Source of the DNA: Escherichia coli | GTDB lineage: Bacteria; Pseudomonadota; Gammaproteobacteria; Enterobacterales; Enterobacteriaceae | Assembly (NCBI RefSeq): GCF_003334305.1 | Contig: NZ_QOWS01000012.1 | Direction: 5' to 3' (one strand) | Length of the DNA stretch: 64,000 bases | Shown here: positions 1-64,000 of the stretch, piece after piece | Numbering within the stretch: position 1 is the first letter of the stretch | Layout of the letters: each line of letters starts with the position of its first letter | Notes under the pieces: generated by a model | Seen by the model: the letters and a program-made list of their open reading frames with translations, nothing else | Databases searched by the model: none | Told to the model about the DNA's origin: nothing | Translations under genes and position numbers: made by a program

Positions 1-9004: not shown

Positions 9005-11518
9005 TTAATTTTGGCTAATACACGGTAAAATAACCGTTACGGTGGTTAAGTTGCTGCTATTGGGTGGTTGAATAAAACAGGATTTATCACCCCAGCGTAA
9101 AGTAAGTTTGCTGTCATCCTGAATGCCGTTGAGGTATACAAAGCCGCCATCAGCAACCAGTCCTAATTCTTTATGGCTGGTTTTATCTTTTACGCTAATC
9201 CCCAGTGGTGGGTGACTACCATCTGCCAGGCGAATAACCCCCATGATTTGATAGCCCTTGCGGGTATCAAGTTTGGCGTAGCCAATAGCACCTTCGGTTA
9301 AGGTGGTGGTGATAACCGAGTTTTCGATATCCACATTTTCTGGAAGATTTCGGGTATCAACGCTTAATGATGTTGTTATGTAACTGCTGACTGATGGAAT
9401 AACTCCGATGCCATACCGATTAGTTACCGCGCGTTTATTGTTCAACGGAATATCTTCTGCACCATCTGCGTCGATCATAAAACGCGAGTCAGCACTACCA
9501 CTATAGTCATGGAAAGCGGCTCCGTGACGAGTCGCCGTGAATGAACCATTCCAACTGGCATTCAGAGAATAATAACTGTCTCGCTGTGATGTCCCGGAGA
9601 GATAGAGACGACCGTTCTCGGTATTATGCTGATAACTGGCGCGTAGTGACGCTTTCATATCTTTGAATTCATCATTGTCGCCTGAAGCAGAAACGCTCCA
9701 GGAATTATTTCGATCGGAAGAGTCATACCACGAAGCAGTATGCGAAATCTTGTTATCCTGATTTCGTTGCATACCATAGCTCAATGTTCTACTGGTTCCC
9801 CAGGGAATCGAAATATTTAGGTACAGTTGATCCTGGTTGTCTTCTTCCCAGTTTATTCGGCTAAATGTTAGAGAAGTGGAGACGTTTTTTAATGGCCCGA
9901 TATCAAAATCGCGGCTAAGTGATAATGAATAATTCACATTACTGCTGGCGTCCCAGTAAGTATTACGAGCCAAACTTACGTATGTATTTAACCTTAATGA
10001 TTCAAGATACTGGTTAAACGTGACAATATAACTCTCTTTTTCATTCTGATAATTCGTGTAATGGTTAGTGTCATTGATATATTCATTCATTGTCACAAAG
10101 TTTTTATCAGAGAAACGGTAACCAGCGAAAGTGAGCTGGCTACCGGTAGATTCAAAACGTTTTGAATAGTTAGCGCGGTAGCTATAACCCGTTTCTTTAT
10201 CCTGATTATGCAACTGAGCATCAGATCGTGTGACATCAAAAGATAATGAACCCAATGAGTTAAGGTTAAAGCCAACGCCGGCAGCCAGAGATTGATAATC
10301 ACGGTTTGTTAAAACTGAACCACCATACAGGGATACATTGTTCAGCCAACCCCATGAGAATTCACCAGTCCAGAAGAAGGGTTGTTGTAAGGAATCACCA
10401 CCAACGCTGGTCGGTTTACCCATAGCAGTGGTGTAGCGAATCTGCCCTTTACGCGTCAGATAAGGAATACTATTAGATGCAACTTGCCATTGCGTGACTT
10501 GCCCGTCCTCTTCTTCAACCTTGACGTCCAGTTGCCCCTGTAATGTATTGAATAAATTAGTAATAGCAAATGGGCCAGGAGGAACATTTTCTTGATAAAT
10601 AATACGGTTGTTCTGTGAGACAGTGACCTTTGCATTCGTTTGTGCAACACCCGTGATTTGCGGTGCGTAACCACGTAGATCAGGCGGCAACATATTCTCA
10701 TCGCTTTTCAACGAAACGCCAGAAAAATGGAAAGAGTCGAAAATAGAGGATTCAGTATCGTATTGACCTATAGTTAGTTTTGCATTAATTGCTGGGATTG
10801 GGCGAAACAAATAAATACGCGGAAAATCCAGGTTGTTCGCCTGGCTTTTGCCATTGTTAAATGATTGATCGTACTGGTAATCAGTACGCAGGCGCCAGGC
10901 CCCAAGATTAACCCCAGCCTGCCCATAGGAACTTATATTTTGTGAATTATCGCCCTGATGTGGTGCATAATGAGAGGCATATAAATTGTAGTCAAGAAAT
11001 GCCCCAGCAATACCATGATCCCAAAGTTCAGGAGGCGTCCAGTTTGCATCTTTGTATTTTAACCATGCCTGAGGTGCAGATATGGATAATTGCATTTTCC
11101 CTTTATCGAGATAAGTTGTAATTTGTTTTTCTTTTTCGATAGGGTAACAACCATCGATCAGGTTTTGCTGAGCCACTTCAATAATCTCATCAGTAAAGCC
11201 TAATAATGTTAATTGCTCTGGAGTCAGACAAACTGCAGTTTGGTTATCAATTAATACCCATTGCAGGTCCAGATGGATTGGCGTCCTTTTATTATTAATA
11301 AGAGCGTTTAATGAGTATTTACCTACGGGTAATTGGCCATCAGTTTCAAATTGGGAAAGGTTAACGTTTTCACGATCTTCGGCTTCGATTAAATCTTTGT
11401 TGAATTCAACGGCATAAGCTGACGCACAACCAATGATGAGAACGGATAATGAACAATAAATATTTTTAATCAATTCGCTTATTGTGGTTAATTTTAATTT
11501 TTTATACATCTGTTCCAC
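9005..11518 (-). CDS. yqiG: Outer membrane fimbrial usher, uninterrupted
   Basis: 837 aa continuous ORF of the FimD/PapC usher family. It sits between the major subunit and chaperone genes. Confidence 0.9.
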   Translation of the reverse strand: MEQMYKKLKLTTISELIKNIYCSLSVLIIGCASAYAVEFNKDLIEAEDRENVNLSQFETDGQLPVGKYSLNALINNKRTPIHLDLQWVLIDNQTAVCLTPEQLTLLGFTDEIIEVAQQNLIDGCYPIEKEKQITTYLDKGKMQLSISAPQAWLKYKDANWTPPELWDHGIAGAFLDYNLYASHYAPHQGDNSQNISSYGQAGVNLGAWRLRTDYQYDQSFNNGKSQANNLDFPRIYLFRPIPAINAKLTIGQYDTESSIFDSFHFSGVSLKSDENMLPPDLRGYAPQITGVAQTNAKVTVSQNNRIIYQENVPPGPFAITNLFNTLQGQLDVKVEEEDGQVTQWQVASNSIPYLTRKGQIRYTTAMGKPTSVGGDSLQQPFFWTGEFSWGWLNNVSLYGGSVLTNRDYQSLAAGVGFNLNSLGSLSFDVTRSDAQLHNQDKETGYSYRANYSKRFESTGSQLTFAGYRFSDKNFVTMNEYINDTNHYTNYQNEKESYIVTFNQYLESLRLNTYVSLARNTYWDASSNVNYSLSLSRDFDIGPLKNVSTSLTFSRINWEEDNQDQLYLNISIPWGTSRTLSYGMQRNQDNKISHTASWYDSSDRNNSWSVSASGDNDEFKDMKASLRASYQHNTENGRLYLSGTSQRDSYYSLNASWNGSFTATRHGAAFHDYSGSADSRFMIDADGAEDIPLNNKRAVTNRYGIGVIPSVSSYITTSLSVDTRNLPENVDIENSVITTTLTEGAIGYAKLDTRKGYQIMGVIRLADGSHPPLGISVKDKTSHKELGLVADGGFVYLNGIQDDSKLTLRWGDKSCFIQPPNSSNLTTVTVILPCISQN

Positions 11519-11568
11519 TTATCATTAATCCGTTAATGATGTGGCCGGGCGAACCCGGCCTAATGTGA

Positions 11569-12120
11569 TTACTCGTAAGCAATCTTATAGTCAGCCTGAG
11601 CGTAAACGTTGCCCGGGGTAGCATCTTTGCTTGGGGATTCCATACGAGCTTTGAAGTTCAGTTCCTGATAGCTGTTAGTATTGTTGAATGTAATTACTAC
11701 CGGAGTACCTAAAGTCACTTCGCCGCTCTGGCTATCCAGAATACGTACGCCAACGCCTGTGGCACCACCGATTTCAGTTTCTTTGGTGTTTTTCAGCAGG
11801 TCAGTCTGACCCGTCATAGTATTCGCTGTGGTGAAAGTAACCTTCGCTTTTGAATAAGTGGTTCCACCCTGGCTCAACATGCAGTCTTGCAGGTGAATAG
11901 TGAAAGGCTCAGCCAAAGATTTCTGGTCGCTTTTCAGAACGGTATCTGCTACTTCACCCAGATTTACAGTTAAGTCTTCGTCACCTGGTTTAATTGAACA
12001 TGGAGCAGAGATAACTTCACCTTTAAATTTAACAATGCCGTGACCTTCGTCAGCAAATACGTTATTGGAAAGAATCATTGCTACGCCAGCAACAAGAAGT
12101 GACTTTTTAAAAGCAGACAT
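11569..12120 (-). CDS. ygiL: Fimbrial major subunit (type 1 pilin-like)
   Basis: 183 aa with a signal peptide (..NNVFA/DEG), a conserved pilin Cys pair and a C-terminal ...DYKIAYE strand. It is the first gene of the operon. Confidence 0.9.
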   Translation of the reverse strand: MSAFKKSLLVAGVAMILSNNVFADEGHGIVKFKGEVISAPCSIKPGDEDLTVNLGEVADTVLKSDQKSLAEPFTIHLQDCMLSQGGTTYSKAKVTFTTANTMTGQTDLLKNTKETEIGGATGVGVRILDSQSGEVTLGTPVVITFNNTNSYQELNFKARMESPSKDATPGNVYAQADYKIAYE

Positions 12121-12348
12121 AATATTCCTTTATATAAATATAAGTAGAAAATGAATGATTAGTAACTGTTATTTAAGGATTGCTAATCATTCAAATATTA
12201 TATTTTACTTTTCGGGTTTTATGAAATTAGTTTATCTAAATATGGATTAAGTAAAACTTAAAAAATACATAACAATTATATTTTCAATTGCACTCATTCA
12301 TTTTTGTGATGATATTCTGAATGGAATTAAGCGATAAGGTAATAGAAA

Positions 12349-12387
12349 GCACTGTAAATTAGAAGATTAATTCATAATTTACAGTGC
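12349..12387 (-). terminator. Probable Rho-independent terminator of ubiK/yqiC
   Basis: A perfect 12-bp inverted repeat, gcactgtaaatt / aatttacagtgc, with a 15-nt loop. It lies 16 nt after the ubiK stop and is followed on the minus strand by ctttct. Confidence 0.55.
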
Positions 12388-12402
12388 ATTAAAGACAAAT
12401 GT

Positions 12403-12693
12403 TTACAGCGTTGGGGGGAGAGTCTCTGGATCTGGCTGCTTTTTAATCTCAGTACTGCGATTTTCCAGTTCGCTCATTCTTTGTTCAAGCAGCGCCAGTT
12501 TCTCACGAGTCCGTAACAGGACTTGCGTTTGGACGTCGAACTCTTCACGGCTTACAAGGTCGAGGCGCGTCAGCTGAGCTTGTAGGGTTTGGCGGATTTT
12601 TTTCTCCACATCTTCCCCGAACTCCCTGATTCCTTTAGGCATTGATTCGTGAACCTGGCGAGCGATTTGCTCAATTTTTTTCGGGTCAATCAT
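12403..12693 (-). CDS. ubiK: Ubiquinone biosynthesis accessory factor UbiK (BMFP family, 96 aa)
   Basis: The translation from [32 protein letters not shown]... matches YqiC/UbiK. The longer 116-aa ORF start has no support. Confidence 0.85.
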
Positions 12694-12814
12694 TGTAGTT
12701 TCCCTGTACTGATAGGTGTTGAGTGCCATTGTAGTGCGATAAGGGTAAGTCATAAACCAGAATTATGTGAAGCTATGCGTTGCTGCCGCTAATCATTAGC
12801 GTTATAGTGAATCC

Positions 12815-12964
12815 GCTTATTCTCAGGGCGGGGCGAAATTCCCCACCGGCGGTAAATCAACTCAGTTGAAAGCCCGCGAGCGCTTTGGGTGCGAACTCAA
12901 AGGACAGCAGATCCGGTGTAATTCCGGGGCCGACGGTTAGAGTCCGGATGGGAGAGAGTAACGA
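12815..12964 (+). promoter_or_regulatory. FMN riboswitch (RFN element) in the ribB leader
   Basis: The sequence contains the conserved RFN core segments: tctcagggcggggcgaaattccccaccggcggt ... cagcagatccggtgtaattccggggccgacggttagagtccggatgggagaga. It lies about 100 nt upstream of the ribB ATG. Confidence 0.9.
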
Positions 12965-13066
12965 TTCTGTCGGGCATGGACCCGCTCACGTTATTTTGGC
13001 TATATGCCGCCACTCCTAAGACTGCCCTGATTCTGGTAACCATAATTTTAGTGAGGTTTTTTTACC

Positions 13067-13720
13067 ATGAATCAGACGCTACTTTCCTCTTTTGGTACGC
13101 CTTTCGAACGTGTTGAAAATGCACTGGCTGCGCTGCGTGAAGGACGCGGTGTAATGGTGCTTGATGATGAAGACCGTGAAAACGAAGGCGATATGATCTT
13201 CCCGGCAGAAACCATGACCGTTGAGCAGATGGCGCTGACCATTCGCCACGGTAGCGGTATTGTTTGCCTGTGCATCACTGAAGATCGCCGTAAACAACTT
13301 GATCTGCCAATGATGGTAGAAAATAACACCAGCGCCTATGGCACCGGTTTTACCGTGACCATTGAAGCGGCTGAAGGTGTGACTACCGGTGTTTCTGCCG
13401 CTGATCGAATTACGACCGTTCGCGCAGCGATTGCCGATGGCGCAAAACCTTCTGATCTGAATCGCCCGGGCCACGTTTTCCCACTTCGCGCGCAGGCAGG
13501 TGGTGTACTGACGCGTGGCGGTCATACTGAAGCGACTATTGATTTGATGACGCTGGCAGGCTTTAAACCGGCTGGTGTGCTGTGTGAGTTGACTAATGAC
13601 GATGGCACGATGGCGCGTGCACCAGAGTGCATTGAGTTTGCCAATAAACACAATATGGCGCTCGTGACTATTGAAGACCTGGTGGCATACCGTCAGGCAC
13701 ATGAGCGTAAAGCCAGCTGA
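13067..13720 (+). CDS. ribB: 3,4-dihydroxy-2-butanone 4-phosphate synthase
   Basis: 217 aa. It carries the DRENEGD and HTEA motifs typical of RibB and is preceded by an FMN riboswitch. Confidence 0.95.
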
Positions 13721-13751
13721 AAACCGCTGCTTAATTACTGCCTTAATCAAG

Positions 13752-13783
13752 AAACCGAAGTTGTAGCTGGCTTCGGTTTTTAT
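13752..13783 (+). terminator. Rho-independent terminator of ribB
   Basis: Stem aaaccgaag / cttcggttt followed by tttatttt. Confidence 0.75.
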
Positions 13784-13980
13784 TTTGCCCTGCTATGCAA
13801 GATGTTAATTCCGCTTCTCTTTCTATGAGAAAATTTCATTAATATCAGGCATTCTTTTTCATTATGATCAAAATCATATAATTGTTCCGTTATTATGCGA
13901 CCATATGAATATATCCGAAAAAGGATATGTGAAATTTATGCGCTAAATGTTTAGTATTGTTAAATATTAAGGGTAAAAGG

Positions 13981-14151
13981 ATGTTTATCGCCTGGTACTG
14001 GATTGTATTGATTGCTCTTGTTGTGGTGGGTTATTTCCTGCATTTGAAACGTTATTGTCGGGCGTTTCGCCAGGACAGAGACGCACTGCTTGAAGCGCGG
14101 AACAAATACTTAAACAGTACGAGAGAAGAGACAGCCGAAAAGGTAGAATAA
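13981..14151 (+). CDS. Small single-pass membrane protein (56 aa)
   Basis: The ATG at 13981 is preceded by aaaagg. There is one clear TM helix (FIAWYWIVLIALVVVGYFL) followed by a charged tail. I do not confidently recall a gene name for it. Confidence 0.5.
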   Translation: MFIAWYWIVLIALVVVGYFLHLKRYCRAFRQDRDALLEARNKYLNSTREETAEKVE

Positions 14152-14208
14152 GGCTTTAGTGAAGCTAGCAGAAGTTGTCCATGCGCTGGCCAACTTCTGA
14201 TGTTGCTT

Positions 14209-14982
14209 TTAACCAATTCCCGCCGTTTGTAGCAGCACTAAACTGAATCCCATCACTGACATTCCACATAGTACGCCATAGCTGGGGTTATTATTAGGGT
14301 CAATCTCTTTGGCGAGCGGCATTAATTCATCAACCGAGAGCGCCACCATAATTCCTGCAACCGCCGCCATGATTGCCGCCATGACCACGGGGGAAATCAT
14401 GCTACCGAGGATTAACCACGCCAGCACACCACCAAGAATTTCTGCCAATCCAGAAATCCCCGCCCACAGAATTGCCGTGCGTTTAGAACCCGTTGCTGCA
14501 TAAACCGGGCCTGCAACCGCCAGACCTTCAGGAATATTGTGCAACGCGACGGCCAGTGCGATGCCAAATCCCAGCTCCAGGTTGCTGCTCGCCGTGACAA
14601 AGGTGGCAATCCCTTCCGGGAAGTTATGCAGACTGATGCCGAGAGTGAGCAGAATGGCTGTGCGCTTGATCGATTTTGGCAACGGCTGCACCGATTTTTG
14701 CATTAAATCCTGCGGATGCGCATGTGGCAACATGCGGTCCAGGCCAAAATAGCCAAGCAGACCGAAGATAAACATTCCATAACCCAACACAGGCGACATT
14801 CCTTCAGCTGCTAGTGCGGCAGGAAGCATTTCCATTAATGAGATGAGCAACATGATCCCCGCCGCAAATCCTAGCGAAAACGCCAGTAAGCGGTTCGAGG
14901 GTTTTTGCCCGAGAACGCCGAGAAACGCGCCAATAAACGTGGCTGCCCCCGCCAGTATGGTCAGAATGAGAGGTACTGACAT
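14209..14982 (-). CDS. zupT: ZIP-family zinc/divalent metal transporter
   Basis: 257 aa from [19 protein letters not shown]... It is a multi-TM protein with the HNFPEG/HNIPEG ZIP motifs. Confidence 0.93.
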
Positions 14983-15097
14983 CGACAACTCCTTATAAAT
15001 CTTCACCTTCAGGCAGATCGTCAAAATAACTGATGATCATCATCATTGTTATCCGGGTTCTTACTCCGCCGAACAAGCGTATTGTGAGGATATCAAA

Positions 15098-15913
15098 ATG
15101 ACACCTTTAGTTAAGGATATCATCATGTCTTCAACACGTATGCCAGCATTGTTTTTAGGTCACGGTAGTCCGATGAACGTGCTGGAAGATAATTTGTATA
15201 CCCGCAGCTGGCAGAAGTTGGGGATGACATTGCCACGCCCGCAAGCGATTGTGGTGGTTTCGGCTCACTGGTTTACCCGTGGAACAGGAGTGACCGCGAT
15301 GGAGACGCCGCCCACGATTCATGACTTTGGTGGCTTCCCGCAGGCGCTGTACGATACGCATTATCCTGCTCCGGGTTCGCCTGTGCTGGCACAGCATCTG
15401 GTTGAGCTGTTAGCACCGGTCCCGGTGACGCTGGATAAAGAAGCCTGGGGCTTTGACCACGGTTCCTGGGGCGTGCTGATTAAGATGTATCCTGACGCCG
15501 ATATCCCGATGGTGCAGTTGAGTATCGACAGTAGCAAACCTGCCGCCTGGCATTTCGAAATGGGGCGCAAACTGGCAGCGCTGCGAGATGAAGGAATAAT
15601 GTTGGTCGCCAGTGGCAACGTGGTGCATAACCTGCGTACAGTGAAGTGGCACGGTGATAGTTCACCATATCCTTGGGCGATGTCGTTTAATGAGTATGTG
15701 AAAGCGAATCTGACGTGGCAAGGGGCGGTAGAGCAGCATCCTCTGGTGAATTACCTCGACCATGAAGGTGGCGCGTTATCGAACCCAACGCCGGAGCACT
15801 ATCTGCCGTTGTTGTATGTCTTAGGTGCGTGGGATGGGCAGGAGCCAATTACCATTCCGGTCGATGGTATAGAAATGGGCAGCCTGAGTATGCTGTCGGT
15901 GCAGATAGGTTAA
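15098..15913 (+). CDS. ygiD: 4,5-DOPA dioxygenase extradiol-like protein
   Basis: 271 aa ORF of the LigB/extradiol dioxygenase class III family (LFLGHGSPMN). An alternative start at 15125 (MSSTRMPALF) is possible. Confidence 0.85.
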   Translation: MTPLVKDIIMSSTRMPALFLGHGSPMNVLEDNLYTRSWQKLGMTLPRPQAIVVVSAHWFTRGTGVTAMETPPTIHDFGGFPQALYDTHYPAPGSPVLAQHLVELLAPVPVTLDKEAWGFDHGSWGVLIKMYPDADIPMVQLSIDSSKPAAWHFEMGRKLAALRDEGIMLVASGNVVHNLRTVKWHGDSSPYPWAMSFNEYVKANLTWQGAVEQHPLVNYLDHEGGALSNPTPEHYLPLLYVLGAWDGQEPITIPVDGIEMGSLSMLSVQIG

Positions 15914-15950
15914 CAATTACCGGATGGCGAATGCCATCCGGCATCATTGA

Positions 15951-17111
15951 TTACTCAACAAAAATATGTGGATAAAACCGAGACATATCCTGGGTGATCA
16001 ATGCACGGTCTTCACGAATGCCAATTCCGGCGGGTTGATCGTTCACCAGCCAGCTACCAATCAGCATATAGCTGTCGCCGAATTTCGGTAACGGGTGGAA
16101 TTGCTGAACAATCATCCCTTCTTCGCCATACGGACCTTCCGCTGCTTCAATGGTTTTGCCGTTTTCAATGATCGACACGTTTGCGCCTTCACGGGAGAAG
16201 ATCGGTTTAACCACATATTTTTCCATTTGCGGATGATCATCTTCCGCAAAATAAGCGGGCAGCAGGTTCGGGTGATTCGGGAACATCTCCCACAGTAGCG
16301 GTAGAAGTGCCTTGTTGGAGATAATGCTCTTCCACGCTGGTTCCAGCCAGCGTACGCCTGCATCCTCCAGCTTGGTGGAAAACATCTCACGCAACATAAA
16401 TTCCCACGGATACAGCTTGAACAGGTTGGAAATTACCTGATCCTGTAAATCCGTGAACTGACCTTTTTCACCTAACCCGATATCATCGATGTAGAGGAAC
16501 TCAGTAGCAATTTCAGCTTCCGTTGCGCAGTCCTGCAAATACTGAATGGTTCCGCGATCTTCCACCGTGTCGCGACAGCAGGTGAGATGCAGCAACTGGA
16601 AGCCATACTGTTCACGCAGCTCAACGAAGCGATCGATCAGTTTTTCTTGCAGACTGTTAAACTGGTCGCTGCCCTCCGGCAAGTTACCGGCGTTAAGCTG
16701 ATCTTCCAGCCAGATCCACTGAAAGAACGCCGCCTCGTATAGTGACGTTGGCGTATCGGCGTTATTTTCCAGAAGTTTAGGTTCGCCAGTGCCATCCCAC
16801 GCCAGATCAAGACGCGAATAAAGCGATGGCTGGTGCGTCAGCCATGACTGGCGCACAAAACTCCAGGTGTGTTTTGGAATGCGGAATTTGGTCATCAGCT
16901 CATCGCTGGCGATCACTTTTTCCACCACTTTCAGGCACATCTGGTGCAGTTCGGCGGTGACTTCTTCCAGCTTTTCAACCTGGGCGAGGGTCAACTTGTA
17001 GTAAGCATCTTCACACCAGTACGGCTCGCCGTACATGGTGTGAAAATTGAAACCGTATTCGTGGGCTTTCTCACGCCAGTCCGGGCGCTCGGTAATACTG
17101 ACTCTTTCCAT
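15951..17111 (-). CDS. ygiC: Glutathionylspermidine synthase-like ATP-grasp protein
   Basis: 386 aa, homologous to the GspS synthetase domain. It is paired with ygiB upstream. Confidence 0.9.
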
Positions 17112-17116
17112 CGGTA

Positions 17117-17788
17117 TCAGCCACCCATTGAACGAGAAGAGGTGCCAGTTGCGCTACGCTGCATAGTGCTTTGTTTGGCAACAGATTCACCAAAACCGCC
17201 ACGGGTAACGGTAGTGGTGGTCGCCGGTTTTGGTGCCATGGCTGTCTTCGGTACGGTCATGGTGCGGCCTGGCTGGGCTGCGCCATAGTTTTTACCCGTC
17301 GCGTCGGTATATTTACCGTAAGCCGGGCTGGCTGGGTTTTTCGAGGAGAACAGCGGCTGCTGTGCAAATCCCGCGCCGCCGCCCATCAGACGCCCCATCA
17401 TGTAACCGGCCATCAGCGGCATCCAGAAACTCCCGCTGGATTGCTGGGCCTGCGCCTGGTTTTCTGGTGCCATGCCAGCCTGGGCTGGTGCCTGCTGGCA
17501 CTGACCTTCACCAAATTCAGCAACACAGTCTTCACGGGTGGCGTATTTCGGCGCAGTACGTTCGGCTTCTTTCAGCGCATTGTTGTACGCGGTGGTACAT
17601 TCGGCGCTTTTGCCTGGGTTTGCAGCTGAACAGTCGTCAGCATTTTGATAGAGAGACACTGTTTCATCACTCTTTTCACAGCCAGCCAGCATAAAAACAG
17701 TGGCAACCGCGAGAGCGACTGGTGTCAGATGGCGCGCGCTCCAGTTTTTGCGGAACGATGCGTGGCGTATGGATTTTGTCCGTTTCAT
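17117..17788 (-). CDS. ygiB: DUF1190 lipoprotein
   Basis: 223 aa from [12 protein letters not shown]... It has a lipobox (MLAGC) and a G/A/M-rich C-terminus. Confidence 0.85.
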
Positions 17789-17935
17789 TTTTGTCTTCCG
17801 GGACCAGTGGTAAATACCCATCAGAATAGAGGATGGCTGGTCGAAATTGAAGCGAGAAGGGGGAAGAATGCGGCAGATAACCCGTATCTTTACGTTGCCT
17901 TACGTTCAGACGGGGCCGAAGCCCCGTCGTCGTCA

Positions 17936-19417
17936 TCAGTTACGGAAAGGGTTATGACCGTTACTGGTGGTAGTGCGTGCGGATGTTTGCTGAACGACGG
18001 GTGCCGGGCTATCAGGCGCATAACCATCAGCAATAGCATTCTGTTCCGGCGTTTGCGGGGCAACGTTTTCCGGATTAGTGGAAACCGGTTTGCTCAGCGC
18101 ATTGTTCAGTGCCAGCAGATCCTGCTCGTTCAACGTACCCAGGGCTGACTTAATATTCAGCTGATTAATCAGGTAGTTATAACGCGCATTTGCCAGCTCT
18201 TGCTTAGCGTTGTACAGCGTGGTGGTTGCATCCAACACATCAACAATGGTACGCGTACCGACCGAGTAGCCCGCTTCCATCGCGTCTAATGAGCTTTGAG
18301 CGGAAACTACGACTTGTTTGTAGGCGTTAATGCTACTGATAGATGCATTAATGTTGTTGAAGGAGGAACGTACGGTTTGCACGACGCTACGATGCGCGCT
18401 TTCCAGTTGCTCGCTGGCACCAACAAAGTTGTACTGGGCCTGTTTCACCTGCGAGTTAACCATTCCGCCCTGATAAATCGGCAGCGAGAAGCTCAGGCCC
18501 ACTTTGTTCTGGCCCATATTGCTGTCGTCATACTGGGTACCAGCGGCACCACGAGTTTTCGAACCGCTATAAGAGGTGTCAGAAATCCCGGTAGAAGCCG
18601 TTAAATCCAGCGTCGGTAAGTGACCATCCTGCGCCTGGCGAATTTGCTCGCGCGCCAGGTCCTGGCTCAAGCGTGCCTGTAACAGCGACAGGTTGCGTTT
18701 TTCGGCTTCTTTCAGCAGCGCGTTAACCGGCTGTGGTTTGTCGGTTTTAAAGTTTTCGACATTCAGCGCTGCCAGTTCTGGATAGTAGTTACCGGTGATC
18801 TGGCGCAGCTGCTCTACCGCGTTATCAAGGTTATTACGTGCGGTCACTTCGTTCGCCAGCACGGTATCGTACTGCGCGCGGGCGTTCTGCACGTCGGTTA
18901 TCGCTACCAGGCCCACGTTAAAACGTTGGGTGGTTTGATCTAATTGACGGTAGATCGCTTCTTTTTGTGCCTGTGTATAGGAAAGAACGTCAATAGCATT
19001 CAACACGTTGAAATAAGCGGTCGCGGTGTTGAGGATCAAGGTTTGCTGATCGGTCTGATATGTGACGTCCTGAATCCCTGCTGCTTTTTCCTGCAGCGTT
19101 AACGCACGCCATTTCGACATATCAAAAATGGATTGAGTTAACTGCAGGGACGCACTGGTCGCGTTAGAGTTGATGCCGTTCGCGTCGCGGTAGCCGTTGC
19201 TATAGGTGTAATCTGCACCTAAACCTAGCTGTGGCAGTAATGGACTGCGCGCTTCATTAATTTTTTCAAAGGCAGCATCACGATCGGCGGCAGACTTACG
19301 CAATTCCGGGTTACTAAGGCGTGCTTGCTGATAAACTTGCATCAGGTTCTCGGCCTGGCTCAACGAACTGAACCCAGAAAGGCTCAGGCCGATAAGAATG
19401 GGGAGCAATTTCTTCAT
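17936..19417 (-). CDS. tolC: Outer membrane efflux channel TolC
   Basis: 493 aa from MKKLLPILIGLSLSGFSSLSQAENLMQVYQQA... The full-length sequence matches TolC. Confidence 0.97.
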   Translation of the reverse strand: MKKLLPILIGLSLSGFSSLSQAENLMQVYQQARLSNPELRKSAADRDAAFEKINEARSPLLPQLGLGADYTYSNGYRDANGINSNATSASLQLTQSIFDMSKWRALTLQEKAAGIQDVTYQTDQQTLILNTATAYFNVLNAIDVLSYTQAQKEAIYRQLDQTTQRFNVGLVAITDVQNARAQYDTVLANEVTARNNLDNAVEQLRQITGNYYPELAALNVENFKTDKPQPVNALLKEAEKRNLSLLQARLSQDLAREQIRQAQDGHLPTLDLTASTGISDTSYSGSKTRGAAGTQYDDSNMGQNKVGLSFSLPIYQGGMVNSQVKQAQYNFVGASEQLESAHRSVVQTVRSSFNNINASISSINAYKQVVVSAQSSLDAMEAGYSVGTRTIVDVLDATTTLYNAKQELANARYNYLINQLNIKSALGTLNEQDLLALNNALSKPVSTNPENVAPQTPEQNAIADGYAPDSPAPVVQQTSARTTTSNGHNPFRN

Positions 19418-19621
19418 TTGCATTCCTTGTGGTGAAGCAGTATTTAGCGCGATCAAACTGTAAAATTATTGCGGATTCTAGCAGAAGCCGCTACCGCAAA
19501 AGGTTGGCGTTACGTGCCATAGGGCGTTAATGTGCCTCAATTTAACACATGACTGCTCAAACGGCAGTCAAACGTCGCTGAAATTCACATTTAATTCACT
19601 ATTAGTGCCAGGACATTAACA

Positions 19622-20251
19622 ATGCTTAAGCCAGACAACCTGCCCGTTACATTTGGCAAAAACGATGTAGAAATTATTGCACGAGAAACACTTTATCGCG
19701 GCTTTTTTTCATTAGATCTTTATAGATTTCGTCATCGTTTATTCAACGGGCAAATGAGTCATGAGGTACGGAGGGAAATTTTTGAGCGCGGTCACGCCGC
19801 AGTCTTGCTACCCTTTGACCCAGTGCGTGATGAAGTTGTGCTGATTGAGCAGATTCGGATTGCCGCATACGACACCAGTGAAACCCCCTGGCTACTGGAG
19901 ATGGTTGCCGGGATGATAGAAGAGGGTGAAAGTGTGGAAGATGTTGCCCGTCGCGAAGCGATTGAAGAGGCGGGACTGATAGTCAAACGGACCAAACCGG
20001 TGTTAAGTTTCCTGGCAAGCCCGGGGGGCACCAGTGAGCGTTCGTCAATTATGGTGGGCGAAGTGGACGCCACGACCGCAAGCGGTATTCATGGTCTGGC
20101 TGATGAAAACGAAGATATTCGCGTTCATGTGGTAAGCCGGGAACAGGCATACCAGTGGGTAGAAGAGGGGAAAATCGACAACGCAGCGTCGGTCATCGCT
20201 TTGCAATGGCTGCAGCTGCATCATCAAGCGTTAAAAAATGAGTGGGCATAA
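19622..20251 (+). CDS. nudF: ADP-ribose pyrophosphatase (Nudix)
   Basis: 209 aa with a Nudix box ([22 protein letters not shown]). Confidence 0.93.
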
Positions 20252-20674
20252 ATGAAGCGTTACACACCTGACTTTCCTGAAATGATGCGCCTGTGCGAGA
20301 TGAACTTTTCACAATTGCGCCGTTTGTTACCGCGCAATGACGCACCCGGCGAAACTGTAAGCTATCAGGTGGCAAACGCACAATATCGGCTGACGATTGT
20401 GGAATCGACCCGATACACTACCCTGGTGACAATAGAACAGACTGCGCCCGCGATCAGTTACTGGAGCCTTCCGTCAATGACGGTGCGTCTGTATCATGAC
20501 GCGATGGTGGCTGAAGTGTGTTCAAGCCAGCAGATTTTTCGCTTCAAAGCGCGGTATGATTATCCTAATAAAAAGTTGCATCAACGCGACGAAAAGCATC
20601 AAATTAACCAGTTTTTAGCGGACTGGTTGCGATACTGTTTAGCACATGGAGCGATGGCGATTCCGGTTTACTAG
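20252..20674 (+). CDS. yqiB: DUF1249 protein
   Basis: 140 aa. Its start abuts the nudF stop (TAAATG), and it lies in the conserved nudF-yqiB-cpdA-yqiA-parE order. Confidence 0.85.
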
Positions 20675-20698
20675 CGTCGTGAAACCTAAGGACACCAT

Positions 20699-21526
20699 TT
20701 GGAAAGCCTGTTAACCCTTCCTCTGGCTGGTGAGGCCAGAGTCAGGATTTTACAAATTACCGATACTCACCTGTTTGCACAAAAGCACGAAGCCCTGTTA
20801 GGGGTAAACACCTGGGAAAGCTACCAGGCGGTGCTGGAGGCGATTCGTCCACATCAGCACGAATTCGACCTGATTGTCGCGACAGGTGATTTAGCGCAGG
20901 ATCAATCCTCTGCGGCCTATCAGCATTTCGCTGAAGGCATCGCAAGTTTTCGTGCGCCCTGCGTCTGGCTGCCGGGCAACCACGATTTCCAGCCCGCGAT
21001 GTACAGCGCGTTACAGGATGCGGGTATCTCCCCGGCGAAGCGCGTGTTTATTGGTGAGCAATGGCAAATCCTGTTGCTGGATAGCCAGGTGTTTGGCGTG
21101 CCGCACGGTGAGCTGAGCGAGTTTCAGCTTGAGTGGCTGGAACGTAAACTGGCCGATGCGCCAGAACGCCATACGTTGCTGCTGCTGCATCATCATCCGC
21201 TACCTGCGGGTTGTAGTTGGCTTGATCAACACAGCCTGCGTAACGCGGGCGAACTGGATACCGTGCTGGCGAAGTTTCCGCACGTCAAATACTTGCTGTG
21301 CGGTCATATTCATCAGGAGCTGGATCTCGACTGGAACGGTCGCCGCCTGCTGGCAACGCCGTCGACCTGTGTGCAGTTTAAGCCGCACTGTTCCAACTTT
21401 ACGCTGGACACCATCGCGCCCGGCTGGCGTACTCTCGAGTTACATGCTGATGGCACGCTGACCACCGAGGTGCATCGCCTGGCGGACACACGTTTCCAAC
21501 CTGATACCGCTTCAGAAGGCTACTGA
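20699..21526 (+). CDS. cpdA: 3',5'-cyclic AMP phosphodiesterase
   Basis: 275 aa calcineurin-like metallophosphoesterase (DTH, GDL, GNHD, GHIH motifs), with a TTG start. Confidence 0.92.
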
Positions 21527-22107
21527 TGTCTACGCTTCTTTATTTACACGGTTTCAACAGCTCGCCGCGCTCTGCAAAAGCGAGCTTGTTAAAAAACTGG
21601 CTGGCGGAACATCACCCTGACGTTGAGATGATCATTCCGCAGTTGCCGCCGTATCCTTCCGACGCGGCAGAGCTGCTGGAATCCATTGTCCTGGAACATG
21701 GCGGCGATTCGCTGGGTATTGTCGGTTCGTCACTGGGGGGATATTACGCCACCTGGTTGTCACAATGTTTTATGCTGCCCGCAGTGGTGGTAAACCCGGC
21801 GGTGCGCCCGTTTGAACTGCTGACGGACTATCTCGGTCAGAACGAGAACCCCTACACCGGGCAGCAATATGTGCTAGAGTCACGCCATATTTACGATCTC
21901 AAAGTCATGCAGATTGACCCGCTGGAAGCGCCGGATTTGATCTGGCTGCTGCAACAGACGGGAGATGAAGTGCTGGATTACCGCCAGGCGGTGGCGTACT
22001 ACGCTTCCTGCCGCCAGACTGTCATAGAAGGCGGCAACCACGCATTCACGGGCTTCGAAGATTATTTCAACCCGATCGTCGATTTTCTTGGTCTGCACCA
22101 TCTCTGA
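21526..22107 (+). CDS. yqiA: Esterase YqiA (alpha/beta hydrolase)
   Basis: 193 aa with a GSSLGG nucleophile elbow. Its start overlaps the cpdA stop. Confidence 0.9.
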
Positions 22108-22132
22108 CGATCAACTCGAATTGCTAACTTAA

Positions 22133-24028
<1,896 letters not shown>

Positions 24029-24072
24029 TAATCTTTACCCGGCAAACATGTGTTTTGCCGGGTTGTCGCTGA

Positions 24073-24942
24073 TTATTTTATTGGGCACAGTTTGTTACGA
24101 TCTGGAAATAGTGTTGCCAGCGAACCAGCCAGAGTTTTCCAGTCCGTAGCCATTTTTTCTGCTTGTGCAGTTGTTATTACTGCACCTTGTTGTTTAATAA
24201 GCTCATCCTCCACTCTGGTATAGTGAATAATGGTAAAATCCGTAGAGGACCATTTATCCTTAGAGAACATCTTCGTCATCGCATGAATGTTTGCTTGCCC
24301 GTCATCGATAAAAACAATCGCGTCATATTTGTTCCCCATTTTATCCAGCATATAATCGAGAATTACGCCTTTATCTTGCCCGGAAGAAAAAAATACCCCC
24401 TGGCTGTACAGCCATGACCGTTTGAGTTTCCCTTTTTCAAAGGGTGGCAAAGTATCCTCTTTCTTCCTGAGTGCGGAAGACGAAAAATCAATGCCGTTTC
24501 GCTTTAATTCCCGCAATGTCGGAAAGAGAGTATCCGGTGCACGGGATGTCAGAGCAAAAGCGGTATGCTTTTGTTGCCACTGTTTTAACATTGTCGGTAA
24601 CTGTGGCTCGGTAAGCTGCATAGGGCTAAGTTCGTAAAGCATACTGATTGTATTTTCATACAGGCAGGGAACTTTTTGCGAGTCATCCGGCTTTAAGGGC
24701 AATTTATCGGTTTACCATTGATACCAGATATCACCGCCAATGCGTGTGCCACTCGTTAATAACGTATTATCAATGTCAAAAACCAATAATATCTTATCGG
24801 ATGGATAGAGAGTTTCCTTTTCGGTGATAATTTTACTGACCGCACTATATTCGCCAGTAACTATATTTTTTACCTGTGCGTAAGATAAAGCTGGCAGAGC
24901 AGAGAGTATCATCCAGAGAATGATTTTAAATTTATTATTCAT
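24073..24942 (-). pseudogene. Secreted HAD-like phosphatase (DxDxT motif), interrupted by an in-frame TAA
   Basis: The 76-aa ORF (24712-24942) has a signal peptide and the FDIDNTLL motif. It ends at TAA (24712-24714), and the same frame continues directly into the 209-aa ORF (..YQW*TDKLPLKPDD..). Confidence 0.7.
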
Positions 24943-24955
24943 TTTTTATTCCAGA

Positions 24956-25690
24956 TTAGAAAGTATAAGTCAGACCCCAGCGCCAGCGGATTTGGCGATT
25001 ACTTGATGTTTTATCCACACCTTTATAATCCGCAATACTCATATAGGGTATCCACGATCCCATTTTGTACCCTACTTTAAATGATGCGGTATAGTTTTTA
25101 TGGCCATCATTCCAGGTTAAATAACCATTATTGTAATAGACCAGGTTTAACTGATATTGGAAGTTGGTTTTTTGTGGTCGATAGTCGATCCACACATCGT
25201 AACGGCGGTTATTACGATCATCGTTGCCATAACCTTTGGATTTATCGGTAGCTTTATCCATGTCATAACGAAAACGACCCGAAACTTTCCATTCTTTGCT
25301 GAAATCATAACCCGCAGAAAGACCATATTCGTAAGTTGACCAATATTGCGTGGTATCAAGCCAGAACATGGGTTCTAACCAGAATTTTTTGTCATCCAGC
25401 GGCTTAAAGCGGTAAACAACAGATAATCCTGTTCCGTTATTGCCAAATTGTGAGGGGTCCCACTTATCTTTATCACCTTCATCGGTGTTATAGCGTAATT
25501 CTCCCATCAAACCGATACCATTACTAAAAAATGTACCAAATTCAACGCGGTCCGCGTGGGTGCGAGTATCATCAAGATACTCATGACGATAATCAATAAA
25601 TCCATGCGGCTGTTCTGCACAGACTAGTGTAGGTGACAGGCAGGATAACATTGTTATTCCTGCAAGTGATATTTTAAGATAAGAATTCAT
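24956..25690 (-). CDS. KdgM/NanC-family outer membrane oligosaccharide porin
   Basis: 244 aa with a signal peptide. It shows an alternating beta-strand pattern, the GFIDYRHEY start typical of the KdgM family, and a C-terminal ...WGLTYTF ending in aromatic Phe. Confidence 0.7.
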   Translation of the reverse strand: MNSYLKISLAGITMLSCLSPTLVCAEQPHGFIDYRHEYLDDTRTHADRVEFGTFFSNGIGLMGELRYNTDEGDKDKWDPSQFGNNGTGLSVVYRFKPLDDKKFWLEPMFWLDTTQYWSTYEYGLSAGYDFSKEWKVSGRFRYDMDKATDKSKGYGNDDRNNRRYDVWIDYRPQKTNFQYQLNLVYYNNGYLTWNDGHKNYTASFKVGYKMGSWIPYMSIADYKGVDKTSSNRQIRWRWGLTYTF

Positions 25691-25785
25691 AATATTCCCT
25701 TTCAGAATAAAATATATTTTTGGTGATCGAATACACCATCTGATGATTCCAGGTATTAGAATGTTTTTTTATCTATAGTTTGACT

Positions 25786-26910
25786 TTAAATTTTAAGTTT
25801 GTTTTCCTTATCAATGAATAGATAAAATTTCGTCTGTTGATGGGGCTGGAAATTATTATCAGATACAAATATTAACGATGTATGCCCATCAATCAGAGGA
25901 CCGAAGGTTACCCCTTCAATACAATCCGCAGAGGAAGTGTAATCAGCAAAATCAATTAATAATTTTTTACTGACGGGTTGTAACGTGGATTTATTGGACC
26001 AATCTTGCAGACTGTCAATATCCTTGATATCGCTGGCAGCAGTTAAATCGACCATATAAACTCTGACAGAGTAATCCCAGTCATTGAACCCAGCACTGAC
26101 GTTTCTGCCGGAACGTTCGATGACCAACAATTGGTGATCATTCAGCGCCAGGACCTCGGATACGCCATTATCATTAATACCGAACTTACTCACTTGCGGA
26201 ACAGGATCAGTAATATAGAGATATTCATGCAATTGCTTTGAAGGTCGACCGTCTGCATCTATAGAAAATTGCAGTAAGCGTGATGTACCTGAATTTATTG
26301 GACTTGCAATAGGCCCATCCTGTTTAAGGCTGCTTTCAACGGCGATAAAAAGTGATTTTCCATCTGGTGTAACTGTCAGGCCCTCCCAGGCGTTGCCGCT
26401 GCGAATACCATTGCTGCTCTCTTTGTCAGAACTAATATTAAATCGAGCAGGAAATAAAGACGTAAAATCTTTCTCCATTACGCCATCGAGAGTGCTCAGA
26501 CGCAGTGGAGCACCTAACTCCGAACTCCATAGTAATGACTTACCATTGTGTGTCAGGGCCAGACCTTCGGCATCCACCGTATTGGTCACGAAAGGCTGCT
26601 GTTTTGCATCAAGCAGTGGACGCTGGTTGAGAAAATTCACTTGCTCAATGCCCCTGGATGATACCTGTATTTTTAGTGTATAAAGACTGGCATCTCCTTC
26701 TTTATTATTGTTTCTGCTATCGTTAATAGCATAGAAAATATTTTTTTTTGCATCAAATGTGATGGCTGATAGCCCCGCGATTGTAACATTGTTCTGTTTT
26801 TCTCCCGTCCGGAAGTTGAACTCACCAGCATAATGAAGAAAACTGTTTGCCTGCGCTGTTGTGCATAACAGCGGTAATGCCAGAAAAATAGCGGCATGTC
26901 TTATTTTCAT
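25786..26910 (-). CDS. Secreted phytase-like / esterase-like beta-propeller protein
   Basis: 374 aa with a signal peptide (..TAQA/NS). It has repeated GLS/EGL.. blades and a D/N-rich sequence resembling the phytase-like esterase domain family. The assignment rests on recollection of that family only. Confidence 0.5.
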   Translation of the reverse strand: MKIRHAAIFLALPLLCTTAQANSFLHYAGEFNFRTGEKQNNVTIAGLSAITFDAKKNIFYAINDSRNNNKEGDASLYTLKIQVSSRGIEQVNFLNQRPLLDAKQQPFVTNTVDAEGLALTHNGKSLLWSSELGAPLRLSTLDGVMEKDFTSLFPARFNISSDKESSNGIRSGNAWEGLTVTPDGKSLFIAVESSLKQDGPIASPINSGTSRLLQFSIDADGRPSKQLHEYLYITDPVPQVSKFGINDNGVSEVLALNDHQLLVIERSGRNVSAGFNDWDYSVRVYMVDLTAASDIKDIDSLQDWSNKSTLQPVSKKLLIDFADYTSSADCIEGVTFGPLIDGHTSLIFVSDNNFQPHQQTKFYLFIDKENKLKI

Positions 26911-26939
26911 GATATTTACCTTTGTGTATGTATCTGATT

Positions 26940-27854
26940 TTAGTCGTGTTGTGAAAGAAAAAGATTAACTTCCGATGGTGTCGCCAGATGACCTCTGGCA
27001 CCTAATGCAGTAATATTTATTGCTGCAGTGGCAGAAGCAAATTTTAGTGCTTCAATTAAGGGCATGTTTTTTATTAAGCTATAAACAAATGCACCATTAA
27101 AAGTATCTCCAGCGCCAGTGGTATCAATAATGGGAATTGTATAGCTACCTATTTTTACTTGCTCATTGCCTTTGACTGCAATTACTCCCCTAACATCCAG
27201 CGTAACCACGACAGCCTCAAGTTGATACTCGTCTTGTATATCATGCAGAAGTGTAAAATCTGGCTCTGCTGCATAGCCACGAATAAAACCGTCATAATTA
27301 AATATCGCAATATCAGCAAGGTGTAAAATTCTGGCAAGGTGTTCAGGTGTTGCAATGATATGAGGCTCAATATCAACGACAACTTTTGTCATCTGGCTAC
27401 GGGAATATTCGGCCAGCATACGAAATTTCTCGATATCTGCTGGCATCGTATAATAATAACGGCTTTGCGCAATTGCCTGCAGGGCTTTTTCTTTATCCCA
27501 CTCATGATCACTACCAGGCGAGTAAACCAACGTTTTTTCACCTAATTCATCAATAAAGATAATCGCGGTATTGGCAATCAATTCCGGAATTACCTGAACG
27601 AAATCACAATTTACATGATATTTTTTAAATCCATCAAGAATGATCGAGGCTGAATGATCATTGCCCACACATGAAACAGATACCACATTGAGACCCAGTT
27701 GTCCCATCGCACAGGCACTGTTGGCGACTGTGCCGCCAGCTTGTTCACCCAGACGTGTCCCGACCACTTTACCGCCACGAGTGGGGAGTGACGGGATAGA
27801 TAAAAAAATATCTATATTTCCACTGCCTAAAGCGGCGACATCAAATTTCTTCAT
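26940..27854 (-). CDS. PfkB-family carbohydrate kinase
   Basis: 304 aa from MKKFDVAALGSGNIDIF.. preceded by the RBS gggaga. The C-terminus carries the DTTGAGDTFNGAF signature. The upstream extension to 27908 would overlap the SIS gene and is rejected. Confidence 0.85.
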   Translation of the reverse strand: MKKFDVAALGSGNIDIFLSIPSLPTRGGKVVGTRLGEQAGGTVANSACAMGQLGLNVVSVSCVGNDHSASIILDGFKKYHVNCDFVQVIPELIANTAIIFIDELGEKTLVYSPGSDHEWDKEKALQAIAQSRYYYTMPADIEKFRMLAEYSRSQMTKVVVDIEPHIIATPEHLARILHLADIAIFNYDGFIRGYAAEPDFTLLHDIQDEYQLEAVVVTLDVRGVIAVKGNEQVKIGSYTIPIIDTTGAGDTFNGAFVYSLIKNMPLIEALKFASATAAINITALGARGHLATPSEVNLFLSQHD

Positions 27855-27858
27855 AGTC

Positions 27859-28857
27859 TTATTTCTCCCTATGGCTAACGCGTTGCCCGCCTGCGTCGAC
27901 ATAATCACAACTTAAATGCCAGCACATTTCATATAACCACTGCATGACCAGAAATAAATTGTTGGACTCACTGGCATCAGGTATAAAACTGATTAATTCT
28001 GCTGTCGCTCCCTGTTCAACAATTGCTTTTTGGGTTGCAATGTAAAATGGGTACTCGCGGGATGTAGCTGGCAGTAAAAAATAATGCTGACCGACACCAG
28101 CCTGATGTAAGCGTAATGAATGATAAAATTCTTCCAGTGGAAAGGCTGTCGCACGAATCTGTGGGCCGCAAGAAAGTAAATTGCTCCCCGATATTGCTAG
28201 TCCCCAACTTAAGCCACTCCCCAGAAACGTTATCTCTTTTTGTTGGTAAAAATGGCGCTTCTTTTGCTGCCAGTGCTGATTAATCTGGCTAAATTTCCCT
28301 TCTAAATCCTCTTCAATTTGCAGTGGTGTTAAGCCTGGACATAAGTTTTGCGCTAAGCGCAGGAGGGTATAAAGTGTGACGCTACTACTTTGCGTTGGAA
28401 TACCCTGCTTATTCGCCCATGTATAGAGCATGTTTTCTGTTATTGCGCAAAATGGTGTTCCAGGGCAATTCGTCACACCCAGCACTTGCGCGTTTGAGCA
28501 TACTGCGTGGCTAAGGGCGTCAACGGTCAGTGATGGTCTGCCACTTGCGCTGAGAATAATGATCAACGTTTCTTTCTGATAACGGGTTAAATCAGTCTGA
28601 AGAAAATCCCACGTTTGCAATGCGGAACAAAACAGATGTGTGTATTTCCCCAGCCAGGCGGCGGCACATAGTGCCACCGTCCAGGAGTCGCCCGATCCCA
28701 CTATACAGACGCGTTCAACAGCACGTTTATCGAGCTGAACAGATGAAAAACATTCACCCCAGATAGCTGCCAAATGGCGTAGCGCTGCCGCCGTTGCATT
28801 TATTTCCTCACGAGTTTGCGCTAATGGCATAACAGGAGCACGGGCTGGCATGTTCAT
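27859..28857 (-). CDS. Double SIS-domain sugar-phosphate isomerase/deglycase-like protein
   Basis: 332 aa with two SIS-like segments (CIVGSGDSWTVA and TFLGSGLSWGLA). Its ATG overlaps the ARH gene stop by 1 nt (TAATG). Confidence 0.75.
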   Translation of the reverse strand: MNMPARAPVMPLAQTREEINATAAALRHLAAIWGECFSSVQLDKRAVERVCIVGSGDSWTVALCAAAWLGKYTHLFCSALQTWDFLQTDLTRYQKETLIIILSASGRPSLTVDALSHAVCSNAQVLGVTNCPGTPFCAITENMLYTWANKQGIPTQSSSVTLYTLLRLAQNLCPGLTPLQIEEDLEGKFSQINQHWQQKKRHFYQQKEITFLGSGLSWGLAISGSNLLSCGPQIRATAFPLEEFYHSLRLHQAGVGQHYFLLPATSREYPFYIATQKAIVEQGATAELISFIPDASESNNLFLVMQWLYEMCWHLSCDYVDAGGQRVSHREK

Positions 28858-29933
28858 TATTTCTCCTGTGCCTGTACTGCAAGCAATGTCAGACCCGATG
28901 CGATCGCTTCAACATCGAAATCTTTATTATTTACGGCGCGGAAAAAGGCATATTTATCTTCAGGGAGCGCATCAAAACCGCGCCATGCCCCTGCAATTGC
29001 GCCTGCCATCGTAGCGATGCTATCGGTGTCATTGCCAATATTGGCGCAGGCATGGATGGTTTCCCAGGGTTCTCCTTTGCAGTACAGCAATAGACCGATT
29101 GCCGCAGGAATGGATTCATGGGCGGCAACAGAGTTACCAACCAAACCTTCCATTTCTCGCAGACAAGACTCCAGATCATTGGCACGTCTGGCGATGTCCG
29201 CTGCAAGTTGGATGCGCATGGCGATAGATGGCCCTGCTACACATCGTGCATATTGTTTGGCCAGGCGTTCGCCGTAATTCGCTCCCCAGATTGCGGCATC
29301 CAGTAATGATGTGAGCGAGGCTTCTGGTAACATAGCCTGCGATGTCGCTGCAGCGATGGCGCAAGCGCTGGCAATCGCAATATTGGTGTCATGTGAAGGT
29401 AGGCAAGTTATTAACGCCAGGCGACACGCTTTTTCTTTCTTGCCAGGCCAGATCAATCCTGCCGGGGCTACACGCATTCCTGCGCCATTCGTGGTGCCGA
29501 CATTGGGGGCCTGACGAGAAGATGTTCCAATACGCCCAATGGTGTTTGTTGGTCTACCTTCTTTTAGTGCCTTGACGATTTGTTCTGTTGTGGGGCCTTT
29601 ATAATTTGCGTAGGGCTGCATATCGGCCCAACGCAGAAGACAAGCTAACCAGTCATTATTGGTGAAGTTATCAAATCCAGCCTCAATTAACCCTTCTGAA
29701 AACACATACATTTGGCTGGAATCGTCGGTGATAAGTCCTGCAACACCATTTAATGAGCCAGCAAAGGTATCGGCAGGAGGAGAAACAAAGGCATTTAAAA
29801 AACCTCCCCATTGAGTTTTTATTTCATCAATGCTGTAGAGTTCAGTCGCTGCGCCTAATGCATCGCCCATACCTGCGCAGGCTAAAGAACCTAATATTTT
29901 GTTATAAATTACGGCTTGTTCTATTTTGTTCAC
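28857..29933 (-). CDS. ADP-ribosylglycohydrolase (ARH/DraG) family hydrolase
   Basis: 358 aa. It has the N-terminal GMGDALGAATE motif, an internal DDSSQ, and the C-terminal GNDTDSIATMAGAIAGAW metal-site motif typical of the family. Confidence 0.8.
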   Translation of the reverse strand: MNKIEQAVIYNKILGSLACAGMGDALGAATELYSIDEIKTQWGGFLNAFVSPPADTFAGSLNGVAGLITDDSSQMYVFSEGLIEAGFDNFTNNDWLACLLRWADMQPYANYKGPTTEQIVKALKEGRPTNTIGRIGTSSRQAPNVGTTNGAGMRVAPAGLIWPGKKEKACRLALITCLPSHDTNIAIASACAIAAATSQAMLPEASLTSLLDAAIWGANYGERLAKQYARCVAGPSIAMRIQLAADIARRANDLESCLREMEGLVGNSVAAHESIPAAIGLLLYCKGEPWETIHACANIGNDTDSIATMAGAIAGAWRGFDALPEDKYAFFRAVNNKDFDVEAIASGLTLLAVQAQEK

Positions 29934-29946
29934 AATATTCTCTCTG

Positions 29947-30699
29947 TTACACGCTAAAACTGTCTTTTGTAATTCGTGCTTTGTAGGAGTACCGACTTGC
30001 GGGATAAACCATCTCTACATACTCCATTGGTTTACGTTCCACGGATAACGTGACGCGGGTACAACTTAATACGACGTCATCGGCAGTCAGTTCCAGTAAT
30101 TGACGCTCAAGGGGCGAGGGAAGCCGGGCAGAGATAATCTCCGTTGCTTCTAAAGGTTTAATAGCGAGTTTTTCTTCCAGTAAAATATAGAGCGAACCCG
30201 TCGCCAGCAGCTCTTCCAGAGTTATTTCTTGTCCGTCATTTAACGCAAGCCATGATGTCTGAATACCCAGCGGCGTACTTCCCATATAGCGAATGCGTTT
30301 TATACAGAAAACGGTATGGACATGGATATCAAGTTCGAGATTTTTTCTGATAATATCACTGAGAGGAATATAACCTATTTCAAGAATATTCTGTGCCGGT
30401 ACGCCACCACGAGCCTTAATGTCATCAGTAAAACTATGTAATAAATGATTTTCCCGACTGCGAGCCGGTAATGTAAATGTTCCTTGCCCGTGGACACTAT
30501 GCAGGTATCCGCGTTGTTTCAAACTTTCTATTGCTTTCCGAATTGTTGTTCTGCTGCTTAAAAAATGTTCAGCCAGTTCTCTTTCTGTTGGTATAGCTTT
30601 GCCTTCTTTCCATTCACCGTTATCAATTTTTTTCTTTATTTCATCAAAAATTTCACGATGCTTTAGCTGACCTTTACTGGCTTTATAAATTCTTATCAT
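29947..30699 (-). CDS. GntR-family transcriptional regulator, HutC subfamily (wHTH plus UTRA effector domain)
   Basis: 250 aa. The N-terminus carries the PTERELAEHF..SRTTIRKAIESLKQRGYL..HGQGTF HTH, and the C-terminal ~150 aa look UTRA-like. It lies 13 nt upstream of the ARH gene. Confidence 0.85.
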   Translation of the reverse strand: MIRIYKASKGQLKHREIFDEIKKKIDNGEWKEGKAIPTERELAEHFLSSRTTIRKAIESLKQRGYLHSVHGQGTFTLPARSRENHLLHSFTDDIKARGGVPAQNILEIGYIPLSDIIRKNLELDIHVHTVFCIKRIRYMGSTPLGIQTSWLALNDGQEITLEELLATGSLYILLEEKLAIKPLEATEIISARLPSPLERQLLELTADDVVLSCTRVTLSVERKPMEYVEMVYPASRYSYKARITKDSFSV

Positions 30700-30718
30700 G
30701 ACAAAGCCTCATTTCAAG

Positions 30719-30730
30719 TGGTTGATACCA
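30719..30730. promoter_or_regulatory. Candidate HutC-type operator, TGGTTGATACCA
   Basis: Inverted repeat TGGT-N4-ACCA, located 20 nt upstream of the regulator ATG (30699) in the divergent intergenic region. Confidence 0.4.
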
Positions 30731-30881
30731 ACTTTACATTCTTTTATTTTTATTGCGCAGTATGCTTATTTGTTATCTGTGACATAAAACAGGAAAAACC
30801 ACATTTATTAATAAATATCATGCGGTTAAGTGAAATTGGTTTTTATGTGATGCTGCTCAATATTAACTCAGTGGTTTGTTG

Positions 30882-30893
30882 TGGTATCTACCA
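30882..30893. promoter_or_regulatory. Candidate HutC-type operator, TGGTATCTACCA
   Basis: Perfect inverted repeat TGGTA-TC-TACCA, about 90 nt upstream of the transporter ATG. It resembles the DasR/NagR-type TGGT.TA.ACCA operator cores of HutC regulators. Confidence 0.45.
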
Positions 30894-30985
30894 ATGCATT
30901 TATTCTCAATCGTAAAGTTATGTGCTGAATGAGTTCCGATACATTTGTTTTTAATATAATTTCATGTGATTAATGAGTGCTGTGT

Positions 30986-32317
30986 ATGAAACTGACAATA
31001 AATGAAAAGATAGGTTTTGGTGCCGGTGATATGGCCATTGCGATAGTAATGATGTCTTTAGCCATGATCATCACTTATTTTTACACGGATGTATTTGGTC
31101 TGAAACCCGTCGACTTAGGTATTCTGTTATTTTCTGTACGTATTCTTGATGCTGTGATTGATCCAGTTGTGGGAACAATGACAGACATAACGAATACACG
31201 TTGGGGAAAATATCGGCCATGGTTGCTTTTTATGTCAATACCGTTTGGGATAAGCATTTGGTTGATGTTCACCACACCTGATACCGATTATTCAGTTAAG
31301 CTTTTATGGGCCTGGGCTACCTATGTGTTACTTACCTTGACCTATACGTTAATCGCTATTCCTTATGTTTCATTAATCAGCGTTATCACGGATGATCCAC
31401 AAGAGAGATTGAGCGCCAATGGTTATCGTTTTGTTATGACAAAAATTGCCATGTTCGCCGTAACAATTATTGTTCCTTTATCTGCAATGTATCTTGGGAA
31501 GAATAACGTACAACTGGGTTATCAAATAGCAATGGGGACAATGGGTATTCTGGCAACGTGTTTATGCCTGTATTGTTTTTTTAGCGTGAGAGAGCGCATC
31601 TACCATCCAAAACCCAGTCTCGGTATGGCCGCGCAGTTTCGGTTACTGATCAAAAATGATCAATGGCTCATTTTGGGCGCTGTAATTGCGATCATTATGT
31701 TTGGCGGGATTATTCGTAACTCTGTCGCTGCATATTATGCAAAATATTACCTGAGTGGTGGGGATGCTTTAATTTCACCGTTTTTAACTTCAGGCGTGAT
31801 CGCCTCAGTTCTGGCTATGATCGCTTGCACCTGGCTTACTCGTCTCTATGACAAAATAAAAATATTTCGTTATACCCAATTACTGGCGTTCGTGGTGGGT
31901 GGTGCGATGTATTTCGTGCAACCAAATTCTATAGTGCTAGCTTTTACATTTTATATTGTGGTGACTTTCCTGACGGATATCCAGCTTCCCATTTATTGGG
32001 CATCCATTGCTGAGTCCGTGGATTACGGTGAAATGAAAACGGGGCAACGTGTTTCTGGCCTGGCATTTGGCGGGATTCTCTTTTTCCAAAAGTTCGGTAT
32101 GGGGCTGGCAGGGGGCTTTATCGGAATCGCTTTAGCCTATCTGGATTATCAACCAGGCGTAGAACAAACACCACAGGCGCTGTGGGGGATCTGCCTGTTA
32201 ATGACGATCATTCCCGCGATACTTAACCTGCTTACCGGACTCATCATGAGATTTTATCTGATTAATAATGAATATTACGAACAGATAAAAGCACGGTTAC
32301 AAACGGCGGAAGAGTGA
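30986..32317 (+). CDS. GPH-family (glycoside-pentoside-hexuronide:cation) symporter
   Basis: 443 aa from MKLTINEKIGFGAGDMA with about 12 TM segments. It carries the RWGKYRPWLL loop signature of MelB/YicJ-type carriers. The GTG at 30977 is an alternative start. Confidence 0.85.
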   Translation: MKLTINEKIGFGAGDMAIAIVMMSLAMIITYFYTDVFGLKPVDLGILLFSVRILDAVIDPVVGTMTDITNTRWGKYRPWLLFMSIPFGISIWLMFTTPDTDYSVKLLWAWATYVLLTLTYTLIAIPYVSLISVITDDPQERLSANGYRFVMTKIAMFAVTIIVPLSAMYLGKNNVQLGYQIAMGTMGILATCLCLYCFFSVRERIYHPKPSLGMAAQFRLLIKNDQWLILGAVIAIIMFGGIIRNSVAAYYAKYYLSGGDALISPFLTSGVIASVLAMIACTWLTRLYDKIKIFRYTQLLAFVVGGAMYFVQPNSIVLAFTFYIVVTFLTDIQLPIYWASIAESVDYGEMKTGQRVSGLAFGGILFFQKFGMGLAGGFIGIALAYLDYQPGVEQTPQALWGICLLMTIIPAILNLLTGLIMRFYLINNEYYEQIKARLQTAEE

Positions 32318-32325
32318 AAATAAAT

Positions 32326-32352
32326 GGCCGGCAAGCAGCACCGGCCTCTTTT
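32326..32352. terminator. Bidirectional terminator between the symporter gene and ygiN
   Basis: Stem ggccgg / ccggcc with a 9-nt loop, then tctttt. Confidence 0.65.
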
Positions 32353-32360
32353 CAGAAATA

Positions 32361-32675
32361 TTAAATCCCTGGCTGCAGAATACGAATATTCATCTCCAGC
32401 ACGTCGCCTTTTACGGCTTCGCTGTACGCCTTCATGTGCGGGGTTTGCAGATGCGCTTCAAGATGCGCGATGCTTTCCCACTGCTCAATCATCACGATAG
32501 AATCCGGTGCCATAGACTGGAAACTCACGCCAGCAGCGCAATCCACCATTGGCGCATAGCCGTGGCAACCTTCTTCTTTCAGTACGGTTGGAACGATTTT
32601 AGCAAACTGATCCAATACCGCCTGACGGTGATGTTGACCAGGACGAGTACGGATTTCTGCGATTACGGTAAGCAT
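32361..32675 (-). CDS. ygiN: Quinol monooxygenase (ABM domain)
   Basis: 104 aa matching YgiN. It lies downstream of mdaB on the same strand. Confidence 0.92.
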   Translation of the reverse strand: MLTVIAEIRTRPGQHHRQAVLDQFAKIVPTVLKEEGCHGYAPMVDCAAGVSFQSMAPDSIVMIEQWESIAHLEAHLQTPHMKAYSEAVKGDVLEMNIRILQPGI

Positions 32676-32705
32676 GGTTAACTCCTTCTAAAGCCTGAGC
32701 TCTAG

Positions 32706-33287
32706 TTAACCAAAAATTTCCACAAGATGCTTGCGATATTCTTCAGTATAGCGGGGAACATCAGGCATTTTTATCACGTCATTAGCGATAAATGTCGGCA
32801 GCGGTTCCATACCGAGGAATTGGTTTGCTTTATGGAACGGCAGATACACACCGTCAACGCCAACGCCGTGGAAGAACTGATCTTTTTCGGTGAAGGCTTC
32901 CATTGGTGCGTTCCAGGTTAGAGAAAGCATATATTTTTTGCCCTGTACCAGGCCGCCGGAACCGTATTTTTTCGACGGATCTTTGCGGGTACGACCATCG
33001 CTGGCATACAGTGTTCCATGACCTTCGGTGAATACATCATCAATATATTTTTTCACTGTCCACGGCGCGCCCATCCACCAGCCTGGCATCTGCCAGATCA
33101 CCACATCAGCCCAGAGAAAGTTTTGTACTTCCGCTTTGACAACGTAGTCGCTGTCGGCGCGAACGATGCGGACATCATGCCCGAGGTCGCGCAGTGTGCC
33201 ATCCGCGACTTCGGTCAGGGTGTCGTTCAGTTGACCATTGGAGTGGGCGAATTTTTTCGCGCCGTTGATAATCAGGATGTTGCTCAT
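32706..33287 (-). CDS. mdaB: NADPH:quinone oxidoreductase MdaB
   Basis: 193 aa flavodoxin-like fold protein (MSNILIINGAKKFAHSNGQLN..). Confidence 0.93.
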   Translation of the reverse strand: MSNILIINGAKKFAHSNGQLNDTLTEVADGTLRDLGHDVRIVRADSDYVVKAEVQNFLWADVVIWQMPGWWMGAPWTVKKYIDDVFTEGHGTLYASDGRTRKDPSKKYGSGGLVQGKKYMLSLTWNAPMEAFTEKDQFFHGVGVDGVYLPFHKANQFLGMEPLPTFIANDVIKMPDVPRYTEEYRKHLVEIFG

Positions 33288-33605
33288 TTTTTAACCTCAA
33301 GGTGAGACGTTTGTCGACTATAGTACGTCACAGAGCGGTACGGTGAAATTAGCAAAATGTGCAAAGTCTTTTGCGAATTTAGCAAAAGTCTGATCTAGCT
33401 CTGACTCACCGATGCAGGATAAATATTTTCTGAAAATGACAATACTGATAGCCATTCCTCATAATTCTTACTCGCACCGGAATAATTTACACGTTTGGTT
33501 CGGTTTTTTTTGGGATTGAAAATATGGCTTTGAATAAGTAAAAGATGAAAATATCAACGTGTCATGTTGATAATTATAAATGGATTTTTATGAGCGTACT
33601 GATAT

Positions 33606-33938
33606 ATGTTAAAGCATAAAATTCAAACAATATTTGAAGCTCTGTTATACATAATGCTTACTTATTGGTTAATAGATGCTTTTTTTGCTTTCAATAAGTA
33701 TGACTGGATGCTTGAGTCGGGAGGCAATATTTGCAGTATACCTTCCGTTTCAGGCGAAGATCGTATATTGCAAGCAATGATTGCAGCATTTTTTCTTCTT
33801 ACGCCACTTATTATTCTTATCTTAAGAAAACTCTTTATGCGGGAAATGTTCGAGTTTTGGGTATATGTATTTTCGCTCGGTATTTGTCTGGTTTGTGGTT
33901 GGTGGCTTTTTTGGGGACGGTTTATATTTTGCTATTAG
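33606..33938 (+). CDS. ygiZ: Small inner membrane protein
   Basis: 110 aa with 3-4 TM segments, encoded by an AT-rich gene. Its position between mdaB and qseC matches E. coli. Confidence 0.75.
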   Translation: MLKHKIQTIFEALLYIMLTYWLIDAFFAFNKYDWMLESGGNICSIPSVSGEDRILQAMIAAFFLLTPLIILILRKLFMREMFEFWVYVFSLGICLVCGWWLFWGRFIFCY

Positions 33939-33983
33939 TAAAATCTATGAGAGTCGTTTTAACGGCTCTCATAGACAGAGAAG

Positions 33984-35333
33984 TTACCAGCTTACCTTCG
34001 CCTCAAATCCACCTTGTTCCGCATTCCCAAATTCAACATTCATGCCATGCAATTTGGCGATTCGCTGGACAATCGATAGCCCAAGCCCGCTGCCGGTAGC
34101 GGTTTGTCCGGGTGGGCGATAGAAGCGTTCGCCAATTCGCGCCAGAGCCTCTGGCGTCACACCGGGGCCGTTATCCCTCACGATGAAATTATCAGCATTC
34201 AGCGTGACGTCTATCACGCTGCCCTGTGGACTGTAGCGCACGGCGTTATCCAGCAAATTTCGCACCAACAAACTTAGCAATAGCGGTTGTCCGGTGCGTT
34301 TGATGCCGTGGGCATTGAGTGTCAGTCGCACGTCAATTTTCGCCTGCTGCGCCGTGTGGTAAATATCCATCACCGACGATTGGAGGAGATCTTCAAGCGG
34401 GATCTCCGCGACGTCCTGAAGGTTATCCAGTGAGTCCAGCCGCGATAGAGTGAGCAGTTGATCAACCAGACGAGTAGCGCGATCGATCCCGTAATGTAAT
34501 TGAAGCAGCGCTTTTTTCCGCGCTTGCGGATCATCGTCAGAAAGCTGCGCAACTTCGGTTTGCACTTTCAGCGCCGTTAACGGGCTACGTAGTTCGTGAG
34601 CTGCGTCGGAGGTAAAGCGTCGTTCACGAACCATCATCGCATGTGTGCGGGCGAACAGTTGATTTAGCGACTCAACCAACGGACGCACTTCGCTGGGTAC
34701 GCCAGTCGCGTTTAGTGGTTTTTCCGAGTCAGGGTCACGCATACGCAGCGCCAGCGCCAGTTTGTTCAGCGGCGCGAGTTCACGACCCAATAGTACCATC
34801 ATGATGATTAACATAATCGGCAGTGCGACCAGCCACGGGATCAATTGCCCGGCAACAATCGCCAGCGCCATGTCTTCACGGTATTCCCATTCCTGACCAA
34901 CAACGATGCGATATTTGCCATCAGGTGAGGTCATCCAGACAAAACGCCATTGATCTTTATCGCCCACCAGTTGCCCGTCAGCAAAACCTTCCCGTTGATA
35001 GCTATAAGGAATATCTTCTCCGTTATCGCCATCGTTAAGGACCATTCTGCCGTCGTGGGTAAAGATGGCAAAGGTCAGCGCATCGTCATCAACATGACCG
35101 TGTTTTAATTTATTTGGCGTCTGTGCCATGCGATCCGCCGCGTTGATTTCGTTGAGATCGAGCGTACTTAACCGCTTGGCAAACAGCATCAGTTGGGTGT
35201 CGAACAATTCATCGACGTTATCCGTTGTTTGTTTCCAGGCGACAAAGCTGGAAAGCAGCCAGGTCACCGAGGCCAGAATTAAAAAGATTAGCGTCAGCCT
35301 GACGCGCAGACTAAGACGTTGGGTAAATTTCAT
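33984..35333 (-). CDS. qseC: Sensor histidine kinase QseC
   Basis: 449 aa with 2 TM segments, an H-box ([13 protein letters not shown]) and a HATPase domain. It overlaps qseB by 4 nt. Confidence 0.95.
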
Positions 35334-35989
35334 TTCTCACCTAATGTGTAGCCAATACCATGCACGGTACGAATAAAATCACTACCGAGTTTGCGTCGCA
35401 GATGATGCACATGCACTTCAACGGCATTACTGGTGACCTCTTCGTCCCAGGTATACAGTTTCTCTTCAATCAGTTTGCGCGGCAGTACCCGACCAGCGTT
35501 ACGCATCAGTAATTCCAGCAGGGCAAATTCTTTTGGTTTCAGTGTTAAGGGTTCGCCAGCCAGCGTGGCGATACGTTTGCCGGGGTCGAGCATGACGTTA
35601 CCGTGGCGCAGCTCGTTGCTGGCCTGGCCGTTGGTTCGGCGCATCAGAGCTTCCAGCCTGGCGGCGACTTCTATCAACGCAAAAGGTTTACACAGATAAT
35701 CGTCAGCTCCCAGACGCAGCCCTTCTACACGTTCCTCCAGCGCATCGCGCGCGGTCAGGATCAGTACCGGCTCACACTGACCTTTTTCTCGCCATTCGCG
35801 CAAAATATCGCGACCATCCATGCCTGGTAAGGTTAAATCCAGGATCACCGCATCATAAGGCGCGCTATAAAGCGCCTCTTTTCCCTGACGACCTTGTGTA
35901 AACCAGTCGACGCTAAAACCCATTTTACTAAGGCCCGTTTTGATGCCGTCGCCAATCAGCATGTCATCTTCTATCAGTAAAATTCGCAT
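35330..35989 (-). CDS. qseB: OmpR-family response regulator QseB
   Basis: 219 aa with a receiver domain (MRILLIEDD.., D51 context [11 protein letters not shown]) and a winged-helix domain. Confidence 0.95.
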
Positions 35990-36140
35990 TTTTTCATCCC
36001 TGCGATAACCGTATTTGCTGCCAGTAAACCGTGTTGTAACGCGCTCTGTACAGCACTAAATTTTATTTTTTTCCCTTAAGAAGTTGTTAAGGACTATCTT
36101 GTTAAATGCTCGGAAACAGACATTAAAGGGAGTAATAAAC

Positions 36141-36533
36141 ATGAAAAAATTCGCAGCAGTAATCGCAGTAATGGCCCTGTGCAGCGCACCGGTGATGGCA
36201 GCAGAGCAGGGCGGTTTTTCTGGCCCATCGGCAACGCAAAGTCAGGCCGGAGGATTCCAGGGGCCGAACGGCAGCGTAACGACCGTAGAAAGCGCAAAAT
36301 CCCTGCGTGACGACACCTGGGTAACCCTGCGCGGCAATATCGTTGAACGCATCTCTGACGATCTCTACGTGTTTAAAGATGCCAGCGGTACTATCAATGT
36401 TGATATCGACCACAAACGCTGGAACGGTGTGACGGTGACGCCGAAAGATACGGTTGAGATTCAGGGTGAAGTCGATAAAGACTGGAATTCTGTTGAAATT
36501 GACGTCAAACAGATCCGCAAAGTAAATCCGTAA
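36141..36533 (+). CDS. ygiW: Periplasmic OB-fold stress protein (BOF family)
   Basis: 130 aa from MKKFAAVIAVMALCSAPVMA. An RBS (aaggga) lies upstream. Confidence 0.9.
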   Translation: MKKFAAVIAVMALCSAPVMAAEQGGFSGPSATQSQAGGFQGPNGSVTTVESAKSLRDDTWVTLRGNIVERISDDLYVFKDASGTINVDIDHKRWNGVTVTPKDTVEIQGEVDKDWNSVEIDVKQIRKVNP

Positions 36534-36585
36534 TTGTTACCGCTCCCGGGACGCGTTCCCGGGAATAATTTCGCAGGGAGGCAAA

Positions 36586-37068
36586 ATGACAAACCTGACA
36601 CTGGATGTAAACATTATCGATTTCCCATCAATCCCTGTGGCGATGTTGCCGCACCGCTGTAGCCCTGAGTTGCTCAACTACAGTGTGGCGAAATTTATCA
36701 TGTGGCGTAAAGAGACGAGGCTTTCTCCTGTTAACCAAAGCCAGACTTTTGGCGTCGCCTGGGACGACCCTGCCACCACCGCACCGGAAGCGTTTCGCTT
36801 TGATATCTGCGGCAGCGTTAGCGAACCGATTCCCGATAATCGTTATGGTGTGAGCAATGGTGAACTTACCGGTGGACGTTATGCCGTGGCCCGCCACGTT
36901 GGCGAGCTGGACGATATTTCACACACGATATGGGGCATTATTCGCCACTGGCTGCCTGCAAGCGGCGAGAAAATGCGTAAAGCACCGATTCTGTTTCACT
37001 ACACCAATCTTGCCGAAGGGGTGACAGAGCAGCGACTGGAAACGGATGTTTATGTGCCGTTGGCGTGA
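36586..37068 (+). CDS. ygiV: GyrI-like domain transcriptional repressor-like protein
   Basis: 160 aa with a GyrI/SbmC-like effector domain. It follows ygiW, as in E. coli. Confidence 0.88.
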   Translation: MTNLTLDVNIIDFPSIPVAMLPHRCSPELLNYSVAKFIMWRKETRLSPVNQSQTFGVAWDDPATTAPEAFRFDICGSVSEPIPDNRYGVSNGELTGGRYAVARHVGELDDISHTIWGIIRHWLPASGEKMRKAPILFHYTNLAEGVTEQRLETDVYVPLA

Positions 37069-37613
37069 TGGGGAATCTTTACCGGAGTGTGAGCCAAATC
37101 ACTCGCGATAAGTTTGAGCGAACAATGCCACAGGCGTATTGTTGTTGGGCTTATAATTTCTCCGGTAAGGAATACCATGTATACGCGAAATTTATTATCC
37201 GGTGCGCCGTAAGCCGTCTCGGGGGTATCCATGAGCAAGCCGCACTTATGGCAGGAGGCGCGGGGCACTGGTGGAGACACAGCTAAACTGGGCTGAACCG
37301 TATACTTACAGTCGACTACTTTGATGCTTTAGGCTTCCCTGGACTCGCATAACCTCAACTTCTCGAATCGCCCGGAGCGGACCCCCATGCCGAGTGGTGT
37401 GGCATGGGCGCAACCTTGTGCTGCCCTCTATGCCGATCAAGTCTACAGCAAAGAGTTGTATATCAAGGCACATTGATGCCTTTATCGCCGTCGGAGCACG
37501 TCCGGCGGCGCTATTCACGCTGATCTCCTGTGACTCGACGCGGCAGATAATGTAGTATCTCCGGCAATATTGCCCCTTTGAAGGCTGGCGAATAAGTTGA
37601 GGAATCAGAATTA

Positions 37614-39872
37614 ATGAGCGATATGGCAGAGCGCCTTGCGCTACATGAATTTACGGAAAACGCCTACTTAAACTACTCCATGTACGTGATCATGGACCGT
37701 GCGTTGCCGTTTATTGGCGATGGTCTTAAACCTGTTCAGCGCCGCATTGTGTATGCGATGTCTGAACTGGGCCTGAATGCCAGCGCCAAATTTAAAAAAT
37801 CGGCCCGTACCGTCGGTGACGTACTGGGTAAATACCATCCGCACGGCGATAGCGCCTGTTATGAAGCGATGGTCCTGATGGCGCAGCCGTTCTCTTACCG
37901 TTATCCGCTGGTTGATGGTCAGGGGAACTGGGGCGCGCCGGACGATCCGAAATCGTTCGCGGCAATGCGTTACACCGAATCCCGGTTGTCGAAATATTCC
38001 GAGCTGCTATTGAGCGAGCTGGGGCAGGGGACGGCTGACTGGGTGCCAAACTTCGACGGCACTTTGCAGGAGCCGAAAATGCTGCCTGCTCGTCTGCCAA
38101 ACATTTTGCTTAACGGCACCACCGGTATTGCCGTCGGCATGGCGACCGATATTCCACCGCATAACCTGCGTGAAGTAGCTCAGGCGGCAATCGCATTAAT
38201 CGACCAGCCGAAAACCACGCTCGATCAGCTGCTGGATATCGTGCAGGGGCCGGATTATCCGACTGAAGCGGAAATTATCACTTCGCGCGCCGAGATCCGT
38301 AAAATCTACGAGAACGGACGTGGTTCAGTGCGTATGCGCGCGGTGTGGAAGAAAGAAGATGGCGCGGTGGTTATCAGCGCATTACCGCATCAGGTTTCAG
38401 GTGCGCGCGTACTGGAGCAAATTGCTGCGCAAATGCGCAATAAAAAGCTGCCGATGGTTGACGATCTGCGCGATGAATCTGACCACGAGAACCCGACCCG
38501 TCTGGTGATTGTGCCGCGTTCCAACCGCGTGGATATGGATCAGGTGATGAACCACCTCTTCGCTACCACCGATCTGGAAAAGAGCTATCGCATTAACCTC
38601 AATATGATCGGTCTGGATGGTCGTCCGGCGGTGAAAAACCTGCTGGAAATCCTCTCCGAATGGCTGGTGTTCCGTCGCGATACCGTGCGCCGCCGACTGA
38701 ACTATCGTCTGGAGAAAGTCCTCAAGCGCCTGCATATCCTGGAAGGTTTGCTGGTGGCGTTTCTCAACATCGACGAAGTGATTGAGATCATTCGTAACGA
38801 AGATGAACCGAAACCGGCGCTGATGTCGCGGTTTGGCCTTACGGAAACCCAGGCGGAAGCGATCCTCGAACTGAAACTGCGTCATCTTGCCAAACTGGAA
38901 GAGATGAAGATTCGCGGTGAGCAGAGTGAGCTGGAAAAAGAGCGCGACCAGTTGCAGGGCATTTTGGCTTCCGAGCGTAAAATGAATAACCTGCTGAAGA
39001 AAGAACTGCAGGCAGACGCGCAAGCCTACGGTGACGATCGTCGTTCGCCGTTGCAGGAACGCGAAGAAGCGAAAGCGATGAGCGAGCACGACATGCTGCC
39101 GTCTGAACCTGTCACCATTGTGCTGTCGCAGATGGGTTGGGTACGCAGCGCTAAAGGCCATGATATCGACGCGCCGGGCCTGAATTATAAAGCGGGTGAT
39201 AGCTTCAAAGCGGCGGTGAAAGGTAAGAGCAACCAACCGGTAGTGTTTGTTGATTCCACCGGTCGTAGCTATGCCATCGACCCGATTACGCTGCCGTCGG
39301 CGCGTGGTCAGGGCGAGCCGCTCACCGGCAAATTAACGTTGCCGCCTGGGGCGACCGTTGACCATATGCTGATGGAAAGCGACGATCAGAAACTGCTGAT
39401 GGCTTCCGATGCGGGTTACGGTTTCGTCTGCACCTTTAACGATCTGGTGGCGCGTAACCGTGCAGGTAAGGCTTTGATCACCTTACCGGAAAATGCCCAT
39501 GTTATGCCGCCGGTGGTGATTGAAGATGCTTCCGATATGCTGCTGGCAATCACTCAGGCAGGCCGTATGTTGATGTTCCCGGTAAGCGATCTGCCGCAGC
39601 TGTCGAAGGGCAAAGGCAACAAGATTATCAACATTCCATCGGCAGAAGCCGCGCGTGGAGAAGATGGTCTGGCGCAATTGTACGTTCTGCCGCCGCAAAG
39701 CACGCTGACCATTCATGTTGGGAAACGCAAAATTAAACTGCGCCCGGAAGAGTTACAGAAAGTCACTGGCGAACGTGGACGCCGCGGTACGTTGATGCGC
39801 GGTTTGCAGCGTATCGATCGTGTTGAGATCGACTCTCCTCGCCGTGCCAGCAGCGGTGATAGCGAAGAGTAA
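37614..39872 (+). CDS. parC: DNA topoisomerase IV subunit A
   Basis: 752 aa. It starts with the N-terminal [23 protein letters not shown] sequence and has the active-site AAMRYTE motif. Confidence 0.97.
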
Positions 39873-40104
39873 TATGCCGGGGAGGGCCTGTTTCCTCCCG
39901 CTTGCAAGGAACGCCGGATGAAACGTTAAGTCGTCATCCGGCAGCGTATTCAACCCCCGGAAACGATAAAAATTCCCTTGAAACCGTTGTTTATTCATGC
40001 GTTGCGATTAACAATACGCTTTTCCAGAGAGCGGCTTTTAACAATGCCCTAACCTGATTTCAGGTGACGTACAATGCCAGTCTCTCAGACCTTCAGAGGG
40101 TGTT

Positions 40105-40842
40105 ATGCTATATATCTTTCGTCTTATTATTACCGTGATTTACAGCATCTTAGTCTGTGTATTCGGCTCCATTTACTGCCTTTTCAGCCCGCGTAACCCG
40201 AAACATGTGGCCACCTTTGGGCATATGTTTGGCCGTCTTGCGCCGCTGTTCGGCCTGAAAGTTGAGTGCCGCAAACCTGCAGATGCTGAAAGCTACGGCA
40301 ATGCTATCTATATCGCTAACCACCAGAACAACTATGACATGGTGACAGCATCGAACATTGTGCAACCGCCGACGGTGACGGTAGGTAAAAAGAGCTTGCT
40401 GTGGATCCCCTTCTTCGGGCAGTTGTACTGGTTAACCGGCAACTTATTGATCGACAGAAACAATCGCACTAAAGCTCACGGCACCATTGCGGAAGTCGTG
40501 AATCATTTCAAAAAACGCCGTATTTCCATCTGGATGTTCCCGGAAGGAACCCGCAGCCGTGGTCGCGGCCTGCTACCGTTCAAGACTGGAGCATTTCACG
40601 CGGCAATTGCGGCGAGCGTCCCGATTATTCCCGTGTGCGTCTCTACAACTTCGAATAAGATTAATCTTAATCGACTGCACAACGGTCTGGTGATTGTCGA
40701 AATGCTGCCGCCAATTGACGTCAGTCAGTATGGCAAAGATCAGGTTCGTGAGCTGGCTGCCCATTGTCGTTCGATAATGGAACAAAAAATCGCCGAGCTC
40801 GATAAAGAAGTCGCAGAACGCGAAGCCGCCGGAAAAGTTTAA
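40105..40842 (+). CDS. plsC: 1-acyl-sn-glycerol-3-phosphate acyltransferase
   Basis: 245 aa with the acyltransferase motifs NHQNNYD and FPEGTR. Confidence 0.95.
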   Translation: MLYIFRLIITVIYSILVCVFGSIYCLFSPRNPKHVATFGHMFGRLAPLFGLKVECRKPADAESYGNAIYIANHQNNYDMVTASNIVQPPTVTVGKKSLLWIPFFGQLYWLTGNLLIDRNNRTKAHGTIAEVVNHFKKRRISIWMFPEGTRSRGRGLLPFKTGAFHAAIAASVPIIPVCVSTTSNKINLNRLHNGLVIVEMLPPIDVSQYGKDQVRELAAHCRSIMEQKIAELDKEVAEREAAGKV

Positions 40843-40916
40843 GTCGGCAATCTGTATTTTTGCGGGGAACACTTTCCTGCACGGTATTACTTTAGCCAGT
40901 TTTACATGGAGCAAAT

Positions 40917-42329
40917 ATGTCACTCAGTCGGCGTCAGTTCATTCAGGCATCGGGGATTGCACTTTGTGCAGGCGCTGTTCCCCTGAAGGCCAGCGCAGCC
41001 GGGCAACAGCAACCGCTACCCGTTCCGCCGCTACTTGAATCTCGCCGTGGGCAACCGCTGTTTATGACTGTACAACGTGCGCACTGGTCATTTACGCCAG
41101 GGACACGCGCGTCGGTCTGGGGAATCAATGGTCGTTACCTGGGGCCGACTATCCGCGTCTGGAAGGGCGACGATGTTAAGCTTATTTACAGCAACCGCCT
41201 GACAGAAAATGTCTCAATGACGGTGGCCGGGCTACAGGTACCAGGCCCGCTGATGGGCGGTCCGGCACGGATGATGTCGCCAAACGCTGACTGGGCACCC
41301 GTACTGCCCATTCGCCAGAACGCAGCTACTCTGTGGTATCACGCCAATACTCCCAACCGCACGGCTCAGCAGGTCTATAACGGCCTTGCCGGAATGTGGC
41401 TGGTGGAAGATGAAGTCAGCAAGTCGCTGCCTATCCCCAACCATTATGGTGTGGATGATTTTCCGGTCATTATCCAGGATAAACGGCTGGATAACTTTGG
41501 TACGCCAGAATACAACGAACCGGGAAGCGGCGGCTTTGTTGGTGATACGCTGCTGGTTAACGGTGTACAAAGCCCGTACGTTGAAGTCTCGCGTGGCTGG
41601 GTGCGCTTGCGACTGCTGAACGCGTCGAACTCTCGTCGCTATCAACTACAGATGAGCGATGGTCGCCCGTTACATGTGATTTCTGGCGATCAGGGATTCC
41701 TGCCTGCTCCTGTATCGGTGAAGCAACTTTCGCTGGCACCGGGCGAGCGCCGCGAGATTCTGGTGGATATGAGCAACGGCGATGAAGTGTCGATCACCTG
41801 TGGCGAAGCGGCGAGCATTGTTGATCGTATTCGCGGCTTCTTTGAGCCATCCAGTATTCTGGTTTCTACCCTGGTGCTAACGCTGCGCCCAACCGGCCTT
41901 CTGCCGCTGGTCACAGACAGTCTTCCGATGCGCTTGCTGCCAACTGAAATCATGGCTGGTTCGCCAATTCGCAGTCGCGATATCAGTCTGGGTGATGACC
42001 CGGGTATTAATGGACAGCTGTGGGACGTCAACCGTATTGATGTCACCGCGCAGCAAGGAACGTGGGAACGCTGGACGGTACGCGCGGACGAGCCGCAAGC
42101 GTTCCATATTGAAGGCGTAATGTTCCAGATCCGTAACGTGAATGGCGCGATGCCGTTCCCGGAAGACAGAGGCTGGAAAGATACCGTTTGGGTTGACGGA
42201 CAAGTGGAGCTGCTTGTTTATTTCGGTCAGCCTTCCTGGGCGCACTTCCCGTTCTACTTCAACAGTCAGACGCTGGAAATGGCGGACCGTGGCTCGATAG
42301 GGCAACTTTTGGTCAATCCGGTACCGTAA
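40917..42329 (+). CDS. ftsP: Cell division protein FtsP (SufI), a Tat-exported multicopper-oxidase-like protein
   Basis: 470 aa with a twin-arginine signal (MSLSRRQFIQASGIALCAGAVPLKASA). Confidence 0.95.
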   Translation: MSLSRRQFIQASGIALCAGAVPLKASAAGQQQPLPVPPLLESRRGQPLFMTVQRAHWSFTPGTRASVWGINGRYLGPTIRVWKGDDVKLIYSNRLTENVSMTVAGLQVPGPLMGGPARMMSPNADWAPVLPIRQNAATLWYHANTPNRTAQQVYNGLAGMWLVEDEVSKSLPIPNHYGVDDFPVIIQDKRLDNFGTPEYNEPGSGGFVGDTLLVNGVQSPYVEVSRGWVRLRLLNASNSRRYQLQMSDGRPLHVISGDQGFLPAPVSVKQLSLAPGERREILVDMSNGDEVSITCGEAASIVDRIRGFFEPSSILVSTLVLTLRPTGLLPLVTDSLPMRLLPTEIMAGSPIRSRDISLGDDPGINGQLWDVNRIDVTAQQGTWERWTVRADEPQAFHIEGVMFQIRNVNGAMPFPEDRGWKDTVWVDGQVELLVYFGQPSWAHFPFYFNSQTLEMADRGSIGQLLVNPVP

Positions 42330-42333
42330 TCTT

Positions 42334-42370
42334 CATACTCGCCCGAGGAGGGCGAGTATGGAATACCTTT
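42334..42370 (+). terminator. Probable terminator of ftsP
   Basis: An 11-bp stem, catactcgccc / gggcgagtatg, with a 5-nt loop. The T tract is weak. Confidence 0.5.
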
Positions 42371-42439
42371 CGATTTCTCTTTCGTTCCGGCTTATAATCC
42401 CCGGCCTTTGATTATTTTTTTATCATTTCTGGAAGCAAA

Positions 42440-44697
42440 ATGAGCTCTATCTCCCTGATCCAACCGGATCGCGACCTGTTCTCCTGGCCGCAGTACTGGG
42501 CCGCCTGTTTTGGACCGGCACCGTTTTTGCCGATGTCTCGTGAAGAGATGGATCAACTTGGCTGGGATAGCTGCGACATCATTTTGGTTACTGGCGACGC
42601 GTATGTCGATCACCCAAGCTTCGGGATGGCGATTTGCGGTCGTATGCTGGAAGCACAGGGCTTTCGCGTCGGGATCATCGCCCAGCCAGACTGGAGCAGC
42701 AAAGACGATTTCATGCGTCTGGGTAAACCGAATCTGTTTTTCGGTGTTACTGCTGGCAACATGGATTCGATGATCAACCGTTATACCGCCGATCGCCGTT
42801 TACGTCATGACGATGCCTACACGCCGGATAACGTCGCGGGTAAGCGCCCGGATCGCGCCACACTGGTTTATACCCAGCGTTGTAAAGAGGCGTGGAAAGA
42901 TGTACCGGTGATCCTCGGCGGTATTGAGGCTAGTCTGCGCCGTACCGCACATTATGATTACTGGTCCGATACCGTGCGCCGTTCCGTGCTGGTGGATTCG
43001 AAAGCCGACATGCTGATGTTTGGTAACGGTGAGCGTCCGCTGGTGGAGGTGGCGCACCGTCTGGCGATGGGCGAGCCGATTAGTGAAATCCGCGATGTGC
43101 GTAATACCGCGATTATCGTGAAAGAGGCGCTGCCTGGCTGGAGCGGCGTGGATTCCACCCGTCTTGATACCCCTGGAAAAATCGACCCAATCCCGCATCC
43201 GTATGGTGAAGATTTGCCGTGCGCGGATAACAAACCGGTGGCACCGAAAAAGCAGGAAGCCAAAGCCGTAACCGTGCAGCCACCGCGCCCGAAACCGTGG
43301 GAAAAAACCTACGTGTTGCTGCCTTCTTTCGAGAAAGTGAAGGGCGATAAAGTGCTGTACGCCCATGCTTCGCGCATTCTGCACCACGAAACCAACCCAG
43401 GCTGTGCCCGCGCATTCTGCACCACGAAACCAACCCAGGCTGTGCCCGCGCATTGATGCAAAAACACGGTGACCGCTATGTGTGGATCAACCCGCCTGCT
43501 ATCCCGCTTTCTACCGAAGAGATGGACAGCGTTTTTGCGCTGCCGTACAAGCGCGTGCCACATCCGGCCTATGGCAATGCCCGTATTCCGGCTTACGAAA
43601 TGATCCGTTTTTCGGTCAACATTATGCGCGGCTGCTTTGGCGGCTGTTCTTTCTGTTCTATTACCGAGCACGAAGGGCGCATTATTCAGAGCCGTTCGGA
43701 AGATTCGATCATTAATGAGATCGAAGCGATCCGCGACACCGTTCCAGGTTTTACGGGCGTGATTTCCGATCTCGGTGGGCCAACTGCCAACATGTATATG
43801 TTGCGCTGCAAATCGCCACGCGCTGAACAAACTTGTCGCCGTTTGTCGTGCGTTTATCCGGATATTTGTCCGCACATGGACACTAACCACGAACCGACGA
43901 TCAACCTCTATCGCCGTGCGCGTGATCTGAAAGGCATTAAAAAAATCCTCATCGCCTCAGGCGTACGTTATGACATCGCCGTGGAAGATCCGCGCTATAT
44001 CAAAGAGTTGGCGACCCATCACGTCGGCGGTTATCTGAAGATTGCCCCGGAACATACCGAAGAAGGGCCGTTATCGAAGATGATGAAGCCGGGCATGGGC
44101 AGCTATGACCGCTTTAAAGAGCTGTTCGATACTTACTCAAAACAGGCAGGTAAAGAGCAGTATCTGATCCCCTATTTCATCTCCGCGCACCCCGGTACGC
44201 GTGATGAAGATATGGTGAATCTGGCGCTGTGGCTGAAAAAGCATCGTTTCCGTCTCGACCAGGTACAGAACTTCTACCCATCGCCGCTGGCGAACTCAAC
44301 CACCATGTATTACACCGGGAAAAACCCGCTGGCGAAGATTGGTTATAAGAGCGAAGACGTCTTCGTACCGAAGGGCGACAAACAGCGTCGTTTGCATAAA
44401 GCGTTGTTGCGTTACCACGATCCGGCAAACTGGCCGTTAATCCGCCAGGCGCTGGAAGCGATGGGCAAAAAGCATCTGATTGGCAGCCGTCGCGATTGCT
44501 TAGTGCCTGCGCCAACCATTGAAGAGATGCGTGAAGCTCGTCGCCAGAACCGCAATACCCGTCCGGCGTTGACGAAACATACGCCGATGGCGACCCAGCG
44601 TCAGACGCCTGCTACGGCAAAAAAAGCGTCGTCTACGCAATCTCGTCCGGTGAATGCTGGTGCGAAGAAACGCCCTAAAGCGGCGGTTGGACGTTAA
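42440..44697 (+). pseudogene. ygiQ: Radical SAM protein YgiQ (UPF0313), split into 338-aa and 414-aa ORFs by a 38-bp tandem duplication
   Basis: The CFGGCSFC radical-SAM cluster motif lies in the second ORF. Removing one 38-bp copy gives a 2220-nt ORF (739 aa) reading ...[18 protein letters not shown]... Confidence 0.85.
43371..43446. repeat. Exact 2 x 38-bp tandem duplication inside ygiQ
   Basis: cgcgcattctgcaccacgaaaccaacccaggctgtgcc occurs at 43371-43408 and again at 43409-43446. The next 8 nt (cgcgcatt) repeat the unit start. Confidence 0.97.
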
Positions 44698-44702
44698 AAA
44701 AA

Positions 44703-44738
44703 ATCCCCGGCAACTGACATGCTGCCGGGGATTTTTTT
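44703..44738. terminator. Bidirectional Rho-independent terminator (ygiQ / yqhH)
   Basis: Stem atccccggca / tgccggggat, flanked by an A run on one side and a T run on the other. Confidence 0.8.
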
Positions 44739-44739
44739 A

Positions 44740-44997
44740 TCATTCTGCGTACATACGCAAGCAGCGCAGGCAATCAAAATAGTCCTGAGCATCAAGACGC
44801 GTATTGGCTCTGTTAGCTTCGGATTTGGCAGCATAGATTTGTGGGCGTAGTGCTTTCATATCCTGCTCAAGCCGGGCGATTTTGGCATTTAATGTTTGCA
44901 CATTGCTCGCCAGCTGATTGACCTTTTGCTCATTGACGCAGCCACTGAGCAAGCAGGTTGCCAGAACAACAGCTCCCACGGTGAAAATCGTTTTCAT
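44740..44997 (-). CDS. yqhH: Lpp-like small outer membrane lipoprotein
   Basis: 85 aa with a lipobox (LLSGC) and a coiled-coil similar to Lpp. Confidence 0.85.
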
Positions 44998-45047
44998 ATA
45001 GTGTTCCCTTTTATTTATTGTTCCGGCTAATTGTTATTTAATTCAGC

Positions 45048-45974
45048 TCATTGCTTTAATCTGGCGGCGGTTTTTGCCTCAATCTGCTTAAGTAGGCTGC
45101 CGCTGTTCGGGCGGATAAAATCAGCGATTTCCCACTTGCCTTCGCGCCGCTGTAAAACCAGTTCTTGCTCTTCGTTGTTGCCATTGGTCAGCGTAAAACG
45201 AACATGAATGCGGGCGGAATCGGCGGTTTTCTCCAGGACTCGAATTTCATCAACGCGTGAAAATAGCGACTCTTCGCCAAAACAGATCGGATTGTCGTAA
45301 ATAAATTGCCGTTCTATTTGCATATCTTCATCGGGATTATTGGCCGTCTTGAAGGTGGTTTTATAGAAGGCATTAACCGCCTGGCGGTAAGAGTCGGAAA
45401 CCACCCACGTCCACGGCCAGCTATAATCAGCAATATGTTCAAAGAGTTCGGCAACAAAGGCTTCCGGCTGTTCTTTTTGCAACGAAGCTAAAGCGGCCAG
45501 CGTTTTTTCATTCTCGCTATTAACTGCTTGTAAGACGCTGCCATGATTGCTGACAATATCGTCAATGACCCAACGACCATTTTCCGCCACCATTTTCAGT
45601 GTCTGCGTGGTCTTTTCTTTATCATCTTTAAAGATACGAAAGCGCACAACGGCATCGGCATGATCGGCGTCAGTTTGGGTTATCGCAACGCTTTCTAGCA
45701 CCAGATCGCCAAAATCCTGACAATCACAAACCGGATCATAATCCAGCCAGCCAATATTGCCCGGCAGCGTAAGATTGTCGTTCAGGGTAAGCGCCTGTTG
45801 AATACGCGCAGAAGTTATCGCCCGCTCTCCGGTTTCACCAAAATAAGGGGCAGTGGCATCTGATTTATAGTTCTGATAAATATGCCGGACTGTTTGTTCT
45901 ACGGTCAGTGAGGGGGGCTGTGCGTGTACGGTAAAACTTGCCAGGGCTGCTAAAAACAGAAGTATTATTTTCAT
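45048..45974 (-). CDS. yqhG: DUF3828 periplasmic protein
   Basis: 308 aa with a signal peptide (..FTVHA/QPP). Position upstream of yqhH matches E. coli. Confidence 0.8.
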   Translation of the reverse strand: MKIILLFLAALASFTVHAQPPSLTVEQTVRHIYQNYKSDATAPYFGETGERAITSARIQQALTLNDNLTLPGNIGWLDYDPVCDCQDFGDLVLESVAITQTDADHADAVVRFRIFKDDKEKTTQTLKMVAENGRWVIDDIVSNHGSVLQAVNSENEKTLAALASLQKEQPEAFVAELFEHIADYSWPWTWVVSDSYRQAVNAFYKTTFKTANNPDEDMQIERQFIYDNPICFGEESLFSRVDEIRVLEKTADSARIHVRFTLTNGNNEEQELVLQRREGKWEIADFIRPNSGSLLKQIEAKTAARLKQ

Positions 45975-46173
45975 CTGTTTTTCACCTCTCCGTTGCGTTT
46001 ATCCCGGATATAGATGAGTTGTTCTTTTAAGAGCTTCCGGCTCTGCATGATGATGTCCTTATATTTGGCATTCCTGAACAAGGAAGAGTAACAACGGGCG
46101 GGACGCGAGGGGAATAAATGATTTCTGAAAAGTCCGGTAGCGGAACATTACCGCCACCGGGAGAATTTGCATG

Positions 46174-47001
46174 TTAGCCGCCGAACTGGTCAGGATCGGG
46201 ACCGAGACGCTTGCCCTGATCGAGTTTTGCAATTTCGCCGAGTTCGTCTTTGTCGAGACGGAAATCCCAGACATCAAAGTTTTCGGCAATACGTGAAGGT
46301 GTGACCGATTTCGGGATCACCACCAGGCCGCTATCCAGATGCCAGCGGATAACAATCTGCGCCGGGGTTTTGCCGTATTTATCTGCCAGATCGCGAATGA
46401 CTTTCTGATCGAAAACGCCTTTCCCTCCTTGCGCTAATGGGCTCCAGGATTCGGTCTGGATTTTGTGTGTCGCGTTCCAGGCGTGTAGCTGGCGTTGTTG
46501 CATCAGCGGATGAAGTTCGATCTGGTTTATCACAGGCGTCACGCCAGTTTCATCAATCAGGCGTTGCAGGTGATGGATCTGGAAGTTGCACACGCCGATG
46601 CTTTTGATTAATCCCTCTTTTTGCAATTCGATCATGCCTTTCCATGCTTCGACATAATGGTCGATAGCGGGAACGGGCCAGTGCATTAAGTAGAGGTCGA
46701 TATAATCAAGCTGGAGTTTTTTCAGGCTGTCGAGCAGGGCTTCGCGGGGGCGCTTGTGGTCGTCGTTCCACAGCTTAGTGGTGATGAACAGTTCTTCTCT
46801 GTTGACTGAGGCATTTTTCAGGGCTTTGCCGACACCTTCTTCGTTCTTGTAGGCCGCGGCGGTATCAATCGAGCGATAACCCACTTCTAACGCTTTTTGA
46901 ATGGCGGTGATTACTTCCTCATTACTTGCTTGCCAGACGCCCAGTCCCAACTGGGGCATGACATTGCCATCCTGTAGCTTAATAACGGTTGGATTAGCCA
47001 T
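46174..47001 (-). CDS. dkgA: 2,5-diketo-D-gluconate reductase A / methylglyoxal reductase (aldo-keto reductase)
   Basis: 275 aa AKR family protein. It lies downstream of yqhD. Confidence 0.93.
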   Translation of the reverse strand: MANPTVIKLQDGNVMPQLGLGVWQASNEEVITAIQKALEVGYRSIDTAAAYKNEEGVGKALKNASVNREELFITTKLWNDDHKRPREALLDSLKKLQLDYIDLYLMHWPVPAIDHYVEAWKGMIELQKEGLIKSIGVCNFQIHHLQRLIDETGVTPVINQIELHPLMQQRQLHAWNATHKIQTESWSPLAQGGKGVFDQKVIRDLADKYGKTPAQIVIRWHLDSGLVVIPKSVTPSRIAENFDVWDFRLDKDELGEIAKLDQGKRLGPDPDQFGG

Positions 47002-47105
47002 ACGTTCCTCCTTTATATGAACTCACCGGAGCAGGCTCCGGTGAGGTGTTGTGAACTTAAGTCTGGACGAAATGCCCGAAAACGAAAGTTTGAGGCGTAA
47101 AAAGC

Positions 47106-48269
47106 TTAGCGGGCGGCTTCGTATATACGGCGGCTGACATCCAGCGTAATGTCATGATTTTCGCCCAGTTGGGTCATGCCGTGCTCTTCCAGTTTTTTCA
47201 GCAAAGCCGGGATGGAGCTGCCGTCCAGACCGTAGTCGGAGAGGTGGGTCGGCACGCCTAATTGCTCAAAGAAATTGCGGGTTGCGGCAATCGCGGCGTC
47301 AATACGCTCATCGTCGGAACCTTCAGTGATGTTCCAGACGCGTTCAGCATATTGCAGCAGCTTAGCGCGCTTGGTCTCGCGTTTTTCATTCCACAGTGCA
47401 GGCAGGACGATAGCCAGTGTTTGCGCGTGATCCAGACCGTGCATCGCAGTCAGTTCGTGGCCCAGCATATGCGTTGCCCAGTCCTGCGGTACGCCAGCGC
47501 CAATCAAACCGTTCAGCGCCTGAGTCGCCGCCCACATGACGTTGGCGCGCACATCGTAGTTTTCTGGCTCTTTCAGGGCTTTCGGACCATCTTCGATTAG
47601 CGTCAGCAAAATGCCTTCTGCGAAACGGTCCTGAATTTTGGCATCAACCGGTTTGGTAACATACTGTTCCACGGTGTGTACAAAGGCGTCCACTACGCCG
47701 TTAGCCACCTGACGCGGCGGCAGGGTGTAGGTATAAACCGGATCGAGCACGGCAAATACCGGCTGAACATGGGCAGAATGGAACGCCTGCTTGTCGCCTG
47801 TGGTTTTACGGGAGATCACCGCGCCTGCGTTGGATTCTGAACCGGTTGCTGGCAGCGTCAGCACACAGCCCATCGGGATGGCGCTTTTAATCTCTTTACC
47901 GCCCGTTTGCAGAATGTGCCACGGATCGATATTTTCCGGATAGTTAGCCGCTGCGGCGATAAATTTGGTGCCGTCCAGTACAGAACCGCCGCCAACCGCC
48001 AGCAGGAAAGTCACTTTCTGTTCGCGAACCAGTTTCACGGCGTTCATCAGCGTTTCATAAGCCGGGTTTGGCTCAATACCGCCAAATTCCAGCACGTCCA
48101 TGCCTTTCAGGGCATCCAGAACTTGATCGAGAACGCCGGTTTTTTTCACGCTGCCGCCACCGTAGGTAATCAATACGCGAGCATCGTGAGGAATTTGTTC
48201 GCGTAAACCAGCGATTGCGCCTTTACCAAACAGAATGCGGGTTGGGGTGTGCAGATTAAAGTTGTTCAT
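47106..48269 (-). CDS. yqhD: NADPH-dependent aldehyde reductase (iron-type alcohol dehydrogenase)
   Basis: 387 aa from [22 protein letters not shown]... The 8-codon upstream extension of the ORF is not used. Confidence 0.93.
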
Positions 48270-48405
48270 TACTTGCTCCCTTTGCTGGGCCAATATGAGG
48301 GCAGAGAACGATCTGCCTGATGTTTTTCATTGTGATCGCCAGCGCCCTGGCTCTCAATGCTCATTTCTGCCAATGTCTTGCCTATTTCTCCAGAGTGCTG
48401 GAGAA

Positions 48406-49362
48406 ATGCTACAAAATTGCGCACAATCAAATTGCCGCATTATTCCTAAGAAATTACGCGATATGAAACGTGAAGAGATTTGCCGCTTGCTGGCGGATAA
48501 AGTTAATAAACTGAAAAATAAAGAAAATAGTTTGTCAGAACTGTTGCCCGATGTGCGTTTGTTGTATGGCGAGACGCCTTTCGCACGTACACCGGTGATG
48601 TACGAGCCTGGCATCATAATTCTCTTTTCCGGGCATAAAATCGGTTATATCAATGAACGCGTGTTTCGTTATGATGCCAATGAATACCTGCTGCTGACGG
48701 TGCCGTTGCCGTTTGAGTGCGAAACCTATGCCACGTCAGAGGTGCCGCTGGCAGGGTTGCGTCTCAATGTCGATATTTTGCAGTTACAGGAACTGTTGAT
48801 GGACATTGGCGAAGATGAGCATTTCCAGCCGTCGATGGCAGCCAGCGGGATTAACTCCGCCACGTTATCAGAAGAGATTTTATGCGCGGCGGAGCGGTTA
48901 CTCGACGTGATGGAGCGACCACTGGATGCGCGTATTCTCGGCAAACAGATCATCCGCGAAATTCTGTACTACGTGCTGACCGGACCTTGCGGCGGCGCGT
49001 TACTGGCGCTGGTCAGTCGCCAGACTCACTTCAGTCTGATTAGCCGCGTGCTGAAACGGATTGAGAATAAATACACCGAAAACCTGAGCGTCGAGCAACT
49101 GGCGGCAGAAGCCAACATGAGCGTATCGGCGTTCCACCATAATTTTAAGTCTGTCACCAGCACCTCGCCGTTGCAGTATTTGAAGAATTACCGTCTGCAT
49201 AAGGCGCGGATGATGATCATCCATGACGGCATGAAGGCCAGCGCAGCAGCGATGCGCGTCGGCTATGAAAGCGCATCGCAATTTAGCCGTGAGTTTAAAC
49301 GTTACTTCGGTGTGACGCCGGGGGAAGATGCGGCAAGAATGCGGGCGATGCAGGGGAATTAA
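48406..49362 (+). CDS. yqhC: AraC-family activator of yqhD-dkgA
   Basis: 318 aa from [10 protein letters not shown]... with a C-terminal AraC HTH pair. The longer ORF start at 48235 would overlap yqhD and is rejected. Confidence 0.85.
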
Positions 49363-49401
49363 ATACGTTCCCGGTACAGCAGCCGGGAACGGGGAAAATC
49401 G

Positions 49402-50061
49402 TCAGGCGTTACAGTATTTTTTTTTAATCACCACAAACAGCGTGCCTAACAAGCCAGCGGTTAACAAGGCAATTGGCAGGATCATCAGGAACGTCATTAC
49501 CTGATCTTCATGGCGTTTAACGAACGGAATCATACTTAAGGCATAGCCAAAACTGATTACCACGCTGACCCACAGCAATCCACTTAACCAGTTGAAAAAC
49601 TGGAAGCGGCGGTTTGGCAGACCGGAAATTCCCGCCATGGTTGGCAGCAGCGTACGGACAAATGCAAGAAAACGTCCAGCCAGCAGCGCCAGCAGACCGT
49701 GGCGGTCAAACATGCAGGTGGCGCGCTGGTGATATTTAGCAGGAAGCTGTGCCAGCCAGCCTTTCACCGTTTTGGTATTCCCTAACCAGCGCCCCTGAAT
49801 ATAACTTAGCCAGCAGCCCAGACTTGCTGCGGCGGTCAGAATCGCAATCGTAGGCAGAAAATCCATAACCCCTTGGGCAATCAATGCGCCTGCCAGTATC
49901 AACAAGCTGTCGCCTGGCAAAAATGAGGCGGGCAGCAGGCCGTTTTCTAAAAACAGCGTGGCAAACATGACAAAGTAAACAACGCTAACAATATGAGGAT
50001 CCGCCAGCGCGGCAAAGTCGTGTTGCCAGAGCGCAGCGATGATATCTTGAATAACAGCCAT
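49402..50061 (-). CDS. yghB: DedA-family inner membrane protein
   Basis: 219 aa multi-TM protein of the DedA/SNARE-associated family. Confidence 0.9.
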
Positions 50062-50200
50062 GGACTTTCCTGTGGAACAGCGTTTAAGCCTTTATCTGCC
50101 TATTGTACTCCTGATTCGTCCGGGACGCCTTGATCCCGGACGCAACAATTTAAGACTTTTCACAATTAAATGTCTGCAAAATTGTCCAAAAGTGGCAATG

Positions 50201-51388
50201 TTATACAATTCGCGCAAAACCGGCGTCCAGATCGGCAATCAGATCGTCGACATCTTCCAGACCAATATGCAGGCGAATCAAGGTCCCGCTAAAATCGATC
50301 TCGCCTTGGGGGCGAATGGCGGCGATATGTTCTGGTTGATTCGCCAGGATCAACGATTCATACCCGCCCCACGAGTAGGCCATGCTGAATAAACTGAAGT
50401 TATCCAGATAGTTCGCCAGCTCTTCATTATTGAGTTTTTTCTTAAGCACAAAGGAAAATAGCCCGCTGCTGCCTGTAAAGTCTCGTTTCCAGAATTCGTG
50501 GCCTTTACTGCCAGGCAGAGCAGGGTGGTTAACTCGCGCAACTTGCGGATGTTCTGCCAGCCATTCAGCCACTTTCAGACTGCTTTCATGATGTTGACGC
50601 AAACGCACACCTAATGTGCGCAGGCCACGGCTGGTTATATAGGCGGTATCGGCATCGACCATCTGGCCCATCAGATAGGCGTTTTCCCGTAGCTGCTCCC
50701 AGCAACGGGCATTGCACACGGCAGTGCCAATCATCGCATCTGAATGCCCAACCAGATATTTGGTGGCGGCTTGAATAGAAACATCGATGCCAAAATCCAG
50801 CGCCTTAAACAGCACACCGGCTGCCCAGGTGTTGTCGATCATAATGATGGCATCCGGCACCACACTGCGTACGGCGGCAACAATCGCCGGAACGTCGTGG
50901 ACTTCCATGGTGATGGAGCCTGGCGATTCCAGAAACACGATTTTAGTGTTTGGCTGCAGATGCTTAACGATATCGGCACCAATCAGCGGATCAAACCACG
51001 ATGTCGTTACGCCCAGTTTGCTGAGGATTTTGCTACAGAAATCCTGACTCGGTTCATAGGCGGTGTTGGTCATCAACACATGAACGCCCTGTTCGACAAA
51101 AGCAAGAATGGAATTAGCAACCGCTGCCGCCCCGCAGGGAAATAGCGCGCAGCCTGCGCCACCTTCCAGTTCACACATCGCTTGTTGTAAGGAGAAATGG
51201 GTTAACGTTCCGCGCCGTCCATAGAACAACTCGCCATTGGCGCGATTGCGCGTCGCGTGCTTTTTGGCTTCCACACTGTCAAAGACCAGCGAAGAAGCGC
51301 GCTGAATCACGCTATTTACCGCGCCGAGAGTGTATTTTTTGCTGCGTCCTGCATTCACCAGTTGAGTATCAAGCTTTTTGTCCGCCAT
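50201..51388 (-). CDS. metC: Cystathionine beta-lyase
   Basis: 395 aa from [20 protein letters not shown].. It is a PLP enzyme ([10 protein letters not shown] lysine site). An RBS (aggaa) lies upstream. Confidence 0.95.
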
Positions 51389-51406
51389 CTCGGGATTCCT
51401 GTTTTT

Positions 51407-51422
51407 ATACGTCTGGATGTCT
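51407..51422 (-). promoter_or_regulatory. Two tandem MetJ boxes upstream of metC
   Basis: The minus strand reads AGACATCC AGACGTAT, matching the AGACGTCT met-box consensus at 6/8 and 7/8 positions. The boxes lie 19-34 nt upstream of the metC ATG. Confidence 0.5.
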
Positions 51423-51639
51423 AAACTAGCATGAATATTCGCGGGCGCATCCTGAAGAATTGGCATAAAGCAGAAAATTTTCGCAAATGGCGTGCTGGTG
51501 ACTTTTTTACTGCGTAAACGCAAGGAAAAGAAAGCAAAGGTACGGCAGTATGCAAATAGTAATGAGAACGACTATCAATTCGACGTCGTTTTGATATTAT
51601 TATGCGCAGATTTTGTGACTTGCGTCCTGGAGATACACA

Positions 51640-52374
51640 GTGGGTAATAATTTAATGCAGACGGACCTTTCCGTCTGGGGTATGTATCAGCACGCCGATA
51701 TTGTCGTTAAGTGCGTGATGATTGGGCTTATTTTGGCCTCCGTAGTCACCTGGGCAATCTTCTTCAGTAAGAGCGTAGAGTTCTTTAATCAGAAGCGTCG
51801 CCTTAAGCGCGAGCAGCAACTGCTGGCTGAAGCGCGTTCCTTAAACCAGGCCAACGATATCGCCGCTGATTTTGGTAGCAAAAGCTTAAGCCTGCATTTG
51901 CTCAATGAAGCGCAGAATGAGCTGGAACTGTCAGAAGGCAGCGACGATAACGAAGGTATTAAAGAACGTACCAGCTTCCGTCTGGAGCGTCGGGTCGCCG
52001 CAGTGGGTCGTCAAATGGGCCGCGGTAACGGCTATCTGGCAACCATCGGCGCGATTTCTCCGTTCGTTGGTCTGTTTGGTACGGTCTGGGGCATCATGAA
52101 CAGCTTTATTGGTATCGCGCAAACGCAGACCACTAACCTGGCAGTCGTTGCGCCGGGTATCGCAGAAGCTCTGTTAGCAACGGCAATCGGCCTCGTGGCA
52201 GCGATTCCTGCGGTCGTTATCTATAACGTATTTGCACGCCAGATTGGCGGCTTTAAAGCGATGCTGGGTGATGTTGCAGCGCAGGTATTGTTGCTGCAAA
52301 GCCGTGACCTGGATCTGGAAGCCAGCGCCGCTGCGCATCCGGTTCGTGTCGCACAAAAATTACGCGCAGGATAA
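51640..52374 (+). CDS. exbB: TonB-system energiser ExbB
   Basis: 244 aa with a GTG start (MGNNLMQTDLSVWGMYQHADIVVK...), MotA/TolQ/ExbB family. Confidence 0.95.
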   Translation: MGNNLMQTDLSVWGMYQHADIVVKCVMIGLILASVVTWAIFFSKSVEFFNQKRRLKREQQLLAEARSLNQANDIAADFGSKSLSLHLLNEAQNELELSEGSDDNEGIKERTSFRLERRVAAVGRQMGRGNGYLATIGAISPFVGLFGTVWGIMNSFIGIAQTQTTNLAVVAPGIAEALLATAIGLVAAIPAVVIYNVFARQIGGFKAMLGDVAAQVLLLQSRDLDLEASAAAHPVRVAQKLRAG

Positions 52375-52380
52375 TATCCG

Positions 52381-52806
52381 ATGGCAATGCATCTTAACGA
52401 AAACCTCGACGATAACGGCGAAATGCATGATATCAACGTGACGCCGTTTATCGACGTGATGTTGGTTCTGCTGATTATCTTTATGGTGGCGGCACCGTTA
52501 GCGACGGTAGATGTGAAGGTGAACTTGCCTGCTTCTACCAGCACGCCGCAGCCGCGCCCGGAAAAACCGGTTTATCTGTCGGTGAAGGCAGACAACTCGA
52601 TGTTTATCGGTAACGATCCGGTCACCGATGAAACAATGATTACGGCGTTGAATGCGTTAACCGAAGGCAAGAAAGACACCACCATCTTCTTCCGAGCGGA
52701 TAAAACCGTCGATTACGAGACGTTGATGAAGGTAATGGATACGCTGCATCAGGCGGGTTACCTGAAGATAGGTCTGGTCGGCGAAGAAACCGCCAAAGCG
52801 AAGTAA
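52381..52806 (+). CDS. exbD: TonB-system protein ExbD
   Basis: 141 aa, ExbD/TolR family, immediately after exbB. Confidence 0.95.
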   Translation: MAMHLNENLDDNGEMHDINVTPFIDVMLVLLIIFMVAAPLATVDVKVNLPASTSTPQPRPEKPVYLSVKADNSMFIGNDPVTDETMITALNALTEGKKDTTIFFRADKTVDYETLMKVMDTLHQAGYLKIGLVGEETAKAK

Positions 52807-52815
52807 AGTAGAATT

Positions 52816-53026
52816 GCCTGATGCGCTACGCTCATCAGGCCTACAATATCTATTGCAACATGTTGAATCTTCGTGCGTTTGTAGGCCGGATAAGGCGTTC
52901 ACGCCGCATCCGGCATTAGGTGCTCAATGCCTGATGCGCTACGCTTATCAGGCCTACAAAATCTATTGCAACATGTTGAATCTTCATGCGTTTGTAGGCG
53001 GATAAGGCGTTTTCGCCACATCAGGT
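52816..53026. repeat. BIME cluster: four REP (palindromic unit) elements arranged as a tandem duplication of about 113 bp
   Basis: gcctgatgcgctacgc(t/a)tcaggcctac occurs at 52816 and 52929. gtaggc(c)ggataaggcg.. occurs at 52881 and 52994. A conserved 35-nt linker, a(a)tatctattgcaacatgttgaatcttc(g/a)tgcgttt, separates them. Confidence 0.9.
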
Positions 53027-53077
53027 AAGAGTGAATTTACAATGATGCCCGGTTGCTTTTCACAACCGGGCATTTTT

Positions 53078-53962
53078 TTAACCTAAATGCTCGCCGCCGC
53101 ACACACCGTGCACTTCTGCGGTGACGTAGCTCGACTCCTGACTTGCCAGATAAACATATACAGGGGCCAGTTCCGCCGGTTGCCCCGCACGCTTCATCGG
53201 CGTTTTCTGACCAAACTGCGGGATCTTATCCTGCGTTTGTCCGCCGGAAATTTGCAGTGCCGTCCAGATAGGGCCTGGCGCGACAATATTCACCCGAATA
53301 CCTTTCTCCGCGACCTGTTTTGCCAGGCCACGGCTGTAGTTCAGAATCGCCGCCTTCGTAGCCGCATAGTCCAGTAAATGCGGACTTGGCTGGTATGCCT
53401 GGATTGACGAAGTGGTGATGATACTTGCACCTTTCGGTAGCAGGGGGATCGCTTCCTGGGTTAGCCAGAACAGCGCGAAAACGTTAATGGCAAAGGTCTT
53501 TTGAAACTGTTCGCTGGTGAGGTCTGCAATATCCGGAATGGCAACCTGTTTCCCGGCGACCAGCGCCATAATATCCAGCCCGCCTAACGCCTTATGCGCT
53601 TCGTGAACCAGCGAACGGGCGAATTTCTCATCGCTTAAATCGCCTGGCAGCAGAACGGCTTTGCGTCCGCATTCTTCAATGATCTTTTTCACATCCTGAG
53701 CGTCTTCTTCTTCCACGGGAAGATAACTGATCGCCACGTCAGCCCCTTCACGCGCGTAAGCGATGGCGGCAGCGCGACCTATTCCGGAATCGCCCCCTGT
53801 CACCAGTGCTTTACGATCTTTCAGGCGACCGCTACCAACATAGGTTTTCTCGCCGCAATCCGGTACCGGTGTCATCTTCGCCTGGATGCCTGGCGTCGGT
53901 TGTTTCTGTTTGGGATATTCACCAGTGTAATACTGCGTGGTCGGGTCTTTTAAATGAGACAT
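53078..53962 (-). CDS. yghA: Short-chain dehydrogenase/reductase
   Basis: 294 aa with the TGGDSGIG cofactor motif and the SDR catalytic region. Confidence 0.9.
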
Positions 53963-54083
53963 CGTTTTTCTCCCTTCAGGTTCAACGTCCTTTAAGGGTA
54001 GACGCTCTCGATGCGTTGATAAGGGAACCAGGAAGATCCCTAAACCTCAGAATTATGCGACAAAGGTTTAACGTATATGTTGA

Positions 54084-54647
<564 letters not shown>

Positions 54648-54686
54648 TCTGATTCGGGCGCGGTTCGCGCGCCCGTTATTAACAGG

Positions 54687-55727
54687 TCATTTATCGGACG
54701 ACGCCTGCCACAGATTCAGCTCGCCATCGGCGATATGCTGATCAATCTGCGCCAGCTCCTTGGTGCTAAATGTCAGATTATTCAGCGCCTGCACGTTCTC
54801 CTCTAGTTGCTCCGCGCGGCTGGCACCAATCAATACCGACGTCACGCGATCATCTTTCAGCAACCAGCTTAACGCCATTTGCGCCATTGATTGTCCACGC
54901 TGCTGTGCCATTTCATTCAATAAGCGCAGGCTGTTGAGGTTGGCTTCGGTAAGCATTTTCGGCGTCAGACCACGAACTTTATTCCCTTCACGATGCATCC
55001 GTGAATCTTGCGGAATGCCGTTGAGATATTTTCCGGTCAGCAATCCCTGAGCCAGAGGAGTAAAGGCAATACAGCCCACGCCGTTATTTTGCAGGGTATC
55101 CAGCAGGCCGCTTTTATCCACCCAGCGGTTTAGTAAATTGTACGAAGGTTGATGAATTAACAGCGGAATTTTCCACTCGTGCAGCAACTCGACCATTTTT
55201 TGCGTCCGCTCTGGCGAGTAAGAGGAGATCCCGACATACAGCGCCTTACCGCTTTGTACCGCATGAGCCAGCGCAGAGGCGGTTTCTTCCATCGGCGTAT
55301 TTTCATCGACGCGATGAGAGTAAAAGATATCGACATACTCAAGCCCCATACGCTTCAGGCTTTGGTCGAGGCTGGCGAGCAGGTATTTACGTGAGCCGCC
55401 AGAGCCGTACGGGCCGGGCCACATATCGTATCCGGCTTTGGTAGAGATAATCAGTTCATCGCGATAAGCGGCAAAATCCTCGCGCAGCAGGCGACCAAAG
55501 TTCTCTTCTGCGCTTCCTGGAGGTGGCCCGTAATTGTTGGCTAAATCAAAGTGCGTAATGCCCAAATCAAACGCTTTACGCAGGATCGCACGCTGTGATT
55601 CCAGCGCGTTAACGTGACCGAAATTGTGCCATAAACCGAGCGATAACGCGGGCAGGCGTAAACCGCTTTTTCCGCAATAGCGGTATTGCATCTGCCCGTA
55701 ACGTTCGGGATTCGCTAACCAGACCAT
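54687..55727 (-). CDS. gpr: L-glyceraldehyde 3-phosphate reductase (aldo-keto reductase)
   Basis: 346 aa, AKR/Kv-beta-like family, matching YghZ. Confidence 0.92.
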   Translation of the reverse strand: MVWLANPERYGQMQYRYCGKSGLRLPALSLGLWHNFGHVNALESQRAILRKAFDLGITHFDLANNYGPPPGSAEENFGRLLREDFAAYRDELIISTKAGYDMWPGPYGSGGSRKYLLASLDQSLKRMGLEYVDIFYSHRVDENTPMEETASALAHAVQSGKALYVGISSYSPERTQKMVELLHEWKIPLLIHQPSYNLLNRWVDKSGLLDTLQNNGVGCIAFTPLAQGLLTGKYLNGIPQDSRMHREGNKVRGLTPKMLTEANLNSLRLLNEMAQQRGQSMAQMALSWLLKDDRVTSVLIGASRAEQLEENVQALNNLTFSTKELAQIDQHIADGELNLWQASSDK

Positions 55728-55883
55728 GACCTCTCCTTTCCACCGTTCAATTTCGAAACAATGTTTCTAGTTTAGCGATTCGCCAGCGCGTATCCCGTAG
55801 TCTGGCTCACAGAGTGACGAAAAACTGGGCAAAAACACGCGCTTATGCTTTGCTTAAAAAAACACCAATTGAGGAGTGCAACG

Positions 55884-56771
55884 ATGCCGCGTTTAACCGC
55901 CAAAGATTTCCCACAAGAGTTGCTGGATTACTACGACTATTACGCTCACGGGAAAATCTCGAAACGTGAGTTCCTCAACCTTGCGGCGAAGTATGCGGTG
56001 GGCGGGATGACGGCATTAGCGTTGTTTGATTTGCTCAAGCCAAATTATGCGCTGGCGACTCAGGTAGAGTTTACCGACCCGGAGATTGTTGCTGAGTACA
56101 TCACGTATCCTTCGCCAAATGGTCACGGCGAGGTACGGGGTTATCTGGTGAAACCCGCAAAAATGAGCGGCAAAACGCCAGCCGTGGTAGTGGTGCATGA
56201 GAATCGTGGACTGAATCCGTATATCGAAGATGTGGCACGGCGAGTGGCGAAGGCGGGGTATATCGCCCTGGCACCTGACGGCTTAAGTTCCGTTGGAGGT
56301 TATCCGGGAAATGATGATAAAGGTCGTGAGCTGCAACAGCAGGTTGATCCAACCAAACTGATGAATGATTTCTTTGCCGCAATTGAGTTTATGCAACGCT
56401 ATCCGCAAGCGGCAGGCAAAGTGGGTATTACCGGATTTTGCTATGGCGGTGGCGTATCGAACGCGGCGGCTGTCGCGTATCCGGAACTGGCCTGCGCGGT
56501 GCCGTTTTATGGTCGTCAGGCACCCACTGCCGATGTGGCGAAGATTGAAGCGCCTTTACTACTCCACTTCGCGGAACTGGACACCCGAATCAACGAGGGC
56601 TGGCCTGCTTACGAGGCGGCGTTGAAAGCCAATAATAAGGTTTATGAGGCGTATATCTATCCGGGGGTTAATCACGGATTCCATAATGATTCCACGCCCC
56701 GTTATGACAAATCTGCCGCCGATCTTGCCTGGCAAAGGACACTGAAATGGTTCGATAAATATCTCTCCTGA
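55884..56771 (+). CDS. yghX: Dienelactone hydrolase family protein, intact
   Basis: 295 aa from MPRLTAKDFPQELLDYYD.. with a GFCYGG nucleophile motif. It is one uninterrupted ORF. Confidence 0.8.
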   Translation: MPRLTAKDFPQELLDYYDYYAHGKISKREFLNLAAKYAVGGMTALALFDLLKPNYALATQVEFTDPEIVAEYITYPSPNGHGEVRGYLVKPAKMSGKTPAVVVVHENRGLNPYIEDVARRVAKAGYIALAPDGLSSVGGYPGNDDKGRELQQQVDPTKLMNDFFAAIEFMQRYPQAAGKVGITGFCYGGGVSNAAAVAYPELACAVPFYGRQAPTADVAKIEAPLLLHFAELDTRINEGWPAYEAALKANNKVYEAYIYPGVNHGFHNDSTPRYDKSAADLAWQRTLKWFDKYLS

Positions 56772-56889
56772 TAGGTTTATCTCTTACTGGATTACGTCTT
56801 AAACAAGCATGAAAAAATAGCGTGCGCAAAAGTCGTTCTTTGCCTAAAATATCGCTATATATGGCGATATATAACGAATGAGGTGAACG

Positions 56890-57177
56890 ATGAATAACCA
56901 TTTTGGTAAAGGCTTAATGGCGGGATTAAAAGCAACGCATGCCGACAGTGCGGTTAATGTGACAAAATTCTGTGCCGATTATAAACGCGGTTTTGTATTA
57001 GGCTACTCACACCGGATGTACGAAAAGACCGGAGATCGCCAGCTTAGCGCCTGGGAAGCGGGTATTCTGACGCGCCGCTATGGACTGGATAAAGAGATGG
57101 TAATGGATTTCTTTCGTGAGAATAATTCCTGTTCTACGTTGCGCTTTTTTATGGCCGGTTATCGCCTCGAAAATTGA
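56890..57177 (+). CDS. yghW: DUF2623 protein
   Basis: 95 aa, positioned upstream of the hyb operon as in E. coli. Confidence 0.8.
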
Positions 57178-57365
57178 TCAAACATACGTATTATCTTGCT
57201 TTAATTAATTACACTAATGCTTCTTCCCTTCGTTTTAGCGCCCCGCCGCAGTATCATGATATCGATAACCATAATAAATGTGTGGTAAATGGCGCATCGA
57301 TCGCATTATTGATTTTGCGATTGAGGCAAAATATATGCCAGGTCTTCGCAACGGAATAACTATAA

Positions 57366-58484
57366 ATGACTGGAGATAACACCCTCATCCATTCTCACGG
57401 CATTAACCGTCGTGATTTCATGAAGCTTTGTGCAGCATTAGCCGCCACCATGGGGTTAAGTAGCAAAGCCGCTGCAGAGATGGCCGAATCGGTTACTAAC
57501 CCGCAGCGTCCGCCAGTTATCTGGATTGGCGCGCAGGAGTGCACCGGTTGTACGGAATCTCTGCTTCGTGCAACGCATCCAACGGTAGAAAACCTCGTGC
57601 TGGAGACTATCTCTCTGGAGTATCACGAAGTGCTTTCCGCCGCCTTCGGTCATCAGGTCGAAGAGAACAAACATAACGCACTTGAGAAGTACAAAGGGCA
57701 GTATGTGTTGGTTGTGGATGGTTCCATCCCATTAAAAGATAACGGTATTTATTGCATGGTTGCTGGTGAGCCGATTGTGGATCACATCCGCAAAGCGGCA
57801 GAAGGCGCAGCAGCGATTATCGCTATCGGTTCCTGCTCTGCGTGGGGCGGTGTTGCCGCAGCTGGAGTTAACCCAACTGGCGCAGTCAGCCTGCAAGAAG
57901 TTCTGCCAGGCAAAACCGTTATCAATATTCCGGGCTGCCCGCCGAACCCGCACAACTTCCTCGCGACCGTTGCGCACATCATCACTTACGGCAAACCGCC
58001 GAAACTGGATGACAAAAATCGTCCGACCTTCGCCTATGGCCGTCTGATTCACGAACACTGCGAACGTCGCCCGCACTTCGATGCTGGTCGTTTTGCCAAA
58101 GAGTTCGGTGATGAAGGCCACCGTGAAGGCTGGTGCCTGTACCACCTCGGCTGTAAAGGGCCAGAAACTTACGGCAACTGCTCAACGCTGCAATTCTGCG
58201 ATGTTGGCGGCGTGTGGCCGGTAGCGATTGGTCACCCATGCTATGGCTGTAACGAAGAAGGTATCGGCTTCCATAAAGGCATCCATCAGCTTGCCAACGT
58301 CGAAAATCAGACTCCGCGTTCACAGAAACCGGATGTTAACGCTAAAGAGGGCGGCAACGTCTCTGCAGGCGCTATTGGTTTGCTCGGCGGTGTGGTTGGG
58401 CTGGTTGCCGGTGTCAGCGTGATGGCGGTGCGTGAACTGGGTCGTCAGCAAAAGAAAGATAACGCTGACTCACGGGGAGAATAA
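57366..58484 (+). CDS. hybO: Hydrogenase 2 small subunit
   Basis: 372 aa with a Tat signal ([25 protein letters not shown]) and [NiFe] small-subunit Cys clusters. Confidence 0.96.
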
Positions 58485-58486
58485 CC

Positions 58487-59473
58487 GTGAACAGACGTAA
58501 TTTTATTAAAGCAGCCTCCTGCGGGGCATTGCTGACGGGCGCGCTGCCGTCTGTCAGTCATGCGGCTGCTGAAAACCGCCCGCCAATTCCGGGATCGCTG
58601 GGGATGTTGTACGACTCGACCTTGTGCGTAGGCTGCCAGGCTTGCGTCACCAAGTGTCAGGATATCAACTTCCCTGAACGTAACCCGCAAGGGGAACAGA
58701 CCTGGTCGAACAACGACAAACTGTCGCCGTATACCAATAACATCATTCAGGTGTGGACCAGCGGCACAGGGGTCAACAAAGACCAGGAGGAGAACGGCTA
58801 CGCGTACATTAAGAAACAGTGTATGCACTGCGTCGATCCGAACTGTGTCTCTGTGTGCCCGGTCTCTGCGCTGAAAAAAGATCCGAAAACCGGCATTGTC
58901 CATTACGACAAAGATGTGTGCACCGGTTGCCGTTACTGCATGGTCGCCTGCCCATACAACGTGCCGAAGTACGACTACAACAACCCGTTTGGTGCGCTGC
59001 ATAAGTGCGAGTTGTGCAACCAGAAAGGTGTGGAACGTCTCGATAAAGGCGGTTTGCCTGGCTGCGTAGAAGTGTGCCCGGCGGGCGCGGTAATTTTTGG
59101 TACGCGTGAAGAGCTGATGGCGGAGGCGAAAAAACGTCTGGCGCTGAAGCCTGGCAGCGAATACCACTATCCGCGTCAGACGCTGAAATCTGGCGACACT
59201 TACCTGCATACGGTGCCGAAATATTATCCGCATCTGTACGGCGAGAAAGAGGGCGGCGGTACTCAGGTTCTGGTACTGACGGGTGTGCCTTATGAAAATC
59301 TCGACCTGCCGAAACTGGACGATCTTTCTACCGGTGCGCGTTCCGAAAATATTCAACACACCCTGTATAAAGGCATGATGCTACCACTGGCTGTGCTGGC
59401 GGGCTTAACCGTGCTGGTTCGTCGCAACACCAAAAACGACCATCACGACGGAGGAGACGATCATGAGTCATGA
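58487..59473 (+). CDS. hybA: Hydrogenase 2 4Fe-4S ferredoxin-type subunit
   Basis: 328 aa with a Tat signal ([11 protein letters not shown]..), four CxxCxxC-type clusters and a C-terminal TM anchor. Confidence 0.95.
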
Positions 59474-60641
59474 TCCACAACCGCTGGGCGGCAAAATCAT
59501 CAGTAAACCGGTCATGATTTTTGGACCGTTAATCGTCATCTGTATGCTCCTGATTGTGAAGCGTCTGGTGTTCGGTCTGGGCTCTGTCTCTGACCTGAAC
59601 GGCGGCTTCCCGTGGGGCGTGTGGATCGCGTTTGACCTGCTGATTGGTACCGGCTTTGCCTGTGGCGGCTGGGCGCTGGCGTGGGCGGTATACGTCTTTA
59701 ACCGTGGGCAATACCATCCGCTGGTGCGTCCGGCGCTGTTGGCGAGTCTGTTTGGTTACTCACTGGGGGGCTTGTCGATCACTATCGACGTGGGTCGCTA
59801 CTGGAACCTGCCGTACTTCTACATTCCGGGTCACTTCAACGTGAACTCGGTACTGTTCGAGACGGCGGTCTGTATGACCATCTATATCGGCGTGATGGCA
59901 CTGGAGTTTGCTCCGGCACTGTTTGAACGTCTGGGCTGGAAGGTTTCTCTCAAGCGTCTGAACAAGGTGATGTTCTTCATCATTGCACTTGGCGCGCTGT
60001 TGCCGACCATGCACCAGTCTTCAATGGGGTCACTGATGATCTCGGCGGGCTACAAGGTGCATCCGTTGTGGCAGAGCTATGAAATGTTGCCGCTGTTCTC
60101 GCTGCTGACGGCGTTCATCATGGGCTTCTCGATTGTCATCTTTGAAGGTTCGCTGGTGCAGGCGGGTCTGCGTGGCAACGGTCCGGATGAAAAGAGTCTG
60201 TTCGTCAAGCTGACCAACACCATCAGTGTGTTGCTGGCGATTTTCATCGTGCTGCGCTTTGGCGAGCTTATCTATCGCGACAAGCTGTCGTTAGCGTTTG
60301 CCGGTGACTTCTACTCCGTGATGTTCTGGATTGAAGTCCTGCTGATGCTCTTCCCGCTGGTGGTTCTGCGTGTGGCGAAGCTGCGTAATGATTCCCGCAT
60401 GCTGTTCCTGTCAGCACTGAGCGCACTGTTAGGTTGTGCAACCTGGCGTCTGACCTATTCGCTGGTGGCATTCAACCCGGGCGGCGGTTACGCCTACTTC
60501 CCGACCTGGGAAGAACTGTTGATTTCTATTGGTTTTGTGGCTATTGAGATTTGCGCTTACATCGTACTCATTCGTCTACTGCCGATACTTCCTCCTTTAA
60601 AACAAAACGATCATAATCGTCATGAGGCGAGCAAAGCATGA
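59463..60641 (+). CDS. hybB: Hydrogenase 2 integral membrane subunit (NrfD/PsrC-like)
   Basis: 392 aa polytopic membrane protein. It overlaps hybA and hybC. Confidence 0.95.
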
Positions 60642-62341
60642 GCCAGAGAATTACTATTGATCCGGTAACCCGTATTGAGGGGCATTTACGCATCGATTGC
60701 GAAATCGAAAATGGCGTCGTTTCGAAAGCATGGGCTTCCGGTACCATGTGGCGCGGCATGGAAGAGATCGTGAAAAACCGCGATCCGCGCGATGCATGGA
60801 TGATTGTGCAACGTATCTGTGGCGTATGTACTACCACTCACGCGCTGTCTTCCGTTCGTGCGGCAGAAAGTGCGCTGAATATCGACGTTCCGGTTAACGC
60901 GCAATACATCCGTAACATCATTCTGGCTGCGCACACCACGCATGACCATATTGTTCATTTCTATCAGCTTTCGGCGCTGGACTGGGTGGACATCACTTCT
61001 GCACTGCAAGCTGACCCAACCAAAGCCTCCGAAATGCTGAAAGGCGTTTCGACCTGGCACCTGAACAGTCCGGAAGAGTTCACCAAAGTTCAGAACAAGA
61101 TCAAAGATCTGGTTGCCAGCGGTCAGTTGGGTATTTTCGCCAATGGCTACTGGGGTCACCCGGCGATGAAACTGCCGCCGGAAGTGAACCTGATTGCGGT
61201 AGCGCACTACCTGCAGGCGCTGGAGTGCCAGCGTGACGCTAACCGCGTCGTGGCGCTGCTGGGCGGTAAAACGCCGCACATTCAGAACCTGGCGGTAGGT
61301 GGTGTCGCGAACCCGATCAACCTCGACGGTTTGGGCGTGCTGAACCTTGAGCGCCTGATGTACATCAAGTCTTTCATCGACAAGCTGAGCGACTTTGTTG
61401 AACAGGTTTATAAGGTTGATACCGCAGTTATTGCCGCGTTCTACCCGGAATGGCTGACGCGCGGTAAAGGTGCGGTGAACTACCTGAGCGTGCCGGAATT
61501 CCCGACCGACAGTAAAAACGGCAGCTTCCTGTTCCCGGGCGGCTACATTGAGAATGCGGATCTGTCCTCGTATCGTCCGATCACTTCTCATTCCGATGAA
61601 TACCTGATCAAAGGCATTCAGGAAAGCGCGAAGCACTCCTGGTATAAAGACGAAGCGCCGCAGGCACCGTGGGAAGGTACCACCATTCCGGCTTATGATG
61701 GTTGGTCTGACGACGGGAAATATTCCTGGGTGAAATCACCGACTTTCTACGGCAAAACGGTAGAAGTGGGTCCGCTGGCTAACATGCTGGTGAAACTGGC
61801 GGCAGGACGCGAGTCTACCCAGAACAAACTGAATGAAATCGTTGCGATTTATCAGAAACTGACTGGTAACACGCTTGAAGTGGCACAGCTGCACTCTACG
61901 CTGGGCCGTATTATTGGTCGTACCGTTCACTGCTGCGAATTGCAGGATATCCTGCAAAATCAATACAGTGCACTGATCACCAATATCGGTAAAGGCGATC
62001 ATACCACCTTTGTGAAGCCGAACATTCCGGCAACGGGTGAGTTCAAAGGTGTTGGCTTCCTCGAAGCGCCGCGCGGTATGCTCTCTCACTGGATGGTGAT
62101 CAAAGACGGTATCATCAGCAACTACCAGGCAGTTGTTCCATCAACCTGGAACTCTGGTCCGCGTAACTTCAATGATGACGTCGGTCCTTACGAGCAGTCG
62201 CTGGTGGGTACACCGGTTGCTGATCCGAATAAACCGCTGGAAGTGGTGCGTACCATTCACTCCTTCGACCCGTGCATGGCCTGTGCGGTACACGTAGTGG
62301 ATGCCGACGGCAACGAAGTGGTTTCAGTGAAGGTTCTGTAA
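60638..62341 (+). CDS. hybC: Hydrogenase 2 large subunit ([NiFe])
   Basis: 567 aa with the N-terminal RICGVC motif and the C-terminal DPCMACAVH nickel-binding motif. Confidence 0.97.
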   Translation: MSQRITIDPVTRIEGHLRIDCEIENGVVSKAWASGTMWRGMEEIVKNRDPRDAWMIVQRICGVCTTTHALSSVRAAESALNIDVPVNAQYIRNIILAAHTTHDHIVHFYQLSALDWVDITSALQADPTKASEMLKGVSTWHLNSPEEFTKVQNKIKDLVASGQLGIFANGYWGHPAMKLPPEVNLIAVAHYLQALECQRDANRVVALLGGKTPHIQNLAVGGVANPINLDGLGVLNLERLMYIKSFIDKLSDFVEQVYKVDTAVIAAFYPEWLTRGKGAVNYLSVPEFPTDSKNGSFLFPGGYIENADLSSYRPITSHSDEYLIKGIQESAKHSWYKDEAPQAPWEGTTIPAYDGWSDDGKYSWVKSPTFYGKTVEVGPLANMLVKLAAGRESTQNKLNEIVAIYQKLTGNTLEVAQLHSTLGRIIGRTVHCCELQDILQNQYSALITNIGKGDHTTFVKPNIPATGEFKGVGFLEAPRGMLSHWMVIKDGIISNYQAVVPSTWNSGPRNFNDDVGPYEQSLVGTPVADPNKPLEVVRTIHSFDPCMACAVHVVDADGNEVVSVKVL

Positions 62342-62835
62342 TGCGTATTTTAGTCTTAGGGGTCGGCAATATTTTGCTGACCGATGAAGCCATCGGTGTG
62401 CGGATTGTCGAAGCGTTAGAGCAACGATACATTCTGCCGGATTATGTTGAGATCCTCGATGGCGGCACGGCGGGAATGGAGCTGCTTGGCGACATGGCAA
62501 ATCGCGATCATCTGATTATTGCGGATGCCATTGTGTCGAAAAAGAACACGCCGGGAACGATGATGATCCTGCGGGATGAAGAAGTTCCGGCGTTGTTTAC
62601 CAACAAAATCTCTCCGCATCAGCTTGGCCTGGCCGACGTCTTGTCGGCCCTGCGCTTCACCGGCGAGTTTCCGAAAAAGCTGACCCTGGTCGGCGTAATT
62701 CCGGAATCACTGGAGCCGCACATCGGCTTGACGCCGACGGTCGAAGCGATGATTGAACCTGCGCTTGAGCAGGTTCTGGCTGCGCTGCGTGAATCTGGCG
62801 TGGAAGCCATCCCACGGGAGGCGACTCATGACTGA
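62341..62835 (+). CDS. hybD: Hydrogenase 2 maturation endopeptidase
   Basis: 164 aa from MRILVLGVGNILLTDEAIG. Its ATG overlaps the hybC TAA (TAATG). Confidence 0.93.
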   Translation: MRILVLGVGNILLTDEAIGVRIVEALEQRYILPDYVEILDGGTAGMELLGDMANRDHLIIADAIVSKKNTPGTMMILRDEEVPALFTNKISPHQLGLADVLSALRFTGEFPKKLTLVGVIPESLEPHIGLTPTVEAMIEPALEQVLAALRESGVEAIPREATHD

Positions 62836-63316
62836 AGAGATAGCAGGTTTCCAGACCTCCCCGAAGGCGCAAGTACAGGCAGCTTTTGAAGAAATTGCCC
62901 GGCGTTCGATGCACGATCTCTCTTTTCTGCATCCTTCAATGCCGGTGTATGTTTCTGATTTTACGCTGTTCGAAGGTCAGTGGACGGGGTGTGTGATCAC
63001 CCCGTGGATGCTGAGTGCAGTTATCTTCCCCGGCCCGGATCAACTCTGGCCGCTGCGCAAAGTGAGTGAAAAAATTGGTCTGCAACTGCCGTATGGCACT
63101 ATGACCTTTACCGTTGGCGAACTGGACGGTGTTTCGCAATATCTCTCCTGTTCGCTGATGTCGCCGCTTTCGCACAGCATGTCGATTGAAGAGGGCCAAC
63201 GCCTGACGGATGACTGCGCACGAATGATCCTTTCGCTGCCAGTCACGAATCCGGATGTACCACACGCAGGGCGTCGCGCCCTGCTGTTTGGTCGCAGGAG
63301 TGGCGAAAATGCATGA
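62828..63316 (+). CDS. hybE: Hydrogenase 2-specific chaperone
   Basis: 162 aa from MTEEIAGFQTSPKAQ..., overlapping hybD and hybF. Confidence 0.9.
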   Translation: MTEEIAGFQTSPKAQVQAAFEEIARRSMHDLSFLHPSMPVYVSDFTLFEGQWTGCVITPWMLSAVIFPGPDQLWPLRKVSEKIGLQLPYGTMTFTVGELDGVSQYLSCSLMSPLSHSMSIEEGQRLTDDCARMILSLPVTNPDVPHAGRRALLFGRRSGENA

Positions 63317-63650
63317 GTTGTCTCTTTGCCAGAGCGCCGTTGAAATTATCCAACGGCAGGCGGAGCAGCACGATGTTAAGCGCGTCACCGCCGTGTGGCT
63401 GGAAATTGGCGCGCTCTCCTGCGTTGAGGAGAGCGCCGTCCGTTTTAGTTTTGAAATTGTCTGCCACGGAACGGTGGCGCAAGGGTGCGATTTACATATC
63501 GTCTATAAACCCGCCCAGGCTTGGTGCTGGGATTGCAGCCAGGTGGTGGAGATTCATCAGCACGATGCGCAGTGTCCGCTCTGTCACGGCGAGCGGTTGC
63601 GTGTCGATACCGGCGATTCGCTGATCGTCAAAAGTATTGAAGTTGAATAA
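63309..63650 (+). CDS. hybF: Hydrogenase nickel incorporation protein (HypA paralog)
   Basis: 113 aa from MHELSLCQSAVEII.. with the CxxC...CPxC zinc motif. Confidence 0.93.
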   Translation: MHELSLCQSAVEIIQRQAEQHDVKRVTAVWLEIGALSCVEESAVRFSFEIVCHGTVAQGCDLHIVYKPAQAWCWDCSQVVEIHQHDAQCPLCHGERLRVDTGDSLIVKSIEVE

Positions 63651-63662
63651 CCGGAGTTAATA

Positions 63663-63911
63663 ATGTGTATTGGCGTTCCAGGCCAGGTGCTGGCTGTCGG
63701 TGAAGATATTCACCAGCTTGCGCAGGTTGAAGTATGTGGTATCAAGCGCGACGTGAATATCGCCCTGATTTGTGAAGGTAACCCTGCCGATCTACTGGGC
63801 CAGTGGGTGCTGGTACACGTCGGATTTGCCATGAGCATCATCGACGAAGATGAAGCCAAAGCCACATTAGACGCACTGCGCCAAATGGATTACGACATTA
63901 CCAGCGCGTGA
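63663..63911 (+). CDS. hybG: Hydrogenase maturation chaperone (HypC family)
   Basis: 82 aa with the N-terminal MCIGVPGQV motif typical of HypC/HybG. Confidence 0.93.
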
Positions 63912-63923
63912 TGATTAGCTTTC

Positions 63924-63982
<59 letters not shown>

Positions 63983-64000
63983 GCCAGACACAGCGCCGTC

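Follow-up and report, generated by a model that had tools for sequence, protein, structure and literature searches.

A polymorphic locus between parE and ygiN of Escherichia coli that may scavenge an external phosphorylated ribose-linked compound

In pseudouridine catabolism, the PfkB kinase YeiC produces a nucleoside 5′-phosphate, from which the metal-dependent glycosidase YeiN releases ribose 5-phosphate. Haemophilus takes up NAD and NMN by means of the OmpP2 porin, the NadN nucleotidase, the HAD-type acid phosphatase e(P4), PnuC and NadR. The frl operon encodes the kinase FrlD, the deglycase FrlB and the GntR/HutC repressor FrlR. The yegTUV genes of Escherichia coli K-12, themselves uncharacterised (PMC10819704), and the gene for their repressor YegW (GgaR) encode an importer, an ADP-ribosylglycohydrolase-family (ARH) hydrolase, an atypical PfkB kinase and a GntR/HutC repressor, a core that is also present in the locus described here. 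In the rus loci of Bacteroides, genes for a transporter, a regulator and a kinase of the ribokinase type are coupled to a variable set of enzymes that release nucleosides or ribose (Glowacki et al., bioRxiv 10.1101/574913).

The window analysed here is a 64,000-nucleotide stretch of E. coli DNA (contig NZ_QOWS01000012.1) in which parE (22136-24028, + strand) and ygiN (32361-32675, − strand) are separated by eight reading frames; elsewhere, from glnE to hybG, gene order is that of the K-12 core. An earlier note, made from the sequence, had described this eight-gene block and named a family for each product. Pfam confirmed every one of them (DUF2608, KdgM, Phytase-like, PfkB, SIS, ADP_ribosyl_GH, GntR plus UTRA, MFS_2/GPH), and signal peptides were found on three products (DUF2608, KdgM and phytase-like). 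The features of the block are as follows.

24038-24062, no strand: left boundary hairpin, between the parE and DUF2608 stop codons
24073-24942, − strand: secreted HAD-type phosphatase of the DUF2608 family (PF11019, 154.6 bits), a pseudogene here
24956-25690, − strand: KdgM-family outer-membrane porin (PF06178, 105.9 bits)
25721-25738, no strand: palindrome TGGTG-N8-CACCA, read from the sequence; the start codon of the porin gene lies 31 bp downstream
25786-26910, − strand: secreted phytase-like protein, a five-bladed β-propeller with signal peptide cleavage after AQA
26940-27854, − strand: PfkB kinase (PF00294), ribokinase-like and non-canonical
27859-28857, − strand: double-SIS protein (Pfam SIS), resembling NagB-II or the isomerase domain of GlmS
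28857-29933, − strand: ARH hydrolase (PF03747, 170 bits), cytoplasmic
29947-30699, − strand: GntR/HutC-type regulator (Pfam GntR and UTRA), a winged helix with a UTRA effector domain
30700-30985, no strand: divergent control region, GC about 30% (0.303 over 30700-30976)
30719-30730 and 30882-30893, no strand: operator-like palindromes TGGT-N4-ACCA in the control region
30986-32317, + strand: GPH-family cation symporter (TIGR00792, 346 bits, cut-off 231; Pfam MFS_2, 327 bits)
32326-32346, no strand: right boundary hairpin, a terminator common to the block and ygiN

The AT-richness that the earlier note had judged by eye is borne out by computation: GC is 42.5% in 24029-32360 compared to 50.6% in the remaining window, and GC3 is 0.32-0.43 for block genes and 0.51-0.64 for flanking genes. 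The ygiL-yqiGHI fimbrial region is equally low in GC, and the block is not the sole AT-rich stretch of the window. Neither a tRNA nor an Rfam element nor flanking direct or inverted repeats were found at the block, and there is no integrase or transposase among the reading frames, which agrees with the earlier observation of no recognisable mobility gene or flanking repeat. Folding supports both boundary hairpins. The left one (−16.3 kcal/mol on the + strand, z −3.3; −16.6 kcal/mol on the − strand, z −4.3) looks like a bidirectional terminator, and the right one (−11.6 to −14.9 kcal/mol) is the only one of the two to pass a terminator scan. In a comparison of junctions, the left hairpin is also present at the fitR/DUF2608 junction of E. 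ruysiae and moves together with the island, and a near-identical copy of the right hairpin lies beside ygiN in strains with the fit island but not in K-12.

The reading that we favour, and regard as reasonably likely, is that the block is one regulon scavenging an external phosphorylated ribose-linked (nucleoside-like) compound, and that it is a long-standing occupant of a polymorphic slot rather than a recent insertion. Every step of the pathway proposed below is inferred from gene families, conserved neighbourhoods and an operator motif. The KdgM-family porin, orthologues of which are found in the Providencia, Vibrio, Klebsiella, Leclercia and Enterobacter loci, would admit an anionic precursor through the outer membrane. 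Two secreted proteins, the DUF2608 phosphatase and the phytase-like propeller, would then strip phosphate or cut phosphoester links in the periplasm to yield a neutral riboside. The numerous Asp and Glu positions that are invariant in the phytase-like protein suggest a metal-dependent phosphohydrolase; a fold search matched generic five-bladed propellers only, so this assignment rests on the family name and the conserved acidic residues. The full DUF2608 gene has 289 codons and encodes a signal peptide (cleavage after SYA), the HAD DxDxT motif and the motifs DIDNT and FIDDG. The earlier note called its product a secreted HAD phosphatase, but the gene is not intact: its translation is interrupted by an in-frame nonsense codon (CAA to TAA at 24712-24714), and for strain A7, which is identical, RefSeq annotates an ‘internal stop’. 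The mutation is found in the source strain's lineage only, where this part of the periplasmic step is inactive, and the gene is intact (289 aa) in L010, L090, L091 and E. ruysiae.

The riboside would be imported by the GPH (glycoside-pentoside-hexuronide) symporter, which, by its family, is an inner-membrane importer. Most other taxa have Bmp-type nucleoside ABC transporters in its place, and we know of no GPH transporter that carries nucleosides, which counts against a riboside. In the cytoplasm, the PfkB kinase and ARH would work as a pair, most likely by phosphorylation of the riboside and subsequent ARH cleavage of the ribosyl bond to ribose phosphate and an aglycone, an order that is tentative. 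Of all the genes in the locus, ARH is conserved best (64-85% identity to Enterobacterales and Vibrio orthologues); its metal site (E31, T69-D70-D71, D302-T303-D304) is invariant in 15 orthologues, and among PDB entries it is nearest to MJ1187 (E 3e-21). The kinase is nearest to ribokinases, although it scores 142 bits against the TIGR02152 ribokinase model with a cut-off of 299.65. Alignment to PDB entries 1gqt and 4x8f shows that it keeps N14, D16, N46 and D255 of E. coli RbsK, while K43 is replaced by Thr and E143 by Ala. Among ARH orthologue loci in 79 species-representative genomes, 54 encode a kinase with Thr at position 43 and without Glu at 143, and 14 further loci encode another non-RbsK type. 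In 17 of the 79 there is additionally a kinase whose RbsK signature is complete, and the ARH-linked kinase is therefore not redundant with ribokinase.

The sugar-phosphate product would be isomerised or deaminated by the double-SIS protein, a predicted sugar-phosphate isomerase or deaminase, and enter central metabolism. This protein gives weak matches to NCBIfam glmS models and matches PDB entries 3tbf and 3fkj at E about 2e-6; its orthologues in other loci weakly match NagB-II and GlmD. Only about 20 of the 79 loci encode it, and the E. coli protein is 28-35% identical to most others, 49% to that of Enterobacter and 86% to that of E. ruysiae. If the product were plain ribose 5-phosphate, the role of the SIS protein would be unaccounted for, which also counts against a riboside. 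The regulator gene leads the leftward operon, in which the gaps through the next four genes are 13, −1, 4 and 29 bp. Its HutC-type product would repress from both TGGT-N4-ACCA sites and be released by a pathway intermediate. This motif has five matches in the 64 kb (0.75 expected), two of them in the control region, and orthologous loci from five orders carry it in their promoter regions; the Leclercia locus has such a site upstream of kdgM. The palindrome upstream of the E. coli porin gene, in which the spacing differs, may be a further operator.

The neighbours of ARH in the 79 genomes point to nucleoside or riboside catabolism. PfkB is found beside it in 67 loci, a Bmp-type ABC transporter in about 50, GntR in 47, an inosine-uridine nucleoside hydrolase in 39, the phytase-like protein in 34 and a TonB-dependent receptor in 17. 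The binding protein of the Bmp-type transporter has matches to the purine-nucleoside receptors PnrA/TmpC and BmpA/BmpD (E 1e-28 to 1e-30), and the co-occurrence of ARH with a nucleoside importer spans four phyla. Tsx, adenosine deaminase (TIGR01430, above cut-off) and an UshA equivalog (739 bits, cut-off 600) are also among the neighbours, and the orthologous locus of Providencia encodes an UshA/NadN-family enzyme.

Judging by sequence, yegTUVW of K-12 is a distant paralogue of the block. ARH is 31% identical to YegU over the full length and the regulator 25% to YegW; YegV, like the block kinase, lacks K43 and E143 of RbsK, but the two kinases are only 22% identical. Furthermore, the yegTUV importer is an NHS-family nucleoside permease and not a GPH protein, yegTUV lacks a SIS protein as well as any module for the periplasm or outer membrane, and it belongs to the K-12 core, whereas the block is strain-variable. 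The kinase-then-glycosidase order proposed here is that of pseudouridine catabolism, but YeiN has an indigoidine synthase A-like fold that differs from ARH, and the block kinase scores only 21 bits against the pseudouridine-kinase model. With the Haemophilus route the block shares the logic of a porin that admits an anionic nucleotide, a periplasmic pyrophosphatase with a HAD phosphatase that yield a riboside, an inner-membrane importer for it and a cytoplasmic kinase. However, no component is orthologous, that route serves salvage and not catabolism, and it lacks ARH and SIS; NAD as the substrate of the block is speculation. The enzymes of the rus loci explicitly include ADP-ribosylglycohydrolases and nucleoside hydrolases, but these loci, likened here by description, have a SusC/D outer-membrane pair, RusR or LacI-type regulators, true ribokinases and free ribose as inducer (10.1101/574913). 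Literature searches aimed at the locus returned nothing on it, in line with the earlier failure to map the gene set onto any characterised E. coli pathway.

The combination of a PfkB kinase, a GlmS-isomerase-like double-SIS protein and a HutC-type regulator is the architecture of frlBDR and would suit a frl/fra-like operon for Amadori (fructosamine or ribulosamine) deglycation, with a glycated-amine kinase, a SIS deglycase and a HutC repressor. We consider this unlikely: the kinase, nearest to ribokinases, scores 44 bits against the fructoselysine 6-kinase model (cut-off 247), FrlB models give no match, most orthologous loci lack SIS while nucleoside transporters and nucleoside hydrolases are common, and ARH, the most conserved gene, would be left without a role. 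It is similarly improbable that ARH reverses ADP-ribosylation of proteins or nucleic acids, in DraG-like regulation or Tri1-like immunity to an ART toxin, with the other genes unrelated. To our knowledge, all characterised ARH enzymes act on ADP-ribosyl conjugates and none on free nucleosides, and ART-like toxin cassettes adjoin the orthologous locus in six Enterobacterales genomes, in four gene orders. The E. coli block, however, has no ART gene in or near it, the DraG and Tri1 models score 41.9 and 22 bits (cut-offs 337 and 490), and PADLOC gives no match. Moreover, ARH lies inside a tight operon with the regulator, SIS and kinase genes (13-bp gap, 1-bp overlap) and accompanies nucleoside importers in four phyla.

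The Pfam family name, the secreted phosphatase and porin, and an AcpA-type phosphoesterase that adjoins the Undibacterium locus would be in keeping with phosphate scavenging or phytate utilisation, in which Pi release by the phytase-like protein, phosphatase and porin is the main purpose. Such a purpose is quite doubtful: control lies with a HutC repressor of the sugar type, whose operator is conserved, the regulator, the importer and a cytoplasmic module for carbon catabolism account for five of the eight genes, and the partners in other taxa are nucleoside-specific. No Pho box was seen in the control region when its sequence was read by eye.

The block occurs in 409 of 5,426 complete E. coli genomes (7.5%, about 1 in 13), always on the chromosome, and is thus strain-variable, as had been proposed. 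The parE-ygiN slot is empty in 3,268 of these genomes, where the two genes are adjacent, as they are in K-12; it holds the fit iron-uptake island alone in 1,727, the block alone in 287 and both in 122. The fit island (fitABCDE-fitR; PMC2593036) uses the same slot and the same ygiN-side hairpin and is about five times commoner (1,727 + 122 genomes versus 409), but it serves siderophore transport with genes unrelated to those of the block. Strain MS 200-1 carries both islands in tandem; in E. ruysiae both are present in reversed order with the block adjoining ygiN, in a sequence that ends inside fit, the parE side lying outside it. Nucleotide identity to E. ruysiae is 86-93% for the block and 90-96% for flanking core genes, and dS between the block and MS 200-1 does not exceed that of parE and ygiN, except for a divergent gntR patch (dS 0.30). 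There are three allele classes (100%, 98.2% and 97.2% identity), and all block genes are under purifying selection (dN/dS 0.05-0.34 for every gene, both between alleles of E. coli and in comparison with E. ruysiae).

Recent acquisition of a foreign island whose genes are decaying and have no present function in E. coli would explain the low GC, the limited occurrence and the inactivated gene, but these dN/dS values, a nonsense mutation limited to one lineage, the three allele classes and a divergence similar to that of flanking core genes largely refute it and make it very improbable. The location given by the earlier note, between parE and ygiN, stands, but simple gain by insertion relative to K-12 does not: the four-state slot, the E. 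ruysiae copy and the core-like divergence fit better with long residence in the genus and repeated loss or replacement. As E. coli already has nucleoside catabolism, the benefit of a riboside-scavenging block must lie in an unusual substrate. The block shares its ARH-kinase pair, so far unstudied, with E. coli K-12 and with numerous other bacteria.

The block is flanked by parE, with its end at 24028, and by the minus-strand gene ygiN, with its end at 32361. The eight reading frames that the earlier note had placed between them are recovered by ORF calls and by the RefSeq annotation of the 100%-identical strain A7 (orangutan faeces). Its family assignments are all reproduced by Pfam, and the annotation is accurate.

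Genes of the parE-ygiN island and their families according to Pfam.
24073-24942, minus strand, DUF2608 protein
24956-25690, minus strand, KdgM porin
25786-26910, minus strand, Phytase-like protein
26940-27854, minus strand, PfkB kinase
27859-28857, minus strand, double-SIS protein (SIS)
28857-29933, minus strand, ADP-ribosylglycohydrolase-family protein (ADP_ribosyl_GH; ARH)
29947-30699, minus strand, GntR + UTRA regulator
30986-32317, plus strand, MFS_2/GPH symporter

The gaps separating the gntR, ARH, SIS, kinase and phytase-like genes (13, −1, 4 and 29 bp) are consistent with one operon, with the porin and DUF2608 genes next in line. Three products have signal peptides, namely the phytase-like protein, the porin and DUF2608. 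The last of these had been called a secreted HAD phosphatase, and both the family and the signal peptide hold, but in the window strain the gene is a pseudogene: a nonsense change (CAA to TAA at 24712-24714) leaves a remnant ORF of 209 codons that has neither the signal peptide nor the DxDxT motif. An intact copy is present in a near-identical Shigella-labelled genome, in both of the remaining E. coli allele classes and in E. ruysiae, so that the loss is recent and local. Both of the hairpins said to bound the block fold well, but only the right one passes a terminator scan.

The AT-richness that had been judged by eye is confirmed by calculation, with a GC content of 42.5% in the island versus 50.6% in the rest of the window, and a GC3 of 0.32-0.43 in island genes versus 0.51-0.64 in flanking genes. 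The ygiL-yqiGHI fimbrial cluster at 7175-12120, in which yqiH is annotated as frameshifted in the window strain, is equally AT-rich (~40-43% GC), so that low GC alone does not single out the island within the window. In agreement with the earlier note, no integrase, recombinase or transposase is present among ORFs of at least 100 amino acids in 24030-32700 or in the RefSeq annotation, no tRNA lies in 18000-38000, and the island ends share no direct or inverted repeat. The island contains no Rfam element (riboswitch or small RNA). Of the hallmarks of a classical integrative genomic island, the block thus displays atypical base composition with patchy distribution, and has neither a mobility gene nor a tRNA/tmRNA site with direct repeats. 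Outside it, the K-12 core order is preserved from glnE to hybG, as had been stated.

Several other sites in the window vary between strains. The ygiV-parC gap at 37069-37613 (545 bp) is a second strain-variable slot: ygiS is found there in O157:H7 and EC958, and K-12 presumably also carries mqsR-mqsA in it. Between mdaB and ygiZ, MS 200-1 (locus L090, 26777-27969) and EC958 (locus L004, 13205-14397) carry an Hcp-family type VI effector gene and a hypothetical gene; this pair is absent from the window, which has a 318-bp gap at 33288-33605, and O157:H7 lacks an annotated ygiZ at this site. In A7, the identical strain, the annotation gives a frameshift for the gene of the radical SAM protein YgiQ (42440-44697).

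The block had been described as strain-variable, and it is found in 409 of 5,426 complete E. coli genomes, in every case on the chromosome, with no plasmid copy among 411 matched places. Its E. coli alleles fall into three classes of about 100%, 98.2% and 97.2% identity. Junction-spanning queries resolve the slot into four states, which together cover 5,404 of the 5,426 genomes. The adjacency of parE and ygiN that had been stated for K-12 is real and is the commonest of them, and the other occupant is the fit island, which encodes the known iron transporter fitABCDE-fitR (PMC2593036).

States of the parE-ygiN slot in 5,426 complete E. coli genomes.
parE adjoining ygiN, as in K-12: 3,268 genomes
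parE adjoining fitA (fit island only), as in O157:H7 and ST131: 1,727 genomes
GPH gene adjoining ygiN (island only): 287 genomes
GPH gene adjoining fitA (parE-island-fit-ygiN), as in MS 200-1: 122 genomes

'Inserted', the earlier term for the block, should give way to one state of a long-standing hotspot with four states. E. ruysiae has both islands, in the order fit-island-ygiN (the compared locus ends inside fit, so that parE is outside the view). Relative to E. ruysiae, the island genes are 86-93% identical at the nucleotide level, compared to 94.6% for ygiN, 96.4% for mdaB and 89.6% for qseC, and their dS is 0.23-0.63 versus 0.18-0.26 in flanking genes. When the window is compared with MS 200-1, dS is 0.02-0.11 in the island, with the exception of a gntR patch at 0.30, and 0.11-0.16 for parE, ygiN and mdaB; dN/dS is 0.05-0.34 throughout both comparisons, which shows purifying selection. 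The ygiN-side hairpin is common to island-only and fit-only strains and is different in K-12, and a REP-like sequence found 3′ of the GPH gene in MS 200-1 and E. ruysiae is missing from the window. Taken together, the slot states, the divergence and the junctions indicate that the island is an old, functional occupant of a recombination/deletion hotspot, with many events of loss or replacement behind it, and that it did not enter an ancestor resembling K-12 by recent insertion; the K-12 state, with its 'empty' slot, may well be the derived one. As a replacement hotspot with four states and no mobility genes, the parE-ygiN slot is a clean case.

Two alleles stand apart. The gntR allele of MS 200-1 (L090, 15886-16638) is 91.8% identical to that of the window, with a dS of 0.30 against 0.02-0.11 for its neighbours, which suggests a recombination patch inside the island. 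In E. coli ECMA0423 (locus L087, 7672-15729), the island aligns at 87-90% identity and each of its genes has 37-68 gaps, against 99.4-99.7% identity and few gaps in the flanking genes; this is probably an assembly error in an AT-rich block, the alternative being a divergent allele.

The regulator belongs to the HutC subfamily of the GntR family, with both GntR (63.9 bits) and UTRA (81.7 bits) over the cut-off. As is characteristic of this subfamily, its own control region contains a putative palindromic operator, predicted from sequence: the 277-bp, 30% GC stretch between gntR and the GPH gene carries two TGGT-N4-ACCA palindromes (30719-30730 and 30882-30893), a motif that we take to resemble HutC-subfamily operators such as the DasR/NagR site. 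The 64-kb window contains five such palindromes versus 0.75 expected, a number that no shuffle reached. The candidate operator, often as a perfect TGGTACGTACCA, recurs in promoter regions of orthologous loci from Enterobacterales, Vibrio, Burkholderiales, Rhizobiales and Rhodobacterales. A palindrome TGGTG-N8-CACCA, a candidate further operator, lies 5′ of the porin gene. By eye, the control region shows a possible CRP half-site near 30845-30860 and no Pho box.

The ARH protein scores 170.3 bits with PF03747 (cut-off 26.2), and its residues E31, T69-D70-D71 and D302-T303-D304, which are invariant across 15 orthologues, presumably line the binuclear metal site known from structures of ARH3 and DraG. 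The closest protein with a solved structure is MJ1187, itself uncharacterised. A DraG or Tri1 system is rejected on scores far below the cut-offs (41.9 bits versus 337 and 22.2 versus 490, respectively). The island ORFs and RefSeq annotation contain no partner ADP-ribosyltransferase (ART), ART-like genes being adjacent only in some other Enterobacterales. The symporter is a clear GPH member (TIGR00792, 346.2 bits versus 231.35), as is the porin a KdgM member (PF06178, 105.9 bits versus 22), with an N-terminal signal sequence. The SIS protein has two SIS repeats and resembles the GlmS isomerase domain, and its orthologues in other loci match NagB-II and GlmD weakly. Neither the phytase-like protein nor DUF2608 had a match in a PDB sequence search. 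Alkaline phosphatase Psip1 was discarded as a characterised PF13449 member, as the paper on it does no more than mention an extra phytase-like domain in some orthologues.

The kinase is nearest to the ribokinases 4x8f and 1gqt, yet it reaches under half of the RbsK cut-off (TIGR02152, 142 bits versus 299.65; NF008353, 129.5 versus 341). Relative to the ribose-contact set of E. coli RbsK, which we take to be N14, D16, G42, K43, N46, E143 and D255, the window kinase has Thr for K43 and Ala for E143 and keeps the others. With the contact set incomplete and the scores below the cut-off, assignment as RbsK was rejected. When every PfkB gene of the surveyed loci was aligned to RbsK, the ARH-linked kinase was found to keep D16, N46 and D255; N14 is kept in the window kinase and in orthologues from Enterobacterales and Vibrio and varies in more distant loci. 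A Thr at K43 together with a non-acidic residue at E143 occurs in the kinase of 54 loci, and 14 loci from Firmicutes and Chloroflexi have another non-RbsK pattern; K-12 YegV is atypical as well (C43, Y143). In 17 loci, an additional kinase shows the RbsK signature NDGGKGN...E exactly, canonical copies coexisting with the window type in 16, and the need for both in one locus implies different substrates. Partly on the basis of hydroxyl contacts that K43 and E143 of RbsK presumably make, we infer that the ARH-linked kinase acts on a riboside or C1-substituted ribose and not on free ribose.

At 64-85% identity, ARH homologues are found in Enterobacter, Leclercia, Klebsiella, Kosakonia, Trabulsiella, Providencia, Yersinia and Vibrio, and homologues near 50% identity in Burkholderiales and other groups. 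The Providencia rettgeri locus has adenosine deaminase, GPH and KdgM genes on one side and GntR, ARH, SIS, PfkB, Phytase-like and UshA equivalog genes on the other, with UshA and adenosine deaminase over curated cut-offs. The Vibrio locus comprises UshA-like, Phytase-like, KdgM, Tsx, GntR, a Bmp-type ABC transporter, ARH, SIS and PfkB, and that of Herbaspirillum a TonB-dependent receptor, GntR, a Bmp-type ABC transporter, ARH, PfkB, nucleoside hydrolase and Phytase-like. A survey of one genome per species returned 80 loci, 79 of them with an ARH call.

Families encoded within 9 kb of ARH in 79 loci.
PfkB: 67
Bmp-type ABC transporter: about 50
GntR: 47
Nucleoside hydrolase: 39
Phytase-like: 34
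TonB-dependent receptor: 17
SIS: 16
KdgM: 9
GPH: 9

The Bmp binding protein resembles the purine-nucleoside receptors PnrA/TmpC and BmpA/BmpD (E 1e-28 to 1e-30). Nucleoside transport and cleavage genes, including those for Tsx, adenosine deaminase and UshA, are thus part of orthologous loci, as expected for riboside scavenging. The importer differs by taxon (GPH, Bmp ABC, CUT1 sugar-type ABC in Chloroflexi, NHS in the case of yegT), as does the periplasmic phosphatase (DUF2608, UshA, AcpA, the last as an additional AcpA-type phosphoesterase in the Undibacterium locus). ARH with its kinase constitutes the fixed core. A recurrent unassigned ORF 'family' in 12 high-GC loci, without a Pfam match and overlapping the kinase gene, was for these reasons treated as a shadow ORF.

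Individual loci show further associations. In Vibrio bivalvicida (locus L007, 13485-21062), the orthologous locus is directly followed by a Tn7-like tnsABCDE transposition module. In Neobittarella massiliensis (locus L074, 1627-12071), ARH and the kinase accompany three nucleoside hydrolases, adenosine deaminase, an IF-2B-family (MtnA/DrdI-like) sugar-1-phosphate isomerase and a class II aldolase; these enzymes are the set of a 5-deoxyribose or methylthioribose 'DHAP shunt', in which the isomerase may have the role that SIS has in Proteobacteria. Proteins with an ART-like C-terminal region, some fused to Tc-toxin repeats, are encoded immediately next to the ARH locus in six genomes of Enterobacterales, in four gene orders (loci L015, 15826-17706; L016, 15832-17199; L049, 15834-17177; L012, 5802-8327; and, as short genes, L005, 17050-18015, and L081, 13202-14254). 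In L005 and L081, the ART-like gene is followed by a partner gene of ~340-360 amino acids, and neither the short ART-like proteins nor these partners match Pfam or NCBIfam. One P. rettgeri locus (L006) lacks the pair found in another (L005), and no ART-like gene of this kind was found in E. coli. In the window, nudF (ADP-ribose diphosphatase) and cpdA (cAMP phosphodiesterase) are at 19622-20251, within the core operon just upstream of parE and four genes from the ARH gene; as both are core genes present in all strains, the proximity is probably a coincidence.

PADLOC models matched none of the eight island proteins, and a known anti-phage defence system was rejected accordingly. A frl/fra fructosamine operon was rejected because the kinase scores 44.2 bits with the FrlD model (cut-off 247), and FrlB models are unmatched, with weak glmS matches only. 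Scavenging of a riboside or nucleoside-derived compound, to which we narrow the function of the island, is the reading we hold to be reasonably probable. In the route that we infer, from the nature of the substrate to each catalytic step and the order of kinase and ARH, an anionic phosphorylated ribosyl compound would enter the cell via the porin and be dephosphorylated or cleaved in the periplasm by the putative phosphatases. The resulting riboside would be imported by the GPH symporter and processed by the kinase and ARH. The kinase would most likely act first, considering the analogy to pseudouridine and that ARH enzymes recognise 5-phosphorylated ribose; no ARH enzyme is known to act on free nucleosides. 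The SIS enzyme would then work on the sugar-phosphate product. The periplasmic logic of this route parallels Haemophilus NAD uptake.

The earlier note could not map the genes onto a characterised E. coli pathway, and our literature searches (the proteins, family combinations, yegTUV, PF13449, DUF2608, fit and RB-TnSeq) likewise found no description of the locus and no growth or induction data for it with a nucleoside or riboside substrate. The nearest architecture is that of K-12 yegTUV with the repressor gene yegW, and yegTUV is itself uncharacterised (PMC10819704). Identities between the two are 31% for ARH and YegU, 25% for the regulator and YegW, and 22% for the kinase and YegV. The rus loci of Bacteroides also attach ADP-ribosylglycohydrolases and nucleoside hydrolases to ribokinase modules (bioRxiv 10.1101/574913).

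A bolder proposal, which we regard as unlikely, is that ARH and its dedicated non-ribokinase PfkB constitute a previously unrecognised, phylum-spanning kinase-plus-phosphoribohydrolase route, represented in K-12 by the pair YegU/YegV, for a non-canonical riboside resistant to ordinary nucleoside hydrolases. The substrate would be the ribosyl remnant of periplasmic NAD/ADP-ribose-derived breakdown, such as nicotinamide riboside/NMN, or ribosyl-arginine/ribosyl-serine of ADP-ribosylated material. If this were true, bacteria of the gut and of soil would use debris from ADP-ribosylation or NAD as food, the small-molecule ribosyl hydrolase that has been missing would be ARH, and the ART-type toxin cassettes of the six Enterobacterales genomes would represent a meaningful link and not a coincidence.

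The island is, in our reading, a catabolic accessory operon, and its interest lies mainly in a conserved ARH-kinase pair that has no assigned substrate. Conservation of this pair reaches from E. coli as far as Burkholderiales, Rhizobiales, Chloroflexi and gut Clostridia, and yegU and yegV of K-12 belong to it. In the island it comes as a complete system under tight regulation, to which a porin, periplasmic enzymes, an importer, cytoplasmic enzymes, a repressor and a putative operator contribute; as strains with and without it and a lineage with a natural phosphatase knockout exist, the question is experimentally tractable. Once identified, the substrate would define a further nutrient niche, one by which about 7.5% of E. 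coli strains differ from all others.

What the first reader, a model, noticed from the sequence alone, without database searches (positions are those of the whole stretch)
24073..26910. Envelope module: secreted phytase-like propeller, KdgM porin and secreted HAD phosphatase downstream of the cytoplasmic genes
Seen in sequence: three consecutive minus-strand genes each encode an N-terminal signal peptide.
- A 374-aa propeller-like protein.
- A 244-aa beta-barrel with the KdgM-family start (IDYRHEY) and a terminal Phe.
- A DxDxT (FDIDNTLL) HAD-like protein.

Established knowledge: KdgM/NanC porins admit anionic oligosaccharides, and HAD DxDxT enzymes are mostly phosphatases.

Inference: the locus may first take up and dephosphorylate or de-esterify an anionic, phosphorylated extracellular glycoconjugate in the periplasm. 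The GPH symporter would then import the product for the ARH/SIS/kinase steps. Pairing a porin with periplasmic processing and a dedicated cytoplasmic ARH pathway is unusual.
Basis: partly seen in the sequence, partly recalled or inferred. Interest (0 to 1): 0.6.

Follow-up and report, generated by a model that had tools for sequence, protein, structure and literature searches.

The report
Envelope front end of riboside-scavenging island
Three secreted-protein genes (a small outer-membrane pore, a propeller-shaped probable phosphoesterase and a phosphatase that is broken in this strain) form the uptake side of an uncharacterised 8-gene E. coli accessory island. In other bacteria the island keeps company with nucleoside and nucleotide genes, so it probably scavenges a phosphorylated ribose compound.

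Summary
At 24073-26910 (minus strand) there are three consecutive genes with Sec signal peptides:
- a PF13449 "phytase-like" protein, modelled as a five-bladed propeller;
- a KdgM-family porin;
- a DUF2608/HAD protein with all four HAD phosphatase motifs, whose fold is closest to class C (e(P4)-type) acid phosphatases.

In this strain the HAD gene is a pseudogene. Invariant Gln77 (CAA) is TAA at 24712-24714. This allele was found in 1 of 408 carrier genomes.

The three genes belong to an 8.3-kb low-GC island between parE and ygiN, present in about 7.5% of complete E. coli genomes.

The propeller travels with the ADP-ribosylglycohydrolase (ARH)/ribokinase-like operon in Escherichia, Klebsiella, Kosakonia, Enterobacter, Providencia, Vibrio and Burkholderiales. 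The other parts are swapped for analogues:
- KdgM for Tsx or a TonB-dependent receptor;
- DUF2608 for a UshA-like 5'-nucleotidase;
- the GPH symporter for a Bmp-type nucleoside ABC importer.

Adenosine deaminase or inosine-uridine nucleoside hydrolase genes are often added.

The substrate is most likely a nucleotide-like riboside, possibly derived from ADP-ribose or NAD, and not phytate or an acidic oligosaccharide. No published function was found.

The parts
24029..32360 (.). Accessory island between the parE stop (24028) and the ygiN stop (32361); 8 genes, no mobility genes
   Evidence: GC is 0.40-0.48 against about 0.53 in the flanks. It is present at >=80% coverage in 406 of 5426 complete E. 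coli genomes, always chromosomal. It is listed as an 8,372-bp, 8-gene strain-variable region in UPEC (PMC6854850). No flanking direct repeats were found.
25786..26910 (-). Secreted PF13449 'phytase-like' protein (374 aa): five-bladed beta-propeller, probable metal-dependent periplasmic phosphoesterase
24956..25690 (-). KdgM-family outer-membrane porin (244 aa)
   Evidence: PF06178 at 105.9 bits over the full length. KdgM structure 4fqe at E 1.4e-11 over residues 32-244. Signal peptide and C-terminal Phe. Retained next to the propeller in Klebsiella, Kosakonia, Enterobacter, Providencia and Vibrio.
24073..24942 (-). DUF2608 (HAD-fold, class C acid-phosphatase-like) gene, inactivated here by a nonsense codon
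24712..24714 (-). TAA stop replacing the family-invariant Gln77 codon (CAA)
   Evidence: Q77 is invariant. The allele is private to strain A7: 1 genome against 407.
26940..27854 (-). PfkB-family sugar kinase (304 aa), ribokinase-like
   Evidence: PF00294 E 7e-43. The best NCBIfam match is ribokinase at E 1.8e-41 over the full length, below the equivalog cut-off. It accompanies ARH in nearly all loci.
27859..28857 (-). SIS-domain protein (332 aa), distantly like the GlmS isomerase domain
   Evidence: PF01380 E 5e-9. GlmS E 6e-11. PDB 3tbf and 3fkj at E 2e-6. It is present in the Enterobacterales/Vibrio versions. In Burkholderiales versions it is absent and an inosine-uridine nucleoside hydrolase is present.
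28857..29933 (-). ADP-ribosylglycohydrolase-family enzyme (358 aa), the conserved core of the cluster
   Evidence: PF03747 E 1e-49. Closest solved structures are MJ1187 (E 3e-21) and human ARH3 (E 3e-10); DraG is far weaker at 5e-3. Family-typical Asp/Thr/Glu motifs (G23-D24-A25-L26-G27...T30-E31, T69-D70-D71, N301-D302-T303-D304) are invariant in 38 orthologues. That they are the metal ligands rests on my own knowledge of ARH3.
29947..30699 (-). GntR/HutC-type regulator with UTRA effector domain (250 aa)
   Evidence: PF00392 plus PF07702. Present in all cluster versions.
30986..32317 (+). GPH-family (MFS_2) glycoside:cation symporter, divergently transcribed (RefSeq start 30986; longest ORF starts at 30977)
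   Evidence: PF13347 E 2e-97. TIGR00792 gph at 346 bits, above its cut-off. Replaced by a Bmp/ABC nucleoside-type importer in Vibrio and Burkholderiales.

Best explanation
The three genes are the outer-membrane and periplasmic front end of a horizontally acquired, GntR-controlled catabolic island. The island harvests an extracellular phosphorylated riboside, that is, a nucleotide-like compound.

Proposed steps:
1. The KdgM-family porin lets the anionic compound cross the outer membrane.
2. In the periplasm, the five-bladed PF13449 propeller (a probable Ca2+/metal phosphoesterase) and the DUF2608 HAD acid phosphatase remove phosphate or cleave phosphodiester or pyrophosphate bonds. DUF2608 is functionally equivalent to the UshA-like 5'-nucleotidase that replaces it in other genera.
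3. The neutral riboside enters through the GPH symporter.
4. The ARH-family hydrolase cleaves a ribosyl (C1'') bond.
5. The ribokinase-like PfkB phosphorylates the released sugar, and the SIS protein isomerises or deglycates the product.

What is shown: family memberships, folds, signal peptides, the pseudogene state, and conserved linkage with swapped analogous parts.

What is inferred: every catalytic step, the order of steps and the substrate. My preferred substrate class is ADP-ribose/NAD-derived nucleotides that carry an extra ribosyl bond.

In strain A7 the HAD step has been lost through a private nonsense mutation.
For: Family, fold and localisation:
- Pfam and PDB matches.
- Signal peptides on all three proteins and on their orthologues.
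- Propeller model.
- HAD motifs and a probable disulfide pair.
- HAD fold nearest to e(P4)-type class C acid phosphatases.

Linkage of the propeller to ARH-PfkB:
- Klebsiella, Kosakonia (16), Vibrio (22, 64), Providencia (23), Herbaspirillum (24), Enterobacter (52).
- All 8 Enterobacterales-type and 11 of 20 Burkholderiales-type metagenome loci.
- Linked propellers form two exclusive clades.

Modular replacement by analogues:
- DUF2608 and the 5'-nucleotidase are mutually exclusive across genera. They swap at one site within Vibrio mediterranei.
- KdgM is joined by Tsx in V. bivalvicida and Enterobacter, or replaced by a TonB receptor placed next to the propeller.
- The GPH symporter is replaced by a Bmp-ABC importer.

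Nucleoside flavour of the added genes:
- Adenosine deaminase.
- Inosine-uridine nucleoside hydrolase.
- The kinase is closest to ribokinase.
- The ARH is closer to ARH3 than to DraG.

Other:
- A cyanobacterial PF13449 member is induced by phosphate starvation, consistent with phosphoesterase chemistry.
Against: - No enzyme activity or substrate is known for PF13449, DUF2608 or this ARH subfamily. Literature searches found nothing functional.
- The propeller fold matches do not single out phosphoesterases. Glutaminyl cyclase and GH43 glycosidases score as well as the nucleotidase.
- GPH transporters usually carry glycosides, not nucleosides.
- The role of the SIS protein is unexplained.
- Nine of 20 distant ARH loci lack the propeller, so the cytoplasmic pathway can work without it.
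- The island shows decay: this stop codon, an internal stop in the transporter of STEC307, and an IS1 deletion in MB06173. This suggests weak selection in E. coli.
Confidence: 0.6

Rival explanations
1. Phosphate scavenging. The porin, propeller and HAD phosphatase mainly release inorganic phosphate from organic phosphoesters under phosphate limitation, and their position beside the ARH operon is secondary.
For: A PF13449 gene annotated as an 'atypical alkaline phosphatase' is strongly induced by P limitation in Nodularia. Solitary PF13449 genes are common in Rhizobium, cyanobacteria and Bacteroidota. DUF2608 resembles non-specific class C acid phosphatases.
Against: No Pho box with up to 3 mismatches occurs anywhere in the window. 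The propeller gene lies directly after the kinase gene, with a 29-nt gap, in the ARH-SIS-PfkB gene string in Escherichia, Klebsiella, Kosakonia and Providencia. A GntR/UTRA regulator accompanies every version. ARH-linked propellers form their own clades.
Confidence: 0.1
2. One reading: an anionic oligosaccharide, glycoconjugate or phytate is taken up through a KdgM/NanC-type pore and de-esterified.
For: KdgM membership is solid. The transporter is of the glycoside-pentoside-hexuronide family. The Pfam name says 'phytase-like'.
Against: No glycoside hydrolase, lyase, uronate or inositol gene appears among the called genes of the nine annotated cluster loci. All additions are nucleoside or nucleotide genes. 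The propeller has five blades and does not match beta-propeller phytases. In Vibrio and Burkholderiales the importer is of the Bmp nucleoside type.
Confidence: 0.07
3. ADP-ribosylation conflict module. The ARH reverses ADP-ribosylation by a neighbouring toxin (as Tri1 does for Tre1), and the envelope genes are bystanders.
For: Homologues of an ART-family protein lie next to the cluster in Kosakonia (PF01129, 26.7 bits), Klebsiella (TcC C-terminus), Enterobacter, Providencia and one metagenome locus.
Against: The E. coli island has no ART gene. The ARH is always in an operon with a sugar kinase, a transporter and a metabolite-sensing GntR regulator. The match to Tri1 is only local, E 5e-5. The ART genes sit in different positions and orientations.
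Confidence: 0.05
4. Chance neighbours: three unrelated secreted-protein genes that merely share an island with the ARH operon.
For: Each family also occurs without ARH elsewhere.
Against: Linkage persists through rearranged gene orders and across gamma- and beta-proteobacteria. It shows clade-exclusive association. Like-for-like replacement of parts occurs at the same positions.
Confidence: 0.03

Closest known systems
Haemophilus influenzae NAD/NMN uptake route (OmpP2 porin, NadN periplasmic NAD nucleotidase of the 5'-nucleotidase family, e(P4) class C HAD acid phosphatase, PnuC importer, NadR kinase). This comparison rests on my own knowledge of the system.
   Same: It has the same architecture: a porin, periplasmic 5'-nucleotidase-type and class C HAD phosphatases that strip phosphates from a nucleotide, import of the riboside, and a cytoplasmic kinase. 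DUF2608's nearest solved folds are class C acid phosphatases. A UshA/NadN-family gene replaces it in other genera.
   Different: The protein families differ: a KdgM porin, a PF13449 propeller with no counterpart, and a GPH or Bmp importer in place of PnuC. The cytoplasmic part here is catabolic (ARH, ribokinase-like kinase, SIS) rather than cofactor salvage. No activity has been tested.
E. coli K-12 yegTUV operon with its GntR-family repressor GgaR/YegW
   Same: It combines a nucleoside-type MFS transporter, an ADP-ribosylglycohydrolase-family protein and a PfkB kinase under a GntR-family regulator (PMC10819704).
   Different: yegTUV has no envelope module and no SIS gene, and its own function is unknown. 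Sequence relatedness to this island's ARH and PfkB was not measured here.
Bacteroides ribose-utilisation systems (rus PULs)
   Same: Ribokinases and a transporter are coupled to variable outer-membrane and hydrolase parts. These include ADP-ribosylglycohydrolases and nucleoside hydrolases and are proposed to free ribose from nucleosides, NAD and (poly)ADP-ribose (bioRxiv 10.1101/574913).
   Different: Those are SusC/D-based loci in Bacteroidota. This is a proteobacterial porin or TonB-receptor system with PF13449 and DUF2608 enzymes.
KdgM/KdgN oligogalacturonate porins of Dickeya and NanC of E. coli
   Same: The porin is a true family member.
   Different: The genomic context has no pectin or sialic-acid genes. 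NanC was not matched at E <= 1. Specificity is probably different.
Salmonella fra and E. coli frl Amadori-compound loci (periplasmic FraE, transporter, PfkB kinase, SIS deglycase, GntR regulator). This comparison rests on my own knowledge.
   Same: They combine a GntR/UTRA regulator, a PfkB kinase, a double-SIS-like protein and a transporter, with a periplasmic pre-processing enzyme in fra.
   Different: The kinase here is nearer to ribokinase than to fructoselysine kinase (E 1.8e-41 against 1.4e-11). An ARH is present, and SIS is dispensable in Burkholderiales versions.

Membership tests
KdgM porin family (PF06178) | Full-length match to the family profile above the curated threshold | tested here: met
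   105.9 bits against a cut-off of 22; profile positions 9-222 of 222.
KdgM porin family (PF06178) | Homology to a solved 12-stranded KdgM barrel over the whole mature chain | tested here: met
   4fqe at E 1.4e-11; query 32-244 aligned to chain 3-216. The barrel itself was not modelled here.
KdgM porin family (PF06178) | Signal peptide and C-terminal aromatic residue of outer-membrane barrels | tested here: met
   ...TLVCA|EQ at the N-terminus; the chain ends ...GLTYTF. Judged by eye; no predictor was available.
KdgM porin family (PF06178) | Association with oligogalacturonate (kdg) or sialic-acid (nan) utilisation genes | tested here: not met
   The neighbours are ARH, SIS, PfkB, GntR and GPH. 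In relatives they are nucleoside and nucleotide genes.
PF13449 'esterase-like activity of phytase' | Match to the family profile | tested here: met
   229 bits, E 1e-67, profile positions 3-284 of 284.
PF13449 'esterase-like activity of phytase' | Beta-propeller fold | tested here: met
Beta-propeller phytases (six-bladed, Bacillus type) | Structural or sequence similarity to a solved beta-propeller phytase | tested here: not met
Beta-propeller phytases (six-bladed, Bacillus type) | Phytate hydrolysis | not testable with these tools
   This needs an enzyme assay.
HAD-superfamily phosphatases | Four catalytic motifs, including DxDxT with Asp at position +2 | tested here: met
   D56-I-D58-N-T60, T132/S133, K191 and D213-D214 are invariant or nearly so in 49 homologues.
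HAD-superfamily phosphatases | Rossmann-like HAD fold | tested here: met
HAD-superfamily phosphatases | Intact reading frame in this window | tested here: not met
   TAA at codon 77, window 24712-24714.
Class C (e(P4)-type) acid phosphatases, PF03767 | Profile match to PF03767 | tested here: inconclusive
   The window protein matches only PF11019. Several homologues carry precomputed PF03767 hits; the one whose strength was shown (P0258) is marked faint. The best structural neighbours are class C enzymes at 13-14% identity.
ADP-ribosylglycohydrolase family (PF03747) | Profile match and conserved acidic motifs | tested here: met
   170 bits over the full length. D24, T30/E31, D70-D71 and D302/D304 are invariant in 38 orthologues. 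That these are the metal ligands rests on my own knowledge of ARH3.
ADP-ribosylglycohydrolase family (PF03747) | Hydrolysis of an ADP-ribosyl bond | not testable with these tools
   It falls below the equivalog cut-offs for DraG and Tri1. The substrate is unknown.

The most novel reading that the evidence does not exclude
The island and its relatives encode a dedicated bacterial route for feeding on ADP-ribose-derived nucleotides that contain a ribose-ribose or other alpha-ribosyl bond. Candidates are poly(ADP-ribose) fragments, phosphoribosyl-AMP, 2'/3'-cADPR or ADP-ribosylated amino acids.

Proposed steps:
1. Periplasmic phosphoesterases reduce the compound to ribosyl-adenosine or a similar riboside.
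2. The ARH3-like enzyme cleaves the extra ribosyl bond.
3. Adenosine deaminase and inosine-uridine nucleoside hydrolase finish off the nucleoside, and the ribokinase-like enzyme captures the ribose.

The repeated presence of ADP-ribosyltransferase toxin genes next to the cluster would then have a functional meaning.
Probability: 0.2. Interest if true: 0.8.

Novelty: new variant of a known kind. Interest (0 to 1): 0.5.

Why it matters
About 1 in 13 complete E. coli genomes, and many Klebsiella, Enterobacter, Kosakonia, Providencia, Vibrio and Burkholderiales genomes, carry this cluster. None of its key families has an assigned activity: PF13449, DUF2608 and this ARH subfamily.

The comparative pattern gives a short, testable list of substrates: NAD(P), ADP-ribose derivatives and unusual ribosides. 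It also provides two ready controls. One is strain A7, whose phosphatase gene is naturally knocked out. The other is the natural swap between DUF2608 and a 5'-nucleotidase within Vibrio mediterranei.

Working out the substrate would give first functions to two domains of unknown function. It would also give a metabolic role, as opposed to a signalling or toxin-reversal role, to bacterial ADP-ribosylglycohydrolases. The E. coli K-12 orphan operon yegTUV might be clarified at the same time.

Tried and rejected
- Literature. Searches for DUF2608, PF13449, ARH with SIS/GntR/phytase, ARH with nucleoside/PfkB, ARH with ribokinase/deaminase, and ARH with ABC transporter/KdgM gave no functional study. 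The 'YegU' search was swamped by an author name.
- A Pho-box scan of the whole window found no site.
- The promoter and terminator scan gave counts no higher than in shuffled sequence. Nothing usable came from it for operon boundaries.
- The repeat search found no island-flanking direct repeats. A 15-nt inverted match at the KdgM and GntR starts lies in coding sequence and is probably chance.
- Locus L017 (E. coli ECMA0423) first looked like a diverged second copy of all 8 genes. It is the same island in an error-ridden assembly: 95% identity with 366 gap openings. I discarded it.
- P0283 could not be located on a contig.
I reran it with P0241.
- I did not model the porin. Its barrel is inferred from homology to 4fqe.
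Full report
**What is there**

The window is E. coli chromosome: tolC-nudF-yqiB-cpdA-yqiA-parE on one side and ygiN-mdaB-ygiZ-qseCB on the other. It is 100% identical over the 8.6 kb queried to strain A7, from orangutan faeces.

Between the parE stop (24028) and the ygiN stop (32361) lies an 8.3-kb stretch with GC 0.40-0.48, against about 0.53 in the flanks. It carries eight genes and no mobility genes. It is present at >=80% coverage in 406 of 5426 complete E. coli genomes, always on the chromosome. A UPEC comparative paper lists it as an 8,372-bp, 8-gene variable region and assigns no function (PMC6854850).

**The three genes of the finding**

- 25786-26910 encodes a 374-aa PF13449 protein, E 1e-67.
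- 24956-25690 encodes a 244-aa KdgM-family porin. The Pfam match is 3e-30 over the full length. The match to the KdgM crystal structure 4fqe is 1.4e-11 over residues 32-244. It has the IDYRHEY start and a terminal Phe.
- 24073-24942 encodes a DUF2608 protein with FDIDNTLL.

Each has a positively charged N-terminus, a hydrophobic core and an AxA-type cleavage site. I judged this by eye because no predictor was available.

**A correction: the third gene is broken here**

An in-frame TAA at 24712-24714 cuts the DUF2608 gene after codon 76. RefSeq flags it as a pseudogene. In STEC307 and UPEC F11 the codon is CAA and the gene is an intact 289 codons. Gln77 is invariant in 49 homologues.

A 55-nt probe centred on the stop allele matches only strain A7. 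The CAA probe matches 407 genomes. The loss is therefore recent and private.

Other carriers show different damage. STEC307 has an internal stop in the transporter gene, and MB06173 has an IS1-associated deletion of most of the island.

**Folds**

No beta-propeller phytase appears, and no PDB sequence matches at all. Thirteen Asp/Glu/Asn positions plus R211, R266 and K315 are invariant. This fits a metal-dependent hydrolase but does not prove one. The one piece of functional evidence I found for the family is that a Nodularia member, annotated 'atypical alkaline phosphatase', is strongly induced by phosphate limitation (PMC9846622).

**Does the envelope module belong with the ARH operon?**

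Yes, for defined clades. The cluster versions found were:

| Organism (locus) | Gene content |
|---|---|
| Klebsiella oxytoca (L002) | GPH; ARH-SIS-PfkB-propeller; GntR; a 55-aa membrane peptide; adenosine deaminase; KdgM; DUF2608 |
| Kosakonia (L004/5) | deaminase; GPH; KdgM; GntR-ARH-SIS-PfkB-propeller; UshA-like 5'-nucleotidase |
| Providencia (L009) | same as Kosakonia |
| Enterobacter BIGb0383 (L014) | GPH-Tsx-propeller-KdgM-DUF2608 as one string, opposite GntR-ARH-SIS-PfkB |
| Vibrio bivalvicida, V. mediterranei (L008, L095) | 5'-nucleotidase-propeller-KdgM (plus Tsx in V. bivalvicida), opposite GntR-Bmp-ABC-ARH-SIS-PfkB |
| V. mediterranei, another strain (L094) | KdgM-propeller-DUF2608 at the same chromosomal site |
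| Herbaspirillum (L010) | TonB receptor; GntR; Bmp-ABC; ARH; PfkB; inosine-uridine nucleoside hydrolase; propeller |

DUF2608 and the 5'-nucleotidase never occurred together in the loci I examined, and they swap within one species. I therefore infer they do the same job.

In a metagenome scan seeded with the ARH:
- all 8 full-length Enterobacterales-type loci have the propeller, KdgM and one of the two phosphatases;
- of 20 full-length loci with about 50% identical ARH, 11 have the propeller, usually next to a TonB-dependent receptor, and 9 do not.

Conversely, about 75 PF13449 loci from Rhizobium, cyanobacteria and Bacteroidota have none of the island's genes within 10 kb. An Alteromonas DUF2608 sits by a TonB receptor without ARH.

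A neighbour-joining tree of 90 propellers puts the ARH-linked ones in two clades, Enterobacterales+Vibrio and Burkholderiales. These clades contain no solitary member except one gene at a contig end. The refutation criterion 'the three genes occur independently of the ARH operon' is therefore met at family level but not for this subfamily.

**What the pathway probably acts on**

Every gene that joins the cluster in some lineage points to nucleosides or nucleotides:
- the Tsx channel;
- Bmp-type binding protein and ABC importer;
- UshA-family 5'-nucleotidase;
- adenosine deaminase (cytoplasmic, with no signal peptide);
- inosine-uridine nucleoside hydrolase.

The kinase is closest to ribokinase (1.8e-41, below the equivalog cut-off). 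The ARH has family-typical acidic motifs conserved across 38 orthologues and is nearer to ARH3 and MJ1187 than to DraG. No glycoside hydrolase, lyase, uronate or inositol gene appears among the called genes of the annotated cluster loci.

My best reading is a scavenging system for an extracellular phosphorylated riboside:
1. a pore or receptor takes it across the outer membrane;
2. periplasmic phosphoesterases strip phosphate;
3. the riboside is imported;
4. the ARH cleaves a ribosyl bond;
5. the ribokinase-like enzyme phosphorylates the sugar.

This is the logic of Haemophilus NAD uptake (porin, NadN, e(P4), PnuC, NadR; my own knowledge) and of the Bacteroides rus loci, built from different and uncharacterised families. 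Only the anatomy and the linkage are shown. The chemistry is inferred.

The need for an ARH in addition to a nucleoside hydrolase or deaminase makes ADP-ribose/NAD-type compounds with a second ribosyl bond attractive. I give that specific idea about 0.2.

**Rivals**

- *Phosphate scavenging alone.* This is weakened by the absence of a Pho box and by co-transcription geometry with the catabolic genes.
- *A toxin-reversal role.* This is suggested by ADP-ribosyltransferase-like genes next to the cluster in four genera and one metagenome locus. The E. coli island has none, and the operon is plainly metabolic.
- *Chance neighbourhood.* This is excluded for practical purposes.

**Verdict**

The system is an unstudied variant of a known strategy. 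It is of moderate interest, and higher if the ADP-ribose idea proves correct.

Noticed in passing
window 24712-24714: The nonsense codon in the DUF2608 gene is private to strain A7 among 408 island-carrying complete genomes. The window strain is therefore a natural knockout of the periplasmic HAD phosphatase.
   Followed up: yes
L011 1646-2977 (STEC307); L013 4156-5945 (MB06173): Other E. coli lineages carry different lesions in the same island. STEC307 has an internal stop in the GPH transporter gene. MB06173 has an IS1 element with deletion of everything from the transporter to parE. The island seems to be decaying piecemeal.
   Followed up: partly
L004 12792-14093; L002 4352-5191; L014 2436-3479; L009 17050-18015; L110: Homologues of an ADP-ribosyltransferase-family protein lie directly beside the ARH cluster in Kosakonia, Klebsiella (as the C-terminus of a TcC/RHS toxin), Enterobacter, Providencia and one metagenome contig. 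The Kosakonia protein scores 26.7 bits on PF01129, above the cut-off. There is none in the E. coli island. This is either coincidence within flexible islands or a hint of an ADP-ribose link.
   Followed up: partly
L002 12241-12408; L004 3418-3582: A conserved 54-55-aa hydrophobic ORF (weak DUF1427 match) sits immediately upstream of the adenosine-deaminase-family gene in the Klebsiella and Kosakonia clusters. It is absent from the E. coli island.
   Followed up: no
L010, L048, L112-L176 compared with window 27859-28857: In Burkholderiales versions of the cluster the SIS gene is missing and an inosine-uridine nucleoside hydrolase is present. Some metagenome versions that lack the Bmp importer have both. 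The role of the SIS protein remains unexplained.
   Followed up: partly
window 8241-8998 (-): Between the fimbrial gene at 7175-8239 and the usher gene at 9005-11518, the expected single chaperone-sized gene is split into two overlapping ORFs of 128 and 124 aa. This is probably a frameshifted fimbrial chaperone (yqiH-like) in this strain.
   Followed up: no
window 19622-20251 (+): nudF (ADP-ribose diphosphatase) lies 3.8 kb from the island. It is a core gene present in genomes without the island, so the proximity to an ARH cluster looks coincidental.
   Followed up: no
P0043 (Klebsiella pneumoniae): A 442-aa protein call combines SIS and phytase-like Pfam domains. In Klebsiella oxytoca the PfkB gene lies between those two genes, so this is more likely a deletion or frameshift artefact than a real fusion.
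   Followed up: no
L017 (E. coli ECMA0423, CP178302.1): This 'complete genome' record carries the same region at 95% identity with 366 gap openings and almost no long ORFs. It is an error-rich assembly that mimics a diverged paralogous island in protein-level searches.
   Followed up: yes

Follow-up and report, generated by a model that had tools for sequence, protein, structure and literature searches.

In E. coli, the yegTUV/yegW (ggaR) system, whose function is still unknown (PMC10819704), combines a transporter, an ARH-family enzyme, a PfkB kinase and a GntR/HutC repressor. Pseudouridine is catabolised by the PsuT/PsuK/PsuG system (yeiMCN): once a transporter has taken up the nucleoside, a PfkB kinase with an opened base pocket phosphorylates it at the 5' position, and the glycosidase PsuG releases ribose 5-phosphate from that product. 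Amadori compounds are the substrates of frl (frlABCDR) and Salmonella fra. Both encode a PfkB kinase, an enzyme with two SIS domains and a regulator of the GntR/UTRA type, to which fra adds a periplasmic trimming enzyme. In Bacteroidetes, the ribose-scavenging RUS loci are built around ribokinases and variable "cleavage" enzymes, in some, likewise uncharacterised, variants including an ADP-ribosyl glycohydrolase, and nucleosides, cofactors, (poly)ADP-ribose and capsules have been proposed as the ribose sources (Glowacki et al., bioRxiv 10.1101/574913).

The locus analysed here, found in a 64,000-nucleotide stretch of E. coli DNA (the window), was originally predicted to merge the yegTUVW and frl designs, which holds at the level of protein families but not of orthology. 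Its ARH-family enzyme, kinase and regulator share 31%, 22% and 25% identity with YegU, YegV and YegW/GgaR, respectively, and are thus paralogues of the yeg proteins; the transporters belong to different families (NHS in yeg, GPH/MFS_2 here), and the yeg system lacks the SIS protein, periplasmic enzymes and porin, all three of which are present in this locus. The frl and fra systems in turn lack an ARH enzyme, and nothing in the locus points to their substrates; the kinase is not FrlD-like and is nearer to RbsK (29% identity over the full length), and the SIS protein is closer to GlmS than to FrlB (19%). The kinase-before-glycosidase order of PsuK and PsuG is the one we propose below, but PsuG is of another fold family than ARH and cleaves a C-C bond; the analogy is mechanistic only. 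The likeness to RUS is one of gene composition; uptake there is of the SusC/D type and the regulator is a different one. Literature searches found no described pathway of the same composition, in line with the original prediction.

Four minus-strand genes encode, in order of transcription, a GntR/UTRA regulator, an ARH enzyme, a double-SIS protein and a PfkB kinase, and Pfam searches agreed with all four predicted families (GntR and UTRA, ADP_ribosyl_GH, SIS, PfkB). The predicted close packing with the regulator in the lead was borne out when coordinates and junctions were read off the sequence. The regulator gene (29947-30699; stop codon TAA at 29949-29947) is separated by a 13-nt gap, cagagagaatatt, from the GTG start of the ARH gene (28857-29933), which overlaps the SIS gene (27859-28857) by 1 nt in a TAATG junction, where the final A of the ARH TAA is the first letter of the SIS ATG. 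Four nucleotides (gact) then lie between the SIS stop and the ATG of the kinase gene (26940-27854). The mechanical ORF list would also allow the kinase a GTG start at 27908. A Shine-Dalgarno sequence (GGGAG) precedes the ATG at 27854, RefSeq uses this ATG in an identical genome, and RbsK and the orthologues have N-termini that match it. The operon extends beyond the four genes of the original prediction: a gene for a phytase-like protein starts 29 nt past the kinase stop, no terminator-like site was predicted between the two, and the functional unit comprises eight genes.

This unit is an accessory island of E. coli, 8.3 kb long and low in GC (0.40-0.48, against 0.52-0.55 in the flanks), located between parE and ygiN, and counterparts are conserved in several bacterial phyla. 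Of 5426 complete E. coli genomes, 409 carry it, and in each of them it lies on the chromosome. Divergent from the regulator, on the plus strand, lies the gene for a GPH-family (MFS_2) glycoside:cation symporter (30986..32317), a predicted inner-membrane importer with strong matches to Pfam MFS_2 (E 2e-97) and NCBIfam TIGR00792 gph (346 bits, cutoff 231); its start is taken from RefSeq, and the mechanical ORF opens at a GTG at 30977. GPH transporters are known to carry glycosides, not nucleosides. Downstream of the kinase, also on the minus strand, follow the phytase-like beta-propeller (25786..26910), a KdgM-family outer-membrane porin (24956..25690; Pfam KdgM, E 3e-30) and a HAD-like DUF2608 phosphatase, whose gene is a pseudogene in this strain. 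The propeller is secreted by a Sec signal peptide and is a predicted periplasmic phosphoesterase, for which a fold search gave no functional match. The porin, from a family of channels passing anionic solutes, was present in all Enterobacterales loci and one of two Vibrio loci.

The ARH protein matched Pfam PF03747 (ADP_ribosyl_GH; E 1e-49) over profile positions 1-287 of 287, and its AF2 model (pLDDT 95) was best matched in Foldseek by MJ1187 (TM 0.75/0.88), ARH3 and DraG (probability 1.00). These proteins have the all-helical fold (TM 0.69-0.75) and the metal-binding motifs in common with the island enzyme, the comparison covering the fold and the metal site, but are at most 26% identical to it and differ from its catabolic genomic context. 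In ARH3, the metal ligands and catalytic Glu are D34, E41, T76-D77-D78 and D314-x-D316-T317 (PMC8319183). D24, E31 and T69-D70-D71 of the island protein correspond to the first three of these, and D302 was aligned to D314, with the remaining correspondences resting on motif spacing. Together with D302-T303-D304 they are invariant in 60 orthologues, among which S305 is nearly invariant, and all metal-binding residues are thus kept. The protein is accordingly classified, from these alignments and the model, as a putatively cytoplasmic ARH-fold enzyme with an intact binuclear-metal site, and is predicted to cleave a ribosyl bond. Known ARH enzymes act on alpha-linked, diphosphate-bearing ADP-ribosyl substrates, from which activity on a 5-phosphoriboside would be an extrapolation.

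The kinase (Pfam PfkB, E 6e-43) has the ribokinase fold and the marks of its superfamily, namely the diol ligand Asp16, the GG switch and the catalytic base in the GAGD motif. Identity as the fructoselysine 6-kinase FrlD was rejected, as similarity did not extend over the full length and the alignment was limited to 72 C-terminal residues. An RbsK equivalog was likewise ruled out by scores below the NCBIfam cutoffs (142.5 bits for ribokinase TIGR02152, less than half of its cutoff of 299.65, and 129.8 bits for PRK11142, cutoff 341) and by the replacement of two residues. Lys43 and Glu143 are strictly conserved in ribokinases, where they occupy the would-be nucleobase space and close the pocket at ribose C1 (PMC7797080); in the island kinase these positions are Thr and Pro, and YegV likewise lacks both (Cys and Ala). 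In a residue table of 77 kinase sequences, later extended, the kinases partnering ARH retained Asp16, Gly41-Gly42, Asn46 and GAGD255, and in those of all proteobacterial and Chloroflexota loci position 43 was Thr or Pro and position 143 was Pro. The loss of both residues suggests that this kinase, here called type A, is probably a riboside (C1-substituted ribofuranoside) 5-kinase, predicted to act ahead of ARH as PsuK does ahead of PsuG. In 13 Burkholderiales operons, a second PfkB protein with the full ribokinase signature is encoded along with the type-A kinase, and the two kinases are therefore not redundant.

A profile of SIS orthologues matched GFAT/GlmS isomerase domains best and over the full length (E 9e-21), followed by NagB-II (4e-17) and the FrlB-like 3eua (2e-12). 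Its invariant E242-E243..H246..R249 aligns with the E-L-K-H of GlmS, and both E243, the equivalent of GlmS Glu488, and H246 are invariant in 12 orthologues. Identity to FrlB is 19% over 166 residues, and orthology to the FrlB/FraB fructosamine-6-phosphate deglycases was rejected on this low identity and the far better GlmS/GFAT match. By sequence, the protein is thus assigned to the double-SIS phosphosugar superfamily as a GlmS-isomerase-like member. It is an optional partner and no fixed part of the system: the Burkholderiales and Rhizobium loci lack it. Orthologues of SIS and the type-A kinase are also paired in Chloroflexota loci without ARH, and the three cytoplasmic enzymes therefore need not form one linear pathway.

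The regulator combines an N-terminal GntR winged helix-turn-helix (Pfam GntR, E 1e-17) with a C-terminal UTRA domain (E 6e-23) and is classified in the GntR/HutC subfamily on these domains; it is 27% identical to FrlR, and no equivalog cutoff was reached among the NCBIfam models. Two candidate operators were located in the regulator/symporter intergenic region, the first, TTGGTAGATACCAC (30881..30894), a TGGTA-N2-TACCA palindrome about 92 nt upstream of the symporter start, and the second, TTGGTATCAACCAC (30718..30731), 19-32 nt upstream of the regulator start codon, from where it would permit autoregulation. These were the only matches with at most one mismatch in the 64-kb window. Paired TGGT-N4-ACCA sites recurred in the equivalent intergenic regions of all nine Enterobacterales loci checked, and such sites lay ahead of the channel and regulator genes in two Vibrio loci, at an expectation of about 0.3 sites per 21 kb. 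The conserved TTGGT-N4-ACCAA pairs in the regulator control region are thus predicted operators.

No nucleoside-specific gene is encoded within the E. coli island, and the link to nucleosides comes from orthologous loci. We compared 79 related loci from Proteobacteria, Chloroflexota and Firmicutes, of which at least 70 encode a PfkB kinase and at least 68 a nucleoside-type gene (Bmp ABC transporter, IU-nucleoside hydrolase, Tsx, 5'-nucleotidase or deaminase). Secreted phosphoesterases and outer-membrane channels were found in at least 39 and at least 38 of them, respectively, and an adenosine or adenine deaminase in 13. Among the close relatives of the island, the locus of Enterobacter encodes Tsx, those of Klebsiella, Kosakonia and Providencia an adenosine deaminase, and those of Providencia, Kosakonia and Trabulsiella a UshA-like 5'-nucleotidase. 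Minimal Rhizobium loci consist of GntR, a nucleoside ABC transporter, ARH and the type-A kinase and nothing else, a layout equal to those of PsuT/PsuK/PsuG and YegT/YegU/YegV. Such neighbourhoods suggest a substrate derived from nucleosides or nucleotides rather than an Amadori compound. As a separate observation, TcC/RHS toxins with ART domains adjoin the locus in five Enterobacterales, in varying position and orientation; none is found at the E. coli locus.

We tentatively read the island as a horizontally acquired, self-regulated system for the import and breakdown of a nucleotide-derived ribose conjugate, to which we give a little less than an even chance. An anionic, nucleotide-like compound would enter through the KdgM porin and lose its phosphates in the periplasm to the phytase-like propeller, and to the DUF2608 phosphatase where intact. 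The resulting neutral riboside, glycoside and nucleoside-like at once, could then be imported by the GPH symporter and phosphorylated in the cytoplasm at the ribofuranoside 5-OH by the PfkB kinase. At its two-metal site, ARH would hydrolyse the ribosyl bond to give ribose 5-phosphate and an aglycone, which in related loci would resemble adenosine; ribosyl-adenosine is a candidate substrate. In the least certain step, SIS may isomerise a pentose phosphate or strip a substituent from it. The GntR/UTRA protein would repress both divergent promoters at TTGGT-N4-ACCAA until a pathway intermediate binds. The general prediction of ribosyl-type conjugate import, glycosidic cleavage and phosphorylation is retained in this scheme, but the original order of ARH followed by the kinase is likely reversed, given a kinase that lacks the two ribokinase-defining residues.

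If ARH nevertheless acted first, it would release free ribose and the aglycone, PfkB would be an extra ribokinase, and SIS would convert ribose 5-phosphate to ribulose 5-phosphate. Among characterised proteins, the kinase is indeed nearest to ribokinase (E 5e-28, 29% identity), and redundant copies of central enzymes are common in catabolic islands. We consider this order unlikely, though. Lys43 and Glu143, strict in ribokinases (PMC7797080), have given way to other residues in all proteobacterial and Chloroflexota loci, the type-A kinase of the 13 Burkholderiales operons is accompanied by a canonical ribokinase, and the NCBIfam ribokinase score is below half of the cutoff. Somewhat less likely again is a core of kinase and SIS for an unusual pentose from modified nucleosides, e.g. 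2'-O-substituted ribose, from which SIS would strip the C2 substituent by enolisation of the GlmS/FrlB/MurQ type, with ARH as an add-on for O-ribosylated variants. The adjacency of SIS and type-A kinase orthologues in the Chloroflexota nucleoside loci L091 and L093, with no ARH within 9 kb, would fit such a core, as would the catalytic Glu of GlmS kept in SIS along with extra invariant basic residues; the Burkholderiales and Rhizobium loci, with kinase and ARH without SIS, argue against it, and the idea is entirely speculative. To our knowledge, removal of a C2 substituent from pentoses by a SIS enzyme of this type is not documented.

The preferred scavenging scheme also has to be weighed against two readings with other substrates. 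Deglycation of Amadori compounds (fructosamine or ribulosamine) as in frl/fra, with the kinase acting on the ketoamine and SIS as deglycase, would account for the resemblance of the double-SIS, PfkB and GntR/UTRA set to frlBDR and for the 97% hhalign probability of the SIS profile against FrlB. It is nonetheless improbable, since SIS is only 19% identical to FrlB and nearer to GlmS, the alignment of the kinase with FrlD spans 72 residues only, the locus lacks an amino-acid transporter or amidase, and the neighbourhoods are of the nucleoside type. Least probable of all is a non-catabolic role in which ARH reverses ADP-ribosylation of proteins or nucleic acids, either regulating in the manner of DraG or Tri1 or conferring immunity to ART toxins. 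ADP-ribosyl adducts are the substrates of all characterised ARH enzymes, and ART-domain TcC/RHS toxins are neighbours in the five Enterobacterales mentioned, but these neighbours vary in where and which way round they lie, and E. coli lacks them. Moreover, the ARH gene is coupled in translation to those of a sugar kinase and a phosphosugar enzyme, its operon has a sugar-type GntR/UTRA repressor, and dedicated transporters go with it; PADLOC returned no defence matches, and NCBIfam scores for DraG and Tri1 were far under their cutoffs.

The last gene of the island (24073..24912, minus strand) encodes the DUF2608 protein, with a signal peptide, an FDIDNT motif, a Pfam DUF2608 match and weak HAD matches besides. 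Across the Enterobacterales loci, DUF2608 and the UshA-like 5'-nucleotidase are mutually exclusive, never occurring together. In other E. coli lineages the gene is intact, encoding 289 aa and lying 13 nt past the porin gene. In the present strain, it is labelled "internal stop" in RefSeq and its translation contains an in-frame stop, and the system may therefore be decaying here.

The regulator, ARH, SIS and kinase genes belong to a real, conserved and hitherto uncharacterised catabolic system of a familiar general kind, an operon that scavenges a ribose conjugate as a nutrient. Its enzyme set is unfamiliar: a PfkB enzyme that is not a ribokinase would supply a hydrolase of the ADP-ribosylglycohydrolase family (ARH, PF03747), with a GlmS-like SIS protein as an optional partner and dedicated phosphoesterases in the periplasm. 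Read from the window sequence, the four core ORFs run head to tail on the minus strand and encode a GntR/UTRA regulator (29947–30699), an ARH protein with a GTG start (28857–29933), an SIS protein (27859–28857) and a PfkB kinase (26940–27854). Pfam assigned each of the families proposed in the original prediction (GntR and UTRA; ADP_ribosyl_GH, E 1e-49; SIS; PfkB, E 6e-43), and the junctions given there, of 13 nt, an overlap by 1 nt at TAATG and 4 nt, are exactly those in the sequence. The gene starts agree with the RefSeq annotation of an identical genome, and Shine-Dalgarno-like sequences (GAGAG, AGGAG and GGGAG) precede the downstream starts. The four genes are, however, not the full unit they were taken for, as the 8.3-kb stretch also holds symporter, phytase-like, porin and DUF2608 genes.

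This stretch forms a chromosomal island (approximately 24030–32360) between parE and ygiN, with a GC content of 0.40–0.48 compared to 0.52–0.55 in the flanks. It is present in 409 of 5426 complete E. coli genomes, always on the chromosome, and carries no mobility genes; PADLOC gave no defence-system matches. A GPH/MFS_2 symporter (30986–32317) is encoded divergently from the core operon. The gene for a phytase-like protein with a signal peptide (PF13449; 25786–26910) follows the kinase gene after 29 nt, and the remaining genes encode a KdgM-family porin (24956–25690) and a DUF2608 protein (24073–24912, minus strand) that has the HAD nucleophile motif FDIDNT as well as a signal peptide. An in-frame stop after ...GGDIWYQW makes the DUF2608 gene a pseudogene in this strain; intact copies, which begin 13 nt past the porin gene, are carried by other E. 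coli lineages, strain 537-20 among them. Across the Enterobacterales loci, DUF2608 and UshA-like 5'-nucleotidases are mutually exclusive, which suggests that the DUF2608 product acts in the periplasm as a nucleotidase or phosphatase.

Two copies of the palindrome TTGGT-N4-ACCAA (30718–30731 and 30881–30894) lie in the 277-bp control region between the divergent genes, and no other match with up to one mismatch was found in the 64-kb window. Pairs of TGGT-N4-ACCA, for which approximately 0.3 sites per 21 kb are expected, were found in the equivalent intergenic regions of nine out of nine Enterobacterales loci examined, and such sites precede the channel and regulator genes in both of the two Vibrio loci. 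The palindrome is a plausible candidate for a HutC-type operator, and through its two copies the regulator would control both its own operon and the symporter. An Rfam scan of the island revealed no riboswitch that could name the ligand, and promoter and terminator scans, with matches no more frequent than in shuffled sequence, were not counted as evidence.

Alignment of the ARH protein in one-genome-per-species data recovered 79 related loci, to which three further neighbourhoods with Pfam labels were added. The hosts include Enterobacterales, Vibrio, Burkholderiales, Rhizobium, Nitrospirillum/Azospirillum, Caldilineaceae and Oscillospiraceae, and neighbour classification showed that the ARH orthologue almost always adjoins a PfkB kinase within a nucleoside-type locus. 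Transport partners are Bmp/PnrA-type ABC transporters, Tsx, and TonB-dependent receptors or KdgM/Tsx channels, enzyme partners are IU-nucleoside hydrolases, UshA-like 5'-nucleotidases and adenosine or adenine deaminases, and the secreted phosphoesterase resembles a phytase in most loci and PhoD in Nitrospirillum. Among the loci most closely related to the E. coli island is an Enterobacter locus with Tsx; adenosine deaminase is encoded in the Klebsiella, Kosakonia and Providencia loci, and a 5'-nucleotidase in Providencia, Kosakonia and Trabulsiella, at loci without DUF2608. As the E. coli island itself has no gene for Tsx, adenosine deaminase or 5'-nucleotidase, we infer its nucleoside link from orthology.

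A gut Oscillospiraceae locus (L083, 3380–11032) encodes three ARH paralogues and an ABC transporter; a PfkB kinase gene lies after the second ARH gene and before the third, and an adenine deaminase is encoded close by. TcC/RHS insecticidal-toxin genes adjoin the ARH locus in Leclercia, Trabulsiella, Kosakonia and Enterobacter (L009 5838–8330; L012 15823–17670; L013 15829–17130; L057 15831–17132; L014 13214–14257), and the Trabulsiella and Kosakonia copies have a C-terminal NAD:arginine ADP-ribosyltransferase domain. A functional link between these toxins and ARH was rejected given their differing positions and orientations, and they are probably co-resident island cargo, curious as the proximity of ART and ARH genes is. 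An apparent second E. coli ARH copy (L082) was likewise dismissed: the assembly, CP178302.1, has almost no ORFs of at least 150 aa over 9 kb around the ARH match (L082 6000–15000), which probably reflects indel errors rather than a biological feature.

The ARH protein has every residue of the ARH3 two-magnesium site as well as the catalytic glutamate, and D24, E31, T69-D70-D71 and D302-T303-D304 are invariant among 60 orthologues. The metal-binding Asp/Thr residues on which the original prediction depended are thus all present; their roles in ARH3 have been described (PMC8319183). A confident AlphaFold model (pLDDT 95) superposes best on MJ1187, ARH3 and DraG, with sequence identities of at most 26%. 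To our knowledge, small-molecule catabolism is not an established role of any ARH-family enzyme; the known members cleave alpha-linkages.

Aligning 76 locus kinases with E. coli RbsK revealed two types, an ARH-partner type and one with the full ribokinase signature. The ARH-partner kinases, including the window protein, retain Asp16, Gly41-Gly42, Asn46 and GAGD255, and in every proteobacterial and Chloroflexota locus they have Thr at position 43 (Pro in Chloroflexota) and Pro at position 143 (type A). A structural study of pseudouridine kinase describes Lys43 and Glu143 as strictly conserved among ribokinases, in which they take up the room that a nucleobase would need (PMC7797080). The NCBIfam ribokinase model scored the window kinase at less than half of its cutoff. 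Judged by its sequence, the window kinase is not a ribokinase, and the simplest reading of the two replacements and the score below cutoff is that it would act on a ribofuranoside bearing a C1 substituent. Phosphorylation as the first step fits the minimal Rhizobium loci, whose gene set is limited to a regulator, a nucleoside ABC transporter, ARH and a type-A kinase: there, ARH cleavage of the phosphorylated compound would yield ribose 5-phosphate directly, in the same order in which PsuK and PsuG treat pseudouridine (kinase, then cleavage to ribose 5-phosphate). In 13 Burkholderiales operons a second PfkB protein with a complete ribokinase signature and a nucleoside hydrolase are encoded beside the ARH-partner kinase, and these additional enzymes would dispose of the released nucleoside. 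Adjacent PfkB genes of different type followed by the hydrolase gene are seen in e.g. L065 (11044–12888), L084 (11052–12979) and L075 (11034–12992), all from Burkholderiales.

An SIS profile built from 12 orthologues and run against PDB targets matched the GlmS/GFAT isomerase domains with an E-value of 9e-21, the NagB-II deaminase with 4e-17 and an FrlB-like deglycase (3eua) with 2e-12. The SIS protein retains the GlmS catalytic Glu and several invariant basic residues, and is probably an active phosphosugar isomerase or a de-substituting isomerase. It is found in Enterobacterales, Vibrio, Nitrospirillum and many Chloroflexota and is missing from the Burkholderiales and Rhizobium loci, which makes it an optional partner. 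Two Chloroflexota nucleoside loci (L091 3713–17751 and L093 7068–14370) have an SIS orthologue beside a type-A kinase and no ARH within 9 kb. They also hold several IU-nucleoside hydrolases, a nucleoside:H+ symporter, an adenine deaminase, a PRAI-family isomerase and an isochorismatase-family protein.

The locus had been proposed to merge the K-12 yegTUVW and frl systems. This stands at the level of protein families and operon logic and fails at that of orthology, with identities of 19–31%: 31% between YegU and ARH, 22% between YegV and the kinase, 25% and 27% between the regulator and YegW and FrlR, respectively, and 19% over 166 residues between FrlB and the SIS protein, while the FrlD alignment with the kinase spans only 72 residues. 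The function of yegTUV is itself still open (PMC10819704). An frl-like pathway for Amadori compounds is very unlikely from the sequence comparisons, as the SIS profile is nearer to GlmS and the likeness to FrlB and FrlD is weak. The evidence instead points to a glycoside that is also an adenine nucleoside as the substrate: the importers vary by lineage between glycoside, oligosaccharide and nucleoside types, the loci encode secreted phosphoesterases, adenine-related deaminases and an anion-type porin or TonB receptor, and the ARH protein has an ARH3-like fold.

A more specific proposal, which we regard as rather unlikely, is that the locus serves to degrade disaccharide nucleosides of the O-ribosyl-adenosine type and the phosphorylated compounds from which they derive. 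The latter would be fragments of poly(ADP-ribose) (PAR) or TIR-enzyme products such as 2'/3'-cADPR and pRib-AMP, which decay to ribofuranosyladenosine. Phosphodiesterase and phosphatase free ribosyl-adenosine from PAR (PMC8319183), and the periplasmic phosphoesterases would mimic this pair from the standard PAR assay; the kinase would phosphorylate the ribosyl-adenosine and the ARH3-like enzyme would then cut the ribose-ribose bond. Beta-linked 2'/3'-O-ribofuranosyladenosine marks TIR enzyme activity (bioRxiv 2025.03.15.643477), and its abundance as a major metabolite of infected Arabidopsis leaves (PMC6290457) fits the proposal. So do the glycoside, oligosaccharide and nucleoside transporters, the linked adenosine and adenine deaminases, an ARH fold matching an enzyme that cuts such a bond, and the many host bacteria tied to plants, sponges or guts. 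A caveat is that the TIR-derived compound is beta-linked, whereas the linkages cut by ARH enzymes are alpha. If true, this would be the first demonstration that a bacterial pathway can use ADP-ribose polymer, or the remnants of immune signals, as a nutrient.

Literature searches on the gene combination, the RefSeq protein accessions, PF13449 function and ARH catabolism found no characterisation of the locus, and the sole trace of the island was an entry of 8,372 bp, without annotation, in a table comparing accessory regions of UPEC (PMC6854850). The closest described concept is that of the Bacteroidetes ribose utilisation systems, some of which include an ADP-ribosyl glycohydrolase with a role undefined there (bioRxiv 10.1101/574913). 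The island is a tractable case, being compact, probably self-regulated and variably present among E. coli strains, with orthologues in at least three phyla and a clear biochemical prediction of a riboside 5-kinase supplying an ARH hydrolase. Solving it would give a function to four poorly understood groups (the ARH clade, type-A PfkB kinases, the GlmS-like SIS clade, and the secreted phosphoesterases PF13449 and DUF2608) and could show bacterial recycling of host ADP-ribose-derived or modified-nucleoside debris.

Among the E. coli matches, one genome (NZ_CM129884.1, H20) has just 15% of the island left, beside an IS1A element, and in another (NZ_CM142796.1, L088) the right-hand neighbour of the island is a TonB-dependent siderophore receptor gene and not ygiN. 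A second low-GC stretch (0.40–0.43) lies at 6000–14000 of the window and includes an 837-aa ORF at 9005–11518 on the minus strand.

Follow-up and report, generated by a model that had tools for sequence, protein, structure and literature searches.

Two copies of the palindrome TGGT-N4-ACCA, one before each of two divergent transcription units of an accessory metabolic island of Escherichia coli, are very probably operators bound by the HutC-type GntR repressor that the island itself encodes (29947-30699). Positions throughout are those of the window, by which we mean the whole 64-kb stretch of DNA that was analysed. The earlier note had assigned the palindromes to this regulator, and comparative sequence analysis bears the assignment out in silico: the motif is present at all 14 orthologous loci, ranks first in an unbiased dyad search and accompanies the target promoters when gene order changes, and the regulator carries the residues with which NagR reads its bases.

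A HutC-type regulator heads the operon of an accessory island

The island is accessory in E. coli and is inserted between parE (22136-24028) and ygiN (32361-32675); a 501-bp stretch around the spacer discussed below is present in 408 of 5426 complete E. coli genomes (about 7.5%). A seven-gene operon on the minus strand, with the regulator gene first, faces a symporter gene on the plus strand. Gaps between the operon genes are -1 to 29 bp, with a single exception of 95 bp. The divergent arrangement of a HutC-type regulator operon and a GPH symporter, as described in the earlier note, agrees with the GntR and UTRA domains and the MFS_2/GPH gene that we found. The genes are as follows, named by domain family where no other basis is given.

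30986..32317, plus strand: GPH-family (MFS_2) cation symporter, the divergent target gene
29947..30699, minus strand: HutC-subfamily GntR regulator (250 aa), first operon gene, with GntR and UTRA domains; presumed binder of O1 and O2
28857..29933, minus strand: ADP-ribosylglycohydrolase-family enzyme
27859..28857, minus strand: SIS-domain protein, phosphosugar isomerase or deglycase-like
26940..27854, minus strand: PfkB-family (ribokinase-like) carbohydrate kinase
25786..26910, minus strand: secreted "esterase-like activity of phytase" protein, with a signal peptide
24956..25690, minus strand: KdgM-family outer-membrane porin
24073..24942, minus strand: DUF2608 gene, last of the operon, with a stop at codon 77 in the window

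Codon 77 of the DUF2608 gene (24712-24714) reads TAG rather than CAG, with A at 24714 where strain M8 has G. This premature stop is among only 4 differences between the window and M8 over 10.5 kb, which marks the gene here as a strain-specific pseudogene. The sole long intergenic gap of the operon, the 95 bp before kdgM (25691-25785), contains TGGTGATCGAATACACCA, a TGGT-N10-ACCA sequence with a 5-bp inverted repeat that could act as a hairpin or internal control element; the gap is much shorter in the loci L011 and L006. A position weight matrix (PWM) scan of the 64-kb window detected no additional operator in the island, the region before kdgM included, and its remaining matches were intragenic and scored below O1 and O2. 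A literature search for an ADP-ribosylglycohydrolase island with GntR, SIS, PfkB or phytase-like genes returned no relevant paper.

Two matched palindromes lie in the divergent spacer

The spacer (30700-30985; 286 bp) lies between the regulator ATG (30699, minus strand) and the symporter ATG annotated in RefSeq (30986). The earlier note had placed two palindromes in this AT-rich spacer, and their sequences and coordinates as well as the GC content of 31% are in agreement.

30719-30730, unstranded: candidate operator O1 (proximal), TGGTTGATACCA; 14-mer form GTGGTTGATACCAA at 30718-30731
30882-30893, unstranded: candidate operator O2 (distal), TGGTATCTACCA; 14-mer form GTGGTATCTACCAA at 30881-30894

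O1 lies 19-30 nt upstream of the regulator ATG, and O2 lies 93 nt upstream of the symporter ATG. Their likeness exceeds the 12-mer, the reverse complement of site 1 differing from site 2 by one base. Across the 64-kb window TGGTNNNNACCA (TGGTN4ACCA) has 5 matches against 0.75 expected, and the other 3 all fall within coding ORFs. From composition, the spacer should contain only 0.002 matches (Poisson P for two or more, 2e-6), and two matches arose in 0 of 200,000 spacer shuffles. A chance origin of the palindrome pair is therefore excluded.

The palindrome is conserved from Escherichia to Vibrio

Both sites are present in all three spacer alleles found in E. coli, whose identities are 100%, 96.6% and 91.8%. 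Within the sites the alleles differ at a single N4 base of site 2, where the 91.8% allele has A in place of T; its O2 thereby reads TGGTATCAACCA, the exact reverse complement of O1. Beyond E. coli, we used a profile of 28 homologous regulators together with exact-protein look-ups, which yielded 14 orthologous loci whose regulators are 47-100% identical to that of the window. These loci come from Shigella, E. ruysiae, Enterobacter sp. BIGb0383, Leclercia sp. EMC7, Klebsiella sp. MISC125, Kosakonia oryzendophytica, Trabulsiella odontotermitis, Providencia, Vibrio europaeus, V. artabrorum and several metagenomic contigs.

TGGT-N4-ACCA was found in the promoter spacers of the cluster at all 14 loci. 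Every enterobacterial locus has one site 24-34 nt before the regulator start, and all except Leclercia have a second site 189-203 nt before it. In 11 non-redundant sources the cluster spacers, ~4.9 kb in total, contain 26 exact matches, as compared with 8 in ~198 kb elsewhere. The PWM was built from exact-core matches and is circular as a test; the unbiased evidence is an enumeration of every 4-N(0-8)-4 dyad in 11 non-redundant upstream regions, in which TGGT-N4-ACCA was the top dyad, occurring in 11 of 11 regions, while the best dyad in shuffles reached 5-7. The comparative footprinting of orthologous spacers that the earlier note had proposed as a check thus favors the motif. The wider consensus of the site is aTTGGTAnnTACCAat. 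In an alignment of five spacers (regulators 67-100% identical) the O1 14-mer is invariant, and within O2 the TGGT and ACCA(AT) are invariant and the N4 varies. Judged from these comparisons, TGGT-N4-ACCA is the one conserved dyad of the regulon's promoter spacers in Enterobacterales and Vibrio.

Each palindrome stands at a set distance from a CRP-like site of its own

The five-way alignment reveals four conserved islands in a background of 70% identity, namely the site 1 14-mer, the TGGT/ACCA(AT) of site 2, and two TGTGA-N6-TCAnn CRP-like sites, each with an inverted TGGTTTTT block on its distal side. These elements, and the core promoter elements that we predict around them, are listed below.

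30778..30793, unstranded: CRP-like site 1, TGTGACATAAAACAGG; 7/10 consensus positions; centre 30785.5, 61 bp from the O1 centre
30846..30861, unstranded: CRP-like site 2, TGTGATGCTGCTCAAT; 8/10 consensus positions; centre 30853.5, 34 bp from the O2 centre
30731..30736, minus strand: putative -10 element TAAAGT of the operon promoter, abutting O1
30901..30906, plus strand: putative -10 element TATTCT of the symporter promoter
30879-30884, plus strand: possible -35 element TTGTGG of the symporter promoter, overlapping O2
30794..30801, unstranded: conserved block AAAAACCA, flanking CRP-like site 1 on its distal side; inverted counterpart of the block at 30837-30844
30837..30844, unstranded: conserved block TGGTTTTT, flanking CRP-like site 2 on its distal side

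By their match to the consensus the E. coli CRP-like sites are weak, and the TGTGA-N6-TCAA of site 2 is invariant in the five-way alignment. Over 12 arrangements the proximal operator stands 60-63 bp (mostly 61.0) from its CRP-like site, centre to centre, and the distal operator 33-34 bp from its own. At each of these offsets at least 7 of 10 CRP consensus positions are matched in 11 of the 12 arrangements, against a background of 1.5% of spacer positions. The distance between the operators drifts from 154 to 179 bp and tracks the CRP-to-CRP interval of 60-84 bp. As the offset from operator to CRP-like site is fixed on each side and the distance between the two operators drifts, the arrangement supports the assignment of one operator to each divergent promoter, as the earlier note had suggested.

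A reading in which O1 and O2 form one cooperative unit, with repressor dimers looping the 163-bp spacer and both sites needed for both promoters, draws on the presence of the pair in every divergent enterobacterial spacer at a similar distance (154-179 bp) and on the higher-order complexes on DNA described in the NagR study. However, the spacings of 154, 161-164, 167 and 177-179 bp keep no constant helical phase, which disfavors looping with a conserved phase, and their variation is confined to the interval between the CRP-like sites. Promoters with a single site also exist (the Leclercia regulator promoter and the Vibrio loci), and we consider looping of this kind unlikely.

Conserved hexamers are compatible with CRP centred at -61.5 (±2). 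Beside O1, the five closest spacers carry the TAnnnT hexamers TAAAGT, TAGAGT, TAGAGT, TAAGGT and TAACAT. An nAnnnT sequence abuts O1 in 7 of 10 non-redundant loci and TAnnnT begins 8 or 10 nt past the O2-type operator in 7 of 11, the -10 assignments themselves holding in just 4-7 of 10-11 loci. Both promoters appear to be CRP-dependent, and we infer that CRP-like sites 1 and 2 are class I activator sites for the operon and symporter promoters, respectively. Class II geometry (CRP at -41.5) would require -10 elements at places that lack TAnnnT (GCAATA and GGTATC/TATCTA), whereas class I geometry gives the conserved TAnnnT; we keep class II only as an alternative, in which O1 would be a downstream roadblock, as for the E. 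coli K-12 repressor FrlR, and O2 would overlap the -10 element. A generic promoter scan of the region did not call the proposed promoters, its matches there being at chance level. Simple scanners commonly miss activator-dependent promoters.

The same geometry bears on the direction of control. That the regulator acts at O1 and O2 as an activator or dual regulator would be in keeping with reports of dual HutC regulators (for example PMC6141813), and the promoter positions are predictions only. The operators nevertheless lie downstream of the CRP-like sites and within or next to the predicted core promoters, a placement typical of repressors such as FrlR, NagR and GgaR, and we regard an activating or dual role as improbable. 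Repression is thus the reading that position and the habit of the family point to.

Several further features of the spacer were noted. The AAAAACCA and TGGTTTTT blocks contain a TGGT half-site, are invariant in the five spacers (regulators 67-100% identical) and are absent from more distant loci; possible roles include an UP-like or alpha-CTD contact, bending, or service as auxiliary half-sites. A GTGGT at 30871-30875 beside O2 was considered as an extra half-site and dropped, as it is not conserved outside Escherichia. In the predicted symporter leader lies a direct repeat, TAAAGTTATGTGCTGAATGAGT (30913-30934) and TAATTTCATGTGATTAATGAGT (30957-30978), whose copies are 77% identical and 44 bp apart. 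The second copy includes the Shine-Dalgarno region, and the repeat is not conserved beyond Escherichia.

The palindrome follows the regulon when gene order shifts

In Leclercia EMC7 and Klebsiella MISC125 the regulator gene lies apart from the catabolic genes. The ARH-SIS-PfkB-phytase operon of these strains is still separated from the GPH gene by a spacer with two sites, 162 and 154 bp apart, and the detached regulator has a site of its own, acquired or kept, 26-28 nt before its start. Klebsiella has an extra site, adjoining a perfect CRP consensus, before an adenosine deaminase-KdgM operon; in Vibrio, sites precede tsx and kdgM, and other species likewise have sites upstream of the tsx, kdgM and adenosine deaminase genes of the cluster. 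Because sites stay with the operon/symporter spacer, the detached regulator, tsx, kdgM and adenosine deaminase, the element follows the target promoters of the regulon. The regulator is the sole transcription factor common to all clusters.

On a metagenomic enterobacterial contig (L012, 6374-8756) the regulator, both operators and both CRP-like sites lie beside a GPH symporter and tsx. No ARH-SIS-PfkB operon is present nearby, so the switch can persist with transport genes alone.

The regulator carries the residues that read TGGT in NagR

The regulator contains a GntR winged helix-turn-helix (PF00392, residues 15-75, E 1.1e-17) and a UTRA effector-binding/dimerisation domain (PF07702, residues 97-237, E 5.8e-23), and on both domain criteria it belongs to the HutC subfamily of GntR. 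Its best NCBIfam and PDB relatives are HutC, PhnF, TreR, DasR and NagR, with no equivalog-level match in the NCBIfam comparison, and the closest solved structures are DasR (E 1.8e-25) and NagR/YvoA (E 7e-20). In the NagR-DNA structure Arg38 reads G-5, Arg48 reads G-4 and the wing residue Gly69 contacts G-7. By alignment, the regulator's R40, R50 and G71 correspond to NagR R38, R48 and G69; among the 28 homologues R40 is invariant and R50 nearly so.

The operator consensus of the HutC subfamily is GT-N4-AC (NyGT-N4-ACNy; Suvorova et al. 2015). O1 and O2 fit the GT-N4-AC palindrome. The preferred central TA (GT-M-TA-K-AC) is absent from the E. coli sites (GA, TC) and present in Kosakonia. In promoter location and orthologous conservation, too, the sites qualify as candidate HutC-type or dre-like operators. 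The regulator falls outside the DasR/NagR orthologous group, which controls the GlcNAc regulon, its predicted targets being the ARH, SIS, PfkB, phytase-like, KdgM and GPH genes.

The closest parallels are DasR of Streptomyces coelicolor and NagR/YvoA of Bacillus subtilis, which like the regulator are HutC-subfamily GntR proteins with a UTRA domain. Their dre operators share with O1 and O2 the core TGGT-N4-ACCA, and NagR and the regulator share (by alignment, in our case) the Arg, Arg and Gly for G-5, G-4 and G-7. The E. coli sites have G-7 in one half only (GTGGT...ACCAA); native dre sites are likewise imperfect palindromes, and the NagR study reported the same one-sided asymmetry. In contrast, the regulator is not an orthologue of DasR or NagR. 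Those proteins control GlcNAc/chitin genes, whereas the island has nucleoside-like ARH/SIS/PfkB content; the central four bases are TGAT/ATCT here and CTAG/ATAG in dre; and the host is a gamma-proteobacterium whose promoters are apparently CRP-dependent. By these comparisons, the system would work like DasR/NagR from outside their orthologous group.

Two E. coli K-12 regulators are also informative. FrlR is a HutC-type repressor that binds at or just after the CRP-activated frlABCD start and has a phosphorylated pathway intermediate as effector (bioRxiv 10.1101/2020.01.13.904318). The catabolic operon served by FrlR, like that of the regulator, encodes a PfkB kinase together with an enzyme of SIS type. 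FrlR reads GT-N6-AC (GTCATGTTAC; bioRxiv 10.1101/2020.01.13.904318) as opposed to TGGT-N4-ACCA, and the frlABCD promoter has CRP at -41.5 (class II) and a single operator, in contrast to two operators and CRP-like sites of putative class I here. The frlR gene is adjacent to its operon, whereas the regulator gene heads the operon in the island. The background given in the earlier note, that DasR, NagR and FrlR-type proteins read palindromes with a GT..AC or TGGT..ACCA core, holds exactly for DasR and NagR as regards TGGT..ACCA but not for FrlR.

GgaR (YegW) of yegTUV is a HutC-type single-target repressor with two nearby sites and ADP-glucose as its reported effector, and its target genes encode a transporter, a PfkB kinase and an enzyme of the ADP-ribosylglycohydrolase family, as in the island (PMC10819704). 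GgaR and the regulator are 25% identical, however, and the ARH enzymes 31%; yegTUV lacks SIS, phytase-like and porin genes; and the fbaB/yegT spacer has GGTAT repeats and no TGGT-N4-ACCA. We therefore rejected equivalence with GgaR/yegTUV, which is an analogue rather than an orthologue. In Klebsiella sp. MISC125 (L008, 10322-10333) an exact copy of TGGTATCAACCA, the E. coli O1 12-mer, lies inside the ADP-ribosylglycohydrolase gene and is missing from the E. coli gene. This copy either arose by chance or is an intragenic site comparable to the second site of GgaR, which lies within yegT.

Since E. coli has several HutC/GntR paralogues and the spacer contains further conserved blocks (TGGTTTTT/AAAAACCA and the CRP-like sites), one could suppose that another transcription factor, a GntR-family paralogue or a global regulator, binds the palindromes and that the regulator recognises some other spacer element. 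Against this, the motif and the regulator gene occur together at all loci from Vibrio to Escherichia, the detached regulator too having a copy directly upstream, and no other transcription factor is found in all clusters. The regulator has the residues that read TGGT in NagR, the two K-12 relatives have other targets (GT-N6-AC for FrlR, and for GgaR a spacer without the motif), and the remaining conserved blocks vanish in more distant loci. Taken together, these points make a different binder very improbable. Hardly any weight is left for chance matches, in view of the window count, the spacer shuffles and the unbiased dyad search, or for an RNA element (a leader hairpin or pairing of the inverted copies), which we rejected even though the minimum-energy fold of the spacer pairs both copies, because that fold is no better than shuffles (z = -1.17; 22 of 200 shuffles as stable), no Rfam match was found at E <= 1, the sites would belong to two separate transcripts running in opposite directions or would lie upstream of where these begin, and N4 changes break the O1-O2 pairing in several loci.

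A predicted switch for the island

Under the operator reading, a regulator dimer on O1 would cover the transcription start of the seven-gene operon, spanning about -6 to +6 if CRP is centred at -61.5, and its occupancy would bring about negative autoregulation together with control of the pathway. The earlier note had described site 1 in terms of autoregulation; the site does stand before the regulator gene, but that description is too narrow, as the whole seven-gene operon is predicted to be under site 1. A second dimer would bind O2 between the -35 and -10 elements of the symporter promoter, at about -33 to -22 in the same geometry. In addition, cAMP-CRP bound at sites centred near -61.5 would activate both promoters. 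A metabolite of the pathway, by analogy with NagR, DasR and FrlR probably the phosphorylated product of the PfkB kinase, would bind the UTRA domain and release the repressor, and the island would then be expressed only with its substrate present and glucose absent.

The regulon points to a nucleoside-like substrate

Orthologous clusters add genes for Tsx, a Bmp-type nucleoside ABC transporter, an UshA-like 5'-nucleotidase and adenosine deaminase. The nearest characterised PDB relatives of the glycohydrolase are ARH3 poly(ADP-ribose) glycohydrolases, and three island products have signal peptides. These observations suggest that an adenine-riboside-like compound is trimmed in the periplasm, imported and then cleaved; the substrate of the island is probably a nucleoside or riboside, and probably adenine riboside-like. 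Across species, the operators precede genes for Tsx/KdgM porins, a GPH or Bmp-type nucleoside transporter, a secreted phytase-like esterase, an UshA-like 5'-nucleotidase and adenosine deaminase, as well as the cytoplasmic trio of ARH3-like glycohydrolase, SIS enzyme and ribokinase-like kinase. We suggest, tentatively and as a possibility more than an expectation, that the two operators belong to a compact, hitherto undescribed regulon by which the cell scavenges a compound of the adenine-riboside type. Speculatively, and going by domain families, the compound might be O-ribosyl-adenosine or related fragments from poly- or mono-ADP-ribosylated host or microbial material. If the regulon is of this kind, the operators and repressor would offer a direct handle on the identity of the nutrient through a reporter or an EMSA release assay.

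The pair by itself is a textbook repressor-operator arrangement and leaves concepts unchanged. What is new is the predicted dre-like operator pair of an uncharacterised HutC repressor, and its value lies in defining how an accessory metabolic island, itself uncharacterised, is controlled in cis, an island that has counterparts in Enterobacter, Klebsiella, Leclercia, Kosakonia, Trabulsiella, Providencia and Vibrio. Across these species the conserved operator sets the limits of the regulon and thereby points to the nucleoside-like substrate. It would also make an inducer screen simple, by derepression of a symporter-promoter reporter or by release of the repressor from a 14-bp site, and the finding may in this way open a route into a catabolic island that is so far undescribed.

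Follow-up and report, generated by a model that had tools for sequence, protein, structure and literature searches.

The closest described counterpart of the DNA analysed here is E.c.F12, a 118-bp chromosomal fragment of a class C group II intron that was listed by Leclercq and Cordaux (2012; PLoS One 7:e52268, Tables S2/S3, PMC3522654). E.c.F12 is 79% similar to P.s.I1 and has orthologs in the phylogroup B1 strains IAI1, SE11, E24377A and 55989 as well as in several Shigella (PMC3522654); the paper gives it only as a 118-bp BLASTN match, with no description of the locus (PMC3522654). From its IAI1 coordinates (3251207-3251324), the fragment was placed between parC and ygiV, and these coordinates map exactly to positions 37320-37437 of our window, the 64,000-nt stretch of an Escherichia coli contig (NZ_QOWS01000012.1, assembly GCF_003334305.1) that was analysed. 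E.c.F12 is the same DNA as the 118-bp core of the intron tail in the window, and ends exactly at 37437. Over 4.8 kb, the window and IAI1 share 99.875% identity, which makes the window B1-like.

The gene that this tail interrupts, ygiS, encodes a reported deoxycholate importer that is down-regulated by MqsR (PMC13409141), the toxin of a toxin-antitoxin (TA) pair, mqsRA, that is encoded beside ygiS in K-12. Reduced deoxycholate import has been attributed to cleavage of ygiS mRNA by MqsR, and this link between MqsR, YgiS and deoxycholate is disputed (PMC6918082).

A sequence-only reading of the window had taken the DNA between ygiV and parC for a hairpin-rich orphan segment that replaced a missing mqsRA-ygiS block. 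The short form of this spacer is, instead, the previously listed intron-fragment scar. Beyond the E.c.F12 listing, sequence comparison extends the remnant to the left as far as 37199 (239 bp in all), into the intron-protein pseudogene, and ties it to a deletion of ygiS, to an apparently single, old event and to a count of carriers (1,354 of 5,426 genomes). Locus-level detail is thereby added to a fragment otherwise found only in a supplementary table. A literature search for ygiS together with group II introns returned no paper, and the TA reviews that were searched do not describe a locus of this type.

Composition of the ygiV-parC spacer

The gene order in the window is qseC-qseB (minus strand), ygiW, ygiV, a 545-bp gap, parC, plsC and ftsP. 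ORF coordinates agree to the nucleotide with the limits first read from the sequence (ygiV ending at 37068, parC starting at 37614, 545 bp between them), and the K-12 order given in that reading, ygiV-mqsR-mqsA-ygiS-parC, matches a K-12-type genome in the same orientation. Its statement that mqsR, mqsA and the interior of ygiS are missing from the spacer was borne out by blastn against the K-12 interval. The spacer was partitioned by sensitive blastn against the same interval (K-12 locus, L001), and its features and flanks are as follows.

36586-37068, + strand: ygiV, the intact left flank (160-aa ORF; annotated as ygiV in identical loci; 98.8-99.1% identical to K-12)
37069-37075, no strand: empty mqsRA site, the 7 nt TGGGGAA, where K-12 has the 927-bp mqsRA cassette (L001 1907-2833)
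37076-37176, + strand: ygiS upstream region (former mqsA-ygiS or ygiV-ygiS spacer, with putative ygiS promoter and leader), 100% identical to K-12 (L001 2834-2934)
37177-37198, + strand: nt 1-22 of ygiS, identical to K-12 and diverging at 37199
37199-37352, + strand: pseudogene of the C-terminal 51 codons of a group II intron reverse transcriptase (RT)/maturase, from translation, BLASTP and DNA alignment
37367-37398, + strand: decayed domain V, by homology (in the relatives, a 9-bp lower stem, a 2-nt bulge and a 4-bp upper stem)
37384-37408, + strand: perfect hairpin CCCATGCC/GGCATGGG, made of the 3' strand of domain V and the 5' strand of domain VI after two substitutions
37401-37434, + strand: decayed domain VI with a bulged A at 37430, from alignment, pair counts and folds
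37438-37440, no strand: 3-nt filler CAA, differing both from ygiS (TAT in all alleles) and from conserved intron sequence
37441-37476, + strand: last 36 nt of ygiS (nt 1573-1608), with the TGA stop at 37474-37476, by alignment with K-12 and NR301
37477-37613, + strand: ygiS-parC intergenic region with the hairpin at 37487-37509, present in all E. coli; 99.4% identical to K-12 and NR301
37614-39872, + strand: parC, the intact right flank (752-aa ORF; 99.2% identical to K-12)

The term orphan therefore does not fit: 37076-37198 is 100% identical to K-12 and 37441-37613 is 99.4% identical, and ordinary DNA from the flanks of ygiS, universal in E. coli, makes up 296 of the 545 bp. The K-12 locus and the window share the flanking genes, the ygiS upstream region, both ygiS ends and the ygiS-parC spacer at 98.6-100% identity. 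K-12 additionally has a complete ygiS (1608 nt) and the mqsRA cassette (927 bp), both absent from the window. The ygiS upstream region is found as a separate piece in 5,426 of 5,426 genomes, and the ygiS-parC intergenic region is 97-99% identical in outgroup species.

The 5' end (nt 1-22) and the 3' end (nt 1573-1608) of ygiS are collinear and have kept their native flanks. Nucleotides 23-1572 of the 1608-nt gene have thus been lost, with the upstream region, both ends and the ygiS-parC spacer still in place; when K-12 YgiS was compared to the spacer by tblastn, only the two ygiS ends matched and the middle of the gene had left no remnant. The ygiS start codon (ATG at 37177) now opens an 11-codon stub, MYTRNLLSGAP*, at 37177-37212. 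A deletion scar, one of the options raised from the sequence alone, is therefore present, and it is a scar of ygiS only.

No match to the mqsR/mqsA coding sequence (L001 1907-2833) was obtained by blastn (word size 7, E<=10) in window 36900-37800. In junction alignments, the ygiV-ygiS junction of the window is that of NR301, a strain without mqsRA and with ygiS intact (TGATGGGGAATCTTTACC), and K-12 has mqsRA with its terminator at this point. In outgroup Escherichia, homology to the ygiS upstream region follows directly after ygiV, at a spacing of about 9 nt. NR301-type E. coli and the outgroups share with the window an identical ygiV-ygiS junction and the same empty TA site; unlike the window, they have an intact ygiS and no intron sequence. 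Because the junction matches mqsRA-less, ygiS-intact genomes and outgroups, the mqsRA cassette was never inserted in the window lineage, whose ygiV-ygiS junction is the ancestral empty site, and mqsRA is a derived insertion in other lineages. The proposed loss of mqsRA and ygiS as a block thus gives way to an untouched, empty TA site and a separate loss of ygiS. Nor does a remnant occupy the site of the TA module, as had been suggested: the intron remnant sits within ygiS, and 37069-37075 is untouched. What is corrected here is the view that TA module and ygiS went together and that a new RNA or element took their place at the TA site.

The ygiS upstream region is bracketed by a 17-nt, 82%-complementary inverted repeat (window 37071-37087/37160-37176). 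Its left arm spans the empty mqsRA site, so the mqsRA insertion of K-12 disrupts the repeat.

A decayed class C group II intron tail

The 239 bp at 37199-37437 are private to the short form, in that they have no K-12 counterpart. Their matches include group II introns from Cupriavidus, Ralstonia and Sinorhizobium and regions overlapping annotated ltrA in Cupriavidus, Stutzerimonas and Sinorhizobium, and a distant search returned matches of about 84% on E. coli plasmids, in unrelated contexts. This segment is what is left of a class C (IIC) group II intron, its decayed 3'-terminal 239 nt in sense orientation; the mobile-element remnant named among the earlier options was thus right in part, as the spacer does hold the tail of a group II intron. 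Its sense orientation on the + strand was fixed by comparison with three full-length class C relatives, and the DNA alignment comprised the window, these three introns and three E. coli copies (seven copies).

L006 1794-3648: full-length relative on Cupriavidus pinatubonensis p1
L007 1765-3596: full-length relative on S. meliloti pSymA
L008 1739-3596: full-length relative on a Ralstonia megaplasmid

Over the last ~90-145 nt (~70 nt for the S. meliloti match), the relatives are 79-85% identical to the window at the nucleotide level, and they share with it the C-terminus of the intron protein, the layout of domains V and VI and the ...GCCGAT end. They differ from it in being 1.83-1.86 kb long, with domains I-IV, an intact RT/maturase and a site right after a terminator hairpin, whereas the window copy has kept only the last 239 nt, is mutated and does not lie beside such a hairpin. 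Rfam D1-D4 models match upstream of ltrA in the relatives, which are thus real introns; the same models for ribozyme domains I-IV match nothing in the window, where the DNA to the left of 37199 is ygiS. Class C introns habitually insert directly 3' of terminator hairpins. The relatives start with GTGCGCCC immediately 3' of terminator-like hairpins, GTGCG is conserved at their 5' end (5' sequence of class C introns, GTGCGCCCAGCATGGGCGC), and the four copies with an intact 5' end all follow hairpins of -19.6 to -31.3 kcal/mol.

The pseudogene translates as RCAVSRLGGIHEQAALMAGGAGHWWRHS*TGLNRILTVDYFDALGFPGLA*, with an in-frame TAA at 37284-37286 and the natural stop at 37350-37352. By BLASTP (E=1e-10), it matches residues 429-455 of the 455 residues of a Cupriavidus LtrA (its last 27 residues) that carries RVT_1 and GIIM domains; the RVT_1 and GIIM regions of the intron relatives are absent from the window, where only the last 51 codons survive. 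The 70-76-aa ORFs of the spacer are spurious, in line with the doubts voiced about them from the start, and the 73-aa ORF among them terminates via the dead intron-protein frame.

A CGC triad in domain V is typical of class IIC. In the window, pairs of domain V are broken at 37376 and 37385, in addition to a C-A mismatch, and no compensatory changes were seen in this domain among the copies. The domain VI stem has two compensatory pairs in the S. meliloti copy, and the bulged A at 37430 lies 7 nt short of the end of the intron (37437), the expected branch-point distance being 7-8 nt. All seven copies are conserved up to the GAT of the ...GCCGAT 3' end, at 37437, and then diverge. When the domain V/VI structure was made explicit, 86% of cells were paired, compared to 36-50% when it was slid along the alignment, although covariation is weak, with only 2 compensatory pairs in 6 distinct sequences. 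Unaided minimum-free-energy (MFE) folds gave z-scores of -4.9 and -4.2 for relatives, with the 2-nt bulge of domain V and the bulged A of domain VI, versus -0.77 for the window copy. Because of the in-frame stop, the missing domains I-IV and RT and the broken pairs of domains V and VI, the intron tail is dead.

No close (>80% identity) full-length parent intron was found in the E. coli, plasmid or phage collections, and the private segment had no match in the phage collection. A class C intron of this family, 477 nt long and without an ORF, lies at L005 4593-5069 on a P1-like phage-plasmid (E. coli MINF_9A plasmid 3). It has Rfam D1-D4 matches, its GTGCG 5' end is intact and directly follows a hairpin that lies downstream of a holin gene, and its 3' junction shows the motif seen in the window, ...GCCGAT/CAAG. 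Its flanks are apparently split into two pieces in about 37 PLSDB plasmids, two of which were seen directly. An intron-free version of this site was sought in plasmids to tell whether the CAA belongs to target or intron, and the P1-like relatives lose homology before the hairpin, leaving no clean empty site. Two E. coli plasmids carry 5'-truncated tails of the same family at about 84% identity (L003 5001-5125 and L004 5001-5107). Complete E. coli genomes contain such tails at some 196 places on plasmids, none of them annotated, with contexts that include a position beside an IS1 remnant and bcsC and another about 140 bp upstream of sopA.

Hairpins and rival histories of the scar

We consider the spacer to be, very probably, a composite and inert scar in which the ends of ygiS are joined through the tail of a class C group II intron, without evident present function. 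The four inverted repeats that had drawn attention to it do exist, but each had been placed 9 nt too low; their true positions are 37080/37160, 37384/37401, 37465/37477 and 37487/37501, and three of the four hairpins lie in ordinary, universally present parts of the spacer. The description of the segment as hairpin-rich did not survive folding: the MFE of the 545 nt is -186.8 kcal/mol versus -179.6 +/- 6.9 kcal/mol for shuffles (z = -1.05), 11 of 100 dinucleotide shuffles fold as well, and no more than 3 inverted repeats in the spacer reach a length of 8 nt.

The hairpin at 37384-37408 is the only perfect one within the private segment. We rejected it as a designed structure, since it consists of domain V and VI strands after two substitutions, one of which is absent from a second, variant short-form allele. 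Consensus copies hold a quasi-palindrome at this position, CGCATGCC/GGCAGGGG, and each substitution removes a mismatch from it (G>T at 37405, shared by the two short-form alleles, and G>C at 37385, confined to that of the window). They may reflect templated correction of the quasi-palindrome, or chance.

Could the segment nevertheless be a functional structured RNA built from hairpins, either an sRNA or a regulatory leader of parC? Several inverted repeats are present, and transcription from the intact ygiS promoter region could cross the segment in the direction of parC, yet we hold this to be very improbable. An Rfam 15 scan of 36400-38000 at E<=10 returned only chance matches (E=3 and E=8.8, far below the gathering score), and hence no RNA family, although such a negative scan leaves room for 3' tails of the present kind, since RF00029 (Intron_gpII, domains V-VI) stays below the gathering score even on the intact L006, L007 and L008, of which only D1-D4 match. 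Folding gave z-scores of -1.05 (entire segment) and -0.77 (intron part), a scan for promoter and terminator consensus found nothing above shuffle expectation, the segment is absent from 75% of E. coli, and the two alleles stand 4.6% apart in the tail, with changes that break pairs. With no Rfam match, an unremarkable fold, degraded intron domains and a sequence that drifts freely between alleles, the structured non-coding RNA of the sequence-only reading is not supported.

The product of the rearrangement reads ygiS nt 22, intron tail, CAA, ygiS nt 1573, the sequence to which the tail is joined being CAAGTCTACAGC. An intron copy, or DNA with the intron 3' end and a few former 3' exon bases, may have become fused to ygiS nt 1573; the rest of the intron and ygiS nt 23-1572 would have been lost by deletion, either at that moment or subsequently. 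The right junction is not a clean retrohoming junction, in that CAA takes the place of the TAT common to all nine ygiS alleles compared, which represent six Escherichia lineages; GAT/CAA is likewise the sequence in copies L003 and L005. The ygiS sequence upstream of this junction folds at -8.7 to -12.0 kcal/mol, versus a ygiS mean of -8.8 +/- 3.7, and so offers no target hairpin of the class C type, and the 5' junction of the window intron has been deleted. Given the missing hairpin and the CAA, the right junction is not a canonical homing site, and a one-step variant stays live, in which ectopic retrotransposition or cDNA capture, with reverse transcription aborted after about 240 nt and the cDNA joined at ygiS nt 22, yielded a 5'-truncated, LINE-like product and deleted 1.55 kb of the target in the same event. 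We rate such a single step as unlikely. It fits an exact intron 3' end with a 5' side truncated inside the ORF, other E. coli copies of the family (L003, L004) that are likewise 3' tails with different 5' cut points in unrelated contexts, and the absence of a class C target hairpin, as expected of an ectopic event; however, the extra CAA between intron end and ygiS is not expected from reverse splicing, the left edge of L003 abuts IS1, so that at least some truncations are secondary, and without intermediates the single step is indistinguishable from insertion followed by deletion. On a weaker reading, the tail and its CAA might record RT-mediated capture of intron cDNA during repair of a chromosomal break. 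To two further histories we give next to no weight. The short form could be ancestral only if other lineages had subsequently acquired ygiS, with mqsRA; it is true that the junction without mqsRA is ancestral, but the start (22 nt) and the end (36 nt) of ygiS are retained in register, and all outgroup Escherichia species carry a full-length ygiS here, among them E. albertii, E. ruysiae and E. whittamii, which disposes of the alternative ancestral state entertained from the sequence alone. Simple decay of ygiS/mqsRA in situ, free of foreign DNA, would suit the 54% of the segment that is ygiS-flanking sequence and fares no better with the remainder: the end-to-end alignment to degraded ygiS/mqsRA that had been named beforehand as a refuting outcome was not obtained, as the middle (37199-37437) stayed unmatched, with neither nucleotide nor protein similarity to ygiS/mqsRA, and it is this part that matches group II introns.

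Distribution, age and consequences

Among 5,426 complete E. coli genomes, the full 545-bp short form occurs in 1,354, mqsRA (queried with L001 1907-2833) in 2,299, all at >=99% identity, and the ygiS interior (queried with L001 2957-4500) in 4,056. By subtraction, about 1,757 genomes lack mqsRA and have ygiS, one of which, NR301, was examined at the junction. While mqsRA is at least 99% identical in 2,299 of 2,299 carriers, ygiS drops to 95-99% in 1,363 genomes; this identity pattern would fit a cassette that has spread recently.

The order ygiV-ygiS-parC, lacking mqsRA, is found in E. albertii, E. ruysiae, E. whittamii and a divergent clade, so mqsRA is derived elsewhere and the loss of ygiS is a separate, derived event. 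Four GTDB representatives titled E. coli or S. flexneri (L012, L020, L022 and L023, which are ECDA1023, SFBU1023, ECMA0423 and ECGI0523) were left out of this polarity as apparently noisy assemblies. In these four, conserved genes show patchy identities of 55-92% and many indels beside 100%-identical stretches, and they look like error-rich assemblies rather than divergent species.

The variant short-form allele has identical sequence at both junctions and 11 differences in the 239 nt of the tail (4.6%), and it keeps the intron-consensus bases at 37376, 37385 and 37427. Since carriers share both junctions, one event is indicated, and since the two alleles are 4.6% apart in the tail, that event is old. 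The comparison points to a single old loss of ygiS in the short form, probably followed by neutral drift. As such, the fragment marks one old ygiS deletion common to Shigella and E. coli of the phylogroup B1-like kind, amounting to about 25% of complete genomes.

With its own upstream region kept, parC should be unaffected by the scar, and the only phenotypic consequence to be expected from this arrangement is loss of the periplasmic binding protein YgiS. Work on MqsR, YgiS and bile salts should take note that mqsRA is missing in 58% and ygiS in 25% of complete E. coli genomes. Two independent deletions and IS insertions hint that ygiS may be recurrently lost in Escherichia. That its loss is both repeated and adaptive, offering mqsRA-less backgrounds an alternative route to reduced deoxycholate import, is a speculation in which we place little confidence.

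Different, independent internal deletions of ygiS are present in two mqsRA-less lineages, Escherichia sp. MOD1-EC7003 (L013 6491-6925) and Escherichia sp. E1V33 (L016 6505-6932); of ygiS, one of these lineages has kept nt 464-538 and 1361-1608 and the other nt 82-254 and 1354-1608. In the mqsRA-positive strain FWSEC0002 (O145:NM; L011 2747-3960), an IS3-family element splits ygiS. In H9Ecoli (L010 2748-3430), IS1 stands in place of qseCB-ygiW-ygiV-mqsRA, and the last 63 nt of the cassette are left.

Follow-up and report, generated by a model that had tools for sequence, protein, structure and literature searches.

The ygiQ gene of Escherichia coli A7 is interrupted by an exact tandem duplication of 38 nt, which very probably arose as a microhomology-mediated tandem duplication (MTD), that is, by slipped-strand mispairing or template switching between two copies of the octanucleotide CGCGCATT. 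The additional 38 nt shift the reading frame, and translation ends once 325 native residues have been followed by 13 aberrant ones. In consequence, the [4Fe-4S]/SAM core is cut off from the ygiQ start codon and the N-terminal domain is truncated. From this arrangement we infer that ygiQ in A7 probably is a loss-of-function pseudogene.

The window, that is the whole stretch of 64,000 nt analysed here, matches the opposite strand of NZ_CP028767.1 at positions 4054648–4118647 without a single mismatch. This record is the genome of E. coli A7 (assembly GCF_022493755.1), which was isolated from orangutan faeces in the USA. All positions given below refer to this window; the features are listed in Table 1.

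Table 1. Features of the interrupted ygiQ locus in E. coli A7
Feature	Coordinates	Strand	Basis
ygiQ pseudogene, 2258 nt (2220 nt minus one repeat copy)	42440..44697	+	ORFs, PGAP, TIGR03904
Truncated N-terminal ORF, 338 aa, YgiQ residues 1–325 plus 13 out-of-frame residues	42440..43456	+	TGA 43454–43456
C-terminal ORF, 413 aa from ATG (Met327), with CFGGCSFC, Radical_SAM core and DUF3362	43456..44697	+	
38-nt unit, copy 1, opening with CGCGCATT at 43371–43378	43371..43408	+	sequence, TRF
38-nt unit, copy 2, opening with CGCGCATT at 43409–43416	43409..43446	+	sequence, TRF
Trailing CGCGCATT, downstream member of the ancestral microhomology pair	43447..43454	+	pair present in relatives

Structure of the repeat and effect on the reading frame

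The duplicated unit, CGCGCATTCTGCACCACGAAACCAACCCAGGCTGTGCC, is present in two copies with 0 mismatches between them. Right after the second copy follows a third CGCGCATT, which repeats the opening 8 nt of the unit. Beyond the two copies the repeat identity extends leftward by 0 nt and rightward by exactly 8 nt. Tandem Repeats Finder (TRF) describes the repeat by a period of 38, 2.2 copies, 100% matches and a score of 168; the only other array it detects in the 64 kb is the known 376-bp sib/ibs repeat. An exact 38-bp tandem duplication with an 8-bp microhomology had been noted in the initial annotation of this sequence, and all its sequence statements were reproduced by TRF and by direct comparison. 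In a random sequence of 64 kb the expectation for an exact 38-nt tandem repeat is about 64000 x 4^-38, or ~1e-18, and the chance of an 8-nt match at the repeat boundary is about 4^-8 = 1.5e-5. On the basis of these two values the duplication cannot be attributed to chance. The junction between 43408 and 43409 is the sole new sequence made by the duplication, and the junction 31-mer is GGCTGYGCCCGCGCATTCTGCACCACGAAAC.

Because 38 is not a multiple of 3, a shift of frame with termination at 43454–43456 had been claimed initially, and the ORFs reproduce exactly this. The remainder of the protein, including CFGGCSFC, had been proposed to continue in an ORF from 43453. Such an ORF is present: it runs from a TTG start at 43453 to 44697, codes for 414 aa and includes the cluster motif. 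However, not this TTG but the ATG at 43456–43458 (Met327) is the more relevant restart, as the TGA overlaps it in the form TGATG. Thus, an intact single ygiQ ORF is absent from the A7 genome, where it is split into one ORF of 338 aa and another of 413 or 414 aa. The PGAP annotation of NZ_CP028767.1 already labels ygiQ as a pseudogene ('YgiQ family radical SAM protein, frameshifted').

When one copy is deleted, a gene of 2220 nt with 739 codons plus stop results, in which the 11-residue segment given initially for K-12 YgiQ lies at residues 321–331. The earlier assertion that the restored ORF matches K-12 YgiQ in length and local sequence was borne out, as the restored 739-aa protein has exactly the sequence of YGIQ_ECOLI, which is known from at least 1000 contigs. 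It scores 883.5 bits against TIGR03904 (YgiQ family radical SAM protein; cutoff 462.35), and the Pfam domains Radical_SAM_N, Radical_SAM and DUF3362 span residues 29–379, 380–585 and 594–721. By score, three-domain architecture and the CxxxCxxC cluster motif (CFGGCSFC), the restored product belongs to the YgiQ family. For the truncated product, the Radical_SAM_N match ends at profile position 252 of 301, placing the break inside the domain.

One may ask whether an active enzyme persists, either by -1 frameshifting or as a two-piece protein produced through termination and reinitiation at the TGATG. Such an overlap is a classic arrangement for translational coupling, and the two ORFs jointly cover all native YgiQ residues but Leu326. 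However, a -1 slippery heptamer of the type X_XXY_YYZ is missing from the shifted frame beyond 43340, the 25 nt (CAACCCAGGCTGTGCCCGCGCATTG) upstream of the ATG at 43456 contain nothing resembling a Shine-Dalgarno sequence, and the break does not coincide with a domain boundary. For these three reasons ygiQ is treated here as inactivated. Moreover, the allele is a singleton (see below) and lacks evolutionary support, and we consider the persistence of an active enzyme very unlikely. Recoding by a programmed -1 frameshift was likewise rejected as unsupported, since neither the heptamer nor a Shine-Dalgarno sequence before the restart ATG exists and the singleton allele shows no conservation.

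Distribution and age of the duplicated allele

The occurrence of the duplication was assessed with a junction query of 46 nt (43390–43435), of which single-copy genomes contain no exact 28-mer. Among 5,426 complete E. coli genomes the junction was found in one, which is A7 itself. It is absent from the GTDB representatives (one genome per species) and from the JGI metagenome contigs. Among about 15 billion proteins searched, an exact match to the truncated product of 338 aa is recorded for a single NCBI contig (139,848 nt). As this is a separate contig, a second, draft assembly must exist. A single copy of the unit is present in all 30 matches listed and likewise in NCTC9088 and A28, to which A7 is most closely related. 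The initial annotation had proposed a survey of other E. coli genomes and had named a common duplicated form as the outcome that would contradict it; with one carrier in 5,426 genomes, the duplicated form is not the common allele.

With a 24-kb segment that has ygiQ at its centre, the top matches other than A7 itself all cover 23,963 nt, that is 24,001 minus 38. Base-by-base comparison over these 23,963 nt yields 5 SNPs between A7 and NCTC9088 and 6 between A7 and A28, with no further indel in either case. After removal of one copy, the A7 gene is nucleotide-identical to the intact ygiQ of NCTC9088 and A28. This lets us conclude that the duplication is the sole lesion in ygiQ and, since the single-copy gene of the nearest relatives is otherwise identical, that this lesion is very young. 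The disruption by the duplication alone, as first described, is hence substantiated at the nucleotide level by these two strains and at the protein level by K-12 YgiQ. Having arisen after a divergence of ~0.02%, the duplication is very recent, and it is private to this strain, A7. A28 is an echidna isolate, with an accession and locus-tag series near those of A7.

Differences across the whole 64-kb window were polarised against NCTC9088 and A28. A7 has eight private SNPs (seven of them G:C>A:T), NCTC9088 has one and A28 three. Those of A7 comprise one nonsense mutation (DUF2608 Q67*), four missense mutations (usher G824V, TolC A369V, QseB R72C and YgiV G45R) and three synonymous changes. In addition, yqiH of A7 is frameshifted by a T8>T7 deletion at ~8616. 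Altogether, three genes are knocked out in A7 within 64 kb, and the ratio of non-synonymous to synonymous changes is roughly neutral. The terminal branch leading to A7 looks like one still unfiltered by selection, and the private damage is in keeping with ygiQ having been lost recently and without selection, and not with a designed switch.

Evidence for the duplication comes from the deposited A7 assembly, and it may be asked whether the real chromosome carries the unit only once, its duplicate stemming from the assembler, from polishing or from a library/PCR chimera. The singleton status of the allele among 5,426 complete genomes would agree with such an error in assembly or consensus. So would the T8->T7 homopolymer frameshift in yqiH, which is typical of long-read assembly errors and indicates that consensus errors may exist in the window. 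However, exact 38-nt tandem copies are atypical of k-mer or long-read consensus errors, and the repeat shows exactly the microhomology pattern left by biological slippage. The locus lies in unique mid-chromosome sequence, far from repeats which could confuse an assembler. Furthermore, A28, with its near-identical sequence and its neighbouring accession and locus-tag series, shows one copy, and the same 338-aa product occurs in the second assembly on the contig of 139,848 nt. We therefore regard an artefact as unlikely.

The microhomology pair and a reciprocal deletion

The initial annotation had described an 8-bp direct repeat, 30 nt apart, in the undisrupted gene. The CGCGCATT pair, spaced 38 nt from start to start with 30 nt in between, was indeed found in all readable relatives examined (L004, L007, L011, L012, L014 and L015). 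The reading frame differs between its two members, one of which is translated as S-R-I-L and the other as A-R-A-L; these residues are conserved. In its structure the locus thus conforms to an MTD: the copies are arranged head to tail and 100% identical, the ancestral allele lacks the repeat, and the microhomology stands at 43371, 43409 and 43447. An MTD could have come about as follows. Starting from the ancestral ygiQ with its two CGCGCATT at a distance of 38 nt, the nascent strand, on which the downstream CGCGCATT had just been copied, would have re-paired with the upstream copy in the template, and the intervening 38 nt would then have been copied a second time. This slippage is read from its end product and is, as a mechanism, only deduced.

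Folding of both strands of the wild type, as segments of 46 and 70 nt, revealed no hairpin uniting the two 8-mers (z from +0.9 to +1.4 versus shuffles). Hairpin-assisted slippage was therefore dismissed, as these segments fold no better than shuffled sequence. Nor is the pair unusual: direct repeats 8 bp or longer at a distance of 9–100 nt occur 143 times in the restored window, six times within ygiQ; shuffled versions of the window have 67±9. As a slippage substrate the CGCGCATT pair is ordinary, not exceptional.

Further cases of a split ygiQ were searched for by means of the 413-aa C-terminal ORF, which yielded ten loci. Taken at face value, such split gene calls would suggest a frequent disruption of ygiQ, an idea which was discarded: eight of the ten loci are scaffold gaps of 100 N in metagenome assemblies. 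The right edges of the seven readable gapped loci directly follow SNPs that vary among strains (gene positions 924 and 966). Both features identify the gapped loci as assembly breaks and not as mutations. One other locus (L007) was excluded as an instance of the same event, as it has an unrelated 1-nt deletion.

The locus L006, on Logan contig SRR8481671_253, is of a different kind. It is free of Ns and exactly 38 nt shorter than intact ygiQ. The alignment (...CATGCTTCGCGCATTGATGC...) shows that the 38 nt between the 8-mers are lost and a single CGCGCATT is left; the deletion junction in SRR8481671 reads CATGCTTCGCGCATTGATGCAAAAACA, with CATGCTTCGCGCATTGATGCAAAAACACGGT as the junction 31-mer. 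The flanks of the deletion (6.2 kb) match intact O26/O103 STEC chromosomes at 100% identity, from which it follows that the deletion is independent of the event in A7, recent, and located in a different phylogroup. Searches for the deletion junction gave 0 matches in the 5,426 complete genomes, the GTDB representatives and the JGI metagenomes, and the 318-aa product of the deletion was found on one contig only in the search over about 15 billion proteins. Judged from these two alleles, the CGCGCATT pair has undergone slippage on at least two occasions, one for each direction (+38 and -38), and each product is a singleton. The suggestion that the pair is a substrate for slippage thereby gains independent support, since the reciprocal 38-nt deletion occurred at the same 8-mers in an unrelated lineage.

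With a duplication in A7 and a deletion in SRR8481671, originating from one CGCGCATT pair in independent lineages, a selected on/off contingency locus might be considered, at which ygiQ would be ON with one copy of the unit and OFF with two or none. In yeast, MTDs can be reversible switches (PMC8639346). However, with one duplicated and 0 deleted alleles in 5,426 complete genomes the copy number is virtually constant, and neither form is present in the GTDB representatives or the JGI metagenomes. Each variant product is confined to a single contig among ~15 billion proteins. The conservation of the 8-mers is explained by the protein, as they encode SRIL and ARAL in different frames. Moreover, 8-bp pairs of this type are common, and the deletion cannot revert. 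The lack of a hairpin, of a slippery heptamer and of a copy-number polymorphism argues against a contingency locus as well as against recoding. A selected switch thus appears highly improbable to us.

Reversal of the duplication at appreciable frequency, as proposed initially, is plausible by analogy with other systems. By the same misalignment, one copy could be lost precisely via the 38 + 8 nt of tandem homology, and the wild type would then return much more often than through point reversion. For Schizosaccharomyces pombe, MTD reversion has been reported at ~1e-4 per cell, versus ~8e-7 for the forward event (PMC8639346). No quantitative reversion rates for short tandem duplications in E. 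coli were found in the literature, the classic papers by Lovett and Rocha not being covered. A more far-reaching interpretation would see here a recurrent two-way slippage hotspot and in the duplication a fast-reversible OFF state of ygiQ, possibly leaky through reinitiation at the TGATG. We give this interpretation only a slim chance. If it were true, ygiQ would be a natural bacterial case of the MTD as 'temporary mutation'.

Significance and relation to known systems

Summarizing, the interrupted ygiQ of A7 is an ordinary, strain-private slippage pseudogene, which RefSeq has already flagged as frameshifted, and not a new genetic system. What this analysis provides is a mechanistic account of that flag. 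New is the independent reciprocal deletion and, with it, a natural +38/-38 pair from one 8-bp microhomology in E. coli, which may serve as an illustration of slipped-strand misalignment and potentially as a reversion reporter.

The annotation of YgiQ is restricted to superfamily membership; the gene is co-expressed with translation genes, and a function has not been demonstrated (y-ome, PMC6412132). A solved structure for YgiQ is not detectable by sequence. A review lists 'YgiQ' among refolded cobalamin-dependent methylases. This cannot be taken as a characterisation of the E. coli protein, as its reference 24 concerns an enzyme from Shewanella denitrificans. An assignment of E. coli YgiQ to the B12-binding radical SAM P-methyltransferases of the Sden_1168 type was also rejected (NF038361, 18.9 bits versus a cutoff of 575). 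As YgiQ is without an assigned function or phenotype (PMC6412132), no biological message is evident from its loss in a single isolate from faeces, and the ygiQ duplication is of little importance past bookkeeping.

The nearest comparison within the gene family is YgiQ of K-12, which is identical to the restored product, whereas the gene is interrupted in A7. With SSR contingency loci the ygiQ duplication shares that the change by a unit which is not a multiple of 3 shifts the frame and is reversible in principle. Unlike these loci, ygiQ has no pre-existing multi-copy tract, no copy-number polymorphism among strains and no sign of selection for switching.

The ygiQ duplication also resembles the MTDs of S. 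pombe (Dan et al. 2021, PNAS; PMC8639346). Published MTDs have units of 55–92 bp and microhomologies of 5–8 bp and cause frameshifts, long GC-rich microhomologies being favoured. There as here, the duplications are exact, arranged head to tail, tens of bp in length and inactivate by frameshift. The pair of 5–8 bp pre-exists in the wild type, and the GC-rich 8 bp of ygiQ are of the favoured type. The S. pombe MTDs are selected laboratory mutants, whereas the A7 allele is fixed and comes from a bacterium isolated in nature.

In bacteria, slippage at 'gapped' direct repeats has been documented as a process that forms pseudogenes (Clayton et al. 2016, PMC4948707, citing Lovett 2004). As in ygiQ, close GC-rich repeats within coding sequence are involved, and genes are inactivated by indels whose length is not divisible by 3. 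In that survey gapped repeats are almost exclusively deletional (PMC4948707). The duplication in A7 thus represents the rarer outcome, and the allele in SRR8481671 is the reciprocal deletion.

Reciprocal deletion at the ygiQ repeat pair

The pair of CGCGCATT 8-mers at the ygiQ duplication of strain A7 was found altered in the opposite direction in Logan contig SRR8481671_253 (locus L006). There, at 2440–2520, 38 nt are lost between the two copies of CGCGCATT and a single 8-mer is left. The site is the counterpart of window 43371–43446, and the deletion is reciprocal to the A7 duplication, at the same repeat pair. In its background, this contig matches intact O26/O103 STEC genomes at 100% identity. 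This 38-nt deletion is a singleton and occurs in none of 5,426 complete E. coli genomes.

Split ygiQ calls in metagenome scaffolds

Other loci with a split ygiQ have a different origin. ENA/NCBI metagenome scaffolds L004, L005 and L009–L013 carry 100-N scaffold gaps within ygiQ, each at about 2350–2490, the ends of which recur directly behind SNPs at gene positions 924 and 966 that vary between strains. L008 likewise has a 100-N gap but was unreadable at this site, and the gap-end positions refer to the other scaffolds. The gaps are not mutations but assembly breaks at strain polymorphisms. On many contigs, these gaps inside ygiQ lead gene callers to predict a free-standing 413-aa "YgiQ C-terminal" protein that is spurious.

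Private changes of A7 and further elements of the window

Compared with both of its nearest relatives, NCTC9088 and A28, A7 has 8 private SNPs in the window, as against 1 for NCTC9088 and 3 for A28. G:C>A:T changes make up 7 of the 8; by class, 1 is nonsense, 4 are missense (usher G824V, TolC A369V, QseB R72C, YgiV G45R) and 3 are synonymous. This long, transition-biased and unpurged terminal branch could stem from a mutator episode or from mutations during storage, or could just reflect recency. The nonsense change breaks a DUF2608 gene and a shortened T-tract shifts the frame of the fimbrial chaperone gene yqiH, both genes being intact in the two relatives. For the yqiH change, either true slippage in the homopolymer or an error in a long-read consensus could be the cause.

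Features of the window outside ygiQ
Feature	Position	Strand	Remarks
A7 private SNPs	9039, 18312, 24714, 33012, 35776, 36718, 38441, 46950		
DUF2608 gene	24073–24912	-	SNP 24714, CAA>TAA, Q67*, A7-private
yqiH	8241–8989	-	T8 to T7 at ~8616 in A7
Tandem repeat, 376 bp	3597–4328		1.9 copies, 92% identical
Two Sib antitoxin RNAs	3597–3746, 3973–4122		Rfam RF00113, inside the 376-bp repeat
FMN riboswitch	12815–12963	+	Rfam, above gathering score; upstream of ribB
ES173 sRNA	47040–47103	-	Rfam, above gathering score
naRNA4 (CssrE)	52884–52954	+	Rfam, above gathering score

Two ibs toxin ORFs lie opposite the Sib RNAs, and this repeat is the known sibD/sibE-ibs locus.

The name YgiQ

Full-length YgiQ shares its 90%-identity protein cluster with 470-aa proteins named FtsP, which the gene upstream encodes; this is presumably a clustering artefact from a fused or read-through sequence. 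A review (PMC8950095) places "YgiQ" among the characterised cobalamin-dependent radical SAM methylases; the work it cites concerns Sden_1168 of Shewanella denitrificans. As a member of the Sden_1168 family, E. coli YgiQ was rejected, scoring below threshold (18.9 bits versus 575). For annotators, the label "YgiQ" is a naming trap.
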